Shown here piece after piece: positions 1-61,312 of a stretch of 61,312 bases of DNA (positions are counted from its first letter, which is position 1; each line of letters opens with the position of its first letter). Under the pieces are notes generated by a model that saw only the letters and a list, made by a program, of their open reading frames with translations, had not been told where the DNA came from and did not search any database. Position numbers and translations under genes: made by a program. Source of the stretch: a virus. Lineage: Duplodnaviria > Caudoviricetes. The stretch covers positions 1 through 61,312 of the IMG/VR virus record IMGVR_UViG_3300011115_000316; one strand, 5' to 3'.

Positions 1-169
1 TTTGCTCCAACGGGTAAGCGTCCCTCTGATCCAGAGGTAAACGACCTTGAGCGGGGTATAAAACATGGCCTACTCCTACAGTGTGAAGACGCGCCGGGCA
101 AATATATGGCCGATACCGCACGCCTTCGTGGTGCTTGATCATCTCTTTGCAGCGGTCGGAGACTTTCAA
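1..169 (-). CDS. Lysozyme/endolysin (GH24-like), N-terminal part, runs off the window edge
   Basis: Manual translation from TTG at 169 (overlapping the upstream stop): MKVSDRCKEMIKHHEGVRYRPYICPARLHTVGVGH..., with the EG-x7-C/D-x5-T-x-GxGH pattern; not in the ORF track. Confidence 0.85.
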   Translation of the reverse strand, partial: MKVSDRCKEMIKHHEGVRYRPYICPARLHTVGVGHVLYPAQGRLPLDQRDAYPLEQ

Positions 170-657
170 TCCTTGCCACCTTTAAACGCCCGTCCACCAA
201 AATGGAAGCTGATGATGCTGGCAAAGATGATCTGGGTGTCGGCGTCCCACAGTTTTGCAATCAGCACATCAAATGCAATGTCTCTCTGCCAAGCATAGAT
301 AAAGCCGCCGATTTCCACGAAGGCAAACAGCCCGAAGAAACCATAGGTCAGTATCGGGCGCACACCAGAGCGCAAGTTGATCATCCACTGACTAGCGCCT
401 TGGCCTATGGCGATGTCGTGGGCGTACAGGGCTGCGCGTTCTGATGCCTCGGCTTCGATAGCCTGACCTTCGACTTTTATCTCTTCTACTCGCTGCTGAG
501 CTTCAAACCCGGCCTTGCGTAGCTCAAGCTCACGCTCAATCTGCAACTGGGCCATTGCCATCTCATGCTTCTTATCGGCACGATCCTGGAAGAAACCAAG
601 CAGCTTTGGCAATCCTCCGGCAAGGAAGCTAATCAGGGTGGAAAATAGTGTTAGCAT
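166..657 (-). CDS. Holin-like membrane protein
   Basis: N-terminal hydrophobic helix, coiled coil, VRP motif plus two TM segments and FxFGGR tail; adjacent to lysozyme. Confidence 0.65.
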   Translation of the reverse strand: MLTLFSTLISFLAGGLPKLLGFFQDRADKKHEMAMAQLQIERELELRKAGFEAQQRVEEIKVEGQAIEAEASERAALYAHDIAIGQGASQWMINLRSGVRPILTYGFFGLFAFVEIGGFIYAWQRDIAFDVLIAKLWDADTQIIFASIISFHFGGRAFKGGKD

Positions 658-875
658 TATTTTTCTTCCTCATGCGATAGTTTGACACCAGCCAATAAGC
701 CAATGAAGCCTCCAACAATAGTCTGAAATGCTGGGCTGATCAATTCAAAAATCTTGTTGTTGTCTACTTTCTCATTAAACAGTCCAAGCAACATGACACC
801 TACCATACCCATAACAACGATGCAAAGCGTCAGGCTAACCATCAGCGTCACAAAAAAGGTGAGTTTGGCTTTCAT
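657..875 (-). CDS. Small two-TM membrane protein (lysis region)
   Basis: ATG at 875 overlaps the upstream stop; two hydrophobic segments. Confidence 0.65.
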   Translation of the reverse strand: MKAKLTFFVTLMVSLTLCIVVMGMVGVMLLGLFNEKVDNNKIFELISPAFQTIVGGFIGLLAGVKLSHEEEK

Positions 876-1126
876 TTTTTCCAAAACTGAACAAGTGAAA
901 ATACCACGGTTGCGGCTGCCCAAACGCCCATGCCGCGGTTAACCCATTGGTCTATCTTGCGATCAACTCTCTGCAAAGTAACGTCATATATGCCTGACTT
1001 GACTTCCAAATTGCCAATGCGATGGCCTTGAGTTGCTTGACGCTCTTCAAACAAAACTAGTTTTCCGACAGCGTCGGTCAACTTGTCAACCTTGCTTTCC
1101 AAGCGCCTGAAATCATCGTCAGTCAT
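872..1126 (-). CDS. Coiled-coil protein with C-terminal TM helix (lysis region)
   Basis: Heptad-like N-terminus, hydrophobic C-terminus ending WKK. Confidence 0.65.
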   Translation of the reverse strand: MTDDDFRRLESKVDKLTDAVGKLVLFEERQATQGHRIGNLEVKSGIYDVTLQRVDRKIDQWVNRGMGVWAAATVVFSLVQFWKK

Positions 1127-1150
1127 ATTTATTTTCAGGCGCTTGCCAAT

Positions 1151-1384
1151 TCAATTTTGTATGGTTTCTGCTGCCTCGGCAGGCTGCTCTACCAGTGCCT
1201 GCTTCAGCATGCTGAAAAATGAATCCCGCCCCACCTGCAGCTGGTCCAGATTGAACTTCGCCGAAGCCACCTTGCGCTCCAGATCAACTACGTGGTCTAG
1301 GAGTGCTTTTTGCTGCTCCTTCAAAGAACCGATATCGTACTCAACGCCGTCGATGATGAGTTGGGGTTTTGTGTTGTTGCCCAT
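1151..1384 (-). CDS. Hypothetical coiled-coil protein
   Basis: AAGGA RBS before ATG at 1384; IIDGVEY start typical of small tail-region proteins. Confidence 0.65.
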   Translation of the reverse strand: MGNNTKPQLIIDGVEYDIGSLKEQQKALLDHVVDLERKVASAKFNLDQLQVGRDSFFSMLKQALVEQPAEAAETIQN

Positions 1385-1432
1385 TTCATACTTCCTTTTC
1401 AAGTGCCGCCAAGGTCGGGTGACGGCTTCCCG

Positions 1433-1618
1433 TTATTTTTGAGACAGGGGTAAGGTAGTCACGATGCGAAGCAAGGTCACTGCAACCGCGATGGCGATGC
1501 CAACCAGCATTTGCCCCACCGGGGTGATCGGCAGCAGGAACACGTAGGCTTGCATGATCGACAGGACTGCGAGGATGATGGCAAACCAGACGGTCTTGGA
1601 TTTCAAGATTGGGGGCAT
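1433..1618 (-). CDS. Small two-TM holin-like protein
   Basis: GGAG RBS before ATG at 1618; KSKTVWF...LRIVTT with two TM helices. Confidence 0.6.
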   Translation of the reverse strand: MPPILKSKTVWFAIILAVLSIMQAYVFLLPITPVGQMLVGIAIAVAVTLLRIVTTLPLSQK

Positions 1619-1652
1619 AGTTCGTACTCCGCAGTTACAGGTTCGGCCTTGG

Positions 1653-1931
1653 TTACAGACTTGGTTGCAGGGCATCGGCTGCTTTGGGCTCAACAATTGC
1701 TTGAGCCGCTTGATACGCCGCAACCACTTCAGCAGTCCATGCCGTATTGCAATGAGCCGCAACATTGGCGGGGATGCCCGTCAGGTCTTGCCCCGGCGTC
1801 AGACTGCTGCGGTGGTAGGTCTTGGTTATCGCAACGCCGTTTTCCAAGAAGCTCGTTGCTTCACGGTAAAAAATTGTGCCGTTCTCGGTTACTGTGATTT
1901 GGTCAACAGTTGTGGTTTTGGTAAGTGACAT
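1653..1931 (-). CDS. Small tail-fibre-associated protein
   Basis: AAGGA RBS; VDQITV...YHR...AWT pattern commonly seen after tail fibres. Confidence 0.65.
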   Translation of the reverse strand: MSLTKTTTVDQITVTENGTIFYREATSFLENGVAITKTYHRSSLTPGQDLTGIPANVAAHCNTAWTAEVVAAYQAAQAIVEPKAADALQPSL

Positions 1932-1971
1932 AATTTTCCTTTGGTTAGTGTCCGACCTGCAATCAGGTTAA

Positions 1972-3690
1972 TTAAACAAAATACGTCATGCTAAAGAAAA
2001 GATCAGAAGTGTCGGCAGTTGCACCAGCATCAATATCGGCAGCAGTCAACGATGCTGAAGCATTAAGCGAGTCAAACGGAGTAAGCAATACTTCTAACGT
2101 AGCCGTATTGATTAATGTTCGGATAGTAACAACGTTACCTGCTTTGCCAATACGTATAACACCTGCTACTGCGGCGCCTCCGTAGTAGGCTTGCCCATTG
2201 CCAATTGTAAAAGGCAATCCGCCAATAACATAATTACCAGCGGCAGTGCCTTTGACAATTCCAAACCTACAAGTAAGATTAACTGCTCTACCAATTTTCG
2301 TATAAAGGCCAGCTCGATAGCCATAGGTAAGTGTTCCGTTGCCACCACTAAAAACAGCAACTGGCGACCAAGTACCTTCCTCATAGTCATCCAGCGTGTT
2401 GGCGTCTGTAGCGTCAACCGCAGTGGCGGGGAATGTAATCCCGCTTTTCAGTTGCAGCACACCGCCGTTTGCGTTTGCAGTGGCAACTCCCACTAAGAGG
2501 TTGCCAGAGGAGTCGAGGGTCATGGTGTTGACATACCCTGCCGTGCCTGTGTAAAACAGCAACGAGCCACCAGTACCGAGCAGTGCAACATTATTGTTTG
2601 CGGAAATCCATTGAAAACTTGTGTTGGCTGTGGCGCAAGATATATTCCCCGTCGCACTCAGCGTCCCTGTTACTGCGAGTCCGGTGGAGGAAAGAACCAG
2701 TCTGTTAACCGCACTCGTACCAAAGAACATAGTGTCTGAGGTCATTGAGTACGTTATGTTCCCGCGATACTGATCGCCGCCTGCGGAGGTACTTTTGGCA
2801 AAGTTCAATGACGCCTGAACGCCCGTTGATCCGGGGAAAATGGTTAGCCCCGCCGAAGCCGCGCCCGCGCCAATTACCAAATTTGAACCGGCGTTTTCAC
2901 TAAACGTAGAGGTGGCTGTTGTTCCAACACCGACATTCCCCGTCGTACTCAGCGTAGTAAACGCACCAGCCAGCGGGGTAGTTGTTCCGATGATGACATT
3001 ATTAAGCTGATTGCCGCCACCTGCTACCGTGCCCGATAACGTGAATGCGCCGATGGTGTTGGCAGTCAGCGTAGTGCCGTTGAACAGCAAATTCGCAGAG
3101 TCTTGCAGCAACCCCGCAGTACCTGCGTAGGTCACCCGGCCAGAGGTCAGAGAGCTAAGGGACAGGCTTGCACCAGCGACGGTGCCTGTGAGGGTCGGGC
3201 TGGCAGACAGGACGGTGTTGCCGGTGCCTGTTGACGTAGTTACCCCTGTGCCGCCGGATAGGACTGGAAGGGCTGCTCCAAGGGTCAACGCTGCAAAGTA
3301 GTTCTGGGCAACGATGATGTCTGTGCCGTTGCTGACGAGTGCTATCTTTGCCGCAGCCGGGATAGACACTCCGGTCTGGCCGGTGACTTTGAACGTAATG
3401 GCCGATGCCGTGTTATTGAAAACAAAGTACATCTTTGTCTTGGTCGTGGGAACCGCAACACTACCCCCACCCGTACCATTAAGCTGGATGTAGATGCTTC
3501 GCGCCACACCGGTAGTGCCGTCAGGGATGGTGATCGTGTCTGCTCCCCCTGTGGCGCTGTACGCTTGATACCCCAAGGCTTCGTCCAGCATGTTAGTGAT
3601 ACTGGAGTTGACCGTTGTACCCCAAGTACCCGACAGTTCCCCCGTAGTTGGAAGTGCCAGAGCCAGATTTGAACTATATGATGTTGCCAT
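1972..3690 (-). CDS. Tail fibre protein
   Basis: N-terminal GELSGTWG anchor, Gly/Thr/Ala-rich body, LDDYEEGTW...YTKIGR C-terminal module. Confidence 0.85.
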   Translation of the reverse strand: MATSYSSNLALALPTTGELSGTWGTTVNSSITNMLDEALGYQAYSATGGADTITIPDGTTGVARSIYIQLNGTGGGSVAVPTTKTKMYFVFNNTASAITFKVTGQTGVSIPAAAKIALVSNGTDIIVAQNYFAALTLGAALPVLSGGTGVTTSTGTGNTVLSASPTLTGTVAGASLSLSSLTSGRVTYAGTAGLLQDSANLLFNGTTLTANTIGAFTLSGTVAGGGNQLNNVIIGTTTPLAGAFTTLSTTGNVGVGTTATSTFSENAGSNLVIGAGAASAGLTIFPGSTGVQASLNFAKSTSAGGDQYRGNITYSMTSDTMFFGTSAVNRLVLSSTGLAVTGTLSATGNISCATANTSFQWISANNNVALLGTGGSLLFYTGTAGYVNTMTLDSSGNLLVGVATANANGGVLQLKSGITFPATAVDATDANTLDDYEEGTWSPVAVFSGGNGTLTYGYRAGLYTKIGRAVNLTCRFGIVKGTAAGNYVIGGLPFTIGNGQAYYGGAAVAGVIRIGKAGNVVTIRTLINTATLEVLLTPFDSLNASASLTAADIDAGATADTSDLFFSMTYFV

Positions 3691-3700
3691 TTAAAACCTC

Positions 3701-4414
3701 TTACGTTGATATGCTCTGCCAGTTGGGTGTCTGTGGGACATTTATTACCCCCCATGCGGGGGTCTGCGGAACATTTATCACTCCCCATGCGGGGGTTTGC
3801 GAGTCATCAATAACGGACCAAAAAGCAATTCCAAAACTTTCTACTGCCCCTGTCGCCGCCACACCTGCTAGAGCAAGCGAGTGGCTAGGTGCTACTGACC
3901 CCACTGCCCCGGATGCCGATACACCTGTCAGGGCGGGGGAGTGTGCTACCCCTAGTGTTCCTGCTGCACCCGCCGACACAACACCTGTCAGGGCTATCGA
4001 GAAGTTGGGAGCTACAGTCCCGACAAACCCGCTGGCAAATGTTCCTGTCTCTACTAAAATATATGACGGTACTACCGTCCCAACTGCGCCTGTTGCCGCT
4101 ACACCTGTTAAGGCTGCCGATACACTAATTTTGACTGACCCAACGGCTCCCGTTGCTGCGTTTCCGGTCAGGGCTATGGATTTGGTAATTCCAACCGTGC
4201 CTACCGCGCCTACCGCCGCTACACCCGTGATAGCCTTGGCGGTGCTTGCTACAACTGTTCCCGCTGCCCCAGATGCCGTTACACCTGTTAAGGCTACCGA
4301 TACGCTAACTTTGACTGACCCAACGGCTCCCGTTGCTGCAACGCCCGTGATGACAACTGTACCGCCACCCCAGACACTGCTACTCCATGTATCGTCGCCC
4401 CAGCCAAGAGACAT
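3701..4414 (-). CDS. Virion structural protein with ALTGVxAxGAVG repeats
   Basis: ~20-aa repeats, WG-rich N-terminus, VINVPQTPAW tandem repeats at the C-terminus. Confidence 0.7.
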   Translation of the reverse strand: MSLGWGDDTWSSSVWGGGTVVITGVAATGAVGSVKVSVSVALTGVTASGAAGTVVASTAKAITGVAAVGAVGTVGITKSIALTGNAATGAVGSVKISVSAALTGVAATGAVGTVVPSYILVETGTFASGFVGTVAPNFSIALTGVVSAGAAGTLGVAHSPALTGVSASGAVGSVAPSHSLALAGVAATGAVESFGIAFWSVIDDSQTPAWGVINVPQTPAWGVINVPQTPNWQSIST

Positions 4415-4418
4415 GACA

Positions 4419-4919
4419 TCAGGTTGTTGACAACCGCAGAAGCGCAGTGGTCGTTGAACTTGTTGGCATGGTTAGCGTGAAAACACCTGCCGTGATGGTC
4501 TGGCTGCTGAAGGTGTGGACACTGACCGCTGTATTGCCCTGCGTGGAGTTGTAGACCAGCACCGCATCAAACGCAGCAAAGGTCACGGGTGTTGCACTTG
4601 CCCCATAGACAATGCTTGCCGAAGGTGTCCAATACGCCACACCCGCAGTACTAGAGCTATTTGTAGCTACAGGCACATTGGCGTTGGTAATGGTTTCACC
4701 GCCAGCAGAGTAGTTGGCTGAAGAGACTTCGTTGCTGGCACTGTACGCTGTGGTTGAGGCATTTACCGTTGCCCCAACAAGGTACAGCGCAGCTTTAAAC
4801 GTATCCTTTGTAGGCGCAGTCAAGCTAGTCCTGCTGGTCAGTGTGATGCTGCCAAATTGGTGCCCGCCATTGAGCAACTGGCCCATGAAGGAAGTGCACA
4901 TTGATTGCGTGTTTGCCAT
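4419..4919 (-). CDS. Virion structural protein (paralogue of 5108-5524)
   Basis: Shares TSF...F.xALY...YsAsnE...YxAxG...LxYN...V with the neighbouring gene. Confidence 0.7.
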   Translation of the reverse strand: MANTQSMCTSFMGQLLNGGHQFGSITLTSRTSLTAPTKDTFKAALYLVGATVNASTTAYSASNEVSSANYSAGGETITNANVPVATNSSSTAGVAYWTPSASIVYGASATPVTFAAFDAVLVYNSTQGNTAVSVHTFSSQTITAGVFTLTMPTSSTTTALLRLSTT

Positions 4920-4922
4920 GAT

Positions 4923-5111
4923 TTATCCTAGTGAAGCTGCTTCAAGACCCGACAGCATGGCCTTTTTCAAAGCCACATGTGCAGAACGATGTACCAATTC
5001 GCCCCCCAACCAATACTCAACCCATGTCGTGGTTTCGTTGGCGTTGTCTATGGTTCCTTCCCGCTTGTCCAGCAGGGCTTCGTCCATCAGACCCTTGGTC
5101 GTTGTGATCAT
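4923..5111 (-). CDS. Hypothetical protein
   Basis: ATGA overlap with the upstream gene; ITTTKG...EYW...VHRS pattern. Confidence 0.7.
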   Translation of the reverse strand: MITTTKGLMDEALLDKREGTIDNANETTTWVEYWLGGELVHRSAHVALKKAMLSGLEAASLG

Positions 5112-5524
5112 GGTAACCTTATTAGGGCCGTTGTAGCGGAGTTGGTCGGCATGACAACGGTAAACGATGTGGCAGTGGTTTTGTCAGCGCCAAAGTCCAG
5201 TACGGCCACCGATTTGTTGCTCTTGGATGCATTGTAAATCAGTGCCCCCCGTGCTGTAAACGCACCGGTAGTCCAGACAACATTGCTGAAGTTTACAAAG
5301 GCGGTGGTGTCTGTGACACTGACCGAGATGCCTGTCATAACTTGCCCTGCCGCCGTGTAGCCCGTACCTGAGATCTCCCCAGTCGCTGTGTAAACGGTGG
5401 TGGCTGCCCCTATATCAGCGTTGGCTGTGTACAGCGCCATATAAAAGGTGTCCGTGGAGAAATCATGCACCGCCTCAAGCAGTTGCTGCTTGAAGGATGT
5501 AGTCAGGGTTTGGGCAATGCTCAT
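5108..5524 (-). CDS. Virion structural protein
   Basis: TSFK...ALY...TARGALIYN...AVLDFG pattern; ATGA overlap. Confidence 0.75.
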   Translation of the reverse strand: MSIAQTLTTSFKQQLLEAVHDFSTDTFYMALYTANADIGAATTVYTATGEISGTGYTAAGQVMTGISVSVTDTTAFVNFSNVVWTTGAFTARGALIYNASKSNKSVAVLDFGADKTTATSFTVVMPTNSATTALIRLP

Positions 5525-6183
5525 GTTACTGGAATCCTAACTTGCCCACTGCGGTATGCGTCTTGACGCTCCAGCCCGTCACCCAGACGTTTGAGTTGCC
5601 CCATTGCTTCTTTGTACTTGCCGTCATACAGGGCAATCATGTCCGTCTCACCCTTCATGTAGGTGTACGCCTCAACCAGTGTCCCATACAAAAGCACAGG
5701 GTCGTAGTTGTCCCCCAGCCATGTGGTCGAGGCAGTGACGATGGACTCGGGGTAGTAGTAATAATGAAGCTCCATGCTGTAAGCAGCGTCTGGAGTAGGG
5801 CCGATGAGGAACGTGAGTTCTGTCGTAATAACGCTGGATGCCACAGCGGGGCCAAACAAAGCGTAGAACTTAGGCGACCCTGTGGATGTTGGCTTGGGAT
5901 ACGCTTCCCGGATGAAGTTTACGTCCTTGTTCAACAGGAACGTGTACGCCCCGGTGGTGGGGTCTATTGCCGCCAAAGAGTAAGAAGACAAGAAGTCATC
6001 AGGGCAAGCCAAGTACTTGTTGCTTGCCGTTGTGATGCCGGTCACATTCTTACGTAGTGCTGGAATCTGTACGGTGTTGTATATACGTTTCTCTGCCTGT
6101 GTGATAAACAAATTCATGTCCACAGTAGGAAAGGTGTTCTCCGTGTAGGAGGAAACCGCAGAAACCAACGCAGCGTAGTTCAT
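5521..6183 (-). CDS. Head-tail adaptor / tail tubular A-like protein
   Basis: FITQAEKRI...PTPD...LLYGTLVEAY adaptor pattern. Confidence 0.7.
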   Translation of the reverse strand: MNYAALVSAVSSYTENTFPTVDMNLFITQAEKRIYNTVQIPALRKNVTGITTASNKYLACPDDFLSSYSLAAIDPTTGAYTFLLNKDVNFIREAYPKPTSTGSPKFYALFGPAVASSVITTELTFLIGPTPDAAYSMELHYYYYPESIVTASTTWLGDNYDPVLLYGTLVEAYTYMKGETDMIALYDGKYKEAMGQLKRLGDGLERQDAYRSGQVRIPVT

Positions 6184-6416
6184 GCCATCGGGCCTCTAGA
6201 CATCAAACCTTTGGTAGCTGCACCAGTTCCACGCATCTTAATACCCGAGGTCTTTACACCGGGCTGCTCTTGGTTGGTAATGCGCCCAATCGAAGCACGG
6301 ACGTTGTTCAACATGCTCATGTCTTTGCCCTTGCCGGGGTTCGCTTCCACGGTCACGGGTTTGTTCGTCATGGTGTGCGGCTTTGCGTACGCCGCTGCCT
6401 GTTTGTTGTTGATCAT
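6180..6416 (-). CDS. Small basic protein
   Basis: K/G-rich, RGTGAATKG tail; tightly packed in the operon. Confidence 0.7.
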   Translation of the reverse strand: MINNKQAAAYAKPHTMTNKPVTVEANPGKGKDMSMLNNVRASIGRITNQEQPGVKTSGIKMRGTGAATKGLMSRGPMA

Positions 6417-6417
6417 C

Positions 6418-6606
6418 TTAGCCTCCGCGACCAGATTTCTGGTTCATCACTTTAGCCATTCCGCGCCCGTACTTCATCATGTCCATGTCGGTCTTGCCGC
6501 CTTTGGAAAACTTGGTCATGGGTTTGCCGGGATGCAGCCGCTTCTCATGCTTGTGCACGGCCCCGGCCATCATCTTTTTGTCCTGCTTCATGTCTGCCTT
6601 GTCCAT
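6418..6606 (-). CDS. Small basic K/M-rich protein
   Basis: AGGAG RBS; HKHE and FSKGG motifs. Confidence 0.7.
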   Translation of the reverse strand: MDKADMKQDKKMMAGAVHKHEKRLHPGKPMTKFSKGGKTDMDMMKYGRGMAKVMNQKSGRGG

Positions 6607-6614
6607 ATCAACTC

Positions 6615-6998
6615 CTAAGTTACTGTAACTGAGCCAAGTTCTAATTCTGCCACCAAATAGTTGGGCGTTAGCCCATCATCGTTTGCCCTAGACCCGCCTA
6701 CCGGGTTCCAGTTCCACTGAAACACTCTGCTTCCTTCGCCCGGATATCCGTCCACCAACAAGCCAGAAGCGTAATAACTCAAATCTCTGCGTGGATCACG
6801 CAAGCCTTGCGGATCGTCCACCGGATACATGCCGAGTTGCAACTGCGGTTGATCGGGTGTCCAGCAAGTTGGGCACACCAGCAAATTGTACGTTTTAGTC
6901 TTGACGACTTCCTTCTTCAGTTCCTTCAGCTTGTAGCGAAACCCGCAGCGGTCACACTCCGCTATCGCATTCTTACCTGATGCAAACCTATTGCCCAT
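6615..6998 (-). CDS. Zn-finger hypothetical protein
   Basis: CDRC and CPTC pairs. Confidence 0.75.
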   Translation of the reverse strand: MGNRFASGKNAIAECDRCGFRYKLKELKKEVVKTKTYNLLVCPTCWTPDQPQLQLGMYPVDDPQGLRDPRRDLSYYASGLLVDGYPGEGSRVFQWNWNPVGGSRANDDGLTPNYLVAELELGSVTVT

Positions 6999-7000
6999 GA

Positions 7001-7918
7001 TTACATAAACATTTGTCTAGGTACAAATCTTATGGCTGCACGCTCTCTATCCTCGGAAGCCGCGAGTTCCCACGCCTCATCGTACTGCTCCTTCAAAACC
7101 TGTAAACGCCCCATGCCATTGGGCAGCTTGAGCGCCAAGTAGTAGGCCAACCCCGCTGCTACGCAAGGTATGAACCGAAACGGGACATCCATCGTATCAG
7201 AGCCGTCTCCAGCGTTCTGGTTCCTGCGCAACCGCCAGTACACGAAGGTGTAGGTCTGGGAGCCATCCGGAGTGGGCCAGACGGTGATTGCAGGGGGATT
7301 TGATACATAGACTACTGCGGCAGTCAAATGCGTTGCTGCGGTGGTGTTCGCCTGCCCTCTGGAGCACGCTGTCAGGACATTGCCCACGATGTAGCCGTAG
7401 TAGATGATCTCGCTGTCCACCTTGATGTACCCGGCAGCGGCAAGCCCCACGACAGAACTCAGAGTGATGGTGGTGGCGGTAGCCGTCACGGCTCCGTTGA
7501 GGGTCAGCGTTGTAGTGGATGTCTGCCCTGAGTTGCGCTGCACCATAACCTGAATGGGTCTGGCTTGGGTCAGCTTGTTGGGTAGTGTGGCGTAGGTGCT
7601 GACGCTGATGCGAGTGATGGTCAGGTCTGCTTGGTTGGAGGTCGAGTTGGCATCGGTGCGGATGACATGCTCAAGCAAGTCCACGGTGTCTGTGGGTAGC
7701 GCGTAGGTGTTTAAACCTTGAGTCAGGGTGAACGACCCCTGCTCAATCGTCCACATGTTGATGCCCCGGTTGGCCCAATCCGCAAACATGATGTTGAGGG
7801 AGCGCCGTGCGGTACGCCTGTCATACCCGGAACGAAGCTCAGAACCCGCACGTTCAAATGCGTCTTCTATGACTTCACTCAAGTCCATGTCGAAGTTAGA
7901 GACGCCGGAAGTTGTCAT
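7001..7918 (-). CDS. Adaptor/tail tubular protein with an inserted beta-rich domain
   Basis: ARRSLN...WANRG, WPTPD and PFRFIPCVAAGLAYY patterns. Confidence 0.7.
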   Translation of the reverse strand: MTTSGVSNFDMDLSEVIEDAFERAGSELRSGYDRRTARRSLNIMFADWANRGINMWTIEQGSFTLTQGLNTYALPTDTVDLLEHVIRTDANSTSNQADLTITRISVSTYATLPNKLTQARPIQVMVQRNSGQTSTTTLTLNGAVTATATTITLSSVVGLAAAGYIKVDSEIIYYGYIVGNVLTACSRGQANTTAATHLTAAVVYVSNPPAITVWPTPDGSQTYTFVYWRLRRNQNAGDGSDTMDVPFRFIPCVAAGLAYYLALKLPNGMGRLQVLKEQYDEAWELAASEDRERAAIRFVPRQMFM

Positions 7919-8154
7919 TATCTGAATCCCGCTGTTTTCTTAGCAATCGTCTTGGGTTGGGCTACGAATTGTTTTCCATTGGCTTTACCGGCTCTTTTGG
8001 CTTTGGTTGTTGCGGCGTACTCAGCAGGGCTGAGACTTTTAATCGCGGCTTCCGGTAGGTATCTTTCACCTGTTTTAGAAGACGGTTTTCCACTTTTTGT
8101 TCTCCAATCCTGCTTTCCCCAATCCTTCAGGGATTGCTGTGGAGCTTTAATCAC
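7918..8154 (-). CDS. Small basic protein
   Basis: GTG start overlapping the upstream stop; SLKDWGKQDW...GERYLP. Confidence 0.7.
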   Translation of the reverse strand: MIKAPQQSLKDWGKQDWRTKSGKPSSKTGERYLPEAAIKSLSPAEYAATTKAKRAGKANGKQFVAQPKTIAKKTAGFR

Positions 8155-8434
8155 GGTAGCCCCCACCGGCATCTTTATATCGTTTAGCCATCAACTGAGC
8201 TTTCCTAGCTGACCACTGACCTGCACCCGTACCTTGCACAGCAGAGGCTTTGATGCTGTTGAAAATCTGTTTACGCAGATCAGGTTTGGTGTAATTGCCC
8301 GCCTCATTGACCTTTGACTTTACTTCCCCGCCCTCTTTGTACTGAGTGAAGTCCGTGTTGTCACGGCGCTTCTTGCGCTTGCCGGTAGGCATCTTACTGG
8401 GGTCAATGGCCCCCATACCCCTTGAGGCTCTCAT
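8147..8434 (-). CDS. Small basic protein
   Basis: NYTKP...GQWSARKAQ...GGGY pattern. Confidence 0.7.
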   Translation of the reverse strand: MRASRGMGAIDPSKMPTGKRKKRRDNTDFTQYKEGGEVKSKVNEAGNYTKPDLRKQIFNSIKASAVQGTGAGQWSARKAQLMAKRYKDAGGGYRD

Positions 8435-9376
8435 TTAGCACATCCGTCCACGGGTCTTACCCCGCTGCGCTATGCCATCTGCACGAGATGAGACGGAGCC
8501 GCCGGATGCATACTTCTTGACTGCGCCGCCACGCTTCATCGCGCTTGGACCCCGTGCATCAGACAGCTTGCGGGCGGCTTCTTTGACGTTGTCTGCCTCG
8601 TCCTTGGGACCAGCGAGTTTCTTCTGTGGGCCAGACACTTTGGGGGTCGCCCTCTCTGCCGCTTTGGCACCAGCCCCAGCTTCCGTGGCAACAACATCCG
8701 TGCTTTTGCCTGCAAGGCGCGGAGCATTCATTACTCTGCCTGCGGTTCCCCCCAAGAAAGTCACAGGCGTTTCTGCCCCGGTAGACACCGCACGGCCCGA
8801 TTCTCGGGCAAGATACCTGCCCGCTAATTTACCCAACCCCGCCCTAAGCAGACTCGCCACGCCGCCGGCAAGAGTCTCAATGGGATAGGAACTCTCTAGC
8901 GCCTGTGACTGCTCCATTGCACTACGCCGCGCTTTACCCTCTGGGGTTTGTGCAGCTTCTTGCGCCCTTTGGTACTGCTGTTCTTTGCCGTACGCATCAG
9001 AGGTGGACGCGGGGTCTTCCCGCCGCGCTTTACCCTCTGGGGTTTGTGCAGCTTCTTGCGCCCTTTGGTACTGCTGTTCTTTGCCGTGCGCATCAGAGGT
9101 GGACGCGGGGTCTTCCCGCCGTGTAAGTCCTTGCTGCTGGTTCATGTAGTCGCGCAAGTTCAAGCCAGACGCCTGTAGTTGTTCTTTGGTGACCACCTTG
9201 GGCTTTGCCGTTGCGGCGTTTGCTCCACGCCCCCTTGCAGCTATCTCAAACTGGGGCTCTACCAGCGCAGCATTGTCCTCAACAAACTTCTGAGCACGCG
9301 CACGAGTGTCGTCGTCGATATTTTCGTTACGGCCCTCTCGGACAAAGCCCTTGTCTGCAAATTTGCGCATCTTCAT
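8435..9376 (-). CDS. Hypothetical protein, possibly internal virion
   Basis: AGGAG RBS; YASGG and ADGIAQRGKTRG tail; internal 32-aa duplication. Confidence 0.7.
   Translation of the reverse strand: MKMRKFADKGFVREGRNENIDDDTRARAQKFVEDNAALVEPQFEIAARGRGANAATAKPKVVTKEQLQASGLNLRDYMNQQQGLTRREDPASTSDAHGKEQQYQRAQEAAQTPEGKARREDPASTSDAYGKEQQYQRAQEAAQTPEGKARRSAMEQSQALESSYPIETLAGGVASLLRAGLGKLAGRYLARESGRAVSTGAETPVTFLGGTAGRVMNAPRLAGKSTDVVATEAGAGAKAAERATPKVSGPQKKLAGPKDEADNVKEAARKLSDARGPSAMKRGGAVKKYASGGSVSSRADGIAQRGKTRGRMC
8925..9121. repeat. 96-bp in-frame tandem duplication
   Basis: Copies start at 8925 and 9021 and differ at one base. Confidence 0.95.
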
Positions 9377-9385
9377 GTCAACTCC

Positions 9386-9721
9386 TTAGCAGGCCATGCC
9401 GCCGCTTTTCATCTTGATCTGCTCGGCTTTGGTTTTGCCTTTGGTAGCAACCCCGTCAGCCGCACGGACAAAACCGCCAGTTGCCATTTTCTTCATGGGC
9501 ATTTCAGGTTTGGCTCCAGCTTTTTTCTTAGCCATCATTGCCATCATGCCTGCGTTCATTTTGGAAGCCATAGTATCACCACCTTTTGAAAATTTACGGC
9601 CTTTATCGGCCTCGTTAAAGTCTCTCCCCACCGACTGCGGGACTCCTACTTTCTTAGCAAAGCTCGGGCTGTGAGCTATTGCCGCCATGAACCTGTGCTG
9701 CTTTGCCGAGGTAGAAGGCAC
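9386..9721 (-). CDS. Small basic protein
   Basis: PSTSAKQHRFM start; FSKGG, MATGG, MKSGG motifs. Confidence 0.7.
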   Translation of the reverse strand: MPSTSAKQHRFMAAIAHSPSFAKKVGVPQSVGRDFNEADKGRKFSKGGDTMASKMNAGMMAMMAKKKAGAKPEMPMKKMATGGFVRAADGVATKGKTKAEQIKMKSGGMAC

Positions 9722-9888
9722 TACTCTCTCCGAGTCCACCGCTTAACGGTGTCCATTTCCCAAATGCGAAGTCCCGTCCAGATGATAGTAAACAAGGCTG
9801 CAATGGAGGGAAGCAGTTCTGCCAGTGTCCCAATCACGGTCACGATAGAAAGGGCGTCGATGGCATGCTTAAAAGAGTCGTCTTTCAT
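9721..9888 (-). CDS. Small membrane protein, holin-like
   Basis: 55 aa, hydrophobic core, basic C-terminus. Confidence 0.55.
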   Translation of the reverse strand: MKDDSFKHAIDALSIVTVIGTLAELLPSIAALFTIIWTGLRIWEMDTVKRWTRRE

Positions 9889-9889
9889 G

Positions 9890-10147
9890 TCAGCATTTCC
9901 ATCTTGCAAGGGAAGCAGCCTTCCGGGTGGGCTTGCCCTTCTCATCCTTCATCGGCCCCGGCATGCCCGACATACGGGCGCAAAATGAGTTCTTACGTGC
10001 GCCGCCTTGGGGCTGTGGAGCCTTGAGGTTGCTGCCTGTTGCCGCGTTGTACTTGGCTCTACCTTTGGCAGTCAAGCCCGCACCCTGAGAGATCGGTAGC
10101 TTCTCGCCCCGACCCACAGAGAGAACCGGGCCTTGCTTCTTAGCCAT
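9890..10147 (-). CDS. Small basic protein
   Basis: GLTAKGRAKYN...SFCARM...WKC pattern. Confidence 0.7.
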   Translation of the reverse strand: MAKKQGPVLSVGRGEKLPISQGAGLTAKGRAKYNAATGSNLKAPQPQGGARKNSFCARMSGMPGPMKDEKGKPTRKAASLARWKC

Positions 10148-10433
10148 AGAACACTTCGATACCCACAACCGTACCAACGCTGGTTGTAAGGTGCAGCCCT
10201 GTGGTTGCCAAGATACCTTCGCCGGGGATCGTGATGTTGAAGTTTACCGGTGTGGTAACGCTGGCAAGGTCCATCGTAAACAACACAGCGGCAGTGGCGC
10301 TGCCATTACGAATCTCAAATGTTGCCGCTGTGCTTACTTTAGGGCTGACCACAATGCCTTTGAGGCGTGTGCGCCCTAAAATAAAAGAACCCGCAGCAGT
10401 CAGATGTGCCGCTTGTACATCGGTTTGCATCAT
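10140..10433 (-). CDS. Hypothetical structural protein
   Basis: GGAG RBS; RLKG...IPGEGIL...FYG pattern. Confidence 0.7.
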   Translation of the reverse strand: MMQTDVQAAHLTAAGSFILGRTRLKGIVVSPKVSTAATFEIRNGSATAAVLFTMDLASVTTPVNFNITIPGEGILATTGLHLTTSVGTVVGIEVFYG

Positions 10434-10467
10434 AAGTAATCTCCAGTTGTGGGGTTGCCCCCGAAGA

Positions 10468-10926
10468 TTAAGCGGTGCGTGTAAACACGTAGGCTGTTGC
10501 GCTGGAGAACATTAGCGTGAACCGGCCCACACCTGTAACACCAGAGGCCACTGTTGACTGACCAAAACTTGCCGCAGTGGTAGCGGCTGCATCGGATTTA
10601 ATACCGTTTGTAGCCACAAGGACGGTCACTGCGTTGGCCCCCGCCGTGTTGTCAATGTACAGGTCAAACACAGTACCTTGGGATGCACCCAGTGCTGCAC
10701 CAAGCAACGTGCCTGTCGGCAGCGTGATGGAGACTGCGGCTGCTGAAGTTGAGGTGATGTAGCCCGTTGCTACCTGAACAGCAGTGGCTGTTGCGGTGGC
10801 GTTGATTGCCGTTGGCGTGTGGGTGATGCTGCCTGTTCCAGCAATGTTGCCCGTGACGTTGCCAGTAAGAGCGCCAATAAAGCCATTGGTAGACGTAACC
10901 GGGCCAGAAAACGTGGTTGATGCCAT
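10468..10926 (-). CDS. Putative virion structural/decoration protein
   Basis: AAGGA RBS; TTFSGPV.S.NGF start; Ala/Thr-rich. Confidence 0.7.
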   Translation of the reverse strand: MASTTFSGPVTSTNGFIGALTGNVTGNIAGTGSITHTPTAINATATATAVQVATGYITSTSAAAVSITLPTGTLLGAALGASQGTVFDLYIDNTAGANAVTVLVATNGIKSDAAATTAASFGQSTVASGVTGVGRFTLMFSSATAYVFTRTA

Positions 10927-10937
10927 GATTTTTCCTT

Positions 10938-11005
10938 ACATACAAGTTAGGCGCATTAGTCTGTATGTCGTCAGCCGGGGCTGTCTAATGCACCGGAAAG
11001 CCCGG
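10938..11005 (-). ncRNA. Candidate doubly pseudoknotted 5' leader RNA
   Basis: Three interleaved pairings: CCGGGCT/AGCCCCGG, GGTGCATTAG/CTAATGCGCC, ACATACA/TGTATGT. Confidence 0.55.
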
Positions 11006-11623
11006 AGTAGCTGCAATATAGCACACTTTTTTGGGGGGTGCAAAGAGCTTGTTCGACTTTTTTAAATTTTCTTCTTGGGTAATCACCCGTAGGTTCCACG
11101 GTACATGCAGCCCACAGACTTCCTCTGAGCGCAGGGGGACAATGTGGTCTACAACGTACTGTTCGCCAGTGGTCTGGGTCATAGTGATGGCAACTTGGTA
11201 AATCTGCCGTATCTCCGACTTCTGTTTGCGACTCAGCCACGGTGGGGTGGCGTCTCGGTGTTTACGCCTTCTGGCTTTTGTGTCCGCCCTAATTTGGGTT
11301 TTGTGGTTAGCTTTCCACGTGTTTCGGTATTCGCGCAGTATGTGCGCGGGGCGAGTAGCGGCGGTATTGATTACCGTTTCACGGTTTTCTTGGTACCACT
11401 CATTTTTACGATCTTTAACTTCTTCGCGTCTGTTGTAGGCGATAAAGTAGTCGGCGCGTTCAGCACCGTTTTTGACCCACTCAGCTTTCAAGCATTCTAT
11501 ACAGGCCCCTTTGGTTTTGCGTGGGGCTACATGCCCGTGCTTGCACGGATCTCCCGTGAAGTAGTGCTTAGCTCCGGTGGCTTTGGCTTCGGCTCGCGTT
11601 TTTGGTAATCCGGTAATGTCCAT
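10985..11623 (-). CDS. Free-standing HNH homing endonuclease
   Basis: CKHGH...CIEC N-terminus; TPPWL...VDHIVPL...GLHVPWNL...N.KKSN. Confidence 0.85.
   Translation of the reverse strand: MDITGLPKTRAEAKATGAKHYFTGDPCKHGHVAPRKTKGACIECLKAEWVKNGAERADYFIAYNRREEVKDRKNEWYQENRETVINTAATRPAHILREYRNTWKANHKTQIRADTKARRRKHRDATPPWLSRKQKSEIRQIYQVAITMTQTTGEQYVVDHIVPLRSEEVCGLHVPWNLRVITQEENLKKSNKLFAPPKKVCYIAATPGFPVH
11015..11043 (-). promoter_or_regulatory. Sigma70-like promoter for the post-capsid genes
   Basis: TTGCAC-N17-TATATT with extended -10 TG. Confidence 0.6.
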
Positions 11624-11650
11624 AGTAGCTCCTGTGACTTAGTAACAGGT

Positions 11651-11678
11651 AATGTACCACAAAACAAGCAAAAGTCAA
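11651..11678 (-). promoter_or_regulatory. Sigma70-like promoter for the HNH gene
   Basis: TTGACT-N16-TACATT with extended -10 TG; AGGAG RBS downstream. Confidence 0.6.
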
Positions 11679-11683
11679 CAAGC

Positions 11684-11708
11684 AAAGAAAAAGGCCCCGA
11701 AGGGCCTT
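11684..11708 (-). terminator. Rho-independent terminator after the capsid gene
   Basis: AAGGCCC-TTCG-GGGCCTT followed by a T-rich tract. Confidence 0.85.
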
Positions 11709-11732
11709 AAAACTAGGGGTAAACCCTTGGTT

Positions 11733-12644
11733 TTAGGAAGCGCCTGGGCTTCCGAAGATGCCCAGAGGATCAGACCAACCGAACGAATACCGTTCGCGGC
11801 TCTTGTATCTCACGTTTCCGGTGTCAAAATCACCATCCATTGAGTTTGCCAACGCTGCACGTTCAAAATGCTTCAGGCCGTTAGGCACATCGGTCATCAG
11901 GAACCATGCATTGGTATCAGTCAAGAAGTGGTTGATGCAATACCCTTGTGGGATAGAGCCGTTGTTCTTCAAGGCGTTGATATCGTTGTCGGCAGTCGAT
12001 ACGCGCAGATTGGTTTCCAGCAAGCGGGTTGCAGTGAACTGCAATGCTGGCGGGATGACCAACTTCTTGGGCTGGGCTGCGATCAGCAAACCGCGCTCGT
12101 CCGTCCAAGCAGCAATCTGAATAACTGCGTTTTCCAACGAAGTTTCGTTCAAATCGGCTGCGGTTGCAGGACGGTTGCTGTTGGTTCCGCCAGACACCAG
12201 AGGGTGTGCAGTAGAAATCAGAGACACCCCGTCACCACCCAAATACGCGCTACTGAAAGCGTTATTTAGGATGGCAGCGCCTTTGACCTGCTTGGTATAC
12301 GCCATTGCACGGGCCAGAGCCTTGGTGTAACGGGCAGACAGCGAGTCATACAGGTTGTCTTCAACAGCCTCTTCGGTGATGGAGAAGCCAAGAGCGATAG
12401 TCTCATGGTTGTACCGAGCCGTGAACGCTTCCTGTGCATTGTCATAAGCAATGGCAGAACCCTCGTTCTTGACTGGTGCAGGGGAGAATCCCGACAGCTT
12501 GGTCTCTTCTTCAAAAGAACGCTCTGATTTTTCAGTCTCATAAATTTCTTTATGTTCCAGTTGGTAGGTTGTGTATTCCAAACCAAACAAAGCATTCAGA
12601 CCGGGAAGGAGTTCCTTCAGTAGTTGTGCGCGTGAAGTAGCCAT
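11733..12644 (-). CDS. Major capsid protein
   Basis: SRAQLLKELLPGLNALFG start, ERYSFGWSDP end; follows scaffold; strong terminator. Confidence 0.85.
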   Translation of the reverse strand: MATSRAQLLKELLPGLNALFGLEYTTYQLEHKEIYETEKSERSFEEETKLSGFSPAPVKNEGSAIAYDNAQEAFTARYNHETIALGFSITEEAVEDNLYDSLSARYTKALARAMAYTKQVKGAAILNNAFSSAYLGGDGVSLISTAHPLVSGGTNSNRPATAADLNETSLENAVIQIAAWTDERGLLIAAQPKKLVIPPALQFTATRLLETNLRVSTADNDINALKNNGSIPQGYCINHFLTDTNAWFLMTDVPNGLKHFERAALANSMDGDFDTGNVRYKSRERYSFGWSDPLGIFGSPGAS

Positions 12645-12656
12645 GATTTATGCTCC

Positions 12657-13496
12657 TTATACTGCGGTGGCAGTGTAGTACGAATGAACAGCGAAGTTAA
12701 GTTTGACCAAAACTTCAGGGTACATCGTAACAATGACAGTTGAAGCTGCCGGGATGTCCGTCACACTGCCGGGAACCGCCACGGCTACGTTCAGAGTTCC
12801 GGAAGTCCCGCCAGATGCAATAGCACCCGTCAAGAAACTACCCGTACCAATGATCTGCCCGTTTGCAGCAACATACGCAACATCTGCTCCGGTAAGAGAA
12901 GCGCCGCTCAAACCTGTTCCGGTAAGGGTTAGGGTTGTAGAGCTTGTGCTACCTGTGCCAGTGAAGCTATATGCCGATTCTTCAACCAAACCAACCACAC
13001 GGCATGGGAACGCCGCAGTTGTCAAGGTGGCTGAATACAGCAAAGACACAGCAGAATTGCCTGTGGTGGTGGAACCAGCATTTTGGATAAGACCGTAGTT
13101 TTGTCCTAGCATGGCTACTGAGGCAGACGCAATGACTGTGGTCGCAGAGCAAACCGCGACTTTAAACACTGTATCTGGATCATCACAAACAATAGCTTCA
13201 CAGTCACCAGCAAGCGTAGAAGCAGGCCAGTACTGTTGGAACTGCTTTTGTCCTGTCAGCGGGTTGGTAAAGGAGCAGCCGAGGAAAACCCCGACCAAAC
13301 CTGTACCTGTACCACTTGTCGTACTTGTGTTTTTAACGATAGTGCCGCGAACAATATTTACGAGATCGCCGTAAAAAATATTCGTAGCGTAACTGTACTG
13401 AATAGGGTAGTTTCGGGTTGACCCCGAGAATACCTGCCCACCGAGCAAATTGATCGGCTTCAAGCCATAAGGCTTGTCAATCGTAGGATATGCCAT
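12657..13496 (-). CDS. Capsid-associated (decoration/cement-like) protein
   Basis: PYGLKP...IFYGD.V...GVFLGC...DDP pattern; directly upstream of the capsid gene. Confidence 0.65.
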   Translation of the reverse strand: MAYPTIDKPYGLKPINLLGGQVFSGSTRNYPIQYSYATNIFYGDLVNIVRGTIVKNTSTTSGTGTGLVGVFLGCSFTNPLTGQKQFQQYWPASTLAGDCEAIVCDDPDTVFKVAVCSATTVIASASVAMLGQNYGLIQNAGSTTTGNSAVSLLYSATLTTAAFPCRVVGLVEESAYSFTGTGSTSSTTLTLTGTGLSGASLTGADVAYVAANGQIIGTGSFLTGAIASGGTSGTLNVAVAVPGSVTDIPAASTVIVTMYPEVLVKLNFAVHSYYTATAV

Positions 13497-13509
13497 AAAA
13501 AACTCCTAA

Positions 13510-13959
13510 TTATTTAGAACCAGAACCAAATCCTTGTCCACGAGTGTTTGTAGATTTTCGGTCTGCAAACAAAGGCATACGAGGGTCGTTGTTCCGCATA
13601 AAACTATTATCCACTGACTCCATCTGCTCAGATGCGTGCTTGTCATAGTACTGCTTTCGGGCATCTGTACGGTCGGATGGCTGTTTGCATAGCATCAGTC
13701 CACCGATTTCCACATTGCCATTGGCACTACCAACAATCATCAGTTCAGGATGGTCTACTGCTTTTACTGGCTCCCAACCATCTCGCAGTTGGCGAGACAC
13801 GTTTGTGTGGTGTGCTGTTCCGTTTACATGCGTAGCAATCCAACGGAACGAGTACCCCGGTTCAGGAGTCGGGTCTGGCAGTGAAGAGGGCGGTACGTAT
13901 ACCGTCCGTGCATTTTTATCGCGTGACACTAGGTCGCGGGGGGTACGAGCATCAGCCAT
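13510..13959 (-). CDS. Conserved head-module protein
   Basis: FRWI...GWEPV...GGLMLCK pattern. Confidence 0.7.
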   Translation of the reverse strand: MADARTPRDLVSRDKNARTVYVPPSSLPDPTPEPGYSFRWIATHVNGTAHHTNVSRQLRDGWEPVKAVDHPELMIVGSANGNVEIGGLMLCKQPSDRTDARKQYYDKHASEQMESVDNSFMRNNDPRMPLFADRKSTNTRGQGFGSGSK

Positions 13960-14872
13960 TTTGATTCTCCAGTTTAGCTACTTGAACAGCATATTGTTGA
14001 GGGGTTAGTCCAAACTTCTTAGCCAACGCAACCTGAGTTGTTGTTAGCTGAACTTTCTTTGGCCCTGACGAACGAGTCGCAGAGGCCACAACAGATGAAG
14101 GTCGAGTGCTTCGTGCATCGCGCCCCCCAAATGCTTCTGGGAAGGTGCTTCGCATACGAGAATCAATACGCTCAAAATACTCGTCAGAGCGAGGGTCTAC
14201 CCCCGAATTCACTAGTTTTTGGTGCAGCCCTAGTGAAAAGCTGGTTAATTCTTCGTTACCCGGAGAGCCAAACCACTGGTTTTTTGCTTGCCAGCGCAAG
14301 GTTTTTTCATCAGGCTCTGCGGCTACCGGTTCCGATTTCCGTATTTGTACATTATCTGAAGCCGTTTGTAAAGGGGTCGGCTTAAAATGCTGCGCTGAAA
14401 TCATCTTCAGCTTAGCATCCGTCAGCGCCTCCTGTGCCGCAATGATAGCATCAGTATCAAAAGCCTCCTGTGCGACCTTGTAGTTACGCCGTGCCGTCTC
14501 AAGCTCACTGCCAACCGCTTGTTTTACGGTTTCTGCATACTGCTGAGCACCATTATTGGCGTAGTTCTTTAGCTGCCGGTTCTCGTCCAGCAGTTGCTGG
14601 GCAAGATTCTCAAGCTCTTGCTTTTCCCGAATGGTTGACTCCTTGGCACGGCGCTCATCGTGGCGTGCATGGGTCAATTCCTTGATTCGGCCACGTACTT
14701 TGTCGGAATACGAGTTGATTTCATCGTCTGTTGGGTCTTCAACGGGGCGGTCAAGCGCCACACGCCCTCGATCTCGGTCTGGCGTGTCGTCTACAACCTC
14801 AATTTCGATCTCTGTGTCTTTTTCGCCCGCTTTTGCGGCAATTTCATCGGGGAACTCAAACTTTTCAGCCAT
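13952..14872 (-). CDS. Capsid scaffolding protein (putative)
   Basis: Acidic N-terminus, coiled coil, W..KN.WFG, LT..QV.LAKKFG...YA C-terminus. Confidence 0.7.
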   Translation of the reverse strand: MAEKFEFPDEIAAKAGEKDTEIEIEVVDDTPDRDRGRVALDRPVEDPTDDEINSYSDKVRGRIKELTHARHDERRAKESTIREKQELENLAQQLLDENRQLKNYANNGAQQYAETVKQAVGSELETARRNYKVAQEAFDTDAIIAAQEALTDAKLKMISAQHFKPTPLQTASDNVQIRKSEPVAAEPDEKTLRWQAKNQWFGSPGNEELTSFSLGLHQKLVNSGVDPRSDEYFERIDSRMRSTFPEAFGGRDARSTRPSSVVASATRSSGPKKVQLTTTQVALAKKFGLTPQQYAVQVAKLENQNG

Positions 14873-14881
14873 TTTTACTCC

Positions 14882-15292
14882 TTACGCACGGGTCAAGCCA
14901 CGTGGATCTTGCACAACCGCGTCTACTTGGTCGTCATTCAGTAGACGGAACTCTTTGCCGTAGATTTTGAAGCGTGTACCCGAGTAGGTACGCACCAGAA
15001 CAAAGTCTCCAGCCTTACACCACGCACCACCGGGGAACTTGGCTTGATCTTTGTACGCATCCGGGCCAACTTTTACAACAAAGAGCACGGTGGTGGCGTG
15101 TTCTTCTTGCCGCATGTAGGGGTCTGCTTTGACAATGGTGGAATTCTCAAAGGTTTTCTCTACATCGGGCACCACACACAGTAGCTTCCATCCCGTGGGG
15201 TCAGGAAGTTGCGTAGCTTTCTTTTCTTGAAACGCATCCTCACTGGGGTTTTCCGTAAGTTGGATGGTTTTTGGCAAAATAAGATTACTCAT
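14882..15292 (-). CDS. GroES-like co-chaperonin
   Basis: P.GWKLL...VVKVGPDAY...GDFV...YSGT...FRLLNDDQV.AVV. Confidence 0.8.
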   Translation of the reverse strand: MSNLILPKTIQLTENPSEDAFQEKKATQLPDPTGWKLLCVVPDVEKTFENSTIVKADPYMRQEEHATTVLFVVKVGPDAYKDQAKFPGGAWCKAGDFVLVRTYSGTRFKIYGKEFRLLNDDQVDAVVQDPRGLTRA

Positions 15293-15479
15293 CGGCTCTT
15301 TCTGCTTTTTCAGCAAGGTCAATTAAATAACGCTCTGCAAGAGCTAGACCTTGAATAGTCCCGCAGAGTTTTTGGTACTCTTCAAAATTGCGACAGCTTC
15401 CCCCCGCCAAGTCATCGGCGTAGTTGTTCATGTCGGTACGAATCTTTTCGCGCAGTACGCGTGTGAAGGCTTGGATCAT
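15285..15479 (-). CDS. Hypothetical protein
   Basis: ATGA overlap; EEYQKLCG.IQGL. Confidence 0.7.
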   Translation of the reverse strand: MIQAFTRVLREKIRTDMNNYADDLAGGSCRNFEEYQKLCGTIQGLALAERYLIDLAEKAERADE

Positions 15480-18016
15480 GTTGACTCTTTCGGTTGTTGC
15501 ATGGCTTGCGCCCTGCTCTTGGCAACATCGATGCCCATTTTGACCCCCGCTTCTTGCTGCTGTGCAGCCAGTTTCGCTTTGCTATCCTGTATCTGTGCAC
15601 CAACTTTCATCCCGGCAAGCTGGTTCTGCAACTGCGCCTTCTGCTGCTCCAGTTTTAGTTTGTCTGCTTGTGCAGTGGCATCAACAATCAGCTTCTTCTC
15701 CTGCATAGCCGCCTGCTGCGCCATCTGCTGGTTCTTAGACTGCAACTGCTGCATGGCAAGCTGGTTTTTCATCTGGGAGTCTTGGGCTTTAAGCTGCAAC
15801 TCCTGCTGCTTGATCTGCAACTCCTGCTGTTGCATTTGAATCAGCGGGTCTTGCTGGTTCTGTTGCGCTTGCTGCTGCGCGGCTTGCGCTTGGTTCTGTT
15901 GCAAGACCTGTTGCGCGGCTTGAGCCAACATGCCCGACAGCGCCGTTTCCACTTCCGGTGGAAGCTTCTCGTCTTGCGGCGGCATGGGCATGCCCAGTTG
16001 CTGCTCGATCTGCTGTCGATACTGGAAGCCAACGTGCTCTGCAAGGTGAGCCATCAGCGCCCCTTGAATAAGCGGAGCCTTGGGGCTTTGACCAATAATT
16101 TGCGTTATTGACGGGTCTTGCATCATGGCTTGGTGCACTGCAATGTGGGATTTATGATCCTGATACGAGAACGCTTTTACCGGCTCTCCTTTGATGATCA
16201 TCATGTTCTCAGTCACCGGGTCTAGCGGTTTCTGGTCATCGGGCAGGGGCACCAGCTTGTCGGCATTCTTGATCCCCAAGACCTCCAGCATGTTGCGGTG
16301 CAACTGCGGTAGGTCATAAATATCCGGAGCCATCTGTGCCATCTGAATCACAGCTTGGTACTGGACAACCCGCTGGCTCATGGTGGCCGCATTGGGGTCG
16401 CTGACGGGGATCACATCCACAGCGTCGTAGTCTTCCTTCTTAGCCTTCCTGTCGCCCACTTCAGGCTCATACGGATAGTCTGGGTCGGTGTAGTCCGCAA
16501 TGATGCGGGCCAGCAGCTTAAGCTCTTGTTTAAACGCCGCGTGCACCCGTGCCTGCACTGCCGTCATCACTTTAAGCTGGCGCTCCAACAAAGCCAGCGT
16601 TGTGCCCACAGGCGACTGCCCTGACATGTCGCTGATCTTCAGATCCGCAGTGGCGGCAAACCTGCGGCCTTCTTCTACGATGTTACCCAGCAGGGTGTAC
16701 AGAACTTGGCTGGGCTCCTTGTAGGGCAGCGGCAGGATGTTGTCCCGCATCACCCCAGAGCCAATGTCTACATCCCGCCACTCGCCGGGGGCAATGGGTG
16801 TGTCGTCGCCCTTGATTCGCAGCCCTCTGGTCTTGAGGCCACCGGGAAGGTTGGAAAGTGTTCCCGCGTCCACAAGCTGTCGCATAATGCTGGTAGCCGA
16901 CTTCGCGAACCCTCCGATGAGGTGGAACAGCCCAAACCCGTAAGCCCCAAAACCCGGGATGTATTGGTAGTGAACGAAGTGCTGTCGTTTAAGTCTAAGG
17001 TCGTCATCTTCTTCCCAGTTGCGGCGAATCGCCAAAACCTCGCCCGTACCCTTGATTAGAGTCACTACATAGGGCAGCATAATCCCGGTCTCTTCGCCGT
17101 CTTTGTCCGTGTCCTCAAACCCCTTCAGGTCAAGGTCTGCGTGGATCTCATACAGGATGAACCGGTCATCGTTTAGATCGCTGAACCCCGTCTCTTTGTC
17201 CTTGGCTTTCTCAATATCGGTGGTTTCTTTGGTTGGGTCACCGATGTCGCAGTCCCGGTAAAACCCCGCCTTCTGCAGCTTCAGTATCTCGTTCTTGGTC
17301 TTGTGCATCACGTGGGTGACGCGGTAGCAAGACTGGATGTCCGATGCTCCATAGGGCAGCAAGATGTCTTCTGCCGGGATGAATATGGAAGTCTGCCGGC
17401 CTAGGCTGGGGTCGTAGTAGACCTTCTTGAACGCGGAACCTGTGGCAGGAAGGCTCCACAGCATGCGCTCGTGCTCGGCCCTGAACTCGACCATCTTCTC
17501 CGTCAGTTGGTAGTTCATGTCTTCCTGAACACGAACCGCCGACTCTTTCTTCTCTCTGGTCTCTTTGCCAATGATCTTGGTCTTCACCGGGCCTGCCGCC
17601 GGGAAGGTCTCCGTAATGGTCTCGCTTTGAAAGCGTACAACCGCCTCGGTGATCATGGGGTGGAACACGCCGCAAGCGCCATTCCACGGCTCTGTGCGTT
17701 CTTCGTACTGCAGGCCCAGCAGTTTCAGACCTTCGGTGTAGGCTTTCTCCCAGTCCTTGCGCCCTGCTTTGTCGTTGTCGATCTCCGAAGTCAGGTCAGA
17801 ACTGAGGGACTGCATCGCCCCTTCGCCCATCTCCTCGGCCAGATTTGCGGAAAAGTCTCCGTCCTGTGCTGCATCCGGATCAATCTCGATCTCCATGCCG
17901 TCGAGCCCAATCTTCACGGACTCCGGATCAACGATCTCAATTTCAATAGCTTCATCCCCCATGTCGTCCAGACCCATAGGGGCTTGGTACAGCGCTTTAT
18001 CGATGTTGGTTGCCAT
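15476..18016 (-). CDS. Portal protein
   Basis: 846 aa after the terminase; PW.GACGV.HP, GSAFKKVY, Q-rich C-terminal coiled coil. Confidence 0.9.
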   Translation of the reverse strand: MATNIDKALYQAPMGLDDMGDEAIEIEIVDPESVKIGLDGMEIEIDPDAAQDGDFSANLAEEMGEGAMQSLSSDLTSEIDNDKAGRKDWEKAYTEGLKLLGLQYEERTEPWNGACGVFHPMITEAVVRFQSETITETFPAAGPVKTKIIGKETREKKESAVRVQEDMNYQLTEKMVEFRAEHERMLWSLPATGSAFKKVYYDPSLGRQTSIFIPAEDILLPYGASDIQSCYRVTHVMHKTKNEILKLQKAGFYRDCDIGDPTKETTDIEKAKDKETGFSDLNDDRFILYEIHADLDLKGFEDTDKDGEETGIMLPYVVTLIKGTGEVLAIRRNWEEDDDLRLKRQHFVHYQYIPGFGAYGFGLFHLIGGFAKSATSIMRQLVDAGTLSNLPGGLKTRGLRIKGDDTPIAPGEWRDVDIGSGVMRDNILPLPYKEPSQVLYTLLGNIVEEGRRFAATADLKISDMSGQSPVGTTLALLERQLKVMTAVQARVHAAFKQELKLLARIIADYTDPDYPYEPEVGDRKAKKEDYDAVDVIPVSDPNAATMSQRVVQYQAVIQMAQMAPDIYDLPQLHRNMLEVLGIKNADKLVPLPDDQKPLDPVTENMMIIKGEPVKAFSYQDHKSHIAVHQAMMQDPSITQIIGQSPKAPLIQGALMAHLAEHVGFQYRQQIEQQLGMPMPPQDEKLPPEVETALSGMLAQAAQQVLQQNQAQAAQQQAQQNQQDPLIQMQQQELQIKQQELQLKAQDSQMKNQLAMQQLQSKNQQMAQQAAMQEKKLIVDATAQADKLKLEQQKAQLQNQLAGMKVGAQIQDSKAKLAAQQQEAGVKMGIDVAKSRAQAMQQPKEST

Positions 18017-18025
18017 TTGGTATCC

Positions 18026-19558
18026 TTAATAGTATGCGGCTTGTCTGCTGCGCCTAAATATCTTAGGCTCGTCTTGGCGGTCTGATTTTAGCGATATGAA
18101 CCCGCCGCGCCTATAGCGGCTCAGCGCCATTGTCACGCAGTCAACGTAGTCGTCATGCTCACCATTGGGAAATTCGGCGCACTCATTGATAACCTCGTGC
18201 GCCCACCGGAAGTCTGGGGCCCACACGACACCATCAAAAAGCAAGGGAGATACGGAGTTCACCCGCGCACGTTTATCATTTGACACCCCCGCAGCCCCCC
18301 GCGACGGGCTGTACTCTTCAACGCCAATGTCCATCTGCCGCAGTTCTTGAATGAGCGGAGCCCCGGCGGCTTTCTTCTCCACCAGCAAACACTCCGGCTC
18401 CCATTCCTTGTACTGCTCGAGCACGATCTCTTTAAGCTGTGGGAACTCCCACCGGTCTCTGATGGCGTTGAGCAGCATCAACTCGTGCCGATGGCTCTCT
18501 TCGTTGTACCAGACGCCCCACGTTGTGCACGCGCTGTAGTCGTTGTTGTTCTTGGTCTCGTGCGCGGTATCCCAAACCTGTAGGACAAACTCCATGTCAG
18601 GCGGATCTTCCTTCTCCCATATCTTCCACCAGTTGCGTTTAAGCAACGCCCCCTCTTCGCTGGTGGGCTCCTGCATGTACTGCGCAGACCAGTACTGTGG
18701 CTGCATGCCGGCCTTCTTTGCCAGAAGCTGGTCTATCGGCCACTGTGCGGGCCACAGGCTCTTGCCTGATGGGAGGATGGCTGGGAACCGGATCTCTTGC
18801 CACGGCAGTGCTGCGGGGTTCTGCTCTGCCCATGCCAGTGCGCGTCCGATGGGGTCTTTCTTCCCCCAGCGGGTTCCTATCATGACTATGCGCCCACCGG
18901 GCATCAAGCGCTGCATGGGGCCTACCTGCATGTACGTCCATGCCGTATCGAACGTAGCCTCCGGGTTGGCAAGCACCGCCTGCTCGGACACCAAGTCGTC
19001 AGCAATCAGTAAGTGTGCGCCGTGGCCGGCCACGTTAGCGCCAATGCCGATGGCAAGGTACTTGCCCCCAGAAGTCGTTGCCCAGTTGTCTGAGGCGGAC
19101 TTGTCCCGGGACACGATGGTGTGGGGAAAGATCTCGCGGTACTTGTCCGTGTCGATCATGTTGCGCACCTTGCGCCCAAAGTCCGCAGACAACGTAGAGG
19201 TGTGCGTTGCCATCATGATGTGATGGTGCGGGTGGTGGCCTAGGTACCAACCAATGAACAAGTACGCGATGGTCTCGGACTTCCCGAAGCGTGGGGGCAT
19301 ACTGACCGTCAGGCGTAACTCGTCGCCATTCTTGACGTTGTGCAGGGGGCCCCTCATATATCTATGGTGCGGGCCTTCCTTCCAGTCCGTGTACATGTAC
19401 GCGCAGAACTTCAGGAAATCGTCCCGGCACTCCTGCAACTTCTTTTTCTTCTCGAGCAACTCTAGCTCATCGAGCAGGGCAAGTTTCTCTGCCGCCGGCA
19501 TGTTCGGCAAGTCTGCAAGCAAGCGGGCAACACCTTCAGTCGTCAGTTCCTCAAGCAT
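18026..19558 (-). CDS. terL: Terminase large subunit
   Basis: Walker A MPPRFGKS, Walker B IADD, GTRW, nuclease WDTA and FPNGEHDDYVD. Confidence 0.95.
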   Translation of the reverse strand: MLEELTTEGVARLLADLPNMPAAEKLALLDELELLEKKKKLQECRDDFLKFCAYMYTDWKEGPHHRYMRGPLHNVKNGDELRLTVSMPPRFGKSETIAYLFIGWYLGHHPHHHIMMATHTSTLSADFGRKVRNMIDTDKYREIFPHTIVSRDKSASDNWATTSGGKYLAIGIGANVAGHGAHLLIADDLVSEQAVLANPEATFDTAWTYMQVGPMQRLMPGGRIVMIGTRWGKKDPIGRALAWAEQNPAALPWQEIRFPAILPSGKSLWPAQWPIDQLLAKKAGMQPQYWSAQYMQEPTSEEGALLKRNWWKIWEKEDPPDMEFVLQVWDTAHETKNNNDYSACTTWGVWYNEESHRHELMLLNAIRDRWEFPQLKEIVLEQYKEWEPECLLVEKKAAGAPLIQELRQMDIGVEEYSPSRGAAGVSNDKRARVNSVSPLLFDGVVWAPDFRWAHEVINECAEFPNGEHDDYVDCVTMALSRYRRGGFISLKSDRQDEPKIFRRSRQAAYY

Positions 19559-20216
19559 TGCGGCGCTCGGCTACTATGCCGATTTCGGCATCCAGCGTCA
19601 TACCTTCGCCCTCGTTGCTGGCCTCTGGGATAACGAACGGTGCGGGCTCTGATACTGGCGTCACATCGGTGACAGCCGCTCCGTCTGCCGGCGACAAGAA
19701 CTTGGACAGGCGTAGGCGCAGGCGCTTCTCAACATCCTCTTCGCTGGCGTCGATCTTGGTAACTTCGACCCTGTCGGTGAACAGCGCCACCTCTGTGACA
19801 CTGCCAAGCATCTGCAAGGCTTTTAGGCGTATGCGGGCGTCGGGGTGTTTGGTTTCTTCAAGTATCTTTGAGACTGTGTAGCCCCGGAGTTCCTTGGCCT
19901 GATTGACAAATTCCCAATCGTAGGCGGTCAGCATGCCGGCCAAATGCTGCACTGCAGCAGGCGTCTTTATGGTGGCAAGCGCTGTGCGCTGCTTGGCGTT
20001 GTCTGTGTCGAAGTTCAGCGCGGTAAAGGCTTCCCGGGCGGCTGTCTGCTGGCTCTTGGCGTCGAGGTCCGCATCGGAGGGCACGCCTAGCTTCTCCAAC
20101 CAATCGCTGGTTCCAACTTGAGCGTCAAGGATGTCTGCTGGCGCAGCCTTCTCAAAAGAAATAAAGTCTCCGACCCCCGCAGGATCGGGCGTGAACCCAA
20201 CAAGATTGTCGAACAT
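19551..20216 (-). CDS. Terminase small subunit (putative)
   Basis: GGAGG RBS before ATG at 20216; RLKALQMLG motif; directly upstream of terL. Confidence 0.6.
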   Translation of the reverse strand: MFDNLVGFTPDPAGVGDFISFEKAAPADILDAQVGTSDWLEKLGVPSDADLDAKSQQTAAREAFTALNFDTDNAKQRTALATIKTPAAVQHLAGMLTAYDWEFVNQAKELRGYTVSKILEETKHPDARIRLKALQMLGSVTEVALFTDRVEVTKIDASEEDVEKRLRLRLSKFLSPADGAAVTDVTPVSEPAPFVIPEASNEGEGMTLDAEIGIVAERRNA

Positions 20217-20331
20217 GAACCTCCGCGTAAGCGTCAATATGTGCCGCCTCGTATTCGTAGTGTACACTCATCTCGTTATTTGTTTCTCCTTGATGGAGCG
20301 CGAAGCTCCTTATCGCGCCATAGCGCTCCTT

Positions 20332-20356
20332 AGCCCACCTTGGTGGGCTTTTTTTT
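20332..20356 (+). terminator. Rho-independent terminator
   Basis: AGCCCACC-TT-GGTGGGCT plus T run. Confidence 0.75.
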
Positions 20357-20437
20357 GTTTGACAGAAAACCTCTGGTAAATTTTTATAGGGGGTGGGGGG
20401 TGTGTTGCAGAAAAGTAGCCGGGGGGTGCAGTGGCAG

Positions 20438-20517
20438 TGTTTTTACAAGATGCCGGGGATTTGCTACAAAAAGCATAGCAAAGGCACTATGTTTTTACAA
20501 GATGCCGGGGATTTGCT
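20438..20517. repeat. 28-bp exact direct repeat, two copies
   Basis: TGTTTTTACAAGATGCCGGGGATTTGCT at 20438 and 20490. Confidence 0.95.
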
Positions 20518-20625
20518 TGGAACAGTGTTATTGCCGCGCTGCCACAGCATCAATGCCAAGGGGTGATAGGGGTACGGTGGGGGTCGCAGAATCGAATGCC
20601 ACAGATACCGTGGAAAAGGTGCATA

Positions 20626-20634
20626 TGCTACAAT
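20626..20634 (+). promoter_or_regulatory. Extended -10 early promoter (putative)
   Basis: TG-c-TACAAT about 80 nt upstream of the first early gene. Confidence 0.45.
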
Positions 20635-20714
20635 GCAGTCACTCAGTAGGCATTCGGTCTACCGGGTATCAACCCGGGAGAACGTGTTCTCCCAAGAAAC
20701 TAGGAGTTTTCACC

Positions 20715-21095
20715 ATGACAACCTTCCTCACCATCAATGCCAAGGCCTACACTGTGTTTGCAAAGATTGCCAAGCACATCGAAGCAAAAAGCCTTGGTTG
20801 GCAACTAACGCTGGCATCCGCCGGCATTCTCCCGGGCGACTATCGCCCGTTTGCAATTGCATACGTAGCCGAGGCCGGCGTGGCCCCTACGATGGGCCAA
20901 CGTGGCCTGACGTTCCAGAAGGACTCGAAGGAAGATTCACGAGTCAAGTATCTGGTGGCTGTCCTTACGGGCGCTGCCCAAGAGAAAGCTGCCGCCCGGT
21001 CTCTGTCCGCCGTGTCCGATCTGGACAAGGCGCTGAAGGCTTTCGGCAAGCTGTCCGCCGCCGACAAGAAAGCTTTCATGGCTAAGGCCAAGTGA
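20715..21095 (+). CDS. Hypothetical early protein
   Basis: TAGGAG RBS before ATG at 20715; palindrome A on both sides. Confidence 0.75.
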   Translation: MTTFLTINAKAYTVFAKIAKHIEAKSLGWQLTLASAGILPGDYRPFAIAYVAEAGVAPTMGQRGLTFQKDSKEDSRVKYLVAVLTGAAQEKAAARSLSAVSDLDKALKAFGKLSAADKKAFMAKAK

Positions 21096-21168
21096 GAACG
21101 ACTCGGGGGAACGGTTCCCCCGAGTTTGGCAGTGAATTCCCCCGTGCAATCCTGCGCGTGGGGATCTT

Positions 21169-21232
21169 TGCGGGGTTTCAGCCTGAAGCTTTGCCGCGTG
21201 AGCGGCGGGCTTTGGAGTGCAACCGCACTACT
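21169..21232 (+). ncRNA. Candidate structured RNA motif D, copy 1
   Basis: Shares CAGCCTG and TGGAGTGCAACCGCACTACT with copy 2; variable stem closed by GTGA loop. Confidence 0.5.
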
Positions 21233-21291
21233 TGGGGGAACGGTTCTCCCGAGTTTCTCTGCCCTGATTCAAAGGGATTGTTTGGCGTTCA

Positions 21292-21312
21292 AGGCGCACA
21301 TCTGCGCTACGC
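21292..21312 (+). repeat. 21-nt repeat C (second copy 26996-27016)
   Basis: AGGCGCACATCTGCGCTACGC, exact match, both copies just upstream of an AGGAG RBS. Confidence 0.9.
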
Positions 21313-21334
21313 TCTTACTTTTTAGGAGTACAGC

Positions 21335-21874
21335 ATGATTACCGCCATGCACGGCATCGGCGCGTATCGTGGACAGCGCAACCCGATCGCGCTGAGTCGC
21401 GCGCTCTCCGTCGCAATGTCCGGCGTGGAAATATGCGCATCCGATAAAGCTATCGGCGCGTTTGGGATCGTTATTTTGGGCGAGTCTCGGACCGTTTGGG
21501 ATCGCGATGTGTGGTCGGATTTGGATGCCAACGGCAATCGTATCGCCCATTACTTGGGCAATTGCATGGCTCCAAAATCGCAATGCGATTTTGAGAATTT
21601 TGCCGACGCCGCGCGCGAAAACGGCACCCTATACTGCGAGGTATGGATGCGTGCATCGGTGCTGCGCGCCGTGTGGATCAAACAATGGGCCGATGCGCGG
21701 ACAACGGCAGCTGCCCGGATTATCGCGCGCAACAGGCATGTGCCACTGTTAACAATCCGGGGACGCACCCGCATTGGAGAGGTGCTCGATGCACGGTTAG
21801 ATAGCGTAATTTTGCGCGAGGACACACACGGTACCAGCATGGGCGCTGCACTCATTGCAGCACTCAAGAAGTAA
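21335..21874 (+). CDS. Hypothetical cassette protein
   Basis: TAGGAG RBS; stop TAA fused to palindrome A. Confidence 0.75.
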   Translation: MITAMHGIGAYRGQRNPIALSRALSVAMSGVEICASDKAIGAFGIVILGESRTVWDRDVWSDLDANGNRIAHYLGNCMAPKSQCDFENFADAARENGTLYCEVWMRASVLRAVWIKQWADARTTAAARIIARNRHVPLLTIRGRTRIGEVLDARLDSVILREDTHGTSMGAALIAALKK

Positions 21875-21953
21875 CTGGGGGGAACGGTTCTCCCGAGTTT
21901 TGACAACGGGTTAGCTGTGTGCCCTCTCACGCAGCAATTTCTAGGAGCTAATC

Positions 21954-22307
21954 GTGAACAGAAACAAACTGATAGTCCTTGCCGCCCACATCCGGCACAT
22001 CCTCGCACCCGGGTGCGAGGTGGGGGACGTGTGTATCTCGGACATGGGGGTGTCGATAAAACTCGACACCATCAAAGGTCGGCCAGACGCCGACCTTGTC
22101 ACGCTGCATGCGTGGCTGGATGAAGAGCACCCCGATATCTGGCACTTGCGTGCCACACGTGCAGATGGGACGACGCAGGCACGCTGGAGGTGCCAAGCGG
22201 GTGATCTCAGCGAAGACAGGGACTACGAGTCCGATCACAGGGCCGTCTGGCTCTGCGCCACAGTCAACGGATGGGAGGGCGCGTTCTGGCTGCGCCCCAT
22301 CGAATAA
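21954..22307 (+). CDS. Hypothetical cassette protein
   Basis: TAGGAG RBS, GTG start; stop fused to palindrome A. Confidence 0.7.
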   Translation: MNRNKLIVLAAHIRHILAPGCEVGDVCISDMGVSIKLDTIKGRPDADLVTLHAWLDEEHPDIWHLRATRADGTTQARWRCQAGDLSEDRDYESDHRAVWLCATVNGWEGAFWLRPIE

Positions 22308-22385
22308 CTCGGGAGAACGGTTCCCCCGACAAATCCGTGCCGGTGCGGTTCACCGGTGGTTAGTTAGCTATTTTAGGAGTACATC

Positions 22386-23102
22386 ATGCCCGGAGCAATC
22401 CTTTATCAAGGCCCGTCGCTGTTCGACGGCAAGCCAATCGTGGTGATTGCCATATGGCAATCAGCAAACTCGAAGACTGGCGACATGCTGCAGACCTACA
22501 TCATGCGCTCAGACATTGACCCGCGAGACGCCAACAAGTACGGCGAGGACGAGTCAATCTGCGGCCAGTGCCAGCACCGGGGTACGCCGACTCTTGACCC
22601 CACCAAAGCCCTCGCAGAAGAGCGGACGTGCTATGTGAACATAGGCCAAGGGCCGCTGATCGTGTTCAACGAGTTTATCGCTGGCAAGTATCCGGACTAC
22701 GCAAACACGGGAGATCGCCGTATGACAGGCGCAGGGCGCAATGTGCGCATCGGCACCTATGGCGACGGTGCTGCGGCACCCGACTACGTGTGGGACGACC
22801 TGCTGTTCGGGGCCAAGGGCCACACAGCCTACAGCCACAACGGTGGCGACCCGCAGCGCTACATGGTCAGTGCCGACACACTGGCGCAGGCGACGGTGGC
22901 TTGGTCTAACGGCTACCGCACGTTCAGGGTAGTGCGCAGCGTGGCAGAGATCGACCGCAAGCACGAGGCGCTGTGCCCTGCGAGCAAAGAGGCAGGCTAC
23001 AAGGCGACATGCACCACCTGTCTGCTGTGCGCCGGCACATCGTTGCGGGCCAAGAGCATCGCCATACCCGTGCACGGCAGCGGCGCTGTGCACTTCGAGT
23101 AA
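22386..23102 (+). CDS. Cys-rich phage protein, putative metal/Fe-S binding (Gp88-like)
   Basis: N.KTG, CGQC...CY, RIGTYGD, CPA...CTTCLLC. Confidence 0.6.
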   Translation: MPGAILYQGPSLFDGKPIVVIAIWQSANSKTGDMLQTYIMRSDIDPRDANKYGEDESICGQCQHRGTPTLDPTKALAEERTCYVNIGQGPLIVFNEFIAGKYPDYANTGDRRMTGAGRNVRIGTYGDGAAAPDYVWDDLLFGAKGHTAYSHNGGDPQRYMVSADTLAQATVAWSNGYRTFRVVRSVAEIDRKHEALCPASKEAGYKATCTTCLLCAGTSLRAKSIAIPVHGSGAVHFE

Positions 23103-23179
23103 GTAACTCGGGAGTCGTTCCGAGAAACCGTGCCGGTGCGGTTCACCGGCGGTTAGTTAGCTATTTTAGGAGCTACATC

Positions 23180-23209
23180 ATGGATCAAATCAAGGGTATC
23201 GGCTACTGA
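23180..23209 (+). other. 9-codon minigene MDQIKGIGY behind a full repeat RBS
   Basis: TTTTAGGAGctacatcATG...TGA. Confidence 0.5.
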
Positions 23210-23236
23210 CGCCGGATGGATATCTGGCGTAAGGTA

Positions 23237-23291
23237 GCGGTTCCAGCCTGTAGGCCCGTGACAGGGGCCTATGGAGTGCAACCGCACTACT
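23237..23291 (+). ncRNA. Candidate structured RNA motif D, copy 2
   Basis: GCGGTT/AACCGC, CCA/TGG and TAGGCCC/GGGCCTA stems. Confidence 0.5.
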
Positions 23292-23339
23292 CGGGGGAAC
23301 GGTTCTCCCGACTTTTCGGGGCATTTTGTGACTGGGCAG

Positions 23340-23690
23340 TCTATTTAGTGACTAAAAAATTCTACCCACCGTTTGCCCCCCCTGTGCGTAGGTAGCGATC
23401 ACTCAAAAAAGCGTTAGGAATCAATAACATTTTTGCTCTACTACTACTACTAACCTATTTAAGATATATATATATAAGGAGAAATTCTCTTTTGTTTTTT
23501 CTTTCTCGGGAGAACCGTTCCCCCCAGTTGAAGAAAAAAGAAAAAAGAAAACTAATCTTTTGGTAAGTGAAGATAGTCTGAAAATCGATGGTATTTGCTG
23601 CCGGTATTTGCTAAGTCGTTGATTTTAAAGGAAACGACCCCGACACTTACCCCTGTAACCTGACCGTGACCGCTGGGTAGTTTAGAAAGC
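23340..23690. other. AT-rich non-coding region, candidate replication origin
   Basis: (CTA)n, (TA)n and A/T tracts; IHF consensus match at 23612-23624 on the minus strand. Confidence 0.45.
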
Positions 23691-23726
23691 GTGTGTTATG
23701 ATTACGCTCTTTTTCATGAGGTACCT

Positions 23727-24545
23727 ATGCGCGACGAAAACTACATCGACTATCACGAGACCTTTCCCACGCGCTGGGAGGTCACTGCCGCCTACGCCAT
23801 CTGTTGCGCCAAGTGCCACGAGACCAAACTCGCCAAGCACTTCCGCCGCACGTTGACCCGAGCGCAGGCTGCGGCCCGAGGGTACCTTGGCATGAGCAAT
23901 CAGGACGATCAGCCCAAGAAATTTAAGGGGGATCGACTCGCCACCGTCGAGTCGAAGTTCTGCGCCAAGTGCCAGCCGGGGCATTACAAGCCCAACGCTA
24001 TGACGATACCCGAGATGTATCTAGCCGCCTACGATGGCAAGGCATCGTTGGCCCGGGTCAATATCGACGTAGCGCTCAAGCGCAAGAAGGCAAGCGCCAA
24101 GATTAGCGCTGCCGTGGCAAACCGATGGGACAAGTGGAAAGCCGCACCGTGGGGACATGTGAGGGCTCGCTTAAGCGAGGAGTTGTTGATACTGACCCGG
24201 CGCATCAGCTACCACAACAAAAAGAAAGCACCCGCTGTTCTGATGGGCGCATTGACCGCGCTGCAGGCTGCGCTGACAGTGCTGCGAGCCCGGTGCACGC
24301 TCAATGCGCGGATACAGGCCCCGCTCGACCCCGCCACAACGTGGGAAGACCTACTTGGAACGCCTGTCATGGGCAACCTGCAGACGCTGTGGTCTGAGGT
24401 TCCGGCGGACGTTCTCATGCGCATGAAGAACGTGCCCCTGCTGCTCAACAAGGCGCAGCCGCTCGTCATGGACGGGTACGTAGCGCCGAACCAAGGGAGC
24501 ATAGACAGACTGAACATTGTCAAGGGGCATACGTACAAAGAATAA
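23727..24545 (+). CDS. Hypothetical protein with CxxC pairs
   Basis: TG-t-TATGAT at 23694-23702, GAGG RBS, CAKC twice; stop fused to palindrome A. Confidence 0.7.
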   Translation: MRDENYIDYHETFPTRWEVTAAYAICCAKCHETKLAKHFRRTLTRAQAAARGYLGMSNQDDQPKKFKGDRLATVESKFCAKCQPGHYKPNAMTIPEMYLAAYDGKASLARVNIDVALKRKKASAKISAAVANRWDKWKAAPWGHVRARLSEELLILTRRISYHNKKKAPAVLMGALTALQAALTVLRARCTLNARIQAPLDPATTWEDLLGTPVMGNLQTLWSEVPADVLMRMKNVPLLLNKAQPLVMDGYVAPNQGSIDRLNIVKGHTYKE

Positions 24546-24625
24546 CTCGGGAGAACGGTTCTCCCGACAAATCCGTGCCGGTGCGGTTCACCGGTGGTTA
24601 GTTAGCTAGTTTAGGAGTTTTCATC

Positions 24626-25087
24626 ATGTCAATATTCACCAAGCAAGCCGCCAAGGCAGCACGTAACGTCCGCGCTGAGATCAAGCGCACGACTGACCGC
24701 GTGGTGCTGCTCAAGCACCCGGCGGTAAAGGCAGCGTTCGAGGCATTCCCCCCCGCCCAGCGCAAGTACGTGGAGATATCGCTGTCCATGTACGGGGGCA
24801 CGGTCTACATCAGCACGACGATGCGCGATCTGGCATCGTTCAAGGTGCCCAAGTTGACCCGCGTACTCGAGCGCTTCGTGGGCGACGAGTGGAAGGTGCA
24901 GGTCAACGAGTACACGGACGACGCGCCCAACAAGGACTTCCGTTTCGAGCGCCAAGTGGGCGATTTGTCACTCAGCGTAGCCATCTACGCATACGTGAAG
25001 AGCGACAGCCCCCTGTGTCGCATCGTCGTGACAGGCGTGACCGAGCGTGTCGTGCGCGAGGAAACCAGAGCAATCGTCTGCGCTTAA
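24626..25087 (+). CDS. Hypothetical cassette protein
   Basis: RBS from repeat B. Confidence 0.75.
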   Translation: MSIFTKQAAKAARNVRAEIKRTTDRVVLLKHPAVKAAFEAFPPAQRKYVEISLSMYGGTVYISTTMRDLASFKVPKLTRVLERFVGDEWKVQVNEYTDDAPNKDFRFERQVGDLSLSVAIYAYVKSDSPLCRIVVTGVTERVVREETRAIVCA

Positions 25088-25142
25088 AGGAGAACAACCC
25101 GTGCCGGTGCGGTTCACCGGTAGTTAACTGGAGAATGAAACC

Positions 25143-25415
25143 ATGAAAACAATCACTTTTGACTGCCAAGTCGGCATTTACGACAATTGCGAGTACACGG
25201 CTCGCGTATACACCGACAAGATCATTGTCGTGTGCCCATACATCAAGTGGGACGGCAACTCTGGTGGTTATGCCGAGCGCAAGATTGCGATCCGAAATTT
25301 GGCGACGGTCGCCGCCGTATTACGGGACTTGGCCGACGACTGCGAGTCGTCGGCATGGGGCCGGATCGGGCGCGCCATTGACGATGGTATTTTGTCGGGC
25401 GCGGATTACTCATGA
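25143..25415 (+). CDS. Hypothetical cassette protein
   Basis: Follows a truncated repeat B with GGAG. Confidence 0.7.
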   Translation: MKTITFDCQVGIYDNCEYTARVYTDKIIVVCPYIKWDGNSGGYAERKIAIRNLATVAAVLRDLADDCESSAWGRIGRAIDDGILSGADYS

Positions 25416-25583
25416 GTCACCACCCGCAACAGGGAGATCGAGAAACCAACCGCCGCTAAAGCAGCGGCCATGATGAAAGCCACAACCACCTAAAAAAATC
25501 CCCACAGGTTTCTGTTAGCGGTCAGGAATCTGTGGTATTCTCGTTACCGCGTTCTTTCTTATTAACTTTTTTGGAGTATTTAA

Positions 25584-26549
25584 ATGGCACACGAACTTAG
25601 CATCAAGCAAGACGGTCAAGTCGAATTCGCATACCTCGAGCGGGACGGCCTGCCGTGGCACGGTCTCGGCCAAGCGATGCCTATGGGGGCGAGCATCGAG
25701 GAGTGGCGCAAGCAGTCGGGTATGGACTGGCGCATCCAGCGTAGCAAGGTGCGCTACGCTGTCTCCCGCGACGAGGGCGCTGTGTTCGAGGAGATGGCTG
25801 ACCAGCACGTACTGTTCCGCTCGGACAGCAAGAAGGCGCTCGGGCTCGTGTCCGAGAAGTACCAGGTTGTGCAGCCTAGCGAGGTGATCGAGTTCTTCCG
25901 CGACATTGCCCGGGCAGGCGGGCTGGAGCTTAGTGCAGCGGGCACCATCTACGGGGGCCGGCGGTTCTGGGCAACGGCCAAGATAGGGGAGGCAAGCCCA
26001 ACCAGTGTGACGGACAAGATCGGCGGGTACTTGCTGATCAGCACCAGCGCTGATGGTTCACTGGCAACTGAGGTGAGGCGCACGACGGTACGTACGGTGT
26101 GCTCCAACACGCTGGCAATGGCGATGAAGGATGCGCCGGCCAGCATGAAGGTAACGCACAAGTCGGTGTTCGACCCCGAGGCCGTGAAGGAATTCATGGG
26201 GCTCAACGAGGCGGCGTGGGCAGCGTTCAAGCATCAGGTGGTGCGGCTGGCGAACAAGCCAGTGGTCCTCGAGGCGGCAGAGAAGATGACCGCAGACATC
26301 CTCGGAGGTGGCGACAAGGTGTACGCCACGGCGGGGTACAACAAGATCCTCGACCTGTTCCAAGGGATGGCGAAGGGGGCGCTCCTTGAGGGCGTGCAGG
26401 GTACGGCGTGGGGCTACATCAACGCCGTGACGGAGTACGCGGATTGGTTCTCTCGGGCACGTACGCATGAGAACCGCTTCGTGTCATCGCAGTGGGGCCC
26501 GGGCGCTGACCTCAAGCAGCGTGCACTGGACGCTGTGCTGGCTGTGTAA
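25584..26549 (+). CDS. DUF932-family phage/plasmid protein
   Basis: PWHGLG, Y.VVQ, GGRR.WA, RTVCSNTL, TAWG..NAVTEY.D. Confidence 0.85.
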   Translation: MAHELSIKQDGQVEFAYLERDGLPWHGLGQAMPMGASIEEWRKQSGMDWRIQRSKVRYAVSRDEGAVFEEMADQHVLFRSDSKKALGLVSEKYQVVQPSEVIEFFRDIARAGGLELSAAGTIYGGRRFWATAKIGEASPTSVTDKIGGYLLISTSADGSLATEVRRTTVRTVCSNTLAMAMKDAPASMKVTHKSVFDPEAVKEFMGLNEAAWAAFKHQVVRLANKPVVLEAAEKMTADILGGGDKVYATAGYNKILDLFQGMAKGALLEGVQGTAWGYINAVTEYADWFSRARTHENRFVSSQWGPGADLKQRALDAVLAV

Positions 26550-26624
26550 TTAACTGGGGGTTCCGACAAATCCGTGCCGGTGCGGTTCACCGGTGGTTAG
26601 TTAGCTAGTTTAGGAGTTTTCAAG

Positions 26625-26996
26625 ATGATACTAAATTTAACGCAGCATCCGGCAAGCCCGGAGCAACTCTCTGCCGGTGTGGTGGACCTGCCCACCGAAA
26701 TCCGCGAAGCAGTGCAGGCACTGCTTACCGTCAACACCCTGCCAACCCGGCAGGAGATAGAGGCGCGGTGCGCCGACATCGCCATGCTGGCGGCAACGGC
26801 ATTTGACGCGCACCCGGTTAGCGCAATGATCGGCGGAGCACCCTGGATGATGAGCTGCCTGGAGGGGGCAGTGCTTGATCAGGGTATCCAGCCCGTGTAT
26901 GCATTCTCAGTGCGTGAGTCGGTCGAGCAGCCGCAGCCCGATGGCAGCGTGCGCAAAATCAACGTGTTTCGGCACGTTGGGTTTGTGTCCGCATGA
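26625..26996 (+). CDS. Csx20-like small protein, candidate ring nuclease
   Basis: NLTQH...EQ, AMIGG, GIQPVYAFSVRE...DGSVRKINVFRHVGF resembles the recalled Csx20 pattern. Confidence 0.55.
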   Translation: MILNLTQHPASPEQLSAGVVDLPTEIREAVQALLTVNTLPTRQEIEARCADIAMLAATAFDAHPVSAMIGGAPWMMSCLEGAVLDQGIQPVYAFSVRESVEQPQPDGSVRKINVFRHVGFVSA

Positions 26997-27043
26997 GGCG
27001 CACATCTGCGCTACGCCAGAGGAAGTAGTACAGGAGAAAGCGA

Positions 27044-27226
27044 ATGCAGATAAATGGAAAGAACCTCGAGGTCTTGCGCGTGGCACTTGAGCGCGCGCTG
27101 GCCGACGTACACACCGAGCGCCAGCACATCCCACCAGCCGATCAGGGTGACCTGATCGAGGAGCGCATCGCGTACCAAAACCTGCTGATCCGCGTGCGGG
27201 CAGCCATCGAGAGGGAGTCGAAATGA
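27044..27226 (+). CDS. Hypothetical protein
   Basis: AGGAG RBS. Confidence 0.65.
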   Translation: MQINGKNLEVLRVALERALADVHTERQHIPPADQGDLIEERIAYQNLLIRVRAAIERESK

Positions 27227-27417
27227 ACCAGCTAATTACCATCTTCCGGAACTTGTTCCGCAAGCCAACACCGTTGGAAGTCATCGCAACGGAGCTTGCC
27301 GAGGCACACCTCGATCGACTGCAGGCCGAGACAGCCGTTGAGTATGCGCAGTCGGTGGTGGCGTACAACGTAGCTCGGATTGATCGGCTTAACAGGCGTC
27401 GGGAGGAATACAAATGA
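27223..27417 (+). CDS. Hypothetical protein
   Basis: ATGA overlaps at both ends. Confidence 0.7.
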   Translation: MNQLITIFRNLFRKPTPLEVIATELAEAHLDRLQAETAVEYAQSVVAYNVARIDRLNRRREEYK

Positions 27418-27839
27418 CCGGCTTTGACTCAAAGCGCCAAGCATCGCTCGACACGCTCGACCACCTCCCCTATCAGGGGCGTGAGTCAAGGCCCGAGGAG
27501 CTTGCCCAACAGAACCCTTGGCTAGAAGCAATTGACAACGCCTTGATCTGCACAATGATGGGGACGGCCGAGAGTTTTTCTTGCGCAGACGAAGCGCTGG
27601 ACGCACTGATCAAATGGCACGTAGCCACTGCTCTCGACCCGGCGGTGTCGGCGGCTGCACAAGTCCTGATTGATCGTGGGGCAGCAGTGGCCGAGCCGCT
27701 GACGGATGATGAACTGCGCGAATGCTTTACCAGCACAAACACAGCCGAACCACTGTCGGAAGGATGGCCGGGTCTGGAGCGTTTTGCCCGGGCCATTGAA
27801 GCCGCGCATGACATCGGCATCAAGGGAAGCAAGACATGA
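27414..27839 (+). CDS. Hypothetical protein
   Basis: ATGA overlaps; PLTDDE...FARAIEAAH.I module. Confidence 0.7.
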   Translation: MTGFDSKRQASLDTLDHLPYQGRESRPEELAQQNPWLEAIDNALICTMMGTAESFSCADEALDALIKWHVATALDPAVSAAAQVLIDRGAAVAEPLTDDELRECFTSTNTAEPLSEGWPGLERFARAIEAAHDIGIKGSKT

Positions 27840-28384
27840 AAACAACACTGAATCAAATCAGGGCGCACAGCCCGTGCCCAGATGGCTGGCGCAAGCTGCT
27901 GGCGCATCTCGGCAAGTCGCAGGCCGACGACGAGCCGCTGGCAATCACAACCATTCTTGATAGCAACGGGTTGGACGATGCACTGTGGTGCCTGCGTGCA
28001 GTTAAGGGCCATGACAGGGAGATCAGACTCTACGCAGTGTGGTGCGCAAGACAAGTGCAACATTTGATGACTGACCCGCGCAGCATTGCGGCTCTGGATG
28101 TTGCGGAGCGGTTTGCAACGGGTGCGGCCACGCAAGTTGAACTGACAGCGGCATGGGACGAAACAAGGGCTGCGACAGGGTTTGCGGCAGAGGATGCGGC
28201 AAGGGCTACGGCAAGGTTTGCGGCAGAGGATGCGGCAGGGGCTGCGGCAGGGGTTGCGGCATGGGCTACGGCAGAGGATGCGGCAAGGGCTACGGCATGG
28301 GCTACGGCAGGGGTTGAGGCAGGGGTTGCGGCAAGGGATGCACAGAAAATAAAGTTGCGTGAAATCTGTGGGGGCGCAAAATGA
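27836..28384 (+). CDS. Hypothetical protein with Ala-rich repeats
   Basis: PC.DGW.KLL...SNGLDDALW; AA.xA repeats encoded by short tandem units. Confidence 0.75.
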   Translation: MKTTLNQIRAHSPCPDGWRKLLAHLGKSQADDEPLAITTILDSNGLDDALWCLRAVKGHDREIRLYAVWCARQVQHLMTDPRSIAALDVAERFATGAATQVELTAAWDETRAATGFAAEDAARATARFAAEDAAGAAAGVAAWATAEDAARATAWATAGVEAGVAARDAQKIKLREICGGAK

Positions 28385-28509
28385 CGATGCGCCAACGAAG
28401 GAAACAGTTTTGGTGGACATGGCACATGGAGGGCGCTCCACCGTACCCGAGTTCGCCCCGGTACTTTGAGCCGGGCGTGGGCAGGATCAAACATCAAGGA
28501 AAGACATGA
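28381..28509 (+). CDS. Small hypothetical protein (42 aa)
   Basis: ATGA overlaps with both neighbours; below the ORF-track cut-off. Confidence 0.5.
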   Translation: MTMRQRRKQFWWTWHMEGAPPYPSSPRYFEPGVGRIKHQGKT

Positions 28510-28733
28510 CCAACCTAATCAGGCTACCGCCAGCTACCACAATGACCGCACAACAGGCGCTGGAGTCTGCGCTGGTAGATGCGGAAGCCAAGCACCTACA
28601 AGATGTGCTGATCTGTGGCTACGACGAGGACGGGAACCTGTACATCAGGTCGTCCCGGCTTAACTGCGCCGAAGCATTTTTTCTTGCAAACAAAGCTGCC
28701 GTCTGGGCGCAACACGGAGGGACGTTTGAATGA
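28506..28733 (+). CDS. Hypothetical protein
   Basis: AAGGA RBS, ATGA overlap. Confidence 0.7.
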   Translation: MTNLIRLPPATTMTAQQALESALVDAEAKHLQDVLICGYDEDGNLYIRSSRLNCAEAFFLANKAAVWAQHGGTFE

Positions 28734-28999
28734 CTGACATCACTGAACGCTTGAGGCGCATCTACGTGAGCGAAGGCGCGAACTACGTGCAAGAGGCGGC
28801 AGACTTGATTGACAAGCTGCGTGCAGAGCGGGATCGGTTGGTAAACGACGTTCACTCTTGCCACAACAACTGCACTCGCGCAGGGTGCGTGAATAGGGTG
28901 TTGCGGGAAGCGCTGGAAAGCATCAAACACGACAGCGATTTTTTCAGCGTAAGCCATTTGCGGAGTCTGGCGAAAATTGCACTGGAGAAAACGAAATGA
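28730..28999 (+). CDS. Hypothetical protein
   Basis: DITERLR...EAADLI..LR pattern. Confidence 0.7.
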   Translation: MTDITERLRRIYVSEGANYVQEAADLIDKLRAERDRLVNDVHSCHNNCTRAGCVNRVLREALESIKHDSDFFSVSHLRSLAKIALEKTK

Positions 29000-29694
29000 C
29001 AACGCAAGCAATCAGGGACGCCATGAGTCTGGTTGTTGATGGAGGACTAGACCCATGCGAGCTACAGTTTTTTGACATTTCCAACGCAATGGATGACCAT
29101 GCGTTTTATGATCCGCTGATACAGTGCCGACCACCGTTTGACAAGTGCCTTGTGGTGTACAGAGGGCCATCCAGAAACCACGCTGCTTACGACATGATGA
29201 TGTTTGTCAATGGCACAGACCCGGAGGAAGGCGTTGTTGTCACGCTCTGGAAAGGCCCCTATGGGCAAAGACCCACACACTACCCAATGCTTGTTTACAT
29301 CGTAGACGGTGATATGGTGCGGTATGGGCCAGCAGATGAAAATGAACAGATGGACGAGGATGTTGCGAAAGCAATTCTTGGCTTGCTATCCAAGTGGTAC
29401 GAATCACTGTCTAGACCTTGCGAGTTGCACACTCCAACGTTACCCAAAACGTGGACAAACCAGCGCAAGATTGCAATGGGTAAAACGCCCACTTACGACT
29501 GGCATACGGTCATTATTGGCCCGAAACAGTCCAAGTCAGAGCCACAAGGCGGCTCCCATGCATCACCAAGATTGCACGACAGACGGGGCCACCTCCGCAG
29601 ACTACGCAACGGTAAAAACGTATGGGTTCTGCCCTGCAAGGTTGGCAATGCGTCCCTTGGGAGTGTGTTTAAAGATTACGAGGTGGCAGCATGA
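28996..29694 (+). CDS. Hypothetical protein
   Basis: C-terminal HASPRLH.RRGH.R...WV...VG motif. Confidence 0.75.
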   Translation: MTTQAIRDAMSLVVDGGLDPCELQFFDISNAMDDHAFYDPLIQCRPPFDKCLVVYRGPSRNHAAYDMMMFVNGTDPEEGVVVTLWKGPYGQRPTHYPMLVYIVDGDMVRYGPADENEQMDEDVAKAILGLLSKWYESLSRPCELHTPTLPKTWTNQRKIAMGKTPTYDWHTVIIGPKQSKSEPQGGSHASPRLHDRRGHLRRLRNGKNVWVLPCKVGNASLGSVFKDYEVAA

Positions 29695-29960
29695 GTGGAG
29701 GATCATTTAATTACGCATACGCACGTATGCATGAGTTTGCCGACGATCTGCGGTACATGCTGTCTCAGCAGGGGCAAGTAGTCGCTGGCTGGAAAGTAGG
29801 CACTTGGGAGCCGCAGGTAGCAGCAAAACTTGCGGAGATTGCTGCGCTGGTTGACTACGCAGCGAAGCTGGCAAAGGAAGCCGAATGGCTGTACTCTGGC
29901 GACACCGGCGAGGATACTTTTATGGGACGGGTAAAAAAGATTGAGGAGAAGAAACCATGA
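29691..29960 (+). CDS. Hypothetical protein
   Basis: MSGGSFNY...EW..SGD.GED. Confidence 0.75.
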   Translation: MSGGSFNYAYARMHEFADDLRYMLSQQGQVVAGWKVGTWEPQVAAKLAEIAALVDYAAKLAKEAEWLYSGDTGEDTFMGRVKKIEEKKP

Positions 29961-30160
29961 GTGCATTCGGGCTAATTGCCAGCAACCTGACTGCCACAAA
30001 AGACATGAACAACCTGCAAAGTAACATGAACCGAAAGCGGAAACTGTGTTGGGCTTGCCAGAAAGATAAATCTCCGTTGGGTGGGCACCAGTCCCTGCAA
30101 CCGGGCTTCTTCAAGTTTGTTTGCAAGGACTGCGTAAAACTGAAGGAAAAGAAGCCATGA
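29957..30160 (+). CDS. Small Zn-finger protein
   Basis: CWAC and CKDC. Confidence 0.7.
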   Translation: MSAFGLIASNLTATKDMNNLQSNMNRKRKLCWACQKDKSPLGGHQSLQPGFFKFVCKDCVKLKEKKP

Positions 30161-30237
30161 GCCGCTTTCGCCTGCTTGCATCGCACCTGGAATACTTGCT
30201 AGCAAGAGGCGCAGACTACACAAATAAAGGAATCGAA

Positions 30238-30384
30238 ATGAATATGCGAGAAAGAATCCGGCATCTTGCCGAGCAAGACGGAATCACGCTTGAAGAAGCG
30301 GAAGATATCCTCCTAGACGCCGCAGAGTCGGAGAGCGACCGCCGGCGGGATGAAGCAGTTGAAGCAAAGGAGAAGAAAGCATGA
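30238..30384 (+). CDS. Small acidic protein (in-frame ATG at 30157 also possible)
   Basis: AAGGA RBS. Confidence 0.55.
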   Translation: MNMRERIRHLAEQDGITLEEAEDILLDAAESESDRRRDEAVEAKEKKA

Positions 30385-30578
30385 GCTACGAGATATACGA
30401 TATCGGAAAGCGTAAACCGTGGTACGAACGCCTTAAGCCGAAACGCCCGTGGGTAGGGCTGACGGATGATGAGATAAAAGAAATCATTGGGGGCTGGGGG
30501 GATACGCCGATCAAGGGCTACACCCGCAAGTTTATCGACCGGCTTGAAGCCAAACTCAAGGAGAAGAATCATGGCTAA
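30381..30578 (+). CDS. Hypothetical protein
   Basis: WVGLTDDEI...EAKLKEKN module. Confidence 0.7.
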   Translation: MSYEIYDIGKRKPWYERLKPKRPWVGLTDDEIKEIIGGWGDTPIKGYTRKFIDRLEAKLKEKNHG

Positions 30579-30768
30579 ACTGCCGTACACATCTGAACTC
30601 ACGGAAGCTAGTATTACACAGGCACTGAAAGAGATTCGGCAGATGCTGGAGCAGTCCAATGAACCGATAAAGCTGAAGCCGACTAAGCTGCTTATTCGAC
30701 CCGCTGACTTGGCCGAGCTTGGCCTGACGGTGGATGATGTAGTGAAGATGATCAGGGACAACCGATGA
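30571..30768 (+). CDS. Hypothetical protein
   Basis: AGGAG RBS. Confidence 0.6.
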   Translation: MAKLPYTSELTEASITQALKEIRQMLEQSNEPIKLKPTKLLIRPADLAELGLTVDDVVKMIRDNR

Positions 30769-30944
30769 AGTGCCCAACGTGCAACAGGTACGCAGAAGTT
30801 TTGGAAACTCGGGCAAACCCGGACGGGGTGCGCCGTCGTTACGAGTGCGCCAACCTGCACAGGTTCACAACCCAAGAAACTTTGATCCCCACTCCGGGGA
30901 TCAGAGAACAAATAGAAAAAGCCAAGCATGATAAAGCCACATAG
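30765..30944 (+). CDS. NrdR-like zinc-ribbon protein (59 aa)
   Basis: MKCPTC...VLETR...RRRYEC...RFTT.E; manual translation. Confidence 0.7.
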   Translation: MKCPTCNRYAEVLETRANPDGVRRRYECANLHRFTTQETLIPTPGIREQIEKAKHDKAT

Positions 30945-31239
30945 AGTTAAGGTCAGCCACGCTGTCCTGACGCAAACGATGCAGCTTTTGATGCAAGGAA
31001 GAGTGACGGCACAACAACTCAGTAGCCATACTGGTGTACACTTGGTCACAGCCCAAGAGTGGCTGCGGGCGCTCAAAGCCGGGGGCGTTATATATGTCAT
31101 GGATTGGCTACCGGACTCGCTTGGGCGAGACGCAACCCCCGTCTATGGCATAGGCAACTTCCCCAACCGGCCTCGGGCCAAGATGACCCGAGCAGAGATA
31201 TCGAAACGATACAGAGAACGACAGAAGGAGAAGCAATGA
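30928..31239 (+). CDS. Putative HTH DNA-binding protein
   Basis: TAQQLSSHTGVHLVTAQEWLRAL. Confidence 0.6.
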   Translation: MIKPHRVKVSHAVLTQTMQLLMQGRVTAQQLSSHTGVHLVTAQEWLRALKAGGVIYVMDWLPDSLGRDATPVYGIGNFPNRPRAKMTRAEISKRYRERQKEKQ

Positions 31240-31469
31240 GTGAGCTTGCAAGTGACCGCCAAGTGGCGGGGACGCACTACCGAGACATGGGTGTGCAGCC
31301 GTGGGATGTGGTGGACACATGGCCCCGTGAACAGCAGATCGGCTACTACCGCGGAGGTGCGCTCAAGTACATCATGCGGATGGGTGCTAAAGACCAGAAC
31401 GCGCAGGAGATTGCCAAGGGGCAGCACTACATGGAGAAGCTGTTGGAAGTCCTGCGCGAAGAGTTTTGA
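31236..31469 (+). CDS. DUF3310-family protein
   Basis: QVAGTHY...QPWD...G.ALKYI.R...K..HY. Confidence 0.8.
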   Translation: MSELASDRQVAGTHYRDMGVQPWDVVDTWPREQQIGYYRGGALKYIMRMGAKDQNAQEIAKGQHYMEKLLEVLREEF

Positions 31470-31637
31470 GTCGGGCCATCGATGTAGTCTAGACAACCGC
31501 CTTGTATATGTGGCCCTAGATTGCGACAGTGCGTAGCCCGACAGCAGTTGTTTGACGCACTGTCACTCCCCCACCACGAACCGAGGGGGCGTGGAATCTA
31601 CATTCCCCCCTCACCTATTAACCCACTGGAGTCATCT

Positions 31638-31952
31638 ATGGCAAACACGCCAGAGGCGCTTGTGAAGAAGCGCATTCGAAAGATCCTTGAAGACAGCCAC
31701 ACGTACTTTGCTATGCCCATCGGCACAGGCTACGGCAACAGCGGAGTGCCTGACTTCCTTGTCTGCAGCCAAGGCAGTTTCATCGCAATAGAAGCCAAGG
31801 CTGGCAAGGGCAAGACCACCGCGCTGCAAGAGTCGCACCTTGCAAAGATTCGAGCGGCCGGCGGCGTAGCCGTCGTGATCAACGAAGCAAACATCCACGA
31901 ACTAAGAGGAATCCTTAATGAGCGCACCTTACACAACACTGCTGACAATTGA
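31638..31952 (+). CDS. VRR-NUC nuclease
   Basis: PE..VK, GVPD...IEAKA...TALQ...AGG. Confidence 0.85.
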   Translation: MANTPEALVKKRIRKILEDSHTYFAMPIGTGYGNSGVPDFLVCSQGSFIAIEAKAGKGKTTALQESHLAKIRAAGGVAVVINEANIHELRGILNERTLHNTADN

Positions 31953-33903
31953 TTTTGAAACACGCTGGGACAGCAAGGAGTACACGCTGTCCAAAATGAC
32001 CCCGGAGGAGTACATCCGTGACATACGGTTCAAGGCATTCGGAGTCTGTATACGCGAGTACGGAAGCAGTGCAGTCACTCAGTGGTATGGAAGCGATGCG
32101 CTTCCTCAAGTCCTATCGACCTACGACTGGACTAAGACAGCAGTCCTTGCGCATAACGCCCAATTCGATGTTTCGATTCTCGAATGGGTATACGGAGTAC
32201 ACCCCTGCTTCATCTTCGATTCGCTATCGATGGCACGCGCTCTCCGAGGCGTTGAGGTTGGCAACAGTCTCGCCAAACTTGCGGCAGATTTTGGCCTTCC
32301 CCCCAAAGGGCGAGCCGTTTATTCGACAGATGGACGCGCTGACATCGGCCCCGCGATTGAGAAAGAGTTGGCGGAGTACTGCAAGCACGATGTATTCCTG
32401 TGCGAGGAGATCTTCAAGCGCCTCGTTAAAGGCTACCCTGCGAAGGAACTACGGCTCATCGATATGACGATGAAGATGTACACACGCCCGATGCTGGAGC
32501 TTGATGAGGACATGCTGTTCAACGCACTGCATGAGGAGCGTGAGGCACGCGAAGCGCTGCTCGAGCGGCTGCAGATAGCGGACGCTGATCTGGCAAGCAA
32601 TGCCCGTTTCGCGGAACTCCTGCGCAAGGTAGGTGTGGAGCCGCCGACCAAGAAGAAGCAGCCCACGGTCAAGACGCCCGAGCCAGTCGGAGACAACTAT
32701 GCGTTCGCCAAGACCGACGCCATGTTCCAAGCGATGCTCAACGGCGACAACGAAGATGTGCGCCAGCTATGCGAGGCGCGGCTCAAGGTCAAGTCCACAA
32801 CCGAGCGCACACGGGCGCAGCGGTTCCTAGACATTGCAGGCCGGGGCACACTGCCGGTACCACTGAGCTACTACGGTGCCGCCACGGGGCGCTGGACGGC
32901 CAGCAAGGGCAGCGCCATCAACATGCAGAACCTCAAGCGTGGGAGCTTCCTGCGCACGGCAATCATGGCCCCTGAGAAGCACGTGTGCGTGGTGGGTGAC
33001 CTGTCGCAGATTGAACCCAGAGTCCTCGCATGGCTGGCAGACTACGACGACATGCTGGACATCTTCCGTGCAGGCGGTGACCCCTACGCACAGTTTGGTG
33101 CACAGATGTTCAACATCCCTGACTTGAGTAAAGAGAGCCATCCGGACTTGCGGCAGTCGGCCAAGAGCGCGTTGCTGGGGGCAGGGTACGGTCTTGGCTG
33201 GGCATCGTTCGCCGCACAACTGCTCGTCGGCTTCCTCGGGGCCCCGCCGCAGCGTTACGACAAGGCGTTCGCCAAGACGCTGGGCGTGACGGGCGACTAC
33301 ATCGAGCGCTTCCTTGAGTGGGACGAAAACGTAGTCAAGATGAACGAGATCCCGCACATCTGTACCGCGCAGGAGCTACTGATCCACTGCGTGGCAGCCA
33401 AGAAGATCGTCGACATCTATCGTGCCACGGCGCACGCTGTTGTGGGGTTCTGGGCACTGTGCTCCAGCCTGATCCAGCGCTCGCTGGCGGACGGTGAGGA
33501 GTACCGACACAAGTGCCTGCTTTTCAGAAAAGAAGAAATAGTTTTGCCCAGCGGCATGAGTCTGCTGTATCCTAACCTCCGTCAGCAGAAAGACAAAGAC
33601 GGTAGGAGCCAGTGGGTATACGGGCCAGACGCTACCAAGATCTATGCGGGCAAGATTACGAACAACGTCACACAAGGGACAGCCCGCGTGGTGATGACAG
33701 ACGGGATGCTACGGGTGGCTAAACGCTACCCTGTGGTGGGGACAGTGCATGACGAGTTGATCGCCATTGCACCGGAGAGAGGCGCGCAAGACGCGCTTAA
33801 ATGGGTGCTCGCGCAGATGACGCTCGAGCCGAGTTACATGCCGGGGATTCCTCTGGCCGCTGCTGGTGGCGCTCACTATAGGTACGGACTAGCAAAGAAG
33901 TAG
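31918..33903 (+). CDS. polA: Family A DNA polymerase with 3'-5' exonuclease
   Basis: IDFET, HNAQFD, YCKHD; TGR, DLSQIEPR, RQSAKSALLGAGYG, VHDE. Confidence 0.92.
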   Translation: MSAPYTTLLTIDFETRWDSKEYTLSKMTPEEYIRDIRFKAFGVCIREYGSSAVTQWYGSDALPQVLSTYDWTKTAVLAHNAQFDVSILEWVYGVHPCFIFDSLSMARALRGVEVGNSLAKLAADFGLPPKGRAVYSTDGRADIGPAIEKELAEYCKHDVFLCEEIFKRLVKGYPAKELRLIDMTMKMYTRPMLELDEDMLFNALHEEREAREALLERLQIADADLASNARFAELLRKVGVEPPTKKKQPTVKTPEPVGDNYAFAKTDAMFQAMLNGDNEDVRQLCEARLKVKSTTERTRAQRFLDIAGRGTLPVPLSYYGAATGRWTASKGSAINMQNLKRGSFLRTAIMAPEKHVCVVGDLSQIEPRVLAWLADYDDMLDIFRAGGDPYAQFGAQMFNIPDLSKESHPDLRQSAKSALLGAGYGLGWASFAAQLLVGFLGAPPQRYDKAFAKTLGVTGDYIERFLEWDENVVKMNEIPHICTAQELLIHCVAAKKIVDIYRATAHAVVGFWALCSSLIQRSLADGEEYRHKCLLFRKEEIVLPSGMSLLYPNLRQQKDKDGRSQWVYGPDATKIYAGKITNNVTQGTARVVMTDGMLRVAKRYPVVGTVHDELIAIAPERGAQDALKWVLAQMTLEPSYMPGIPLAAAGGAHYRYGLAKK

Positions 33904-33911
33904 GGAACATC

Positions 33912-34202
33912 ATGAACGCAATTCCAACGGCAGTTAAGGTAGGCAAGCAGCCCTACCGAATACAGTACAAGCAACGAACACCCAAGTCCATGTACGGCAG
34001 CATCTGGTATGACCGTAAGCTCATTGAGGTGTTCAAGAACGAAGACCCGGCGCGTGAACGCAACACGTTCTGGCACGAGTTGACACACGCCATCCTGCAC
34101 GAGATGGGCCATGAACTTAGCCGCAGCGAGAAGTTTGTGACTGAGTTTGCTGACAAGCTCAGCGGTGCGGTGGACAGCGCGAGGTTCGACAAAAATGACT
34201 GA
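33912..34202 (+). CDS. Small HExxH metallopeptidase-like protein
   Basis: TFWHELTHAIL. Confidence 0.65.
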   Translation: MNAIPTAVKVGKQPYRIQYKQRTPKSMYGSIWYDRKLIEVFKNEDPARERNTFWHELTHAILHEMGHELSRSEKFVTEFADKLSGAVDSARFDKND

Positions 34203-34866
34203 GCAGCAAGTCAGGTGGAGCCATAGCTCCCTCAAAGATTATGAAGGCTGTGCTCGGCGCTACCATGAAGTGAAGGTGCTCAAGAGATATCCGTTTCAGG
34301 AGACGGATGCAACGCGCTACGGCGTGCAGGTACACGAGGCCATCGAGCACTACATCAAAGACGGCAAACCAATCCCGCCACAGTACGCGCAGTTCCAGCC
34401 GGTGGTGGACGCCATGATGCATAAGACAGGGCGGGTGCTGGCAGAGCACGAGATGGCGCTGACTACAAAGCTGGAGCCTTGTGCGTGGAACTCCAAGCAA
34501 GCATGGGTACGTGGCATCGCGGACATCCTGATTGTGGACGACGACAACTTGACCGCATGGGTGGGCGACTGGAAGACGGGCGGCAACCGCTACCCGGATC
34601 GAGACCAGTTGGTGCTGATGTCGATCATGACCTTCGCGCACTTCCCACACATCCGCAAAGTCAACAGCGCGTTGCTGTTCATCGTGAAGAACGATATGGT
34701 CAAGATGCAGATGCAGCGTGATCAAGCTGACGCTGCATGGTGGAAGTACCGAGAGCGAATCGCACGGCTGGAAGCATCGTTTGCAAACAACGTATGGAAC
34801 CCAACACAGACGCCGCTATGCAAGTGGTGTCAGGTGACCGGGTGTGAATTTAACCCCAAGCATTAG
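34195..34866 (+). CDS. PD-(D/E)XK (Cas4/RecB-like) exonuclease
   Basis: WSHS...C, G..VH, D...DWKTG, C-terminal CKWC...C. Confidence 0.85.
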   Translation: MTEQQVRWSHSSLKDYEGCARRYHEVKVLKRYPFQETDATRYGVQVHEAIEHYIKDGKPIPPQYAQFQPVVDAMMHKTGRVLAEHEMALTTKLEPCAWNSKQAWVRGIADILIVDDDNLTAWVGDWKTGGNRYPDRDQLVLMSIMTFAHFPHIRKVNSALLFIVKNDMVKMQMQRDQADAAWWKYRERIARLEASFANNVWNPTQTPLCKWCQVTGCEFNPKH

Positions 34867-34875
34867 GAGAACGAC

Positions 34876-35115
34876 ATGACCCAAGTGAACGGCAAGCGTG
34901 ACTACAAACACGCATACAAACTGCAGAAGAAAACCGGAGAGACGCAAGACCAACTCGAGCGTCAGAAGGCTCGGGGGATCTACGACAAACAGAACGTAGA
35001 CCGAGCCGGCAAAGACATCGACCACATCAAGCCCATGCGGGCCGGCGGCAAGACTGCCCCCGGCAACCTGCGGCTGCGTGGGAAGAAGGCTAACGAAGCG
35101 GACAACGGCAAGTGA
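34876..35115 (+). CDS. Small HNH-motif protein
   Basis: GKDIDHIKP...GG....NLR......N. Confidence 0.7.
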   Translation: MTQVNGKRDYKHAYKLQKKTGETQDQLERQKARGIYDKQNVDRAGKDIDHIKPMRAGGKTAPGNLRLRGKKANEADNGK

Positions 35116-37547
35116 TGGAAATCCTAGACAACAAGGCGGTGCTCATACGCACCCGCAACCCGGGCAAGTACACCGTCATACCCAAGAGCCGCATCGTTGA
35201 AGATCATGGCAACGGCGGCTACACGGTGGCGGTGTACTGGGGGCTCGATGAGATGCGGGTTCTCAAGAACCTCGGCGTCAAGAACACCCCGTCGCCTATC
35301 TCACGCAAGTACGACTGGCCCGGGCGCTACATCCCGATGACGCACCAGATCGAGACCGCATCGTTCCTCACCCTGCACAGGCGGGCGTTCTGTTTCAACG
35401 AACCCGGCACCGGCAAGACGCTCAGCGCACTGTGGGCGGCGGACTACCTGATGAAGCGCGGTGAGGTGCGCAGGGTGCTGATCCTGTGCCCTCTTTCAAT
35501 CATGCACGCTGCATGGGTAGGCGACATCAACAACAGCGTGATGCACCGCAGCACGGTGGTCGCACACCACAGCAGCGCTATGCGCCGTGTCGAGCTTGTT
35601 CAAGGTGACTACGAGCTAGTGATTGCCAACTATGAGGGGCTCAACCTGATCGCTGATGAGGTGAACAATGACGGGCGATTTGATCTGGTCATCGTCGATG
35701 AGTGCTTCGTGGCGGGCACGTTGGTGGCTACTCCACAAGGCAGACGGCCCATAGAACAACTGCAAGCCGGAGATACGGTCTTGACATCTGCTGGAGTAAT
35801 GGGTATAAACAGGCTTGTACGCAATACCGCTAAACAGATTGTTGAGGTCAAACTTGGAACTGGTAAAACAATCCGATGCACTCCAGAGCACCCATTCTTT
35901 ACTGACGCCGGTTGGGTGTGTGCCAAAAATCTTGCGGGAAGACGGCTTATATCTGGTGTTGAGTTGTCCTGTCTGCGGGCAAGAATATCGCCGCGAGCAT
36001 TCCCGGGTGCAGTGGGGTATGGCGAACAACCGACCCCTTGGGTTGACCTGCTCAAAATCTTGCGCACGGAAGAGGTGGCACTTACTGAACCCCAACAAGA
36101 GTTACTTCTGCAACATGCCGCCCGAGCACCGGGGCAAGCCCATCAAACCGAAGTCGGACGAACACAAAGCCAAGCTGTCGGCAGCGGCGAAAGCCAAGGG
36201 GCACAAACCGCAGGTACGGGGCGGCAATGGTACGGGGATGACGCCGATGGAGTGGTTGATTTCCGAGGTCTTACCTGTGGGTTGGGTATGGAACTTCCCC
36301 GTAGCGTTGGGAAAGAGGCAGCAAGGCTTTCCTACGAACTACAAGCTCGACTTCGCGTGGCCGCACCTCAAGATGGGGTTGGAAGTGGGTGGAAGCAGCC
36401 ACACGGCAACAGTGCGCCAGATGCAAGATCGGAAGAAGGAAGCCAAACTGGCGGAGCTCGGGTGGTCAGTGTTTCGCATCACGAACAAGGAAGTGCAGTC
36501 CCTGTCTACAACCTTGAAATTGAAGGCACACCTAACTACTTTGTTGGCGACCATTGGCTAGTGCATAACTGCAACGCGTACAAGAACCCCAGCACACAGC
36601 GCTGGAAGTCTCTGGCTAAGATCATCCGCCCGCACACCTACCTGTGGATGATGACGGGCACGCCGGCCTCACAGACGCCCGTGGATGCGTACGGCCTCGC
36701 CAAGTTGGTCAACCCATCGGGGGTACCGAAGTTTGCAACCGCATGGCGCGACAAGGTGATGAACAAGATCACCACGTTCAAGTGGGCACCCAAGCCCGAG
36801 TCCAAGCGGCTGGTGCACGAGGTGCTGCAGCCGGCCATACGTTTCACCAAAGCGCAGTGCCTTGACCTTCCTCCGGTTGTGACTGTTACGCGGGATGTGC
36901 CGCTGTCGCCACAGCAGGCCAAGTACTACAAGCTGCTCAAAGAACAGATGCTGTTCCAGACAGCCGGCGAGACGATCTCGGCGGTCAATGCGGGTGTCGC
37001 CGTCAGTAAGCTCCTGCAGATATCTGCCGGCGCTGCGTACACAGACGACAAAGAGACAGTGGAGTTCGACGCCGCACCGCGCATGAAGGTGCTGATGGAG
37101 ATCCTCGATGAGACTGACCGCAAGGTCATCATCTTCGCCATGTTCCGCTCCAGCATTACCACGATCACCGCGCACTTGACCAAGAACCACATCCCCAACG
37201 CACAGATTCATGGGGATGTGAACGCCACCAAGCGGGGGCAGATCATCAACGACTTTCAGAACACCGACGCCGTGCGCGTGCTGGTCATGCAGCCGCAAGC
37301 TACGGCACACGGGATCACGCTGACTGCCGCCGACACGGTTGTGTTCTATGGGCCGTTGATGAGCGTTGAGATGTACCTGCAGTGCATTGCGCGGGCTGAC
37401 CGCAAGGGGCAGAACTCTGATAAAGTGACCGTCGTGCACATCCAAAGCAGCCCAATTGAGGTGCGGATGTTCAAGGCAATGGCAGGCAAGGTTGGTGAGC
37501 ATGCGTTGCTTGTCGGGCTGTTCAACCAAGAGATTAAAAATAATTGA
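35112..37547 (+). CDS. SNF2-like helicase containing an intein
   Basis: EPGTGKT, VIVDE, MTGTP, HGITLT, QCIARADRKGQ. Confidence 0.9.
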   Translation: MMEILDNKAVLIRTRNPGKYTVIPKSRIVEDHGNGGYTVAVYWGLDEMRVLKNLGVKNTPSPISRKYDWPGRYIPMTHQIETASFLTLHRRAFCFNEPGTGKTLSALWAADYLMKRGEVRRVLILCPLSIMHAAWVGDINNSVMHRSTVVAHHSSAMRRVELVQGDYELVIANYEGLNLIADEVNNDGRFDLVIVDECFVAGTLVATPQGRRPIEQLQAGDTVLTSAGVMGINRLVRNTAKQIVEVKLGTGKTIRCTPEHPFFTDAGWVCAKNLAGRRLISGVELSCLRARISPRAFPGAVGYGEQPTPWVDLLKILRTEEVALTEPQQELLLQHAARAPGQAHQTEVGRTQSQAVGSGESQGAQTAGTGRQWYGDDADGVVDFRGLTCGLGMELPRSVGKEAARLSYELQARLRVAAPQDGVGSGWKQPHGNSAPDARSEEGSQTGGARVVSVSHHEQGSAVPVYNLEIEGTPNYFVGDHWLVHNCNAYKNPSTQRWKSLAKIIRPHTYLWMMTGTPASQTPVDAYGLAKLVNPSGVPKFATAWRDKVMNKITTFKWAPKPESKRLVHEVLQPAIRFTKAQCLDLPPVVTVTRDVPLSPQQAKYYKLLKEQMLFQTAGETISAVNAGVAVSKLLQISAGAAYTDDKETVEFDAAPRMKVLMEILDETDRKVIIFAMFRSSITTITAHLTKNHIPNAQIHGDVNATKRGQIINDFQNTDAVRVLVMQPQATAHGITLTAADTVVFYGPLMSVEMYLQCIARADRKGQNSDKVTVVHIQSSPIEVRMFKAMAGKVGEHALLVGLFNQEIKNN
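35703..36569 (+). mobile_element. Intein (289 aa) inserted in helicase Walker B (DE|C)
   Basis: CFVAGT start, TPEHPF block B, VYNLEI...NYF...LVHN end, Cys at +1. Confidence 0.93.
35815..36561 (+). CDS. Out-of-frame DUF559/Vsr-like endonuclease nested in the intein (start uncertain)
   Basis: CPVCG...CSKSC, SDEHKAKLS (NUMOD3-like), YKLDFA...LEVGGSSH...D.KK...L..LGW.V.R. Confidence 0.8.
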   Translation: MYAIPLNRLLRSNLELVKQSDALQSTHSLLTPVGCVPKILREDGLYLVLSCPVCGQEYRREHSRVQWGMANNRPLGLTCSKSCARKRWHLLNPNKSYFCNMPPEHRGKPIKPKSDEHKAKLSAAAKAKGHKPQVRGGNGTGMTPMEWLISEVLPVGWVWNFPVALGKRQQGFPTNYKLDFAWPHLKMGLEVGGSSHTATVRQMQDRKKEAKLAELGWSVFRITNKEVQSLSTTLKLKAHLTTLLATIG

Positions 37548-37628
37548 AAGGACTACTTCACAAAGCAAAACTAGGTGTATGATTGTCAAAGGTTTAACAA
37601 ACCTGACAGGTAATAACAGGAGAAATAA

Positions 37629-38045
37629 ATGACAGAAAACAATGAAGCGGTCACTATCCCGATGGATAAGTTGGCCCGGGTGTATCGCAAGATGCAGACA
37701 AAGATTCAGCAGTTGACCGCCGGTTATGAGACGGAAGTCGAAGTGCTGAAGGCGCAGCAGGAAGTTGTTAAGACTGCCTTGAAAGACCAGATGCTGGCAC
37801 TTGGCGTGAAGTCCGTCAACACGGCGGAGGGCACCGTCATCCTCTCAACGAAGACCCGCTACTCGACCCAAGACTGGGACGCGTTCAAGGAGTTCATGAA
37901 GGAGCATGACGCCCTCGATCTGTTGGAGAAGCGCATCGCGCAGACCAACATGGCTACCTTCCTGCAGGAAAATCCGACCCTCGTGCCGCCGGGTCTCAAC
38001 AGCAATAGCGAGTACGCAATCAGCGTGCGCAAACCAACCAAGTAA
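37629..38045 (+). CDS. Conserved replication-region protein
   Basis: AGGAG RBS; DWDAF...LLEKRI.Q...PPG. Confidence 0.75.
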   Translation: MTENNEAVTIPMDKLARVYRKMQTKIQQLTAGYETEVEVLKAQQEVVKTALKDQMLALGVKSVNTAEGTVILSTKTRYSTQDWDAFKEFMKEHDALDLLEKRIAQTNMATFLQENPTLVPPGLNSNSEYAISVRKPTK

Positions 38046-38059
38046 CCAAGGAAAATCAA

Positions 38060-39034
38060 ATGAGTAATGTCGCTCTCTTCAACCCCGGCCAAGTGCCGGC
38101 CTTCGCTCGCAAAGCCGAGTTGTCTGCTATGGCTAAATCCCTCGCGGGGGGCGGTGGCGGTGGGTTCCGCGTCAGCATCAAAGGCGGCGTGTTTCGTCTG
38201 GTCAACAACGGCAAGGAGATCACGGCTATCGATGACCGGCATCTGGACGTTGTGCTGGTCAAGGCGGCTCCTAAAGTGGCGCGGGTGTTCTACGCCAAAG
38301 CCTACGACTCCGAAAGCGTGTCGGGCCCAGACTGCTGGTCACCTGATGGCGACAAGCCAAGCGACGATGCTGCCAACAAGCAATCTTCGCGCTGCTCCGA
38401 GTGCCCCAAGAACATCGCGGGCTCCGGCCAAGGCAACAGTCGTGCGTGCCGTTACCAGCAGCGTCTGGCTGTGGTGCTCGAGACTGATATGAAAGGTAAC
38501 GTGATGCAGTTGGCGCTGCCGGCTACGTCCATCTTCGGCAAAGCAGACGGGGACAACCGCCCGTTGCAGGAATACGCCCGCTGGTTGGTCGCGCAGAACA
38601 TCAACCCCGAGGCTGTTGTCACCCGCATGCGGTTTGATACCCAGTCGGAGAGCCCCAAGCTGTTCTTCAAGGCGCAGCGCTGGCTGACTGATTCTGAGTA
38701 CGACGACATCATTGAGCAGGCGGAGTCTGATGCCGCGCTCAAGGCCATCACGATGACCGTGGCGAAGATGGACAACGTAGTGTCGAAGCCCCTCGAGTTG
38801 ATGGGCAAGCCCCCCACACGCACCAAGCCGGCCCCACCGCCTGTGGCAGAAGAGGAAGAAGAGGCTCCGCCCCCACCGCCTCCCAAGCCCCCCAAGAAGT
38901 CTAAGCCTGCCCCCGCACCAGTAGCGGAAGAAGAGCCGGAAGAGCCTGTGGTGCGCCAAGAAGCCCCCAAGAAACCCACGGCTCCGGCCAAGAGTGCGTT
39001 GGCCGACATGGTCCGCGACTGGGACGACGAGTAA
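38060..39034 (+). CDS. Putative single-stranded DNA-binding protein
   Basis: PDCWS.DG...C..CP.N..GS...CR; Pro/Glu linker; acidic WDDE tail. Confidence 0.65.
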   Translation: MSNVALFNPGQVPAFARKAELSAMAKSLAGGGGGGFRVSIKGGVFRLVNNGKEITAIDDRHLDVVLVKAAPKVARVFYAKAYDSESVSGPDCWSPDGDKPSDDAANKQSSRCSECPKNIAGSGQGNSRACRYQQRLAVVLETDMKGNVMQLALPATSIFGKADGDNRPLQEYARWLVAQNINPEAVVTRMRFDTQSESPKLFFKAQRWLTDSEYDDIIEQAESDAALKAITMTVAKMDNVVSKPLELMGKPPTRTKPAPPPVAEEEEEAPPPPPPKPPKKSKPAPAPVAEEEPEEPVVRQEAPKKPTAPAKSALADMVRDWDDE

Positions 39035-39039
39035 GGGCT

Positions 39040-39066
39040 AGGGGCAGCCACGCGCTGCCTCTTTTT
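39040..39066 (+). terminator. Rho-independent terminator
   Basis: AGGGGCAGC/GCTGCCTCT stem plus T run. Confidence 0.65.
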
Positions 39067-39068
39067 CT

Positions 39069-39347
39069 ATGGCCTACCAACCGCACCTCATTGCGCTGAT
39101 CAAGGCGCAGCCCCTGACCCTTGGCCCCCGCCTCGGGCGCTGGGCTGTGTTCCTTGACTTGCCCGCCGTCAAGATCGCGTTAGCGACTGGCGCTACCCGC
39201 CAATCCGTTTACAACTGGATGAAAGGCGGCGAAGTATTCGTTGCGTACCGCCCTGCGGTTACGCGTGTCATTGAATGTATGCAGTCGTCCAAGACTGCTG
39301 AAGAAGCGTGGGGGAAGATATGCAAGGAATTCGACCTGAGAACTTGA
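39069..39347 (+). CDS. Cro-like HTH protein
   Basis: IALATGATRQSVYNW. Confidence 0.75.
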   Translation: MAYQPHLIALIKAQPLTLGPRLGRWAVFLDLPAVKIALATGATRQSVYNWMKGGEVFVAYRPAVTRVIECMQSSKTAEEAWGKICKEFDLRT

Positions 39348-39460
39348 GTCTTGAGGAGCTTGTGCGGTACGCATGGCTGACCGGCCCCGCACAGCTTACG
39401 CCCGAATGGGTTGCGGAGTTGATCACGCGCCTAGAGCAAACGCTCGACGACCTGAAATAA
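39320..39460 (+). CDS. Small hypothetical protein (46 aa)
   Basis: MQGIRPENLSLEELVRYA...; fills the gap before the primase. Confidence 0.55.
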   Translation: MQGIRPENLSLEELVRYAWLTGPAQLTPEWVAELITRLEQTLDDLK

Positions 39461-39473
39461 CCCAAGGAACGCA

Positions 39474-42400
39474 ATGAAACCGCTTGAGTTTCTAGCGGAT
39501 GTTCTGCCGTCTCCGGGTCACGGGTGGTACTGTGCGGCGGAACTAAGCTCGTCAAAAAAAGAGCACGTGTTTATTGACGGTGTCGCGGCGGTTAAGCCCA
39601 CGATCAAGCGCTGGCTTGAACGAAAGCGCGATATCTATTTTGCACTGGCAACATTCAAAGACAACATGGGGGGCCGCAAGGCTGCCAACGCGGCCTACAT
39701 CAAGGCCATCTTCATCGACATGGACGGCTACGCATCCAAGAAGGCCGCAGCGCTGGCGCTGGCGGAGTTTCTGGAGAAGACGGGACTGGACGAGTTCGGC
39801 ACGCCGCACCTCGTCGGCTCCGGTGGGGGGCTGCACTGCTACTGGGTGCTGACCGCACCCGTGGACATCGCGACATGGAAGCCAATAGCGGAGAACTTCA
39901 AACGCCTGTGCAAGCAGGAGGGCCTGACCATTGACCAGACGGTCACCGCCGACGCCGCACGGATGCTGCGCATACCCAACACGTTCAACTTCAAGGCTAA
40001 GTATCCCGCGCCCCGTCCGGTGCAGTTCCTCGCGCAGGGCAGCGGGCCCATCGATCTGAAGCGCTTGGGTGCGACAGTGCGGGGGATGTTGACAGAGGCG
40101 TTTGCGCCGGTCAGCAATGCGTTCGTGGCAACCAGTGTAGATCTGCCCGGAACCCGTCCCAGCAAAGCACGTACGGCAAAGTCCGCAGCAGCAGAAGCCA
40201 TGATGAGCAACAGCGTCACGCGCTTCGAGCCCATCTGGATGAAGTCCGAAAAGAGTATGGGCTGCGGGCAGCTTGAGTTCTACATGAAGAACGCTGAGCA
40301 AGACGGTATGGAGCCGCTGTGGCGCGGGCTGCTGTCGTGGACTAAGGTGTGCGAAGACGGGCTGGAGCACTCCACCAAGCTGACCGCACTGCACCCGTAC
40401 ACCATTGACCGCATGCACCAGAAGCTGTCCGAGATCAAGGGGCCCTATCCCTGCATCAAGATGGACAGCGAGAACCCGGGCGTGTGCCCTAAGTGTCCGC
40501 ACTGGGGCCAGATCACCAACGCGCTGGCGCTGGGCCGGGAGGTACGCACCGACAACCGGGAGAAGGAGATCGAGATCCCGTTGCAAGCAGGCATCGACAC
40601 CACGGTAGACGTAGACGCGGAGTACCTGCAGGACGACCTGACAGAGGAGTCAGATGAGGCATCGACACCGCAGAACATCCGCACTAGGAAAGCAACGCGC
40701 CCAACCCCACCGCGCAACTTCAGCTACGGGGCGAACGGCGGCGTGTTCGTGGACATCAAGGAGAAGGACGCTACGGGCGTGGAGATCAAGACACAGGTGT
40801 CGGTACTACCGTACGACCTGTTCGTTGTTGACATGCTGCGTATGGATGAGAAGGAGCACTATGCCCACCTGATGGCAATCAAGAAGATAGGTCAGACTGG
40901 CGAGTCCAAGCTGACCGAGTACACCCCCGTCATCATGCCGAGCAAAGCGGCAGTATCAAAAGAGGAGCTAATCAAATGTCTAGCATCACACAACATCTAC
41001 GCAGCACGGGGAGCCGTCATGGACGGGCATCTCTATAACTACGTGCGGGCCTGCATCGAGGAGTCCGCGCTGTTGCGCAAGGCGGTGGACGTTCCTATTC
41101 AATTCGGCTGGCAGAAGGATCGCTCCTTCGTCTACAACAACCGCGTGTTCCGCCGCGACGGCACCGAGATCCCGGTGCCCATGCCCGGGCTGGAGAACAT
41201 CAACCGGGGCACCAACAGCAAGGGCACCATCGAGGGCTGGCGCAAGCCGTGGCAGTTGCTGATCGACAAGAAGATGGACACCATGCTGGCGCTCTGTCTG
41301 GATAGCTTCGGCTCGCCGCTCATGCAGTTCTCGGACTACGAGGGCTTTGTCTGGCACATCGGCTCAACGGGTTCTGGTACGGGCAAGTCACTCACGCTCA
41401 GTTTGAAGGCCGGCGTCTGGGGGCACCCCATCCGCTACCGCACAGGCAAGGGAACATCGCCGGTTGCCATGCAGCAACGTGCTGGACTGCTCAACAGCAT
41501 GCCGCTCCTGATCGATGAGATCACTACCAAGACCCGCAACGATACGGAGTGGGCTCCAGCGTTCATCTTCGACATCTCTGAGGGGCAAGGCAAGGAGCGC
41601 ATGGAGTCGGGTACGAACAAGGAGCGCATCAACAACAGCACGTGGGCGCTGACCTGTACGCTGACCTCCAACACCCACATGACCGACATCCTGACGGGGG
41701 CCCGCAAGCACTCCTCGCACGGCGAGATGATGCGTATGCTGGAGTGGACGCCCTCCAAGGAACTGGAGTTCAGCGAGCGTGAGCGCTTGACGCTCAAGGA
41801 ACTGCGCCGGAACTACGGTGTGGCCGGCGAGGCGTGGGTGCGGTGGTTGGTGCAGAACCAAGACATCGCCCGTACGGTATGGCTGCGCACCCACGAGGAG
41901 CTACGTGTAATGCTTGGCTTCACAGATGAAGAGCGCTACTGGCATGCGGCCTGTACGTCAACGGTGGCGGCGGGCATCCTGATCGGCACCAGCTACGCCG
42001 GCCTGATGGACATCCCGCTCAAGCCCGTGATCAAGGCGCTCAAGGCGCTGGTGGTGGACGCCCGGGTAGCACACGTGAAGTCAGCCCGCAGTGCCGAGGA
42101 TGTGCTCAACACCTTTACCCGGGAGTTCTATGGCAGGTTTGTGGTCGTGCGCAAAGACGCCCACAACAAACTGTTGGCTGAGATGGGGCGCGATGTGACT
42201 GGCAAGACCAGCACGCGCAACACGGTGATGGCCCGTATTGAGCACGGTACGCGTCACGCGGGGTTTGTCGAGTACTTCGTGGAGGAGCAGATACTCAAGC
42301 AGCACTGCGCGTCGATGAGCTTTGGGTTCTCAGACTTCCGCCGGCAGCTTGGGGCTATGTCGGAGGAGGGGTACAACGTGCGCTTCGGCGTCAAGAAGGA

Positions 42401-42512
42401 TATGCTGGCGTACACTGACGGCCCGTCACTCAGGGTAAATGTGATGCACATCAGCATCCCGAAAGACCGCTACGATGGTATGGAAGATAGTCTTCCCTTG
42501 GGAGAAGCTTGA
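39474..42512 (+). CDS. Primase-helicase (AEP-type primase, DUF927-like region, P-loop ATPase)
   Basis: FIDMD, SGGGLHCYW, RMLRIP, C..CPH, GSGTGKS, LIDE. Confidence 0.85.
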   Translation: MKPLEFLADVLPSPGHGWYCAAELSSSKKEHVFIDGVAAVKPTIKRWLERKRDIYFALATFKDNMGGRKAANAAYIKAIFIDMDGYASKKAAALALAEFLEKTGLDEFGTPHLVGSGGGLHCYWVLTAPVDIATWKPIAENFKRLCKQEGLTIDQTVTADAARMLRIPNTFNFKAKYPAPRPVQFLAQGSGPIDLKRLGATVRGMLTEAFAPVSNAFVATSVDLPGTRPSKARTAKSAAAEAMMSNSVTRFEPIWMKSEKSMGCGQLEFYMKNAEQDGMEPLWRGLLSWTKVCEDGLEHSTKLTALHPYTIDRMHQKLSEIKGPYPCIKMDSENPGVCPKCPHWGQITNALALGREVRTDNREKEIEIPLQAGIDTTVDVDAEYLQDDLTEESDEASTPQNIRTRKATRPTPPRNFSYGANGGVFVDIKEKDATGVEIKTQVSVLPYDLFVVDMLRMDEKEHYAHLMAIKKIGQTGESKLTEYTPVIMPSKAAVSKEELIKCLASHNIYAARGAVMDGHLYNYVRACIEESALLRKAVDVPIQFGWQKDRSFVYNNRVFRRDGTEIPVPMPGLENINRGTNSKGTIEGWRKPWQLLIDKKMDTMLALCLDSFGSPLMQFSDYEGFVWHIGSTGSGTGKSLTLSLKAGVWGHPIRYRTGKGTSPVAMQQRAGLLNSMPLLIDEITTKTRNDTEWAPAFIFDISEGQGKERMESGTNKERINNSTWALTCTLTSNTHMTDILTGARKHSSHGEMMRMLEWTPSKELEFSERERLTLKELRRNYGVAGEAWVRWLVQNQDIARTVWLRTHEELRVMLGFTDEERYWHAACTSTVAAGILIGTSYAGLMDIPLKPVIKALKALVVDARVAHVKSARSAEDVLNTFTREFYGRFVVVRKDAHNKLLAEMGRDVTGKTSTRNTVMARIEHGTRHAGFVEYFVEEQILKQHCASMSFGFSDFRRQLGAMSEEGYNVRFGVKKDMLAYTDGPSLRVNVMHISIPKDRYDGMEDSLPLGEA

Positions 42513-42663
42513 ACCGGGGCAGGGGTTCTTTGTCCCCTGCCTCGACGCCACCCCGGTCATTGAGGCGGGGCTGCGTGACGCGCTCTCCTACCGCATAAGG
42601 GCTACGGCCACCCCGGGCATTCGGGGTGGCTTGATCGGCGTCTGGTTCAGTCGATTGACTTAG
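42475..42663 (+). CDS. Hypothetical protein
   Basis: FPW..LE.GQGFFVP...GVWF.R; converges on the late arm. Confidence 0.6.
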   Translation: MVWKIVFPWEKLEPGQGFFVPCLDATPVIEAGLRDALSYRIRATATPGIRGGLIGVWFSRLT

Positions 42664-45600
42664 CCTCGTCCGTTGCTTTGCGCACCATCTCCGCAAGGCG
42701 GATCTTCATCTGGCGGGTCTCATCCAGCTTGGCCCGCTTCTCATCGCCGGTAAGGTTCGACGCCCGGATGGCGTTCTCAAACTTGGTGATCTGCTGCATG
42801 TTCGATGTGAAGTAGTCCGCCACGCCCGACTGTGCAAACTCTTCGGCGCGTTTGCTGACAAGCTCCTTGGCTTCGGCAACCCGCCCTTCAGACAGCATGC
42901 GGTCAACGGTGGTCTTGACTTTCTTGATATCGTCCATGCGCTCATACACAGCGTTGATGATGCCGCCGGCATCGTTGGGCTGGAACGAACTGCCGATCAC
43001 CGGCATGTCCGACAAACGCTTCGTGGTCTTCTCTGGCGACTCCCCGGTAGGCACACCCGTACTGAGCGTCTGCATGAGTGCCAGACCCATCGTGCCGGTG
43101 TAGCCGCTTACCAGCGCCTCGATCTTGATTGGCGACAGCCCGAGCCCGGAGCCCATCATCTTACTAATCTCACTGCTGCCCTCGCGGAACTGCTGCTCGG
43201 GCAGCACCGCTTGCTCCCGGCGAGACAGCGTGTCCCGTCCGGTGTAGAACGACTTGCCCATCCCGTACTCAATGGCTGGCTTGAGCGCTTGCGGAATGAA
43301 GTAAGAGGAGCCGCCGGGAACCGTTTGCAGCACGATTGTCTTGAGCGCCTTGAACGCCTCTTCCGACCCATGCTCATTTGCCAGCGAGTTGTAGATTGCT
43401 TCAGGCAGCGCCTTAAACAAGTAACCCACCTCAAATGGAATTGGAACCTTGATGGGCTCATCAATACCGGAAATGCGTATGAACCAGTTCCCGTACTTCT
43501 GCTCTGGCGTGGCGTTCTTGTAGGCCTCGTCATCCTGCATCATGGCAGCGTACGCCAAGGACGCACCAAACATAAGCGCACCGCGAGTGATCAGCTTCTC
43601 CTGAATCTTCAGGCGTTTGTCAAACGGCAGCTTGCCTGTCAACGCCTTGTACAGCACGTTCAGACCTTGAATCTGCGAGTTGAAGAACGGGATCAACGCG
43701 TTCGCCATGTGGATGCTAGGTGACGCACCGCGCTTGTTGAAGTTCATGGACTCCAACGCCATCAGCGTAGCCTCCATCTCCGACAACCCCTGCTTGATGT
43801 AGCTGTTGTACTGTGCGCGGCGGGTGGCAGCATCGGCTTCCATGTTGAGCGCTTCGGCCTTTGCGATCAGCGATCCGAGGTTGCCCTTGCCCGACAACAT
43901 GTCGTTCAAGATCTTGGTCATGGCCTCGCTGCTGCTGCTGCCTGCAAAAACTTGCCCGCCTGTGATGCCACGCTTCTCCAGCGTAGACTTGGTAGCAGAC
44001 TTGCCAAGTTCTTTCAGCGCACCGAGAACCGGGGCAATGTCCGCGCCCGACAAGAGCGTAGCGGCAATCGAGTCTCGGAATAACTGGCGTGCGGCATACG
44101 TGGGGCTGAGCGTCACGGCGCGGCGAAGGAATGTAGCCGGCATCCCCAGCGCCCGGACAAGTGCGGGAAGCTGGGTCGGAATACCCTGCATGCCCTTGAC
44201 CAGAAGATCTGCGGGAATGCCGGTCTTCGCATCTGTATCGACAATGGCGTGGTAATCCAAACCATCGACTTTGAACCGCACAATCTTTGGCTTCGCCGTA
44301 CCGGGCCCTTGCCGAATCTGCGCCAACCCCATGTCCTCAAGCTCGTTCATGGAGTTCTTGGTTGCCAGATTGCGCAACCCCATGTCTGTGATCAGCGCAG
44401 TGTTCTGCACTGAGCTTGTCAGGAAGTCCAGAATTGGACGGTCGCCGCCAACCAACTCGTGCAGGTACGGCTGATCGGCAACGCTGCCAATCCGAATGGG
44501 TGACTCGCCGCCGATGAGGAGTTCCGCTACGCCGCCCTTTTCCCGATAGAAGGGAATGTAGTCATTCTCTTTGGTCAGCCGTGCTGCGTGCTCTTTCGAT
44601 ATGGCCCCCGACTGCGCGAGGAAGCCGACCATGTTGCGGTTGTACTCGTTGTACACCTCACGGGCCTGCTTGAAGTTCTCCTCCAGCCCGGGCGTAGCGC
44701 GGATGCGTGCCATAGTGATGTCAAGCTGCGCCTCTGTCAGCTTATCACCAAAGTGCAGCGTATCGAAGCCTTTGTTCTTGGCACGGATACCAGCCAGATA
44801 CATTGTGAACAAGCGGTTGGCCGCAGCAGGGCTGCCAGCAGGGGCTTTCTTCAGGATGTCCACAACCTGTTTGATGTTGGCTCCGTCAACGCTCTCGACA
44901 ACATACTCTGTGCGCCCGTCTTTGCGCTGTATGGCAATCCGCTGAAGCGCCCCATTGGCAACCGACTGCGCGGTGTAGTTCATCCGTTGGTCGTACATGC
45001 GCAGGTCGTACATCATCTGCGAGCCCTTGAGCGATTCCATCCCCTTGGATATCCGATCAAGCGGTGCGAACCGGTCTACCGACTGCGTCTCAAGGCCAAG
45101 GAAACCACCCGCCGCTGCGCGAATCCTGTCGAGGGCACCGCGATCCTTGGCTACAACCTTGTCAACAATTGCCCCCGCTTCGGCAAGCCCCGGGTTAGCG
45201 TACTTTACGTCTTTGGGGCCGAGCAGGGAGCCTACTGACCTGAGTTTGGACTTCTCTACCGAAGGGGCGTTTTCTGCTTTTGCCGCGATGAATTTTTCAG
45301 CCAAGTCTAAAAAACGGTCAAGCATCGGGCCTTGCGGTGGGGTTTTTACCCCCACAAAGCGAAGTACGGCATCGATAAACCGACGCCACATGCTGCGCCC
45401 GTCCCACGTGTCTTCGCGCATGTGCGCTTGCACCGCCCGACTGCCCAGACCTTCAGCTAAAAATTCGTGAAGGTCGCCGTCATTGATGACCGCATTGTCA
45501 AAGGACTCGTCTGCCTTCACGCGCTCCATCATGCGGGTCAGTTCCGCTTTTGCCTTGCGTTGATCCGGGGTGAGTTCGCTGTCTGGCTTCTCTAGCTCAA

Positions 45601-48600
45601 ACATAGTGGCCGCATGCGCTGCCTCATGCACCACGGACTCTTCAGAGAGACCGGTGTTCTCGTTGATGCGAACCCGCATACCATCTTTAGAGATACTCCC
45701 GGGCGCGTTAGGTGCGTCCCGTGTTGTCTCCTCAACCACCTTGACATTGACGCCGTTGGCTTCAACAACAGCGGCAAGTTTGCCCGCTATGCGGCGTGCA
45801 ACATGGTTGGTGCTTTTTTCTGAGATGTTGGTGAGTACCGCTGCCAGATTATTGCTGCCCAACAGATCAACATTTGTCCCCGACAAAGGCGTGTCGTTGG
45901 GTCCAGAAGTACCGCGCAGCATCCCTTCAAAGTTGGCTTTGCCTTCGGTTTGTTGGTTTACTAAACTAGTATTTTCTGATTCATCCCTATATTCACCGCC
46001 ATACATTTCGCCTTCGGATTGCTGACTGACAGCACCCGTGACAGGCCGGCCAATCTGTGCCGCATCGGCCTTAGCCCCAGCCAGTTCATCCGCAACACTC
46101 TCCTGTTCCGCAGCCAGTCTGTCAGCAACTTTCAGATCCCGACGTACGGGGTCTACCCTTTTATACGCATCAACCTTTGCTTCAATAGTTGCCAGCTTGG
46201 CGCTCAAGTCCTCAACTTTTTTCTGGGCAATTTCAAACAACTGCCGTTCTTGTGCAAGCGCGTCAACCTTTGCTTTCGTTTCTTGTCGCAGCTTGTTAGC
46301 CGCTTCCATCTCTTCTTTGTTAATCGGCACATTGCGTTGCTTGACTCCGCGCGTCTCCGTCAGCCGCATGTCCGGTTTCGTGTATGTGCGTTTCTCAGTT
46401 TCTGCAAGGTTTCCCTCTTCGCCCGTATAAAACACTTTGGCGGGAAAAAGTTCTTTACGTGTTACAGGGCCAAGGGCACGCCCCTTTGTCCTGTCAAGTT
46501 GGGCTTGCTCTTCTTCGGACACGGCTTTTTTGTAGGTCTCCCGCGTCAACTGCTCAAGCGTTTGAGACCGCTCTTCGGAGGTCTCAATGGGGTCTATGGC
46601 AACGCCCCGCAAACTAGCAAGTTGTGTATCTCGCTTGACCAATTGGTCTTGCGCTTTACGGTAACGGGCCTGCAGGCTGTTGCGCTTGGCTTCCGTAAGC
46701 CCGGGGGCTTCCAACTGCTTTTTTAGGGCTTGAACTTTTCCAGACTCTTCACCACGAAGCCTGTATGCTGTTGCATAGCTGGCATCTTTGTTCTCCGCCT
46801 TCTTGCGCAAGTTTGCAAGATACGCAGTAAGCTGCGTTTGTGCGGCATCACGTTCTTCCTGTGACAGCTTCCCGTCATTGATTGCATCCTCAAACGCCCG
46901 TCGTTTGACCGGAGCGTCATCAATGGCATCCAGCATGGCGCGGCGCTTATCAAAAGAGATCCGTTGTCCGAGTAGCGAACTTAGGTCGCCGGTTAGCTTG
47001 TTGCGTTTCTTTTCAGCGGCCTGTTCTTCCGCACGTTCCTTGGTCCGATCCGGCGTAGGGGTGGGTGCAGACACTTGCGAGGCTGCTGCGGCCTGCTTGC
47101 GTTCCGCCGGGAACATGTCCTCTTGTATCTCAGCCACGCTTGCGTCTGCGGGCGCTTCTGTTTTTGTTTCAGCCAACACTTTCAACGGCACCAGCTTGTC
47201 AAGCGCTTTCTGCGTCTCCCCTTGGTCACGGGCGCGTTCGCTGTCGCTGAGCGTGTCTTGCAAGCCCTTCAGTTTAGTTGCCTCTGCAAACCGCTTGCTG
47301 GCCTGTTGCAGCTTCTCGGCGTTTTCAGGTTGCTCTTGCAATTTTGCCAAGTCGGCGTCGTACTTTTTCTTGGCGCTGTCGATGCGCGTTTTAAGCGCGG
47401 CGCGGGCTTGTTCTGCCGAATCAAGCTGCGTCTTGGCAACCCGCTGGCTTTTTGCGCCCGCGTTGCTTTGGGTAGGAGCAACTGCAAACTGCCGTTGCAA
47501 CGCGGCTACGGTCTCGCCGTACTTTTTCTTGGCGCTATCCATGCGGGTTTTCTGCTCACCGCCGCTGTAATTCTCTCGGGCGGCATCCATGCCCGCCTTC
47601 AACACAAGCCGCGCCCGCTCCATCGCCGCAGGCACTTCTTGACCAACGCTTCTGCTCTTGACCGGCGCGTTGTACGCGGCTTGCGCAGCAGCTACATTGC
47701 TATCGGCACGCTTCAACTGCACGCGCATGCGTTCTATGCTGTTAGCAAAAGGTTGCAGCGGCGCTCCGATATCGATGGCAAGCGCGTCCATTGCACGAGC
47801 GGAGTCCGCATACTCGTCTGCTATATCTTTAGCGCGGGCTGCTGTGGCTTTCCCAACGGGGCTTTCGTAGGCTTGTGCTTCTTCGGCAACCCCAAAGTAT
47901 TTCCGCAAGTTCTGCGTGGCGTCCCCAATACCCTGCCCAACATCCGAAGCAAGCCACCGAGCTACGGCCATCCGCGCTGCTGGATCGGCCATGATGGTTG
48001 ACTGGTTCTCTCCAACAAGACGCAGCAGACCTCTTTCCTTGTTGCTCAACTCAGGCTTTGCAAGTTTTACCAGCATGCCTTGTAGTTCACGCGGGGAGAC
48101 TTGCTGCTGTGACTGACGTTCAATCTGGGCAATTTGCTGCCGAAGATACTTCTCCGTCTCCGGCGCTGCGCGGCCTTGACGCACGCTGTTGAGCCACTCG
48201 GCAACATCGCCTTGATATGGGCGCAATGCCGGCAAGTTGGCTTCGATCTGATCCAGCAAAGTCGCTTGCGCTTCTGTCAGGCTGGGCAGATTGCGCACGC
48301 GTTCAATACCTTGCTGCAACCCCCGTGGGGAAGTTGACTTAACTTGCCCGGTCTCAATAATCTCACTTTGGCCGGCGTCCGCTGCGCCTTCCAAAGCGGG
48401 GCCAACTTCGGCGGCTTTGCCTTGTTCTTTCAGGTAGCGCATCCGATCAATGATTTCTAGCGCATCGCCCCTGCGCCCTTCTTGACGGGCCGCAATGTAA
48501 GCTTTGCTAAGCTGCTTCAGTTCCGTTTGAATTTCTTGCGTTAGCTCTTTCGTCTGCACTGCGCCAGTTCGTTTAAGTGGCGCTGCACCGGGGATCAGGT

Positions 48601-50977
48601 ATTGGCTACCTGCCGGGATTTCGGGCACCGGTTCTTCAGGCGTGCGGTCCATCGCAGCAAACGACTGCTCGAGCGTGCGGGGCTCTGTTGGCTCGACTGT
48701 GGTGTCTTCAACAGCCGGGGCAGCCGGGGCAGCCGCCTTCTTGCCCTTTGCTTTTTCCACCAGCGGTTTACCGCCTAGCATGTCCGCGTATTCTTGCGTG
48801 AACCGATCCAGATTTGCAAGCCCTAGTCGCTGTGTCAACGAACTAAGAAAAGCGGGCAGTCGATTTTCAGCAGCGGTTTTATTTAGCTGATCAAGCAAGT
48901 CTGCGCCAAAAAGTGCAGTTAGCGTTGGGTTGTTTTTACCGGAACCAAAATCGTAATCTTGGAGACCGCCTGTGGTTTGGTTCTCCATCCGAATATGATC
49001 TGGGGCTACACTTACCTTTACTTTGTCCCCTTTTTGGTTTGTAAATAGAAGATGCGCTCTGTCTTCCGTAACACGCAGTTGTTGCAACGCAGCTTTGGGC
49101 GTAACTGCTATGGGTGTCTTAAAGCTGTACGTCGGATATTGCCCATCATTTTCGATGGTGTACGCCCCGTAATCCAGTGTAACGGTAGGCGACCACATAG
49201 TGTCGGGGTCTGTGGGCGGCGTAGCTCTTGTGACTGTTGGCTCGGTGCCCACCGTTTTCTTACCCTTTGTTTTCGTAACAGGGGTAGCTACTTCTCCGGC
49301 CAGTTCTTCCTGCGCCAGTCGTTGCTGCAGCATTTCCAAGAAGAACGCGTTCTCTTCCAGTGTCAACCCCGGAATCTGCTCGTTGTTTGCCACCATCTCA
49401 GCCGCAACTTCAGGCGAGCCCATGATGGCTTCTACGTGCGACTGGATCTCTTCCATGCGCTCGGGCGCTGCTGCTGCAGGAATAACAAATGGGGCCGGCG
49501 CGGACACCGTACCTTCCGCAGCTTGCGCTTTGGTCAAGGGCGCAGGAGCCACAGGGGCAACGGGTGCAGGAGCCACAGGGGCAACGGGCGCAGGAGCCAC
49601 AGGAGCCACAGGGGCAACGGGTGCAGGAGCCACAGGAGCCCCGGGTGCAACGGCAGCCGCAGGGCGGAAGTCAACCCCGGGGTGCAGTTGTCGTACACGG
49701 CGGATCTCGTCCACCAGTGGCTGCATAGTCTCTTTGGCGTACGTATCCCGGGCTACACGCGCATCCTTGGCGTCTGCTACGGACAGCGGGTCTTTCTCTG
49801 CACTGAGTGCCTTGACGGCTTGATTGAGCCGTTGCATCTCGACGTTGGCCGCAACGTAGTCGGCCCGCAGCTTTGCGGCATATGCGGGATCTGCATCCGC
49901 AGCCATCTTTTGCTGCGCTGCAGCCGCTTCTTGCTGTTGCTGAACCGTTGCGGCATATGCATCCGCAGCCATCTTTTGCTGCGCTGCAGCCGCTTCTTGC
50001 TGTTGCTGAACCGTTGCGGCTTGAGCGGCATCTGCCTCTTGCTTCGCCGCAACTACGTCCCTTGCCCCACTGCGAGCTGACAACCGACCCACCGCGCCGA
50101 GTGGTGCCAGCAGCCCCACCTGATACGCGGTCTCGCCGTATTCTTCGAGTGCGTCTGGACTTGTAAGTGACAGGCCGGCCTGTGCCCGCTCCAGCATCTG
50201 CTGGGTAATCTCGGTGGGGATCTCGGCCAGAGCGCCGACACCCGTGCCTTTGGCAAGCACCATCAGCAACCGCTCGTCAGCCAGCTTGGCTGCGCCTGCG
50301 GCACTGCGCCCCAGCAGCGCTTCCATAGGAATGCCGGTCAGCTTCTGCACCAGCCGGCCACCAAACGGAATCAGGCTCGAGGCTACATCCAAGCCTGCCT
50401 GCGGCACCGCAGCAGCCAGTGCGCGACCTGAACTAACCGGGACGCCCTCTTGCGCTTGCCGTTCAATGTTGCCACTAAACTGCTGCGCCAGAGCCGGTAT
50501 CAGCGCACCGCCAATGCCGCCAATGGTGGCACCAACAGGACCGAACGGAGCCCCCGCCATCGCCCCGAGTCGCGCACTACCTGCCATTGCAACTAGGTTG
50601 GGTGCTTGTTCCGCAAGTGCCGCTGGAATCTGGCTTAACGCTTCGCCTGCCGCAGACAGCACGCCGTCTTTGTTGTATGCGTCTTTGACTTTTTGCAAGC
50701 TGACTTGCTCAGCATACTTCTTGTTTAGCGCTTCGCCGCGCTCGAGCCCTGCGCGTGCTGCCTCTTCGGCATCCCCGGTGAGAGCCCCATACGCAGTCCG
50801 CCCGCTGGAGCTGATGGACTCGACGCCTTTGCCTAGAGCCGCGCCAATCCCAGTTTTTGGTTTAGGGCCTAGTTCTGGGTGCTGCGCAATGATGCGTGCT
50901 TTTGCCGTACTCGGATCAACTTCATCCGGTATATTCTTGACAAGAGTACCGTCAGGAAGTTGGATTGAGTATGGCAT
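42647..50977 (-). CDS. Large polyvalent internal virion/ejection protein (HExxH peptidase-like domain; LPD38-like C-terminus)
   Basis: 2776 aa; VHEAAH...EF.AE; DYIPFYR, IPFFN..IQG, PIPFEVG. Confidence 0.75.
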   Translation of the reverse strand: MPYSIQLPDGTLVKNIPDEVDPSTAKARIIAQHPELGPKPKTGIGAALGKGVESISSSGRTAYGALTGDAEEAARAGLERGEALNKKYAEQVSLQKVKDAYNKDGVLSAAGEALSQIPAALAEQAPNLVAMAGSARLGAMAGAPFGPVGATIGGIGGALIPALAQQFSGNIERQAQEGVPVSSGRALAAAVPQAGLDVASSLIPFGGRLVQKLTGIPMEALLGRSAAGAAKLADERLLMVLAKGTGVGALAEIPTEITQQMLERAQAGLSLTSPDALEEYGETAYQVGLLAPLGAVGRLSARSGARDVVAAKQEADAAQAATVQQQQEAAAAQQKMAADAYAATVQQQQEAAAAQQKMAADADPAYAAKLRADYVAANVEMQRLNQAVKALSAEKDPLSVADAKDARVARDTYAKETMQPLVDEIRRVRQLHPGVDFRPAAAVAPGAPVAPAPVAPVAPVAPAPVAPVAPAPVAPVAPAPLTKAQAAEGTVSAPAPFVIPAAAAPERMEEIQSHVEAIMGSPEVAAEMVANNEQIPGLTLEENAFFLEMLQQRLAQEELAGEVATPVTKTKGKKTVGTEPTVTRATPPTDPDTMWSPTVTLDYGAYTIENDGQYPTYSFKTPIAVTPKAALQQLRVTEDRAHLLFTNQKGDKVKVSVAPDHIRMENQTTGGLQDYDFGSGKNNPTLTALFGADLLDQLNKTAAENRLPAFLSSLTQRLGLANLDRFTQEYADMLGGKPLVEKAKGKKAAAPAAPAVEDTTVEPTEPRTLEQSFAAMDRTPEEPVPEIPAGSQYLIPGAAPLKRTGAVQTKELTQEIQTELKQLSKAYIAARQEGRRGDALEIIDRMRYLKEQGKAAEVGPALEGAADAGQSEIIETGQVKSTSPRGLQQGIERVRNLPSLTEAQATLLDQIEANLPALRPYQGDVAEWLNSVRQGRAAPETEKYLRQQIAQIERQSQQQVSPRELQGMLVKLAKPELSNKERGLLRLVGENQSTIMADPAARMAVARWLASDVGQGIGDATQNLRKYFGVAEEAQAYESPVGKATAARAKDIADEYADSARAMDALAIDIGAPLQPFANSIERMRVQLKRADSNVAAAQAAYNAPVKSRSVGQEVPAAMERARLVLKAGMDAARENYSGGEQKTRMDSAKKKYGETVAALQRQFAVAPTQSNAGAKSQRVAKTQLDSAEQARAALKTRIDSAKKKYDADLAKLQEQPENAEKLQQASKRFAEATKLKGLQDTLSDSERARDQGETQKALDKLVPLKVLAETKTEAPADASVAEIQEDMFPAERKQAAAASQVSAPTPTPDRTKERAEEQAAEKKRNKLTGDLSSLLGQRISFDKRRAMLDAIDDAPVKRRAFEDAINDGKLSQEERDAAQTQLTAYLANLRKKAENKDASYATAYRLRGEESGKVQALKKQLEAPGLTEAKRNSLQARYRKAQDQLVKRDTQLASLRGVAIDPIETSEERSQTLEQLTRETYKKAVSEEEQAQLDRTKGRALGPVTRKELFPAKVFYTGEEGNLAETEKRTYTKPDMRLTETRGVKQRNVPINKEEMEAANKLRQETKAKVDALAQERQLFEIAQKKVEDLSAKLATIEAKVDAYKRVDPVRRDLKVADRLAAEQESVADELAGAKADAAQIGRPVTGAVSQQSEGEMYGGEYRDESENTSLVNQQTEGKANFEGMLRGTSGPNDTPLSGTNVDLLGSNNLAAVLTNISEKSTNHVARRIAGKLAAVVEANGVNVKVVEETTRDAPNAPGSISKDGMRVRINENTGLSEESVVHEAAHAATMFELEKPDSELTPDQRKAKAELTRMMERVKADESFDNAVINDGDLHEFLAEGLGSRAVQAHMREDTWDGRSMWRRFIDAVLRFVGVKTPPQGPMLDRFLDLAEKFIAAKAENAPSVEKSKLRSVGSLLGPKDVKYANPGLAEAGAIVDKVVAKDRGALDRIRAAAGGFLGLETQSVDRFAPLDRISKGMESLKGSQMMYDLRMYDQRMNYTAQSVANGALQRIAIQRKDGRTEYVVESVDGANIKQVVDILKKAPAGSPAAANRLFTMYLAGIRAKNKGFDTLHFGDKLTEAQLDITMARIRATPGLEENFKQAREVYNEYNRNMVGFLAQSGAISKEHAARLTKENDYIPFYREKGGVAELLIGGESPIRIGSVADQPYLHELVGGDRPILDFLTSSVQNTALITDMGLRNLATKNSMNELEDMGLAQIRQGPGTAKPKIVRFKVDGLDYHAIVDTDAKTGIPADLLVKGMQGIPTQLPALVRALGMPATFLRRAVTLSPTYAARQLFRDSIAATLLSGADIAPVLGALKELGKSATKSTLEKRGITGGQVFAGSSSSEAMTKILNDMLSGKGNLGSLIAKAEALNMEADAATRRAQYNSYIKQGLSEMEATLMALESMNFNKRGASPSIHMANALIPFFNSQIQGLNVLYKALTGKLPFDKRLKIQEKLITRGALMFGASLAYAAMMQDDEAYKNATPEQKYGNWFIRISGIDEPIKVPIPFEVGYLFKALPEAIYNSLANEHGSEEAFKALKTIVLQTVPGGSSYFIPQALKPAIEYGMGKSFYTGRDTLSRREQAVLPEQQFREGSSEISKMMGSGLGLSPIKIEALVSGYTGTMGLALMQTLSTGVPTGESPEKTTKRLSDMPVIGSSFQPNDAGGIINAVYERMDDIKKVKTTVDRMLSEGRVAEAKELVSKRAEEFAQSGVADYFTSNMQQITKFENAIRASNLTGDEKRAKLDETRQMKIRLAEMVRKATDEAKSID

Positions 50978-50983
50978 ATGCGA

Positions 50984-52858
50984 CTAGTGAATGGAATTAA
51001 AATCAAGCACCTTTTCCGCAAAAGGCGCTCCCTCCATTGTACCCACAAGCGTTGCGTACCGCGCCCCAATTTCCGCATCCGCCCGCAGTTTGGCCGCAGC
51101 CATTTTAATAGGGTCCAACTTTATAAACGGATCTGCTTCAATTTTTGCATACGCCGCAGCAAGTTCTTTTCGCATTTGTGCAGCAGGACGATCTTCAGCC
51201 GCATACCGCTCCGCCGCCGCCTTGCGGTACCCCGCCGTTGCCTCAAGACCTTTAATCTCAGCATCCGTCTTACGCCGGTCATACTCCGTCTTTTCCCGAG
51301 CTTGTTTAGAAGCTAGTGCGGCAACACCCGCTTCGCCCACATTCTGCAGCGCATACTGCGACTTGCCGGCCATCATTTGCAAGCCAAACATCATCAGGTC
51401 TTCGTAGCCAAACCCCTTACGTTCTTCTTTGGGTATTGCAGCTTCAGCAAGTGCCACCGCTTTTTTTTTGATTAACGGGCCAATATCCTTATCCGGATCG
51501 CCCGACTTGCCTTGATACGCTATCGTTTTGTTCTGGTCTGTGTCTGCTTTGGCTTTTTGCGCAGGCCCCGCCGCCGCTCTTGCTACTGCTTGAACCTGCG
51601 GAAGCGTAGTTACGCCAACACCCTTACCGCCGGCAGCTTGTGCAGCGAATGCGGGTTTGGCGAAACCCAGCCCAACGGCATACTCCTCGTACTCTTTCTG
51701 AGACTGTGCATTCAAATTCCGCAACGCCTCAAACCTTTGTGCAGCTTCGGGGTCTTTGTTCCTGTCGCGCAAAGACGACGGTTTTGCTTTGGATAGCGCC
51801 TCACGAATAACATCCAGCCGCTGCCCCAAAGCCTCTAGACCTTCGGGCGTGAACCCCGGACCACTGTAAATACTTGGGGCGTTTTCCGCAGGGGCGGGTG
51901 CGGTTTGTGCCGGCGCTGCTTGTGCCGGCGCTGCTTGTGCGGAGCCAACGGGCATTAGGCGTGTGAGGTAGTTAGCCGTTTCTTTAGGCAGCCCAATTTT
52001 CCAATTTTCTGGATTTTTAGCCAAGTGCTTACGCATTGACTCGGGGCCCCAGTTGTACGCTGCGGCAGCTTTCTCCGGGTCGCCAAAAGTACCTAGCTGT
52101 TTCTTAAAGTAGCCGACTGAAGCAGGAATATTTTTGGCGGGATTGAACCGGTCTTGAGACGTAAGCCCCATGTCTTTTGCGGCACCGGGCATCAATTGCC
52201 CCAATCCAGCGGCACCTTTGGGGGAAACAGCATTTGGGTTTCCGCCCGACTCCGTGGCAAACATACGCACCATCAACTCGGGGTCAACACCTTGCTGCTC
52301 CGCTGCATCTCGAATCTGCTGTTCATAGTCCCCAACGACCATCCCTTTATCCGCATACCCCACGATCCCACCGTCCGCCATGTTAGACAGACTGCGTTCT
52401 GGTAGTGCGCCTATGCCCATCTCTTCAGGCAGGCGAGAGTCCATGTAGCCGCCGTCTGCAGCCATTTGGGTTGGGCCTTGGGGTGCCCGCATGGCCGGTT
52501 GTGGGGCTTGCTGTGGCGGCATAGCCTGTTGTGGCATGGCCTGTTGTGGCATAGCCTGTTGTGGCATAGCCTGTTGGGGGGCTTGCTGTGGTGGCGGCAT
52601 ACCCTGTGGCATAGGAGCGCTTGGGGGGGCTGCTGCCGGTGAGGCCATTGCCATTAGTGCCTGATCTTTAACGGACGGCACATCACCACGCTCATTGTTT
52701 GCCAAGCTACCGCTGCGCATGTCTTCCCGATCCTGACTCTCCTGAAAAGCCAATGGAAACAGGTACGGGTTGTCTTGGTTCATCTGAGCAAACTGCGTTA
52801 GCTCCTTGTCGCCCATGCGCCGCAACATTGATAGTATGTTTCGATCATCGATACTCAT
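50984..52858 (-). CDS. Internal virion protein with lytic transglycosylase domain
   Basis: ES.GNPNAVSPKGAAGLGQLMP, AAYNWG, ET.NY. Confidence 0.85.
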   Translation of the reverse strand: MSIDDRNILSMLRRMGDKELTQFAQMNQDNPYLFPLAFQESQDREDMRSGSLANNERGDVPSVKDQALMAMASPAAAPPSAPMPQGMPPPQQAPQQAMPQQAMPQQAMPQQAMPPQQAPQPAMRAPQGPTQMAADGGYMDSRLPEEMGIGALPERSLSNMADGGIVGYADKGMVVGDYEQQIRDAAEQQGVDPELMVRMFATESGGNPNAVSPKGAAGLGQLMPGAAKDMGLTSQDRFNPAKNIPASVGYFKKQLGTFGDPEKAAAAYNWGPESMRKHLAKNPENWKIGLPKETANYLTRLMPVGSAQAAPAQAAPAQTAPAPAENAPSIYSGPGFTPEGLEALGQRLDVIREALSKAKPSSLRDRNKDPEAAQRFEALRNLNAQSQKEYEEYAVGLGFAKPAFAAQAAGGKGVGVTTLPQVQAVARAAAGPAQKAKADTDQNKTIAYQGKSGDPDKDIGPLIKKKAVALAEAAIPKEERKGFGYEDLMMFGLQMMAGKSQYALQNVGEAGVAALASKQAREKTEYDRRKTDAEIKGLEATAGYRKAAAERYAAEDRPAAQMRKELAAAYAKIEADPFIKLDPIKMAAAKLRADAEIGARYATLVGTMEGAPFAEKVLDFNSIH

Positions 52859-52866
52859 GATGTTCC

Positions 52867-55371
52867 TTATGCCATTCTTGACAAAGCCAACGCAACAAGA
52901 CCTTGTGGGCGTGATCTTACCAGACCCCCTCTGGCATAACGTCCAACCATGCCGCCGTTTGCAGATTTAAACCCACCCAAAGCACCAAACGCTCCTAACG
53001 CAGATGCCCCAAAGCCGCCTATCTGGCTTAACATGCTTGGAGGGGCTTGGTACATGGTACTACCCACATTGGCTGTTGGTGCTGCACTAGCTTGGTTCAT
53101 CATAAAACCAAGCTTTTTGTACGGGTCGTTTTGTTGATTTAAAAAATCTTGGTACTGCGTGCTCAAACGCTGTTGTTCTTGCTGTTGCTGCATGTTTCCA
53201 TAACCAGACAAAAGCTGGTTTGCCTGCATGGTCTGTCCAAAACCTTGATTGCCAATGTTTGCTAATCCAGTGGCTCCTTGCATAGCCGCTTGTTGCCCCT
53301 GTAGCCCGTAGTTAGCACCAAACTGACCCGACTGTTCGTTTAGTTGATTGGCAGCTTGTCCATACTGTGCGTTTGTTCCTGCTGAAGTTAGTCTTTGTCC
53401 TAGTCCAAATTCACTGGCTCTGTTTCTTGCTGCTTGGTTGGCTAGTTCTGTCTGTTGTTGGTTCCCAGCGTTGTACTGCGCCATTTGATTCTGCGCTTGG
53501 GGATTAAACATTGCTGCTGCTTGTCTTTGTGCAGATGTCTGCGCGTTGGCAGCTTGGTTAAACTGACCTTGTTGCAGCCCATACTGTCCCTGCTGTGCTT
53601 GGTTGGCTAGACCCATCTGCTGACGCATCTGTGCGTTTTGCATGGCTGTGTTGTAGTCCATGCCTTGGTTAGACTGTTGCGCTGCAAGATCGGTTTGCTG
53701 ATTGGCAAGTTGGCCTTGCATGTTGTACTGCTGATTGGACTGTTGTGCTTGCAACCCGGTCTGAGCGCCAAGACCTTGCGTTTGAAGACCTGCACTCAGG
53801 TTTTGCAAGTTAGCTTGTTGCTGAACACCTTGGTTAGCAAGGGCTGCTTGCAAAGCTTGGCTTGACGACATGCCTTGCGCTTGAAGCCTATTGGCTTCGT
53901 TTTGAACCGCCGTTTGTTGCTGGTTGTTCAAATTGGCAAGCGCCATCTGCGATTCTGTTTGCGTATTAAGCTGCTGGGTTCCTTGTCGTGCACTGAGGTT
54001 TTGCTGCCCTATAGTCAGACCGGCCTGCTGGTTAGCAAGTGCCGCCTGCATTGCCTGACTAGACGACATGCCTTGGGTTTGAAGCCGGTTGGCTTCGTTT
54101 TGAACAGATGCTTGTTGTTCATTGTTTAAATTGGCTAGTTTGGTTTGAAGGTTGATCTGGCCTTCACCTAATTGCTGCACCCCTAAATTAGCCGCAAGGT
54201 TTTCTTTTCCAACCGTCAACCCCGCTTGTTGATTGGATTGCTGTGCTTGCAGCCCCTGCGCTTGTTCTGTATTGAACTGCTGCTGCGCTTGCTGGTATGC
54301 AGCTTGCAGACCCTGCGCTTGAATGTCACCCTTTTGAGTGGCAAGGTTGCGTGCAGCTTCAGCGTCCATGATGGCTGCTCTGGAACCCCCAAAAGCACCG
54401 GCTCTGGTCTGCTCACCCTTGCGCCCCGTTGTAGCTACGTCTGCGGCTCGCTGCGCTTCCCGTTGCTGGATACCAACCACACTCTGCATGTAGGGCGACA
54501 TGTACGCATCCGCCGAGCCGGGTTGGGCAAAACTCTTTGTTTCCACCCGTTCCGCTGGCCCCATCTGGTAGTTTTTAAGACTCGCCAATCCGGACTCTTT
54601 GGCGGCGGTTATGTCTCTGGATTGCAGATCACGGCTTGTGACATCTGCAACACTGCCCATTTGATTTGCTGTCAAATTGGGGCTATAGCCCGTTTGGGCC
54701 GCATTGATGCCTTGGGACTGCAAGGTATCTGCGGTAACATTTCCTGCTGCATTCATGCTTAGATCGCGCAGGGCGGGTGCATTTATACGCTCTGCCCCCA
54801 CTCGCTCTGCGTTTACATTTCTTGGCCCACCAAACTGTTGGTACTGACCCATAGGTGCTGCACCTAGTTGAGCGGCGTAAGCATCTTCTCCCCTAGCTAA
54901 AGAGGCAAGACCGGCTCCTCTAGCATTCGCTTCATTTGCGGTGTAGTCCAGCGAAGAAGGGGCTTGGTATTGATTGCTGAATGTGCTGGGAGCGTATGCT
55001 GAATTTAATGCATTTCTAGATGCTGCTCCCATGATGCCAGTTGCATCTACATTCTGATACGCTGGCCCCATGTCTCTAGCGCCCTGCATGGCTAGCTTCT
55101 GCAAGTCTGAAAACTCAGCTTGCCTTTCATAGCCATACGTTTCAGGGTCTCTAAAGCTCTCAATCTCGGGCATCTCGTTTGCACCAAGAACGTTTTTTAA
55201 TACTGGCTGCCCATCTGGGCCAATAATAGGTTTTCCAGCGGCATCTAAAGCTGGCGTTTGCTTGTAGTTATAGGTCAGCCCTCGTAGTTGACCTATCCCC
55301 TCTCTTAAATAAGGAGCAGTTTCTGGGTTATACCCAAGCTGGTTTACGACTGTTTGCATTGCGTCTGCCAT
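52867..55371 (-). CDS. Gln/Ala-rich internal virion (DNA transfer-like) protein
   Basis: YMSPY...GAFGGSR; repeated ANQ units. Confidence 0.7.
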   Translation of the reverse strand: MADAMQTVVNQLGYNPETAPYLREGIGQLRGLTYNYKQTPALDAAGKPIIGPDGQPVLKNVLGANEMPEIESFRDPETYGYERQAEFSDLQKLAMQGARDMGPAYQNVDATGIMGAASRNALNSAYAPSTFSNQYQAPSSLDYTANEANARGAGLASLARGEDAYAAQLGAAPMGQYQQFGGPRNVNAERVGAERINAPALRDLSMNAAGNVTADTLQSQGINAAQTGYSPNLTANQMGSVADVTSRDLQSRDITAAKESGLASLKNYQMGPAERVETKSFAQPGSADAYMSPYMQSVVGIQQREAQRAADVATTGRKGEQTRAGAFGGSRAAIMDAEAARNLATQKGDIQAQGLQAAYQQAQQQFNTEQAQGLQAQQSNQQAGLTVGKENLAANLGVQQLGEGQINLQTKLANLNNEQQASVQNEANRLQTQGMSSSQAMQAALANQQAGLTIGQQNLSARQGTQQLNTQTESQMALANLNNQQQTAVQNEANRLQAQGMSSSQALQAALANQGVQQQANLQNLSAGLQTQGLGAQTGLQAQQSNQQYNMQGQLANQQTDLAAQQSNQGMDYNTAMQNAQMRQQMGLANQAQQGQYGLQQGQFNQAANAQTSAQRQAAAMFNPQAQNQMAQYNAGNQQQTELANQAARNRASEFGLGQRLTSAGTNAQYGQAANQLNEQSGQFGANYGLQGQQAAMQGATGLANIGNQGFGQTMQANQLLSGYGNMQQQQEQQRLSTQYQDFLNQQNDPYKKLGFMMNQASAAPTANVGSTMYQAPPSMLSQIGGFGASALGAFGALGGFKSANGGMVGRYARGGLVRSRPQGLVALALSRMA

Positions 55372-55380
55372 GATGCGTCC

Positions 55381-56007
55381 TTATGCGGGAAGGTATTTGT
55401 TAGCCTTAGCAACATTATCGCGCCAAGGTATAACTTGAAGATTACTTGGAACATGCAGCCCAGAAACTAACTTTCCCTGCAATGGAATGACATGGTCTAC
55501 GTGCCATGCAAATCCAAACAGTCGTGTACGTAGTACAGCAAGTTCGTAAGCTTGCTCAATCACCCAAAAATCGTCTTTAGTTAGCCATGCGGGGGTACGT
55601 TGCATTTTATTAGAACGACGTTTAACTGTATCTGCAAGTACTTTTCCGGGATTTTCAATTTTGTATCTAGCTTTAGCTTCTTTTGTGCCAATATGATTTG
55701 GATTTTTTAAGCGCCATTCTGCGCTGCGAATCTTTGCAATAGCTTTTTCCGTATCACAATTTAAAACATAAGTAGCTTTACGTTTTGCTCGGATTGTTTC
55801 AGCGTTAGCTTGATATTTTTTAGCTGTTTTTTCTTTTGTTTTTTGTGGGTTTTTTTGATAACGAATACCTTCAGTTAATCGACGGCACTCAATACAAGTC
55901 CCACCAAATGTAGTTCGCAAAACACGCCCTCGCGCACAAGGAGACTCTGGAGCATACACTGCCGTTCCATTTTCTTTTGCTTTGACACGATTCATACTTT
56001 TTTTCAT
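55381..56007 (-). CDS. Free-standing HNH homing endonuclease
   Basis: CIEC; TPAWL...HVDHVIPLQG..VSGLHVPSNL; AT-rich relative to flanks. Confidence 0.85.
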   Translation of the reverse strand: MKKSMNRVKAKENGTAVYAPESPCARGRVLRTTFGGTCIECRRLTEGIRYQKNPQKTKEKTAKKYQANAETIRAKRKATYVLNCDTEKAIAKIRSAEWRLKNPNHIGTKEAKARYKIENPGKVLADTVKRRSNKMQRTPAWLTKDDFWVIEQAYELAVLRTRLFGFAWHVDHVIPLQGKLVSGLHVPSNLQVIPWRDNVAKANKYLPA

Positions 56008-57797
56008 GCTGGTAAATGCAAGTATGCTTTGGAATCCACGGCTATGTTGCCTTTGCCCATGCTTTTTTTCCTAGCCTTTTGTATCCTATCCATCATTTGA
56101 TATAAACGTCTTGCGCCCGCATCGGTAGACCCGTTGCCGATTTCTGACACAATTCTTGCCGGAATTACAAACTCATTATTTGCAAGTCGAGCGGGCTGCC
56201 TGTTCCCCACAGTCGCCGGGATGCTGTCTGACACACCGTCACCGGGGCCACGCAAAAGCCTGCCACCGTCTGAGTAACCACCTAGGGAGCCTAGACCCCC
56301 TTGGGCGTAGCCCGCCATGCCACCGTAAGCAAAGGGTTGCCCATTGCCTATGCCACCATTGTTACCTTGAGGGGCTGCGCCATCACCACCGCCGTTGTCT
56401 GCGGCTGTGCCGACGCCTGTGCCGACGCCTCCACCTATGCCCCCCGGGCCACCTACACCACCTACACCACCTTCACCGGCATTGGGGTCCGGGCCAGCAG
56501 GAGCCGCAGGAGCAACACCAGTATTCTGAGCTTGCGTCGGCACGCCCGTTCTATCTTCAACTGGCGTAGCTTCTATCTCTGCTGCTGTTTTTGGCGTAGA
56601 GAAGGCGTTGCCAATCATTCCAGCAGCAATCCCAAGGGGGCCGTTTGCTAAAGCTTGTGGGCTACCGGCATACGGGTTTACCCCCGACCCCATGTTGTAG
56701 CTGCCTTCAGGCCGGTCACCGACCACATTATTGCCCGGAACACCGTCGCTACCCATCAGTGTTGCAACACCGGGGTTGGTTTTTTCTGGCACATCTTTGA
56801 AGACGTACCAGCTTCTTTTTACGGGGTCATAGCGGTATGTTTTGCCGTCAGCGCCCACAAAGTCTGGCTTAGGCACATCTGGCAATGGAGTTACAGGTCT
56901 TACGACATCTGTTTTCTTTCTGCCGTAGCCCGAGTAGTCGTAGGTGGGGTCGAGCGGAATACCGCCACTGGCAAAATGCTGTATCCCGTCATCCGAAACA
57001 AACCCACCTTCAGCAGCATTTCGGTTTACATAGGTAGGCCCAAAATAACCACGTTGGGCAGAACTGCCTGTGTCTCTCTGGTATGGAAGTTGGTCTCTGC
57101 GAATGTTTATGTTGGCATAGCTAGGGTCAAACTTTATTTGTTTAGCGGTTGGAACAGATGTTTGGTCTTGACCTGCTAGTGCTGCTACTATTGGTGCGCC
57201 AATCATTGCAGCACCTTGAAGTTTACTGCCGCCACCAATTGAGCTAAACGCACCCATTGGGTTTTTAAACCCTTCTGTTACGCCTCTTGATAACCTATCA
57301 AAGTTTGATGCACCAGCGCGTGCTGTTTTTTCTGCTGCTGCTTGTCCTGCTTCGTAGGCTACTGCGTCTGCTCCTACGGGGTCTATTCCAGACGGCAAAG
57401 CTCCTTTTGCGGCTTCAGCGCCAATGGCGGCTTCACCAAAATTCATCAGTCCCCCAGCAATACCTGCTCCACCATAAGCACCAAGGCCCGCCATGAGTCC
57501 TTTGCCTAGGTCTTTGCTGGTCAAAGCGGTTAGACCGCCAACACCCATTGCTGCCATAAAGGGGGTGATGGCCCCTCCTGAGAAGAACGTGGCTGCACCG
57601 CCAAGAAGCGTAGGCAGCAGGCGGTCAAGGAAGCCAGCTTCGGGTAGCCCGGTTTGCGGGTTAACCGTCAAAGATCCGCCATGTGCCATAGCCAGACTTT
57701 GCAGTCCTGACACCTCACGGGGGGACATGTGGACAAGGGTCGAGTCTGGGCCTCTGCCTTGAGCAGACATATGGTTGGCTAGTTGATGTAGGCTCAT
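56004..57797 (-). CDS. Internal virion protein
   Basis: GRGPDS.LVH...NP.TGLPEA; GPGDGVSDSIPA...EFVIPA. Confidence 0.7.
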   Translation of the reverse strand: MSLHQLANHMSAQGRGPDSTLVHMSPREVSGLQSLAMAHGGSLTVNPQTGLPEAGFLDRLLPTLLGGAATFFSGGAITPFMAAMGVGGLTALTSKDLGKGLMAGLGAYGGAGIAGGLMNFGEAAIGAEAAKGALPSGIDPVGADAVAYEAGQAAAEKTARAGASNFDRLSRGVTEGFKNPMGAFSSIGGGSKLQGAAMIGAPIVAALAGQDQTSVPTAKQIKFDPSYANINIRRDQLPYQRDTGSSAQRGYFGPTYVNRNAAEGGFVSDDGIQHFASGGIPLDPTYDYSGYGRKKTDVVRPVTPLPDVPKPDFVGADGKTYRYDPVKRSWYVFKDVPEKTNPGVATLMGSDGVPGNNVVGDRPEGSYNMGSGVNPYAGSPQALANGPLGIAAGMIGNAFSTPKTAAEIEATPVEDRTGVPTQAQNTGVAPAAPAGPDPNAGEGGVGGVGGPGGIGGGVGTGVGTAADNGGGDGAAPQGNNGGIGNGQPFAYGGMAGYAQGGLGSLGGYSDGGRLLRGPGDGVSDSIPATVGNRQPARLANNEFVIPARIVSEIGNGSTDAGARRLYQMMDRIQKARKKSMGKGNIAVDSKAYLHLPA

Positions 57798-58111
57798 AGT
57801 GCAGTCTTTATTTTAAGCGTTTGGTTGTTACTCATCACCCCGTTCTGGGTGTCTCTGTAAACGTCACCGATTCGCAAATTGGCAAAGTCAGCGTCTGTTG
57901 GCAGGCTGGGGGCTGTGCCAGACGTAGGGAAAAAACTCAAACCCGATACTACAGTGGTTCCGTTAATCTGTGTAGAACCTGCCATCGGCCCTGCGTTGTC
58001 CAATTGGTTGAAGTACAGACGCAGCAAACTCAACAGTTGGTTCATGTAAACAGGGTCATACTCCTGTGGGGGGCTAGGTAGCCGGGGGGCTACTACGTTC
58101 TTTTGTGCCAT
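57794..58111 (-). CDS. Hypothetical structural protein
   Basis: LP.PP.EYD...LRLYFNQLD. Confidence 0.7.
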   Translation of the reverse strand: MAQKNVVAPRLPSPPQEYDPVYMNQLLSLLRLYFNQLDNAGPMAGSTQINGTTVVSGLSFFPTSGTAPSLPTDADFANLRIGDVYRDTQNGVMSNNQTLKIKTAL

Positions 58112-60207
58112 TACCTGCGTCCATCAGGGCGCAAATCAATTCTTGGAGCGCCCATCTGCCACTGTGTGCCAAGGGTGTTTGAACTGATTTTCATAGACAT
58201 CTGCCGCGCCCTGACCCGGATGTTCAACTGTCCGTTGTAGGTGTCTAGGTCAATAGGGTAGCTTTGAGTTGCGGTCACTACCCCCTCTGCGCTGCTGCTG
58301 TCTCCACCAACTGACTTGGGGTTGTTGTAGCCAGAGCCTGAGTTCTGTAGCGGCAGGAGCTGCATGGTCAAGCTGGGTGTCGTCCCGTCTGTGGAGCCGT
58401 TGAAGGTCAGGTCAGGCAACATTCTCCAGACAAAGGAGAAGTTGTGCCCATCACCAATGTCAAACTGGGATGAGGTGATGAATGCAGTGATTGCAACGGC
58501 GGTGGCTGCTGTGCCATCGTCTACACCCAGTTCATGGTTGACAAGGTTACTGCTGTAGGTGGCTGCAACGGGGTAGTCTTGGAGTCCGCTGTCCAGCCAT
58601 GCGGTACGGGCCATAGAGCCGTAATACCAGACATTCTCTAGGTAGTTGTAGACCACATAGCTGTCGTTGGTCGAAGAGCCGTTGCTGGGGTAGAACCACC
58701 AGACCTCATTAAAACCTTCGTTGGTGGCTGCGTAGACCTGCTCAAACTGCACCCGGTCAATGTCGTTGTAGACATACCTGAGTAAGTCACAGTTGAGGGT
58801 TTGCAGCCGCCCATCGTATTTGTAAAACTTGTCTACGCCCATCCAGTAAATGGTTCCCGCCGCTAAAGCCACTGCATTGGGGCCAGCAAGCGAGGTGTTG
58901 TCGGCAAGTAGCTGTGATCCCCAGACATAAGGTGGGCCAAGGTACTGGAGTGAGTACAGAGCCGCATCGGTAAAGATCACAATCTCTTGCTTGCTTTGTA
59001 TTGCAGTAACAATAGTGGAGCCGTGGGACAGGGTAATGCTGCCCGACTGATTGGTAATGGAGGGCGTCCACATGGTTGGGTCTTCTTGATCTGCCCAGCG
59101 AACCAGCATGGGGTTTACCACAGAAGAACCGATGTCGTTGGTTCCAAAGCAAATCACAAACCGGCTGGCATCAGAGACAAGGAAGAAGATTTGACTCAGC
59201 GGAACATCACTTGCAGAGGACAACGCAGACAACAAAACACCTCTTTGGGATATCTTGTGTGTGCCAGACTGACTGACTGAGGAGATGATGAGCGCCCCTG
59301 TGGGGGTCAGGGACAGATTAAAGGTGGTAGCTGATACATACCGGGTGTAATAGATCGTGCCTACCAGCAGACCTGTAGGCAGTGCCCCGGAAGTCTCAAG
59401 GACAATTGGAGTCAGATCGGGCAGAATCAGTGTGGTGGTGACAACGCAGGGGTTGGCAATCGTCATGGTAACCGTGGGGGCTAGGTAGCCAATAGTGGCA
59501 TCCCAGTAGTACAGCGGCCCACCCCTTGGGCCGTACAGCAAATCTTCACCAAAGTTAAATTGGTTCCATATCCTCAGTGACTCAGCAGAGGCAGCACTGT
59601 TTCCCCAAGTCCCAGAACTCCATGCACCAGAACCCCATCCAGCCAAGGGCGCAGCGTAGCTTGGGCCGGGATTGACTTGGTACACGGCATAGACCGTTCC
59701 CCCTCCAGAAGCCGTGGACGTTGCAGCGGATGTAAACGTGATGGTGTATGTTGTACCAGCAGAATAAGTTATCTGAAACTCCCCCAGTATGGTCAAGCCT
59801 CCCACCGCCGTGCTGCCTGTAAACGTCACATAGCCATTGTTGATGTAGCCGCCAGTGGCGTCTGTTACTGTGACTGTGGCAGAGCCGCTAACTGTGTCAA
59901 ACGGGCCGATTAGTGTGTGGACGGTCTGCGTGGGCGTGATGTCGTAGTAATAACCACCGTTGGCTATATAGAACTTGAGGTGCGTGCCAACCCCGATGAG
60001 GTTTTGATAGCCCAGCGTGACCCAGTTCCACAGAGACCGGCAGACACCCAAGAATGTGGCAGCAGAGATGCGTAGCCAGCCGCCTATTTTTTCAGGCGTG
60101 CCTTGCCGAAACCGGACGTTATCCGACTCGTAGTAGCCGCCTTCATTGGAGTATCTCGTATTTTCACGATTCACCCCGGGAGTCAATTTGATTTTTTGTA
60201 AACTCAT
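58111..60207 (-). CDS. Tail nozzle/stabilisation protein (P22 gp10 / tail tubular B-like)
   Basis: VRFR.G.PEKIGGW start, VRW.DQE, EVWWFYP, RIDLRPDGRR end. Confidence 0.75.
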   Translation of the reverse strand: MSLQKIKLTPGVNRENTRYSNEGGYYESDNVRFRQGTPEKIGGWLRISAATFLGVCRSLWNWVTLGYQNLIGVGTHLKFYIANGGYYYDITPTQTVHTLIGPFDTVSGSATVTVTDATGGYINNGYVTFTGSTAVGGLTILGEFQITYSAGTTYTITFTSAATSTASGGGTVYAVYQVNPGPSYAAPLAGWGSGAWSSGTWGNSAASAESLRIWNQFNFGEDLLYGPRGGPLYYWDATIGYLAPTVTMTIANPCVVTTTLILPDLTPIVLETSGALPTGLLVGTIYYTRYVSATTFNLSLTPTGALIISSVSQSGTHKISQRGVLLSALSSASDVPLSQIFFLVSDASRFVICFGTNDIGSSVVNPMLVRWADQEDPTMWTPSITNQSGSITLSHGSTIVTAIQSKQEIVIFTDAALYSLQYLGPPYVWGSQLLADNTSLAGPNAVALAAGTIYWMGVDKFYKYDGRLQTLNCDLLRYVYNDIDRVQFEQVYAATNEGFNEVWWFYPSNGSSTNDSYVVYNYLENVWYYGSMARTAWLDSGLQDYPVAATYSSNLVNHELGVDDGTAATAVAITAFITSSQFDIGDGHNFSFVWRMLPDLTFNGSTDGTTPSLTMQLLPLQNSGSGYNNPKSVGGDSSSAEGVVTATQSYPIDLDTYNGQLNIRVRARQMSMKISSNTLGTQWQMGAPRIDLRPDGRR

Positions 60208-60215
60208 GGTACAAT
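60188..60215 (+). promoter_or_regulatory. Sigma70-like promoter for the GIY-YIG gene
   Basis: TTGATT-N16-TACAAT with extended -10 TG. Confidence 0.55.
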
Positions 60216-60233
60216 CTCCGAATCGTCATTAAC

Positions 60234-61094
60234 TTGGAGAACATTGTGTATATTTACATTTGGAAAGATGCTTTTAGCGTTCCATTTTACGTTGGCTTTA
60301 CCAAAAACAAACGGCGCACTAACCCCAGAAACAACGGTGGGCGTAACTGGCTTTGTAAACAAAAATTGGCTGCAATTGGGGTAGATCGCGTTATTGTTGA
60401 ATTGCGTCCTGTTTTTTCTGCGGAAGAAGGGGTTGCATTGGAACGCCGCCTTATTCAAGAGTACGGACGCATTCAAACTACAAACGGCCCTCTTACTAAT
60501 TTGACTTCTGGTGGGGAGGGTAGTCATTCTTTATCCCCAGAACACAAAGAAAAGTTGCGAAAAATAATGATTGATCCACTGCACCCCATACGTAGTCTTG
60601 CATCTCGCGCAAAAGCAAAAAAACGTATGAATGAACCCGATGTTAAAGTTAAATTTTTAGGAGAAAATAATCCAGCAAAGAAACCTGCAGTACGCGCCAA
60701 GCTTAAAGCGGCATGGGAAAACCCAGAGTTTCGTGCTGCACGAAGCAAGGAAAGATTGGGAGTACCAAAAAACTTTTCTAAAGCTGGCTTAGAAAGAAGG
60801 GCCGCAGCGTTAAGAGAAAACCCGAAAATGAAAGGCTGGAGTGAACGTAACGGTAAAGATGCTGACTTTGACGCTAAACGGATTGAAGGCATCCGCGCTG
60901 CACAGCCTAAAAGAGCAGAGAAAATGCGTGACCCTGTTGCTCTTGCCCTACGCAAAGCAAGGCTTAGTGCAACGCTAAACTCCCCCGAACATAAAGCTCG
61001 TAGAGCCGCCCAGAACACGCCAGAGTACCGCGCCGCTGCATCTGCGCGGAAAAAAGAATACTGGGCAAAGAAGAAAGTTGACATTTCATCCTAA
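60234..61094 (+). CDS. GIY-YIG homing endonuclease with NUMOD-like repeats (start may be GTG at 60246)
   Basis: VYIY...PFYVG, E..LI..YGR.....GPLTNLTSGGEG; opposite strand to flanks. Confidence 0.8.
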   Translation: MENIVYIYIWKDAFSVPFYVGFTKNKRRTNPRNNGGRNWLCKQKLAAIGVDRVIVELRPVFSAEEGVALERRLIQEYGRIQTTNGPLTNLTSGGEGSHSLSPEHKEKLRKIMIDPLHPIRSLASRAKAKKRMNEPDVKVKFLGENNPAKKPAVRAKLKAAWENPEFRAARSKERLGVPKNFSKAGLERRAAALRENPKMKGWSERNGKDADFDAKRIEGIRAAQPKRAEKMRDPVALALRKARLSATLNSPEHKARRAAQNTPEYRAAASARKKEYWAKKKVDISS

Positions 61095-61312
61095 GACAGG
61101 AACAGGGCACGTTCATCGCTTCTGCGCTTGACTAACCCCGGCAGGATTTTACCCCCGCCCCTCGTAAACTTCAAGAACTCGTCGGCAGCCTCTTGCGTCT
61201 CGCCCCGAAGAACCTTTTGACGGAGGGTGCTTCGCTGTACGCCCCCCAGACCCAGATTAAAAGCAAAGCTGACAAGAGCATCATTTTGACCTTGGGTAAG
61301 CAACAGAGGAAA
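61091..61312 (-). CDS. Lysozyme/endolysin, C-terminal part
   Basis: LTQGQ.DALVSFAFNLG.G...STL...GLVKRR..E..LF. Confidence 0.9.
   Translation of the reverse strand, partial: FPLLLTQGQNDALVSFAFNLGLGGVQRSTLRQKVLRGETQEAADEFLKFTRGGGKILPGLVKRRSDERALFLS

Follow-up and report, generated by a model that had tools for sequence, protein, structure and literature searches.

The early region of this uncultured freshwater phage is a hyperplastic early-gene array of a lytic-type phage, in which unrelated genes are joined via a small set of modular linkers. Between nearly all neighbouring genes lies a hairpin sequence belonging to one of a few recurrent types, and we consider these probably to be promoter-less RNA punctuation hairpins, akin to the promoter-early stem-loop (PeSL) cassettes of other phages, that double as homology patches for recombination. 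The window, by which we mean the whole stretch of DNA analyzed, is a record of 61,312 bases, and the best cultured TerL match of the phage (44.6%) is to Pelagibacter phage HTVC027P.

As counted by pattern over the whole record, palindrome A is matched 7 times, against 0.02 expected (attained in none of 100 shuffles), and hairpin B is present in 5 exact copies, against 0.00 expected, thus excluding chance. All of these copies are confined to 20.6-26.6 kb, where they stand after stop codons and ahead of the next ribosome-binding site. The repeat copies listed in the original prediction are all present where it placed them, and at 21872, 22305 and 24543 the TAA stop codon indeed passes directly into the repeat. 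Further A copies were recognized at 23289 and, inverted, at 23505, along with an A-like variant at 20671-20694. The features of the array are as follows.

20671..20694, + strand: A-like palindrome variant with a centre 2 nt longer, in the leader, 20 nt ahead of the first early gene start (repeats D4, I18)
20715..21095, + strand: first early gene, family F3, 126 aa, no known family
21101..21125, + strand: palindrome A, perfect copy, 9 nt past the F3 stop (12-bp stem, -21.1 kcal/mol, z -2.7)
21207..21256, + strand: small hairpin D and palindrome A (A at 21230-21254), repeat D6
21292..21312, + strand: leader hairpin E ahead of the gene at 21335, with an exact second copy at 26996-27016, repeat D17
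21335..21874, + strand: 179-aa gene of this phage only, with A on either side
21873..21936, + strand: palindrome A (21873-21897, starting within the TAA stop) and leader hairpin C (21913-21936)
21954..22307, + strand: gene F6, 117 aa, GTG start, common to L015, L050 and L013
22305..22385, + strand: full linker of TAA, A, CAAAT, hairpin B, L motif and Shine-Dalgarno, repeat D2
22386..23102, + strand: Cys-rich gene F7, 238 aa, phrog_2554, whose position differs from that in four relatives
23104..23179, + strand: linker of short-form hairpin (23106-23124), B, L motif and Shine-Dalgarno
23180..23209, + strand: 9-codon remnant, with its ATG at 23180, of the 75-76-aa gene family F87, internal deletion
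23266..23315, + strand: second copy of hairpin D and palindrome A (A at 23289-23311), D6, 92%
23485..23549, strand '.': inverted A (23505-23529, with C at its centre) that forms the tip of a long T-rich/A-rich palindrome, I2, I23
23727..24545, + strand: gene F9, 272 aa, present in all close relatives
24543..24625, + strand: full linker of TAA, A, B, L motif and Shine-Dalgarno
24626..25087, + strand: gene F10, 153 aa, kept down to a relative at 50% amino acid identity
25095..25142, + strand: B-only linker with a different tail and Shine-Dalgarno
25143..25415, + strand: 90-aa gene, not found in the relatives compared
25584..26549, + strand: DUF932/TIGR03299 gene, 321 aa, DUF932 E 5e-47
26551..26624, + strand: linker of collapsed A remnant, B, L motif and Shine-Dalgarno
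26625..26996, + strand: 123-aa gene with a weak Csx20-like C-terminus, missing here in L013 and L014

Six of the nine cargo proteins have no family match. Among the identities proposed earlier, DUF932 and the Cys-rich protein (7 Cys and two CxxC motifs in the 238 residues of F7) are confirmed, while the Csx20-like gene is a sub-threshold match only (E 5e-7 to NF040559, 30.1 bits vs a cut-off of 70, over just the C-terminal 39 residues). What had been taken for a near-empty slot is the start of an F87 gene, a family intact in five relatives, with the rest deleted here between end points that lie in coding sequence and away from the repeats. As to the linker copies described as eroded, the one at 26551 is truly collapsed, but the one at 23104 is a short-form hairpin that is used throughout some relatives. 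The full linkers at 22305-22385 and 24543-24625 are 97% identical over 79 nt (family D2). The long palindrome at 23485-23549 lies within a low-GC spacer and is kept in relatives, which also possess leader hairpins equivalent to 20671-20694.

The placement of the hairpins is regular. A search of 13 sequences, 8 of which carry A, gave 41 non-identical A contexts. In 14 of these the end of the stop codon lies 3 nt ahead of the A core, and a Shine-Dalgarno with a start follows 19-22 nt downstream in 12 contexts with A alone and 46-62 nt downstream in 10 contexts with A plus a second hairpin; relatives often show A, then TTTTTATT, GGAG and ATG. For B, Shine-Dalgarno and start lie within 19-61 nt in 20 of 21 contexts. 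A appears to act as a single strand with polarity, as suggested by its centre base (28 G, 6 C, 4 T and 3 A among the 41 contexts), by its mismatches (10 G.U vs 4 A.C in copies with a central G, 0 vs 5 in those with a central C) and by its tail: 25 of the 41 contexts have 4 or more T within the 8 nt of the tail, and only 14 have 4 or more A in the mirrored flank upstream. In the B family the loop (CGGYY) and two closing pairs are invariant, and among 20 distinct rows 4 of the 7 stem pairs have changes in both partners. None of 500 shuffles attained the covariation score of B, and, since the alignment rows were picked for forming at least 6 of the 7 pairs, their 100% pairing is partly by construction. 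One example is the orthologous F9-to-F10 junction, at which three different compensated stems are found among relatives. Together these patterns strongly indicate selection on the hairpin structure. A is also much better conserved than the adjoining proteins: 6 A copies are present in a relative whose F3 and F10 have 52% and 50% amino acid identity. The terminator signal in this phage genome is weak: the 8-nt tails of the 7 A copies of the window hold 3, 5, 4, 2, 4, 2 and 2 T, and a simple terminator scan called no A or B hairpin on the sense strand, its sole sense-strand call touching A/B being a small overlapping stem at 23306-23321. A similar hairpin is present in the leader of the first early gene, so that an efficient terminator would block all early expression.

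The form, or 'dialect', of the hairpins varies together with the family to which the first early gene belongs. All nine F3 loci carry long-form hairpins (21 long, 2 short and 1 third-type), and the long form is found in none of 20 F61-type loci (28 short, 69 third-type); at the orthologous junction after F9, with identical flanks, the window phage, L015, L019 and L014 have the long form and L013 and L023 the short one. The leader of F3 or F61 itself bears a hairpin of the matching type. It is therefore a serious possibility, if a doubtful one, that the protein encoded by F3 or F61, the first early gene, binds the hairpins as RNA, or the palindromes as operators in duplex DNA, and would thereby turn the whole array on or off, for example through antitermination, roadblock or translational repression, each dialect matching its own protein. 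Such a factor would be compatible with shuffling at the repeats, and retention of A between proteins only 50% identical agrees with it, as does the same order of helices and strands predicted for F3 and F61. However, the profile comparison of F3 with F61 yields a probability of 0.26%, the F61 model (pLDDT 76) has no solved-structure match at E <= 0.001, the F3 model is poor (pLDDT 59), and the family searches gave no nucleic-acid-binding family. The independent contrasts number two or three only, L015, of the F3 type, holds one short form, and the F3 clades of the F9-F10 tree do not enclose the F61 genomes, so that common descent of the whole early region may still hold.

Cassette-wise variation is readily apparent from alignment with relatives, which bear the same A/B elements with other genes between them. 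Since genes are gained, lost, replaced and relocated between the linkers, neither gene content nor gene order is fixed, fixity being the outcome that the original prediction had named as contrary to it. Homology blocks stop at 21256 (the end of the D and A unit, for 7 relatives), 22328, 23153, 25120 and 26560 (in the linker 26551-26624, for 3 relatives), and begin at 21871 and 22330; within the linker 22305-22385 one block stops at 22328 and another begins at 22331. No homology is found in relatives for 21257-21868, and the gene at 21335-21874 has no relative in IMG/VR. Contigs from four public runs depart from the window at 21127, 21227, 21908, 23248, 23279, 25134 and 26549/26560; X1 may be the sample that yielded the window. 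One example of relocation is F7, which precedes an AT-rich spacer here and follows F10 in L015, L019, L013 and L014. The linkers on its two sides (23104-23179 vs 22331-22385) are identical in 52 of 56 aligned columns, so that F7 is enclosed by 55-56-nt direct repeats, and these may be the footprint of a circle or of an unequal crossover resolved in the linker. The unit of B, L motif and Shine-Dalgarno is present in 4 copies in this phage (48-55 of 57 columns identical). Neither any of the 11 mapped relatives nor any metagenome contig has the L motif, so the unit was copied within this lineage. In a census of B (91 copies in 62 sequences, reduced to 78 non-identical contexts), 30 upstream protein families are joined to 26 downstream ones, F7 is preceded in its 11 contexts by 10 different neighbours, and F10-B is followed by 9 different families; a census of A gives 15 upstream and 22 downstream families over 58 contexts. 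Another example is the DUF932 gene, which shares 91% nucleotide identity with L013 and L014, as opposed to 74-83% for F7, F9 and F10 and 74-79% for the genes neighbouring it, a contrast indicative of a mosaic.

The part played by the repeats in this turnover is less evident. Break-point clusters lie within 8 nt of A/B in 11 of 27 cases, with A/B covering 8.4% of the region (P < 5e-5), but against an intergenic-only null 7 of 19 break points are at A/B vs 33% expected (P = 0.44), and without enrichment over intergenic DNA crossovers in hairpins are not separable from selection for intact genes. One may thus propose that A and B are expression signals only, that genes are exchanged by illegitimate or gene-boundary recombination in which the repeats are uninvolved, and that break points coincide with them through selection for intact genes and intact signals. 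Gene turnover does not need the A/B repeats: the block at 27-31 kb, which is translationally coupled and free of these hairpins, has just 4 gene families in common with the three relatives that reach there and is at least as variable as the array, and the F87 deletion ends within coding sequence. Likewise, the Csx20-like gene has homologues in 36 other viral contigs, and these adjoin neither A nor B, with one exception in L138, a single A-like match with up to 2 mismatches. The idea of a gene-shuffling platform is supported insofar as genes vary between linkers, and is weakened by the lack of a preference of break points for A/B over intergenic DNA and by the variability of the 27-31 kb block. 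We still regard purely regulatory repeats as unlikely, given the direct linker repeats on both sides of F7, the four copies of a lineage-specific unit, the constancy of B between variable flanks over 78 contexts, and the joint at 22328/22331, of which the left part goes with F6 and the right part with F7.

Between the stop codon and the next Shine-Dalgarno, nearly every early gene has one or two hairpins on the sense strand, drawn from a limited set of palindrome A, hairpin B and a few others. If the hairpins are indeed RNA punctuation doubling as homology patches, they would be cis-acting marks working in RNA, possibly as attenuators or terminators, as stabilizers of 3' or 5' ends, or as insulators of translation starts, with no promoter inside; no sigma-70-like promoter was found within the A/B units. 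Because units of 20-80 nt recur in one genome and in co-infecting relatives, they would act as portable homology patches, and homologous recombination between them would delete, insert, replace or relocate genes hairpin-to-hairpin, the cassettes arriving with a stop-side hairpin and a ribosome-binding site already attached. We infer both the role in RNA and the fall of crossovers inside the hairpins. The sole recombination-type candidate found in the phage is a PD-(D/E)XK nuclease, a search for RecT- or ERF-type recombinases having found none.

It is very unlikely that each hairpin is an N4-like promoter for an injected virion RNA polymerase, with one start per gene. The 3-nt loop of A, its position 8-10 nt ahead of the Shine-Dalgarno and also before the first gene, and a 2776-aa protein encoded beside ejection proteins would suit such promoters. 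However, LPD38 is the only domain seen in this protein, a PDB sequence search gave no match at E <= 1, and its Atlas neighbours are clusters of polyvalent proteins (LPD38, LPD39, LPD1); a PF00940 search gave no match, its positive control being silent too. The T-rich tails and the covarying stems of several lengths also fit terminator-like or stability hairpins better. Least tenable is the integron analogy of the original prediction, in which the ~60-nt unit is an attC-like single-stranded site recombined by host IntI or a phage recombinase: the uniform gene orientation, one repeat at the 3' end of each promoter-less gene and the TAAC...GTTAG ends are alike, but neither a tyrosine or serine recombinase nor a Y1 transposase was found in the phage (search controls being positive), a scan of 20.6-27.1 kb for inverse-core/core pairs spaced 40-130 nt apart gave 0 and placed not one single core match within a linker, A and B are also found apart from each other, and next to other hairpins in either order, no Rfam family matched, and the units fold as two independent hairpins (-20.0 and -24.8 kcal/mol), the proposed single long hairpin, when forced (-7.5 and -6.1 kcal/mol), being worse by 12.5 and 18.7. 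Unlike in integrons, exchange here would be explained by homology.

By analogy, the array resembles the PeSL cassettes that are established for T4-like myoviruses (Arbiol et al., 2010, PMC2839356; Comeau et al., 2014, PMC4122927) rather than an integron, and would follow the logic of PeSL without the promoter, in an unrelated phage group. In the first of these accounts, PeSL are described as repeated composite intergenic motifs of hyperplastic early regions, running from stop codon through stem-loop to Shine-Dalgarno and start, which flank indels and replacements between close relatives, and recombination between copies is proposed to excise or insert single genes (PMC2839356). Stop-to-start hairpin linkers that bound gene indels and replacements are thus common to both. 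In contrast to the generic G/C-tract stems of PeSL, the units here fall into two hairpin families of conserved sequence, whose stems covary or are invariant, their form co-varies with the first early gene, and they lack a sigma-70-like promoter.

Conserved hairpins between early genes of one operon are also known from T7, in which RNase III processing hairpins stand between the early genes, and from lambda N/boxB antitermination, in which the hairpin is read by the first early gene product and cognate pairs differ between related phages. Compared to the lambda nut sites, hairpin copies are far more numerous here, and F3 and F61 match no known family. REP elements, associated with RAYT transposases, are likewise short multicopy intergenic palindromes after stop codons, acting on mRNA stability; this phage differs in the lack of a Y1 transposase, and A is not a repeat of any bacterial genome searched, its matches in 596 billion bases being limited to 7 stretches, from unrelated taxa of gut and soil.

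The record (61,312 bases, estimated completeness of 95%) represents a phage for which no close cultured relatives were found: the nearest cultured phages are pelagiphages of the HTVC023P type, with TerL identities of 43-45% (44.6% for the best cultured TerL), and a blastn search of the array region against 50,697 phage records returned four weak matches, all to the DUF932 gene. The public runs compared with the window sequence are labelled as viral and lake-water metagenomes, and no RNA data set was listed among the runs containing it. No tRNA genes were found in the window, which is organized into the following blocks:

15476-18016, leftward: portal gene, structural block
18026-19558, leftward: TerL gene, structural block, which runs leftward from about 20.3 kb
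20.7 to 42.5 kb, rightward: early and replication genes, including a family A DNA polymerase, an SNF2 helicase with an intein, and a DUF927 primase-like protein
42.6-61.1 kb, leftward: second leftward block, encoding ejection proteins and a polyvalent protein of 2776 aa that contains an LPD38 domain

The repeat architecture proposed for the early region in the original prediction is real. Palindrome A (core GGGRGAAC-S-GTTCYCCC, extended to 23-27 nt) is present in the window in 7 copies versus 0.02 expected, and hairpin B (22 nt) in 5 exact copies versus none expected, every copy of either being confined to 20.6-26.6 kb. Perfect G+C-rich hairpins in general number 10 in the 5-kb bin at 20-25 kb, versus 0-3 in all other bins. 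The two full linkers (22305-22385 and 24543-24625) share 97% identity across 79 nt, with A folding into a 9-12-bp stem with a 3-nt loop and B into a 7-bp stem with a 5-nt loop. The proposal that the whole unit may fold into one long imperfect hairpin is strongly disfavoured, as the forced structures reach only -7.5 and -6.1 kcal/mol, versus -20.0 and -24.8 kcal/mol for two hairpins, a cost of 12.5 and 18.7 kcal/mol, with DNA parameters in agreement on both strands. An Rfam scan at E <= 5 produced six weak, unrelated matches, all far below gathering scores.

Relatives for comparison were gathered by scanning IMG/VR with B, A, and the proteins TerL and F9 (the early gene at 23727..24545). Eighty TerL loci were kept; A or B are found in 9 of the 18 at 90% identity or more, and in none of the 62 at 78% or less. 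Among 41 non-identical A contexts, the stop codon of the preceding gene ends 3 nt before the A core in 14, and a Shine-Dalgarno sequence with a start codon follows after 19-22 nt in 12, or after 46-62 nt, past a second hairpin, in 10, with the order A, TTTTTATT, GGAG, ATG recurring in many copies of the relatives. B likewise follows stop codons, with a start codon within 19-61 nt downstream in 20 of 21 contexts. As to the potential role of these elements in transcription, the G+C-rich stem and the short loop expected of an intrinsic terminator are both present in the computed folds of A and B, and the 8-nt tail after A contains at least four T in 25/41 contexts (at least five in 18/41). The tails of the copies in the window are weaker in T (3, 5, 4, 2, 4, 2, and 2 of 8 nt), and a simple terminator scan of the window's sense strand called no A or B hairpin. 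A scan for a sigma-70-like consensus, which may not be the consensus of the host, identified 6 sites at 19500-31000 versus 5.1 expected, none of them in linkers.

The hairpins are selected as single strands. A shows an orientation bias, with G at the centre in 28 of 41 contexts, and its imperfections, read on the centre-G strand, include 10 G.U versus 4 A.C pairs, while the six inverted copies present the mirror image (0 versus 5). In B and its kin the loop CGGYY and the closing pairs are invariant, and the outer stems (GCCGGTG, GCCAGTG, GCCACTG, GGCACTG, and GGGGCTG) are each matched by a compensating 3' arm, both sides being changed in 4 of 7 pairs, a covariation score matched by none of 500 shuffles. 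As the rows of this alignment were chosen for forming at least 6 of the 7 pairs, the percentage paired is partly built in. Evidence independent of that choice comes from the orthologous junction between F9 and the next gene, F10 (24626..25087), which carries B in the window and in the related locus L015, the GGGGCTG stem in five relatives, and the GGCACTG stem in a distant one, G001. The latter also possesses six copies of A, nearly letter-for-letter, even though its F10 protein and that of F3 (the first early gene, 20715..21095) are only 50% and 52% identical to those of the window. A pseudoknot pairing the B loop CGGTT with AACCG in the 5' flank was considered and dropped, because the loop turns to CGGCC while the flank remains unchanged. 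An inverted copy of A is also found in the low-GC spacer at 23330-23726, which contains a TATATATA run and CTA repeats and is kept in relatives upstream of F9; there it caps a T-rich/A-rich palindrome some 65 nt long. This spacer is not a terminator on either strand, and may serve as an origin or contain a promoter.

We now have multiple examples of gene replacement and relocation between the linkers, revealed by comparing plus-strand gene maps and blastn homology blocks, as the original prediction had suggested. One example is the gene at 21335-21874, unique to this phage and encoding a 179-aa protein for which no relatives were found in IMG/VR: homology with seven relatives ends at 21256, the 3' edge of one A copy, and resumes in two relatives at the 5' boundary of the following copy (21871). 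Another example is the Cys-rich gene F7 (22386..23102), which is positioned in the window between F6 (21954..22307) and the AT-rich spacer, but downstream of F10 in L013, L014, L015, and L019. On each side of F7 in the window lies a copy of a unit comprising B, the piece that follows it (L motif), and the Shine-Dalgarno sequence (52 of 56 columns identical between the two copies), and the left joint of the cassette falls at 22328/22331, between A and B. Four copies of this unit are present in the window, and as the L motif is absent from all 11 mapped relatives and had no matches in a scan of metagenome contigs, the unit was copied within this lineage. A third example is the DUF932 gene, 91% identical by blastn to those of L013 and L014, versus only 74-83% for F7, F9, and F10, indicating a separate history for this cassette, which ends at 26560 in a collapsed A. 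Contigs from four public runs, one of which (X1) may be the window's own source sample, depart from the window sequence at 21127, 21227, 21908, 23248, 23279, 25134, and 26549/26560. A joint in X1 connecting 21256 to 23243 was considered as an excision product and is better explained by the co-occurrence of an L021-type relative that has a gene of the F87 family (75-76 aa) in between. What had been described as a near-empty cassette slot turns out to be the first nine codons of an F87 gene (at 23180), the rest having been deleted within the coding sequence. The N-terminus of F7 may itself be modular, as contigs of two runs (X3 and X8) diverge inside the gene at 22473, about 29 codons from its start, and the called open reading frames are longer in L015 and L019 (321 and 311 aa, the start in L015 being perhaps mis-called).

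A wider census extends this picture. A metagenome scan with B yielded 54 contigs which, along with the loci from relatives, provided 91 copies in 62 sequences and 78 non-identical contexts, in which B joins 30 upstream to 26 downstream protein families, remaining constant while the sequence on both its sides varies. In 11 contexts, F7 is preceded by 10 different neighbours, and F10 with its B is followed by nine different families. For A, 58 contexts include 15 upstream and 22 downstream families. Homologues of the Csx20-like gene are encoded in 36 other viral contigs devoid of A and B, save for one A-like match (two mismatches or fewer) in one of them, L138, a point against integron-like capture. 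Two cargo families of the window recur together in an otherwise unrelated viral contig (L148:1800-3061), where a homologue of F7 (about 50% amino acid identity) precedes a Csx20-like gene by some 500 nt.

Some results count against recombination being focused on the hairpins. Of the 27 break-point clusters, 11 are no more than 8 nt away from A or B, elements that occupy 8.4% of the region (P < 5e-5). However, against a null restricted to intergenic DNA, the excess disappears (7 of 19 clusters versus 33% expected; P = 0.44). Insertions, deletions, and replacements between relatives are flanked by A and B, while no enrichment at the repeats over other intergenic DNA is seen. The repeats are also unnecessary for gene turnover, since the region at 27-31 kb, where start and stop codons overlap and hairpins are absent, has only four gene families in common with the three relatives that reach there, and since the F87 deletion occurred within coding sequence. 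The claim of crossovers inside the hairpins is based on the duplication around F7, the unit restricted to this lineage, and the pattern of a constant B with variable flanks. Overall, we consider homologous exchange at regulatory hairpins that lack a promoter to be the most likely mechanism, rather than integron-like capture.

The closest known system is that of the PeSL cassettes. These are described, for T4-like phages, as repeated units in which a stop codon, a stem-loop, and a Shine-Dalgarno sequence with a start codon follow one another; the units flank genes differing between close relatives and can form mini-circles (PMC2839356; PMC4122927). The likeness extends to the repeated composite motif in a variable early region and to the insertions, deletions, and replacements between close relatives flanked by the motifs. 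However, PeSL possess a strong sigma-70-like early promoter, and the units described here do not; the hairpin families here are conserved in sequence, and the phage group is unrelated. The stable stem-loop of a PeSL acts as a terminator or attenuator; here the stems are stable, and the T-rich tails seen in 25 of 41 A contexts are weak in the window. Mini-circles of PeSL can form by recombination of neighbouring motifs; the comparison here relies on contigs. In the parts of the literature covered, PeSL are reported from T4-like phages and one cyanophage, with passing mentions in other phage papers.

The integron analogy originally proposed did not hold up. The absence of an integrase, part of the same proposal, is borne out, with no PF00589 tyrosine recombinase matches at E <= 1 in the 61-kb record (the control was positive in 14/14 genomes), nor any serine recombinase or Y1 transposase (PF01797) matches in the record, with controls positive; an IntI encoded by the host could conceivably act on the array. 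An attC site carries an inverse core and a core, a 7-nt consensus pair, at the two ends of its 57-141 nt. No inverse-core/core pairs at 40-130 nt spacing were found on either strand of 20600-27100 (shuffle mean 0.7), no linker contains even a single core match, and the one long imperfect hairpin with extrahelical bases expected of such a site is lacking. A and B also occur apart and beside other hairpins. REP/RAYT elements do not match either, as both their Y1 (HUH) transposase and the host-wide dispersal of the palindrome are missing. The A pattern occurs in only seven stretches across 185,579 species genomes and, as these lie in unrelated taxa, provides no clue to the host; A is thus no bacterial repeat in this genome set. 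In two Eggerthellaceae assemblies (L100-L106) the pattern occurs five times, perhaps as a terminator-like palindrome, and we judge it unrelated to this phage there.

The form of the hairpin varies with the first early gene, which is either F3 or, in other relatives, a gene designated F61. Examples of the 29 loci are as follows:

Window 20715-21095: first early gene, F3
L013:2818-3252: first early gene, F61-type
L043:8548-8955, minus strand: first early gene, F3 or F61-type

All nine F3 loci carry long, A-type forms (21 long, 2 short, and 1 of a third type), and none of the 20 F61-type loci do (28 short and 69 of the third type). The short form, CGGAAC-NN-GTTCCG, replaces A in the close relatives L013 and L023, and the third form, GGGAC-N4-6-GTCCC with a T-tract, occupies the same positions in relatives with TerL identities of 73-78%. 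In relatives at 51-56%, 0-3 perfect G+C-rich hairpins are present in the 10 kb beside TerL, which may not be the early region. After the F9 stop codon, the flanks TAACT...AGAAACCGTG are identical, while the hairpin is long in the window, L014, L015, and L019; L013 and L023 have the short one. A hairpin of the matching form is also present in the leader of the first early gene itself, F3 or F61.

Common descent of the early region is sufficient to explain this association; the contrasts are few, and in the F9-F10 tree, F61 genomes do not fall inside F3 clades. A 'compatibility code' is a bolder alternative, which we consider improbable. F3 or F61 would be the putative reader of its own hairpin form, long CGGGRGAAC-N-GTTCYCCCG being paired with F3, and short CGGAAC-NN-GTTCCG or GGGAC-N4-6-GTCCC with F61, and it would control the whole array, for example via processive antitermination or timed shut-off, the matching form being proposed to occur after every early gene and in the leader of the reader itself. 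If so, a cassette would be expressed only when bearing the resident dialect, which would explain the genome-wide conversion of hairpins, the retention of A at 50% protein identity, and why the linker and not the gene is the constant part; such a link between protein and hairpin dialect would represent a new early-gene control circuit. F3 and F61 are predicted to have the same succession of elements (three helices, then a beta-hairpin, then long helices), but homology between them was undetected (hhalign probability 0.26%). Neither matched a known family, and a structure search with the F61 model matched no solved structure. Their helix-helix-helix-strand-strand order prompted the idea of a winged helix, which was rejected as unsupported: Foldseek found nothing in the PDB at E <= 0.001 (best E 0.19, TM 0.15), MarR proteins appearing only at E > 1, and the F3 model was of too low quality for such a search (pLDDT 59).

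The old idea of phages exchanging modules at conserved linkers reportedly originates from Botstein's modular theory, and clear examples of linker-based exchange are few outside T4-like phages. Here, a different, uncultured freshwater phage group displays PeSL-type logic in a very clean form, and one 22-nt hairpin linking 30 upstream to 26 downstream families makes it practicable to measure how short regulatory repeats influence the movement of genes. The linkers can also help in locating the accessory early genes of such phages, which may be putative host-takeover or anti-defence genes.

Some additional features of this genome deserve mention. The 2776-aa protein (42647-50977, minus strand) closes the ejection-protein block, its sole recognised domain is LPD38 (residues 2483-2661), its Atlas neighbours are polyvalent-protein clusters, and it matched neither a PHROG nor any PDB sequence. 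An N4-type virion RNA polymerase was considered for this protein, and no polymerase signal was found; the lack of a PF00940 match is uninformative, because the positive control was also silent. The SNF2-type helicase (35112-37547) is split by an intein, with Hint and Intein_splicing domains at residues ~198-486. The gene at 27836-28384 (phrog_18326) contains, at 28112-28363, 13 overlapping copies of a repeat with a 12-nt period (GCGGCAnGGGyT-like), encoding a repetitive Ala/Gly-rich stretch. Between the divergent terminase operon and the early genes, a canonical terminator-like hairpin followed by a run of seven T is present on the plus strand (20332-20349), and no gene that it would terminate is evident. 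At 20438-20517, ahead of the first early gene, two exact 28-nt direct repeats spaced by 52 nt each contain TTTACA, and these may be early promoters or operator sites.

Follow-up and report, generated by a model that had tools for sequence, protein, structure and literature searches.

Type III CRISPR systems signal through cA4, a second messenger that comes from Cas10. Csx20 is reported by Hoikkala et al. (PMC12409355) to be a cA4 ring nuclease that degrades cA4 fully at 1 µM enzyme and cA3 fully at 10 µM, and the same work counts Csx20 in four (published version) or five (preprint) of 28,114 phage genomes. Conserved histidine and arginine residues are named in a review (PMC8284326) as the residues marking Csx20 as a likely ring nuclease, while MJ_1673 is described (PMC3973734) as a small protein associated with the type III-A systems of Methanococcales. 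For csx20 homologues in acr-aca14 operons, a preprint (10.64898/2026.07.27.740549) suggests an anti-CRISPR role by co-option of a cas gene. As these sources present it, the activity of Csx20, its phage copies and the occurrence of csx20 in acr operons are already known.

The gene considered here lies in a window of 61,312 bp that takes in the whole of an IMG/VR virus record (completeness 95%). An original prediction, made from the sequence, had named its 123-aa product a phage-encoded, Csx20-like candidate anti-type III CRISPR ring nuclease, and had ascribed to Csx20 a part in the breakdown of cyclic oligoadenylates, which the activity reported by Hoikkala et al. (PMC12409355) demonstrates for cA4. 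The comparisons set out below support the phage protein as such a candidate within limits: its score lies below the curated cut-off for Csx20, it belongs to a separate clade of mobile elements, and the idea itself is already published.

The gene and its phage genome

The open reading frame is listed as the original prediction described it, and the strong ribosome-binding site claimed for it is found as an AGGAG motif shortly ahead of the ATG. Two repeated elements flank the gene:

26572..26607, + strand: 36-nt phage-specific upstream element with a 6-bp inverted repeat (26577-26582 / 26588-26593, 5-nt spacer)
26612-26616, + strand: Shine-Dalgarno sequence AGGAG, 8 nt 5' of the ATG, by direct sequence reading
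26625..26996, + strand: coding sequence of the Csx20-like (Pfam MJ1673 family) protein, 123 aa, ATG start, stop codon included, from the ORF list
26996..27016, + strand: 21-nt element directly 3' of the stop codon, 100% identical to 21292-21312, with a short imperfect hairpin

That the gene is carried by a phage is borne out by the rest of the record. Large terminase and portal are encoded in its minus-strand blocks, together with one virion structural protein and one protein of the lytic tail or internal virion type. The + strand carries a block spanning roughly 20.3-42.5 kb, in which many small genes come first and DNA polymerase, helicase and primase follow. The Csx20-like gene sits among the small + strand genes, upstream of the replication genes, a position that suggests early expression. 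A 2776-aa ORF of the phage has no match among the PHROGs, and megablast with 4.4 kb around the gene found no related phage record. The absence of cas context also stands as predicted: the phage genome shows neither a Cas10-palm match nor a CRISPR-like array, no cas match was obtained among the tested neighbours, and the gene lies neither in nor next to a type III CRISPR-cas locus. The protein was likewise rightly set apart from AcrIII-1, PF08960 (DUF1874, AcrIII-1) having no match anywhere in the 61,312-bp window at E <= 0.01.

The 36-nt element is found at 22335, 23128, 24573 and 26572, always on the + strand and with no more than one mismatch (four copies; chance expectation 0), with a fifth, degenerate copy at 25096. 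At least three of the copies end about 15-20 nt ahead of a ribosome-binding site and start codon (22386, 24626 and 26625), the copy at 26572 being the one that precedes the Csx20-like gene. The element is absent from 183 of 185 loci, the remaining two, L001 and L002, being pieces of this window itself. No unusual RNA folding is seen in the upstream region (z = 0.43), and sigma-70-like sites are no commoner there than in shuffles. The element may act as a promoter or operator peculiar to this phage, placing several small + strand genes under joint control, or it may alternatively be a putative 5' leader common to several of them. The leader of the Csx20-like gene, TAGGAGTTTTCA..ATG, recurs at 20701 and 24612, and GC-rich palindromes of the CTCGGGAGAACGGTTCTCCCGA type stand in eight copies between several of these small genes. 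The 21-nt element behind the stop codon may be where the transcript ends or is processed, or it may serve as leader to the gene that follows.

Relationship to Csx20 and the predicted fold

Direct family searches place the protein near Csx20 through its C-terminal part. A scan against Pfam-A, in a copy older than PF27247, and against PHROGs gave nothing, and NCBIfam returned a single family, CAS_Csx20 (NF040559), at E 5.1e-7 and 30.1 bits, the match covering residues 82-120 and profile positions 83-121 of 124. This score lies below the curated cut-off of 70, the protein thus falling outside what NF040559 assigns as an equivalog (at least 70 bits), and a six-frame search of the window with the same model reaches 29.5 bits. 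With PADLOC, two Csx20 models (E 7.7e-8 and 1.4e-5) and a "Csx15/20/peptidase" model (2.2e-4) match, all three within the C-terminal 40 residues and the Csx20 models best. In a large protein collection, the precomputed label PF27247.1 is attached to the phage protein and to 120 of 120 relatives among the matches listed; this family is named "MJ1673" in the ESM Atlas, where the nearest clusters are 50-82% viral. The NCBIfam Csx20 model itself scores above its cut-off in Methanocaldococcus jannaschii, which formed part of the control panel. Sequence searches of the PDB gave only chance-level matches for the single protein (E >= 0.74) and no relative for a profile of 68 sequences, and the three significant matches in BFVD are every one an uncharacterised viral protein.

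Homology over the full length emerges when families are compared rather than single sequences. The bona fide set was drawn from 301 genomes of one phylum searched with NF040559, of which 16 scored above the cut-off with full-length matches of 138.6-165.1 bits; these 16 proteins were aligned, and one further match above the cut-off was excluded for a stop codon inside it. The phage-type family is represented by a profile built from 68 diverse sequences related to the phage protein. Comparison of the two profiles, a check named in the original prediction, aligns them by hhalign over nearly their whole length (probability 97.2%, E 2.9e-11, 109 columns, query 3-122 on template 2-123) at 16% identity between phage-type and canonical Csx20. 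Together with the NCBIfam and PADLOC values, this puts the likeness to Csx20 beyond chance. Detection by the reciprocal profiles is complete (68/68 and 16/16), and for certain clade members the alignment to the Csx20 model runs from position 2 to 121 or from 7 to 124. Both forms occur together in genome G001: a canonical Csx20 (157.3 bits) located 3.3 kb from a Cas10-palm match and a phage-type member (36.1 bits, model positions 7-124). The phage protein is, on these alignments, almost certainly a true full-length homologue of Csx20 that belongs to a distinct clade and is not an NCBI "equivalog". Cross-profile scores are nonetheless 7-34 bits against 138-193 bits for each family with its own profile, so the function of the phage-type clade may have drifted.

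The residues that the two families share lie along the whole protein. The residue pattern on which the original prediction drew is present in the translation, with H8, E13 and Q14 near the N-terminus, M68-I69-G70-G71 in the middle, and G87, P90-V-Y-A93, R97, E101, G107, K111, F115, H117 and F120 towards the C-terminus. Near-invariant in the 68 relatives are H8, Q14, M68, I69, G70, G71, A93, R97, G107, K111, F115, H117 and F120, and among single-domain members H8, H117 and R97 are 97-99% conserved (H8 in 67/68). In the merged alignment of phage-type and canonical proteins, the pairs H8/H7, Q14/Q13, L34/L33, P40/P41, G71/G72 and P90/P91 are identical and at least 80% conserved in both groups, as are Y92/Y93, R97/R98, F115/F116, H117/H118 and F120/F121. 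The invariant H7, Q13, R98 and H118 of Csx20 thus align with H8, Q14, R97 and H117 of the phage protein, which retains in these four the conserved polar residues proposed for binding or catalysis of cyclic oligoadenylates.

An AlphaFold2 model built with the 68-sequence alignment (pLDDT 97.3, pTM 0.85) predicts strands at 2-4, 19-21, 66-68, 89-103 and 109-122 and helices at 12-16, 24-34, 42-58 and 73-85. The resulting order, b1-a1-b2-a2-a3-b3-a4-b4-b5, is common to the phage protein and to a Csx20 model (pLDDT 91.7), and in both models it gives a CARF-like core, a five-stranded sheet flanked by helices. H8 presumably occupies the position of CARF "motif I", as judged from the CARF topology. 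With Foldseek, a structural check also named in the original prediction, the phage model has no match in the PDB at E <= 0.001. Its weak list includes the CARF ring nucleases Sso2081 (probability 0.87, TM 0.42) and Sis0455 as well as Cam1, Csm6 and SAVED proteins, and the bona fide Csx20 model likewise draws Sso2081, Sis0455, Cam1 and Csm6 weakly. The lack of a significant match was considered as weak evidence against the fold and rejected, because the Csx20 control model is likewise without a PDB match at E <= 0.001; it therefore provides no argument against the assignment.

A dimer model with cA4 had been proposed as a further check; a homodimer run with AMP gave a positive outcome. Predicted as a homodimer with two AMP, the protein scores 0.71, the best of 3 controls reaching 0.00, and the dimer runs agree in at least 96% of contacts with a partner pLDDT of at least 90. 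The mark used was reached by 20/30 proteins solved as same-chain pairs and by 1/23 solved as single chains, a calibration that is only approximate here, a custom alignment and an AMP ligand having been used; solved CARF dimers exist, and the pass may partly reflect likeness to them. The predicted interface comprises residues 37-45, 69-80, 92-96 and 118-123, including the conserved I69-G-G-A-P loop with the next helix, Y92 and F94. By the measure applied to the superfamily, the protein is thus predicted to form a homodimer.

Distribution, tandem forms and gene neighbourhoods

Proteins of the phage type are numerous. An exhaustive HMMER search finds 1823 representatives of 50%-identity clusters at E <= 0.001 and 1354 at E <= 1e-10, and a pattern scan of IMG/VR confirms 197 encoding stretches; judged by the 197 stretches and the 1823 representative clusters, the clade appears far commoner among uncultured phages than one would gather from the four or five published cases, which are in cultured phages. 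Matches in cultured phages occur only in Rhodothermus phage RM378, Fusobacterium phage JD-Fnp4 and Pasteurella phage Pm86. Species-representative genomes contribute 67 loci, in Betaproteobacteria, Cyanobacteria, Bacteroidota, archaea and many Patescibacteria, and 99 plasmid records match, mostly at 26% identity and from Enterobacterales, conjugative and mobilizable plasmids included. No Pfam domain was found in the N- or C-terminal extensions of 10 longer relatives. Phage-type Csx20 is a separate, mostly mobile clade.

Two near-full-length domains stand in tandem in 16 of the best 150 of the 1823 representatives. The histidine at the H8 position is lost in exactly one domain in 10 of these 16 and kept in both in four; one form lacks it in both domains, and in one only the second domain is readable and is without it. 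Such a loss is what would be expected if two domains build one two-fold site, in which the histidine would be functional rather than structural. It also bears on a different reading, in which the dimer would hold cA4 in a tight complex and take it out of circulation while turning over little or none of it. Loss of the H8-position histidine from one domain of 10/16 tandem forms, and from both domains of one, means that binding without that residue could be tolerated, and the Csx15 paper (PMC13148439) describes Csx15, a related small CARF protein, as effective at sponging up cA4 and very slow as a nuclease. The 97-99% conservation of H8, H117 and R97 in single-domain members is however as expected of catalytic residues; the same paper argues that a sponge is a poor strategy against the large amounts of cyclic oligoadenylate made in type III systems, and it reports Csx15 as not seen in phages. 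Sequestration in the manner of Csx15 is therefore an improbable account of the phage protein, and cleavage of cA4 by a ring nuclease is the one preferred.

Neighbours of the gene in the window are poorly kept elsewhere: 4 of 14 have a relative in any of 147 loci, three of them in one locus each and one in four. Within the window, the gene has no RHH or HTH neighbour and no recognisable acr or aca neighbour. The upstream DUF932 gene was considered as a functional partner and rejected, as it recurs in 1/147 loci and there lies 5 kb from the match. De novo clustering of neighbours, for which longest-ORF picking was used and which yielded spurious antisense ORFs too, brought out no dominant partner; in 20 loci terminase genes lie no more than 3 kb away, and 13 genome loci have a TrmB-type regulator. 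The Csx20-like gene behaves as a free single-gene cassette.

Individual loci link the clade to other CRISPR-related genes. In Pasteurella phage Pm86, a C-terminal csx20-like remnant, 53% identical to the phage protein over residues 66-123 and missing the N-terminal half, is followed by a 71-aa ORF, which looks like a ribbon-helix-helix (RHH) protein, and then by a Cas5f/Cas8-5f-like gene. This arrangement agrees with the csx20-aca14 operon of the preprint (10.64898/2026.07.27.740549), in which a Cas5-IF homologue also lies downstream. In a Thauera genome, a Cas5f-like gene is found two genes downstream of the Csx20-like one. The companions of the Pm86 and Thauera copies are thus genes of the anti-CRISPR type. 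Rhodoferax antarcticus carries a copy 66% identical to the phage protein, placed among small unidirectional prophage-like genes, in a genome whose type III-B locus is complete, comprising a Csx1-type CARF effector, Cmr1, Cas10, Cmr3, Cmr4 and Cmr6.

Whether carriers have a type III system of their own was addressed by a Cas10-palm search that covered 50 of the 67 genome loci. A Cas10-palm match is present in 17/50 carrier genomes and none in 33/50. The Pfam Cas10 model also matches E. coli, so weak matches are unreliable; for the comparison within Pseudomonadota, Cas10 was counted at 85 bits or more, a threshold chosen by the authors, together with a split type verified as Cas10 in Rhodoferax. 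Among Pseudomonadota, 5/12 carriers have Cas10 against 23/200 sampled genomes (Fisher one-sided p = 0.012, relatedness uncorrected), an enrichment that is suggestive only, given the small numbers. From the carriers without Cas10 and the copies on Enterobacterales plasmids it follows that the carrier's own type III system is not always the target.

These distributions bring in the possibility that the target is wider or different, the clade degrading cA3 or other oligonucleotide signals, such as those of CBASS, as a general anti-signalling enzyme. Csx20 itself fully degrades cA3 at the higher enzyme concentration of 10 µM (Hoikkala et al., PMC12409355), 33 of the 50 carrier genomes are without a Cas10 match, and the clade travels on conjugative and mobilizable Enterobacterales plasmids. 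At low enzyme concentration, however, canonical Csx20 is reported as specific for cA4 (Hoikkala et al., PMC12409355), the residues conserved in Csx20 are all kept with no sign of an altered pocket, and the Pseudomonadota carriers are, if anything, enriched for Cas10. Such a broadened specificity is consequently rather unlikely for the phage protein, for which cA4 is still the favoured substrate.

The copies in CPR genomes, which look chromosomal, raise a further alternative. None of 18 CPR carriers (0/18; titles naming Saccharibacteria, Paceibacterota, Patescibacteria or Uhrbacteria) has a Cas10-palm match, and of the genome loci, the 13 with a TrmB-type regulator nearby include some that are also near prephenate dehydratase and tRNAs. 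Housekeeping surroundings of this kind would suit a regulator or nucleotide binder belonging to mobile elements and to bacteria with small genomes, one that has only its ancestry in common with Csx20 and no role in defence. Yet in two Saccharibacteria loci the adjoining gene encodes an AAA-Csx3 protein, Csx3 being the Crn3 ring-nuclease domain (E 1.3e-45), so that the context points once more to cyclic oligoadenylates, and the phage copies are single free-moving cassettes with unconserved neighbours, as is typical of accessory counter-defence genes. A role outside defence is very unlikely on this evidence, and counter-defence by a ring nuclease is the reading carried forward.

Proposed function and comparison with known systems

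The likeliest function of the phage protein is that of a cA4 ring nuclease serving counter-defence, with a probability of roughly 60%. By homology with Csx20, this small CARF-like protein of the Csx20/MJ1673 superfamily would bind cA4 as a homodimer, on a face built from two loops, one following strand 1 and carrying H8, the other rich in glycine and following strand 3. Cleavage of cA4 by the dimer would need no metal and yield linear products. Made early in infection, it would drain cA4 before effectors such as Csx1 switch on, and the outcome would be an anti-type III CRISPR ring nuclease analogous to AcrIII-1 but unrelated to it in sequence. Ligand, cA4 cleavage and effect on immunity are here attributed to the phage protein by analogy with described proteins, and early expression by the position of its gene; the literature searched reports no assay, biochemical or genetic, on a protein of the phage-type clade. 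As the protein is small and very confidently predicted and the assay is easy, the claim is directly testable.

If active, such proteins would join AcrIII-1 as the second structural class of anti-CRISPRs among viral ring nucleases, with a bearing on the natural frequency at which type III CRISPR signals are neutralised and on the annotation of accessory genes in phage early regions. A bolder view, which is doubtful at present, would count the mobile Csx20 clade, with at least 1823 clusters and many tandem pseudo-dimers, among the most abundant viral anti-signalling families, its reach extending beyond the type III CRISPR system of the carrier. Were this true, CPR episymbionts would keep a two-enzyme module, the Csx20-like protein with AAA-Csx3, that destroys cyclic oligoadenylates they do not make themselves; alternatively, the two enzymes might act on signals other than cA4. 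The article texts searched do not mention how large the mobile clade is, that it has tandem pseudo-dimers in which one histidine is degenerate, or the pairing with AAA-Csx3 in CPR.

Among the known systems, Crn1 (Sso2081, Sis0455) is distant, as it gives no Foldseek match at E <= 0.001 and a TM-score of about 0.4. Crn1 proteins are around 180 aa long and have an extra domain. Csx16 and Csx15 are small CARF-like proteins that are grouped with Csx20, and the "Csx15/20/peptidase" model of PADLOC does match (E 2.2e-4), though the Csx20 models match better; Csx15, moreover, is presented in its paper (PMC13148439) as mainly a sponge and as not seen in phages, unlike the phage-borne Csx20-like gene. 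AcrIII-1 / Crn2 (DUF1874, PF08960), a small dimeric viral cA4 ring nuclease anti-CRISPR in published descriptions, serves as the functional model for the phage protein, but it is an unrelated family, and the window is without a PF08960 match.

The csx20 homologues of acr-aca14 (RHH) operons, for example in Pasteurella multocida, belong, as far as the preprint (10.64898/2026.07.27.740549) describes them, to the same clade as the phage gene, which differs from them in having a phage-specific repeated upstream element instead of an RHH or HTH neighbour. From canonical Csx20 (NF040559; PF27247), the phage gene is set apart by its score of 30.1 bits (cut-off 70), by its separate clade, by a phage genome without cas genes, and by the Csx20 segment "YLP..L...WS.IPP", which is replaced by "LLTF..LP" in the phage-type clade. 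With Csx20 it nevertheless has in common a length of about 125 aa, the order of secondary structure elements, profile homology over the full length, the conserved residues and a predicted homodimer.

Repeated elements among the small genes

The Csx20-like gene (26625-26996, +) lies in a region of the window in which several short sequences recur:

22335-22370, 23128-23163, 24573-24608 and 26572-26607, +: 36-nt element, four near-exact copies
25096-25126: weaker copy of the 36-nt element
20673-24565: eight GC-rich palindromes of the type CTCGGGAGAACGGTTCTCCCGA, e.g. 22308-22327 and 24546-24565
21292-21312 and 26996-27016: 21-nt sequence with a short hairpin, two identical copies

The 36-nt element contains a 6-bp inverted repeat, and its four near-exact copies in the window compare with none expected by chance. 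At least three of them, those beginning at 22335, 24573 and 26572, are followed 15-20 nt past their end by a ribosome-binding site and start codon, and the element probably serves a group of small genes as their phage-specific promoter or operator. Small genes on the + strand are separated by the GC-rich palindromes, which resemble terminator hairpins or processing sites, with the 36-nt element often coming next after such a palindrome. The Csx20-like gene's stop codon is immediately followed by one copy of the 21-nt sequence; the second copy precedes the gene at 21335.

Further genes of the window

25584-26549, +: DUF932 protein gene (Pfam E 4.7e-47; phrog_1221)
27836-28384, +: gene of a 182-aa protein, phrog_18326 (function unknown), with repeats at 28112-28363
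42647-50977, -: 2776-aa ORF in the virion-gene block

The DUF932 gene is directly upstream of the Csx20-like gene; as a conserved partner it was rejected, being found near the gene in only one of 147 related loci. The repeats in the phrog_18326 gene form a 12-nt periodic array of about 14 copies, encoding an Ala-rich four-residue repeat in the C-terminal half of the protein. The 2776-aa ORF, for which no PHROG match was found at E <= 1e-5, neighbours the gene of an internal virion or tail protein of the lytic transglycosylase type and may encode a giant protein, either ejected or internal.

Tandem forms and neighbourhoods of the relatives

Two-domain tandem forms account for 16 of the 150 best representatives of the family search (within P0121-P0218), and most of these have, in just one of their two domains, Phe or Trp in place of the N-L-T-Q-H His. 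The neighbourhoods of the relatives include the following loci:

L003 309-2446, Pasteurella phage Pm86: csx20-like and Cas5f-like genes
L089 7995-10121, Thauera genome: csx20-like and Cas5f-like genes
L136 7995-10053 and L137 1332-3457, Saccharibacteria genomes: Csx20-like and Csx3-AAA genes
L186 2789-4348, Rhodoferax antarcticus: two adjoining ATPase-like genes matching the PADLOC mad3/mad8 and AriA models

On the mobile DNA of Pm86 and Thauera, solo Cas5f/Cas8-5f-like proteins (~406 aa) are encoded shortly 3' of the csx20-like genes; in Pm86 only the C-terminal 66 aa of the csx20-like ORF remain, without annotation in the phage record. Both Saccharibacteria genomes, which gave no match in the Cas10-palm search, carry directly 3' of the Csx20-like gene one for a ~500-aa protein that has a Cas_csx3 domain at its C-terminus and matches PADLOC Csx3-AAA (E 1.3e-45); a MYG1-type exonuclease gene follows. 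The Rhodoferax antarcticus pair stands immediately 5' of the Csx1-Cmr (type III-B) locus.
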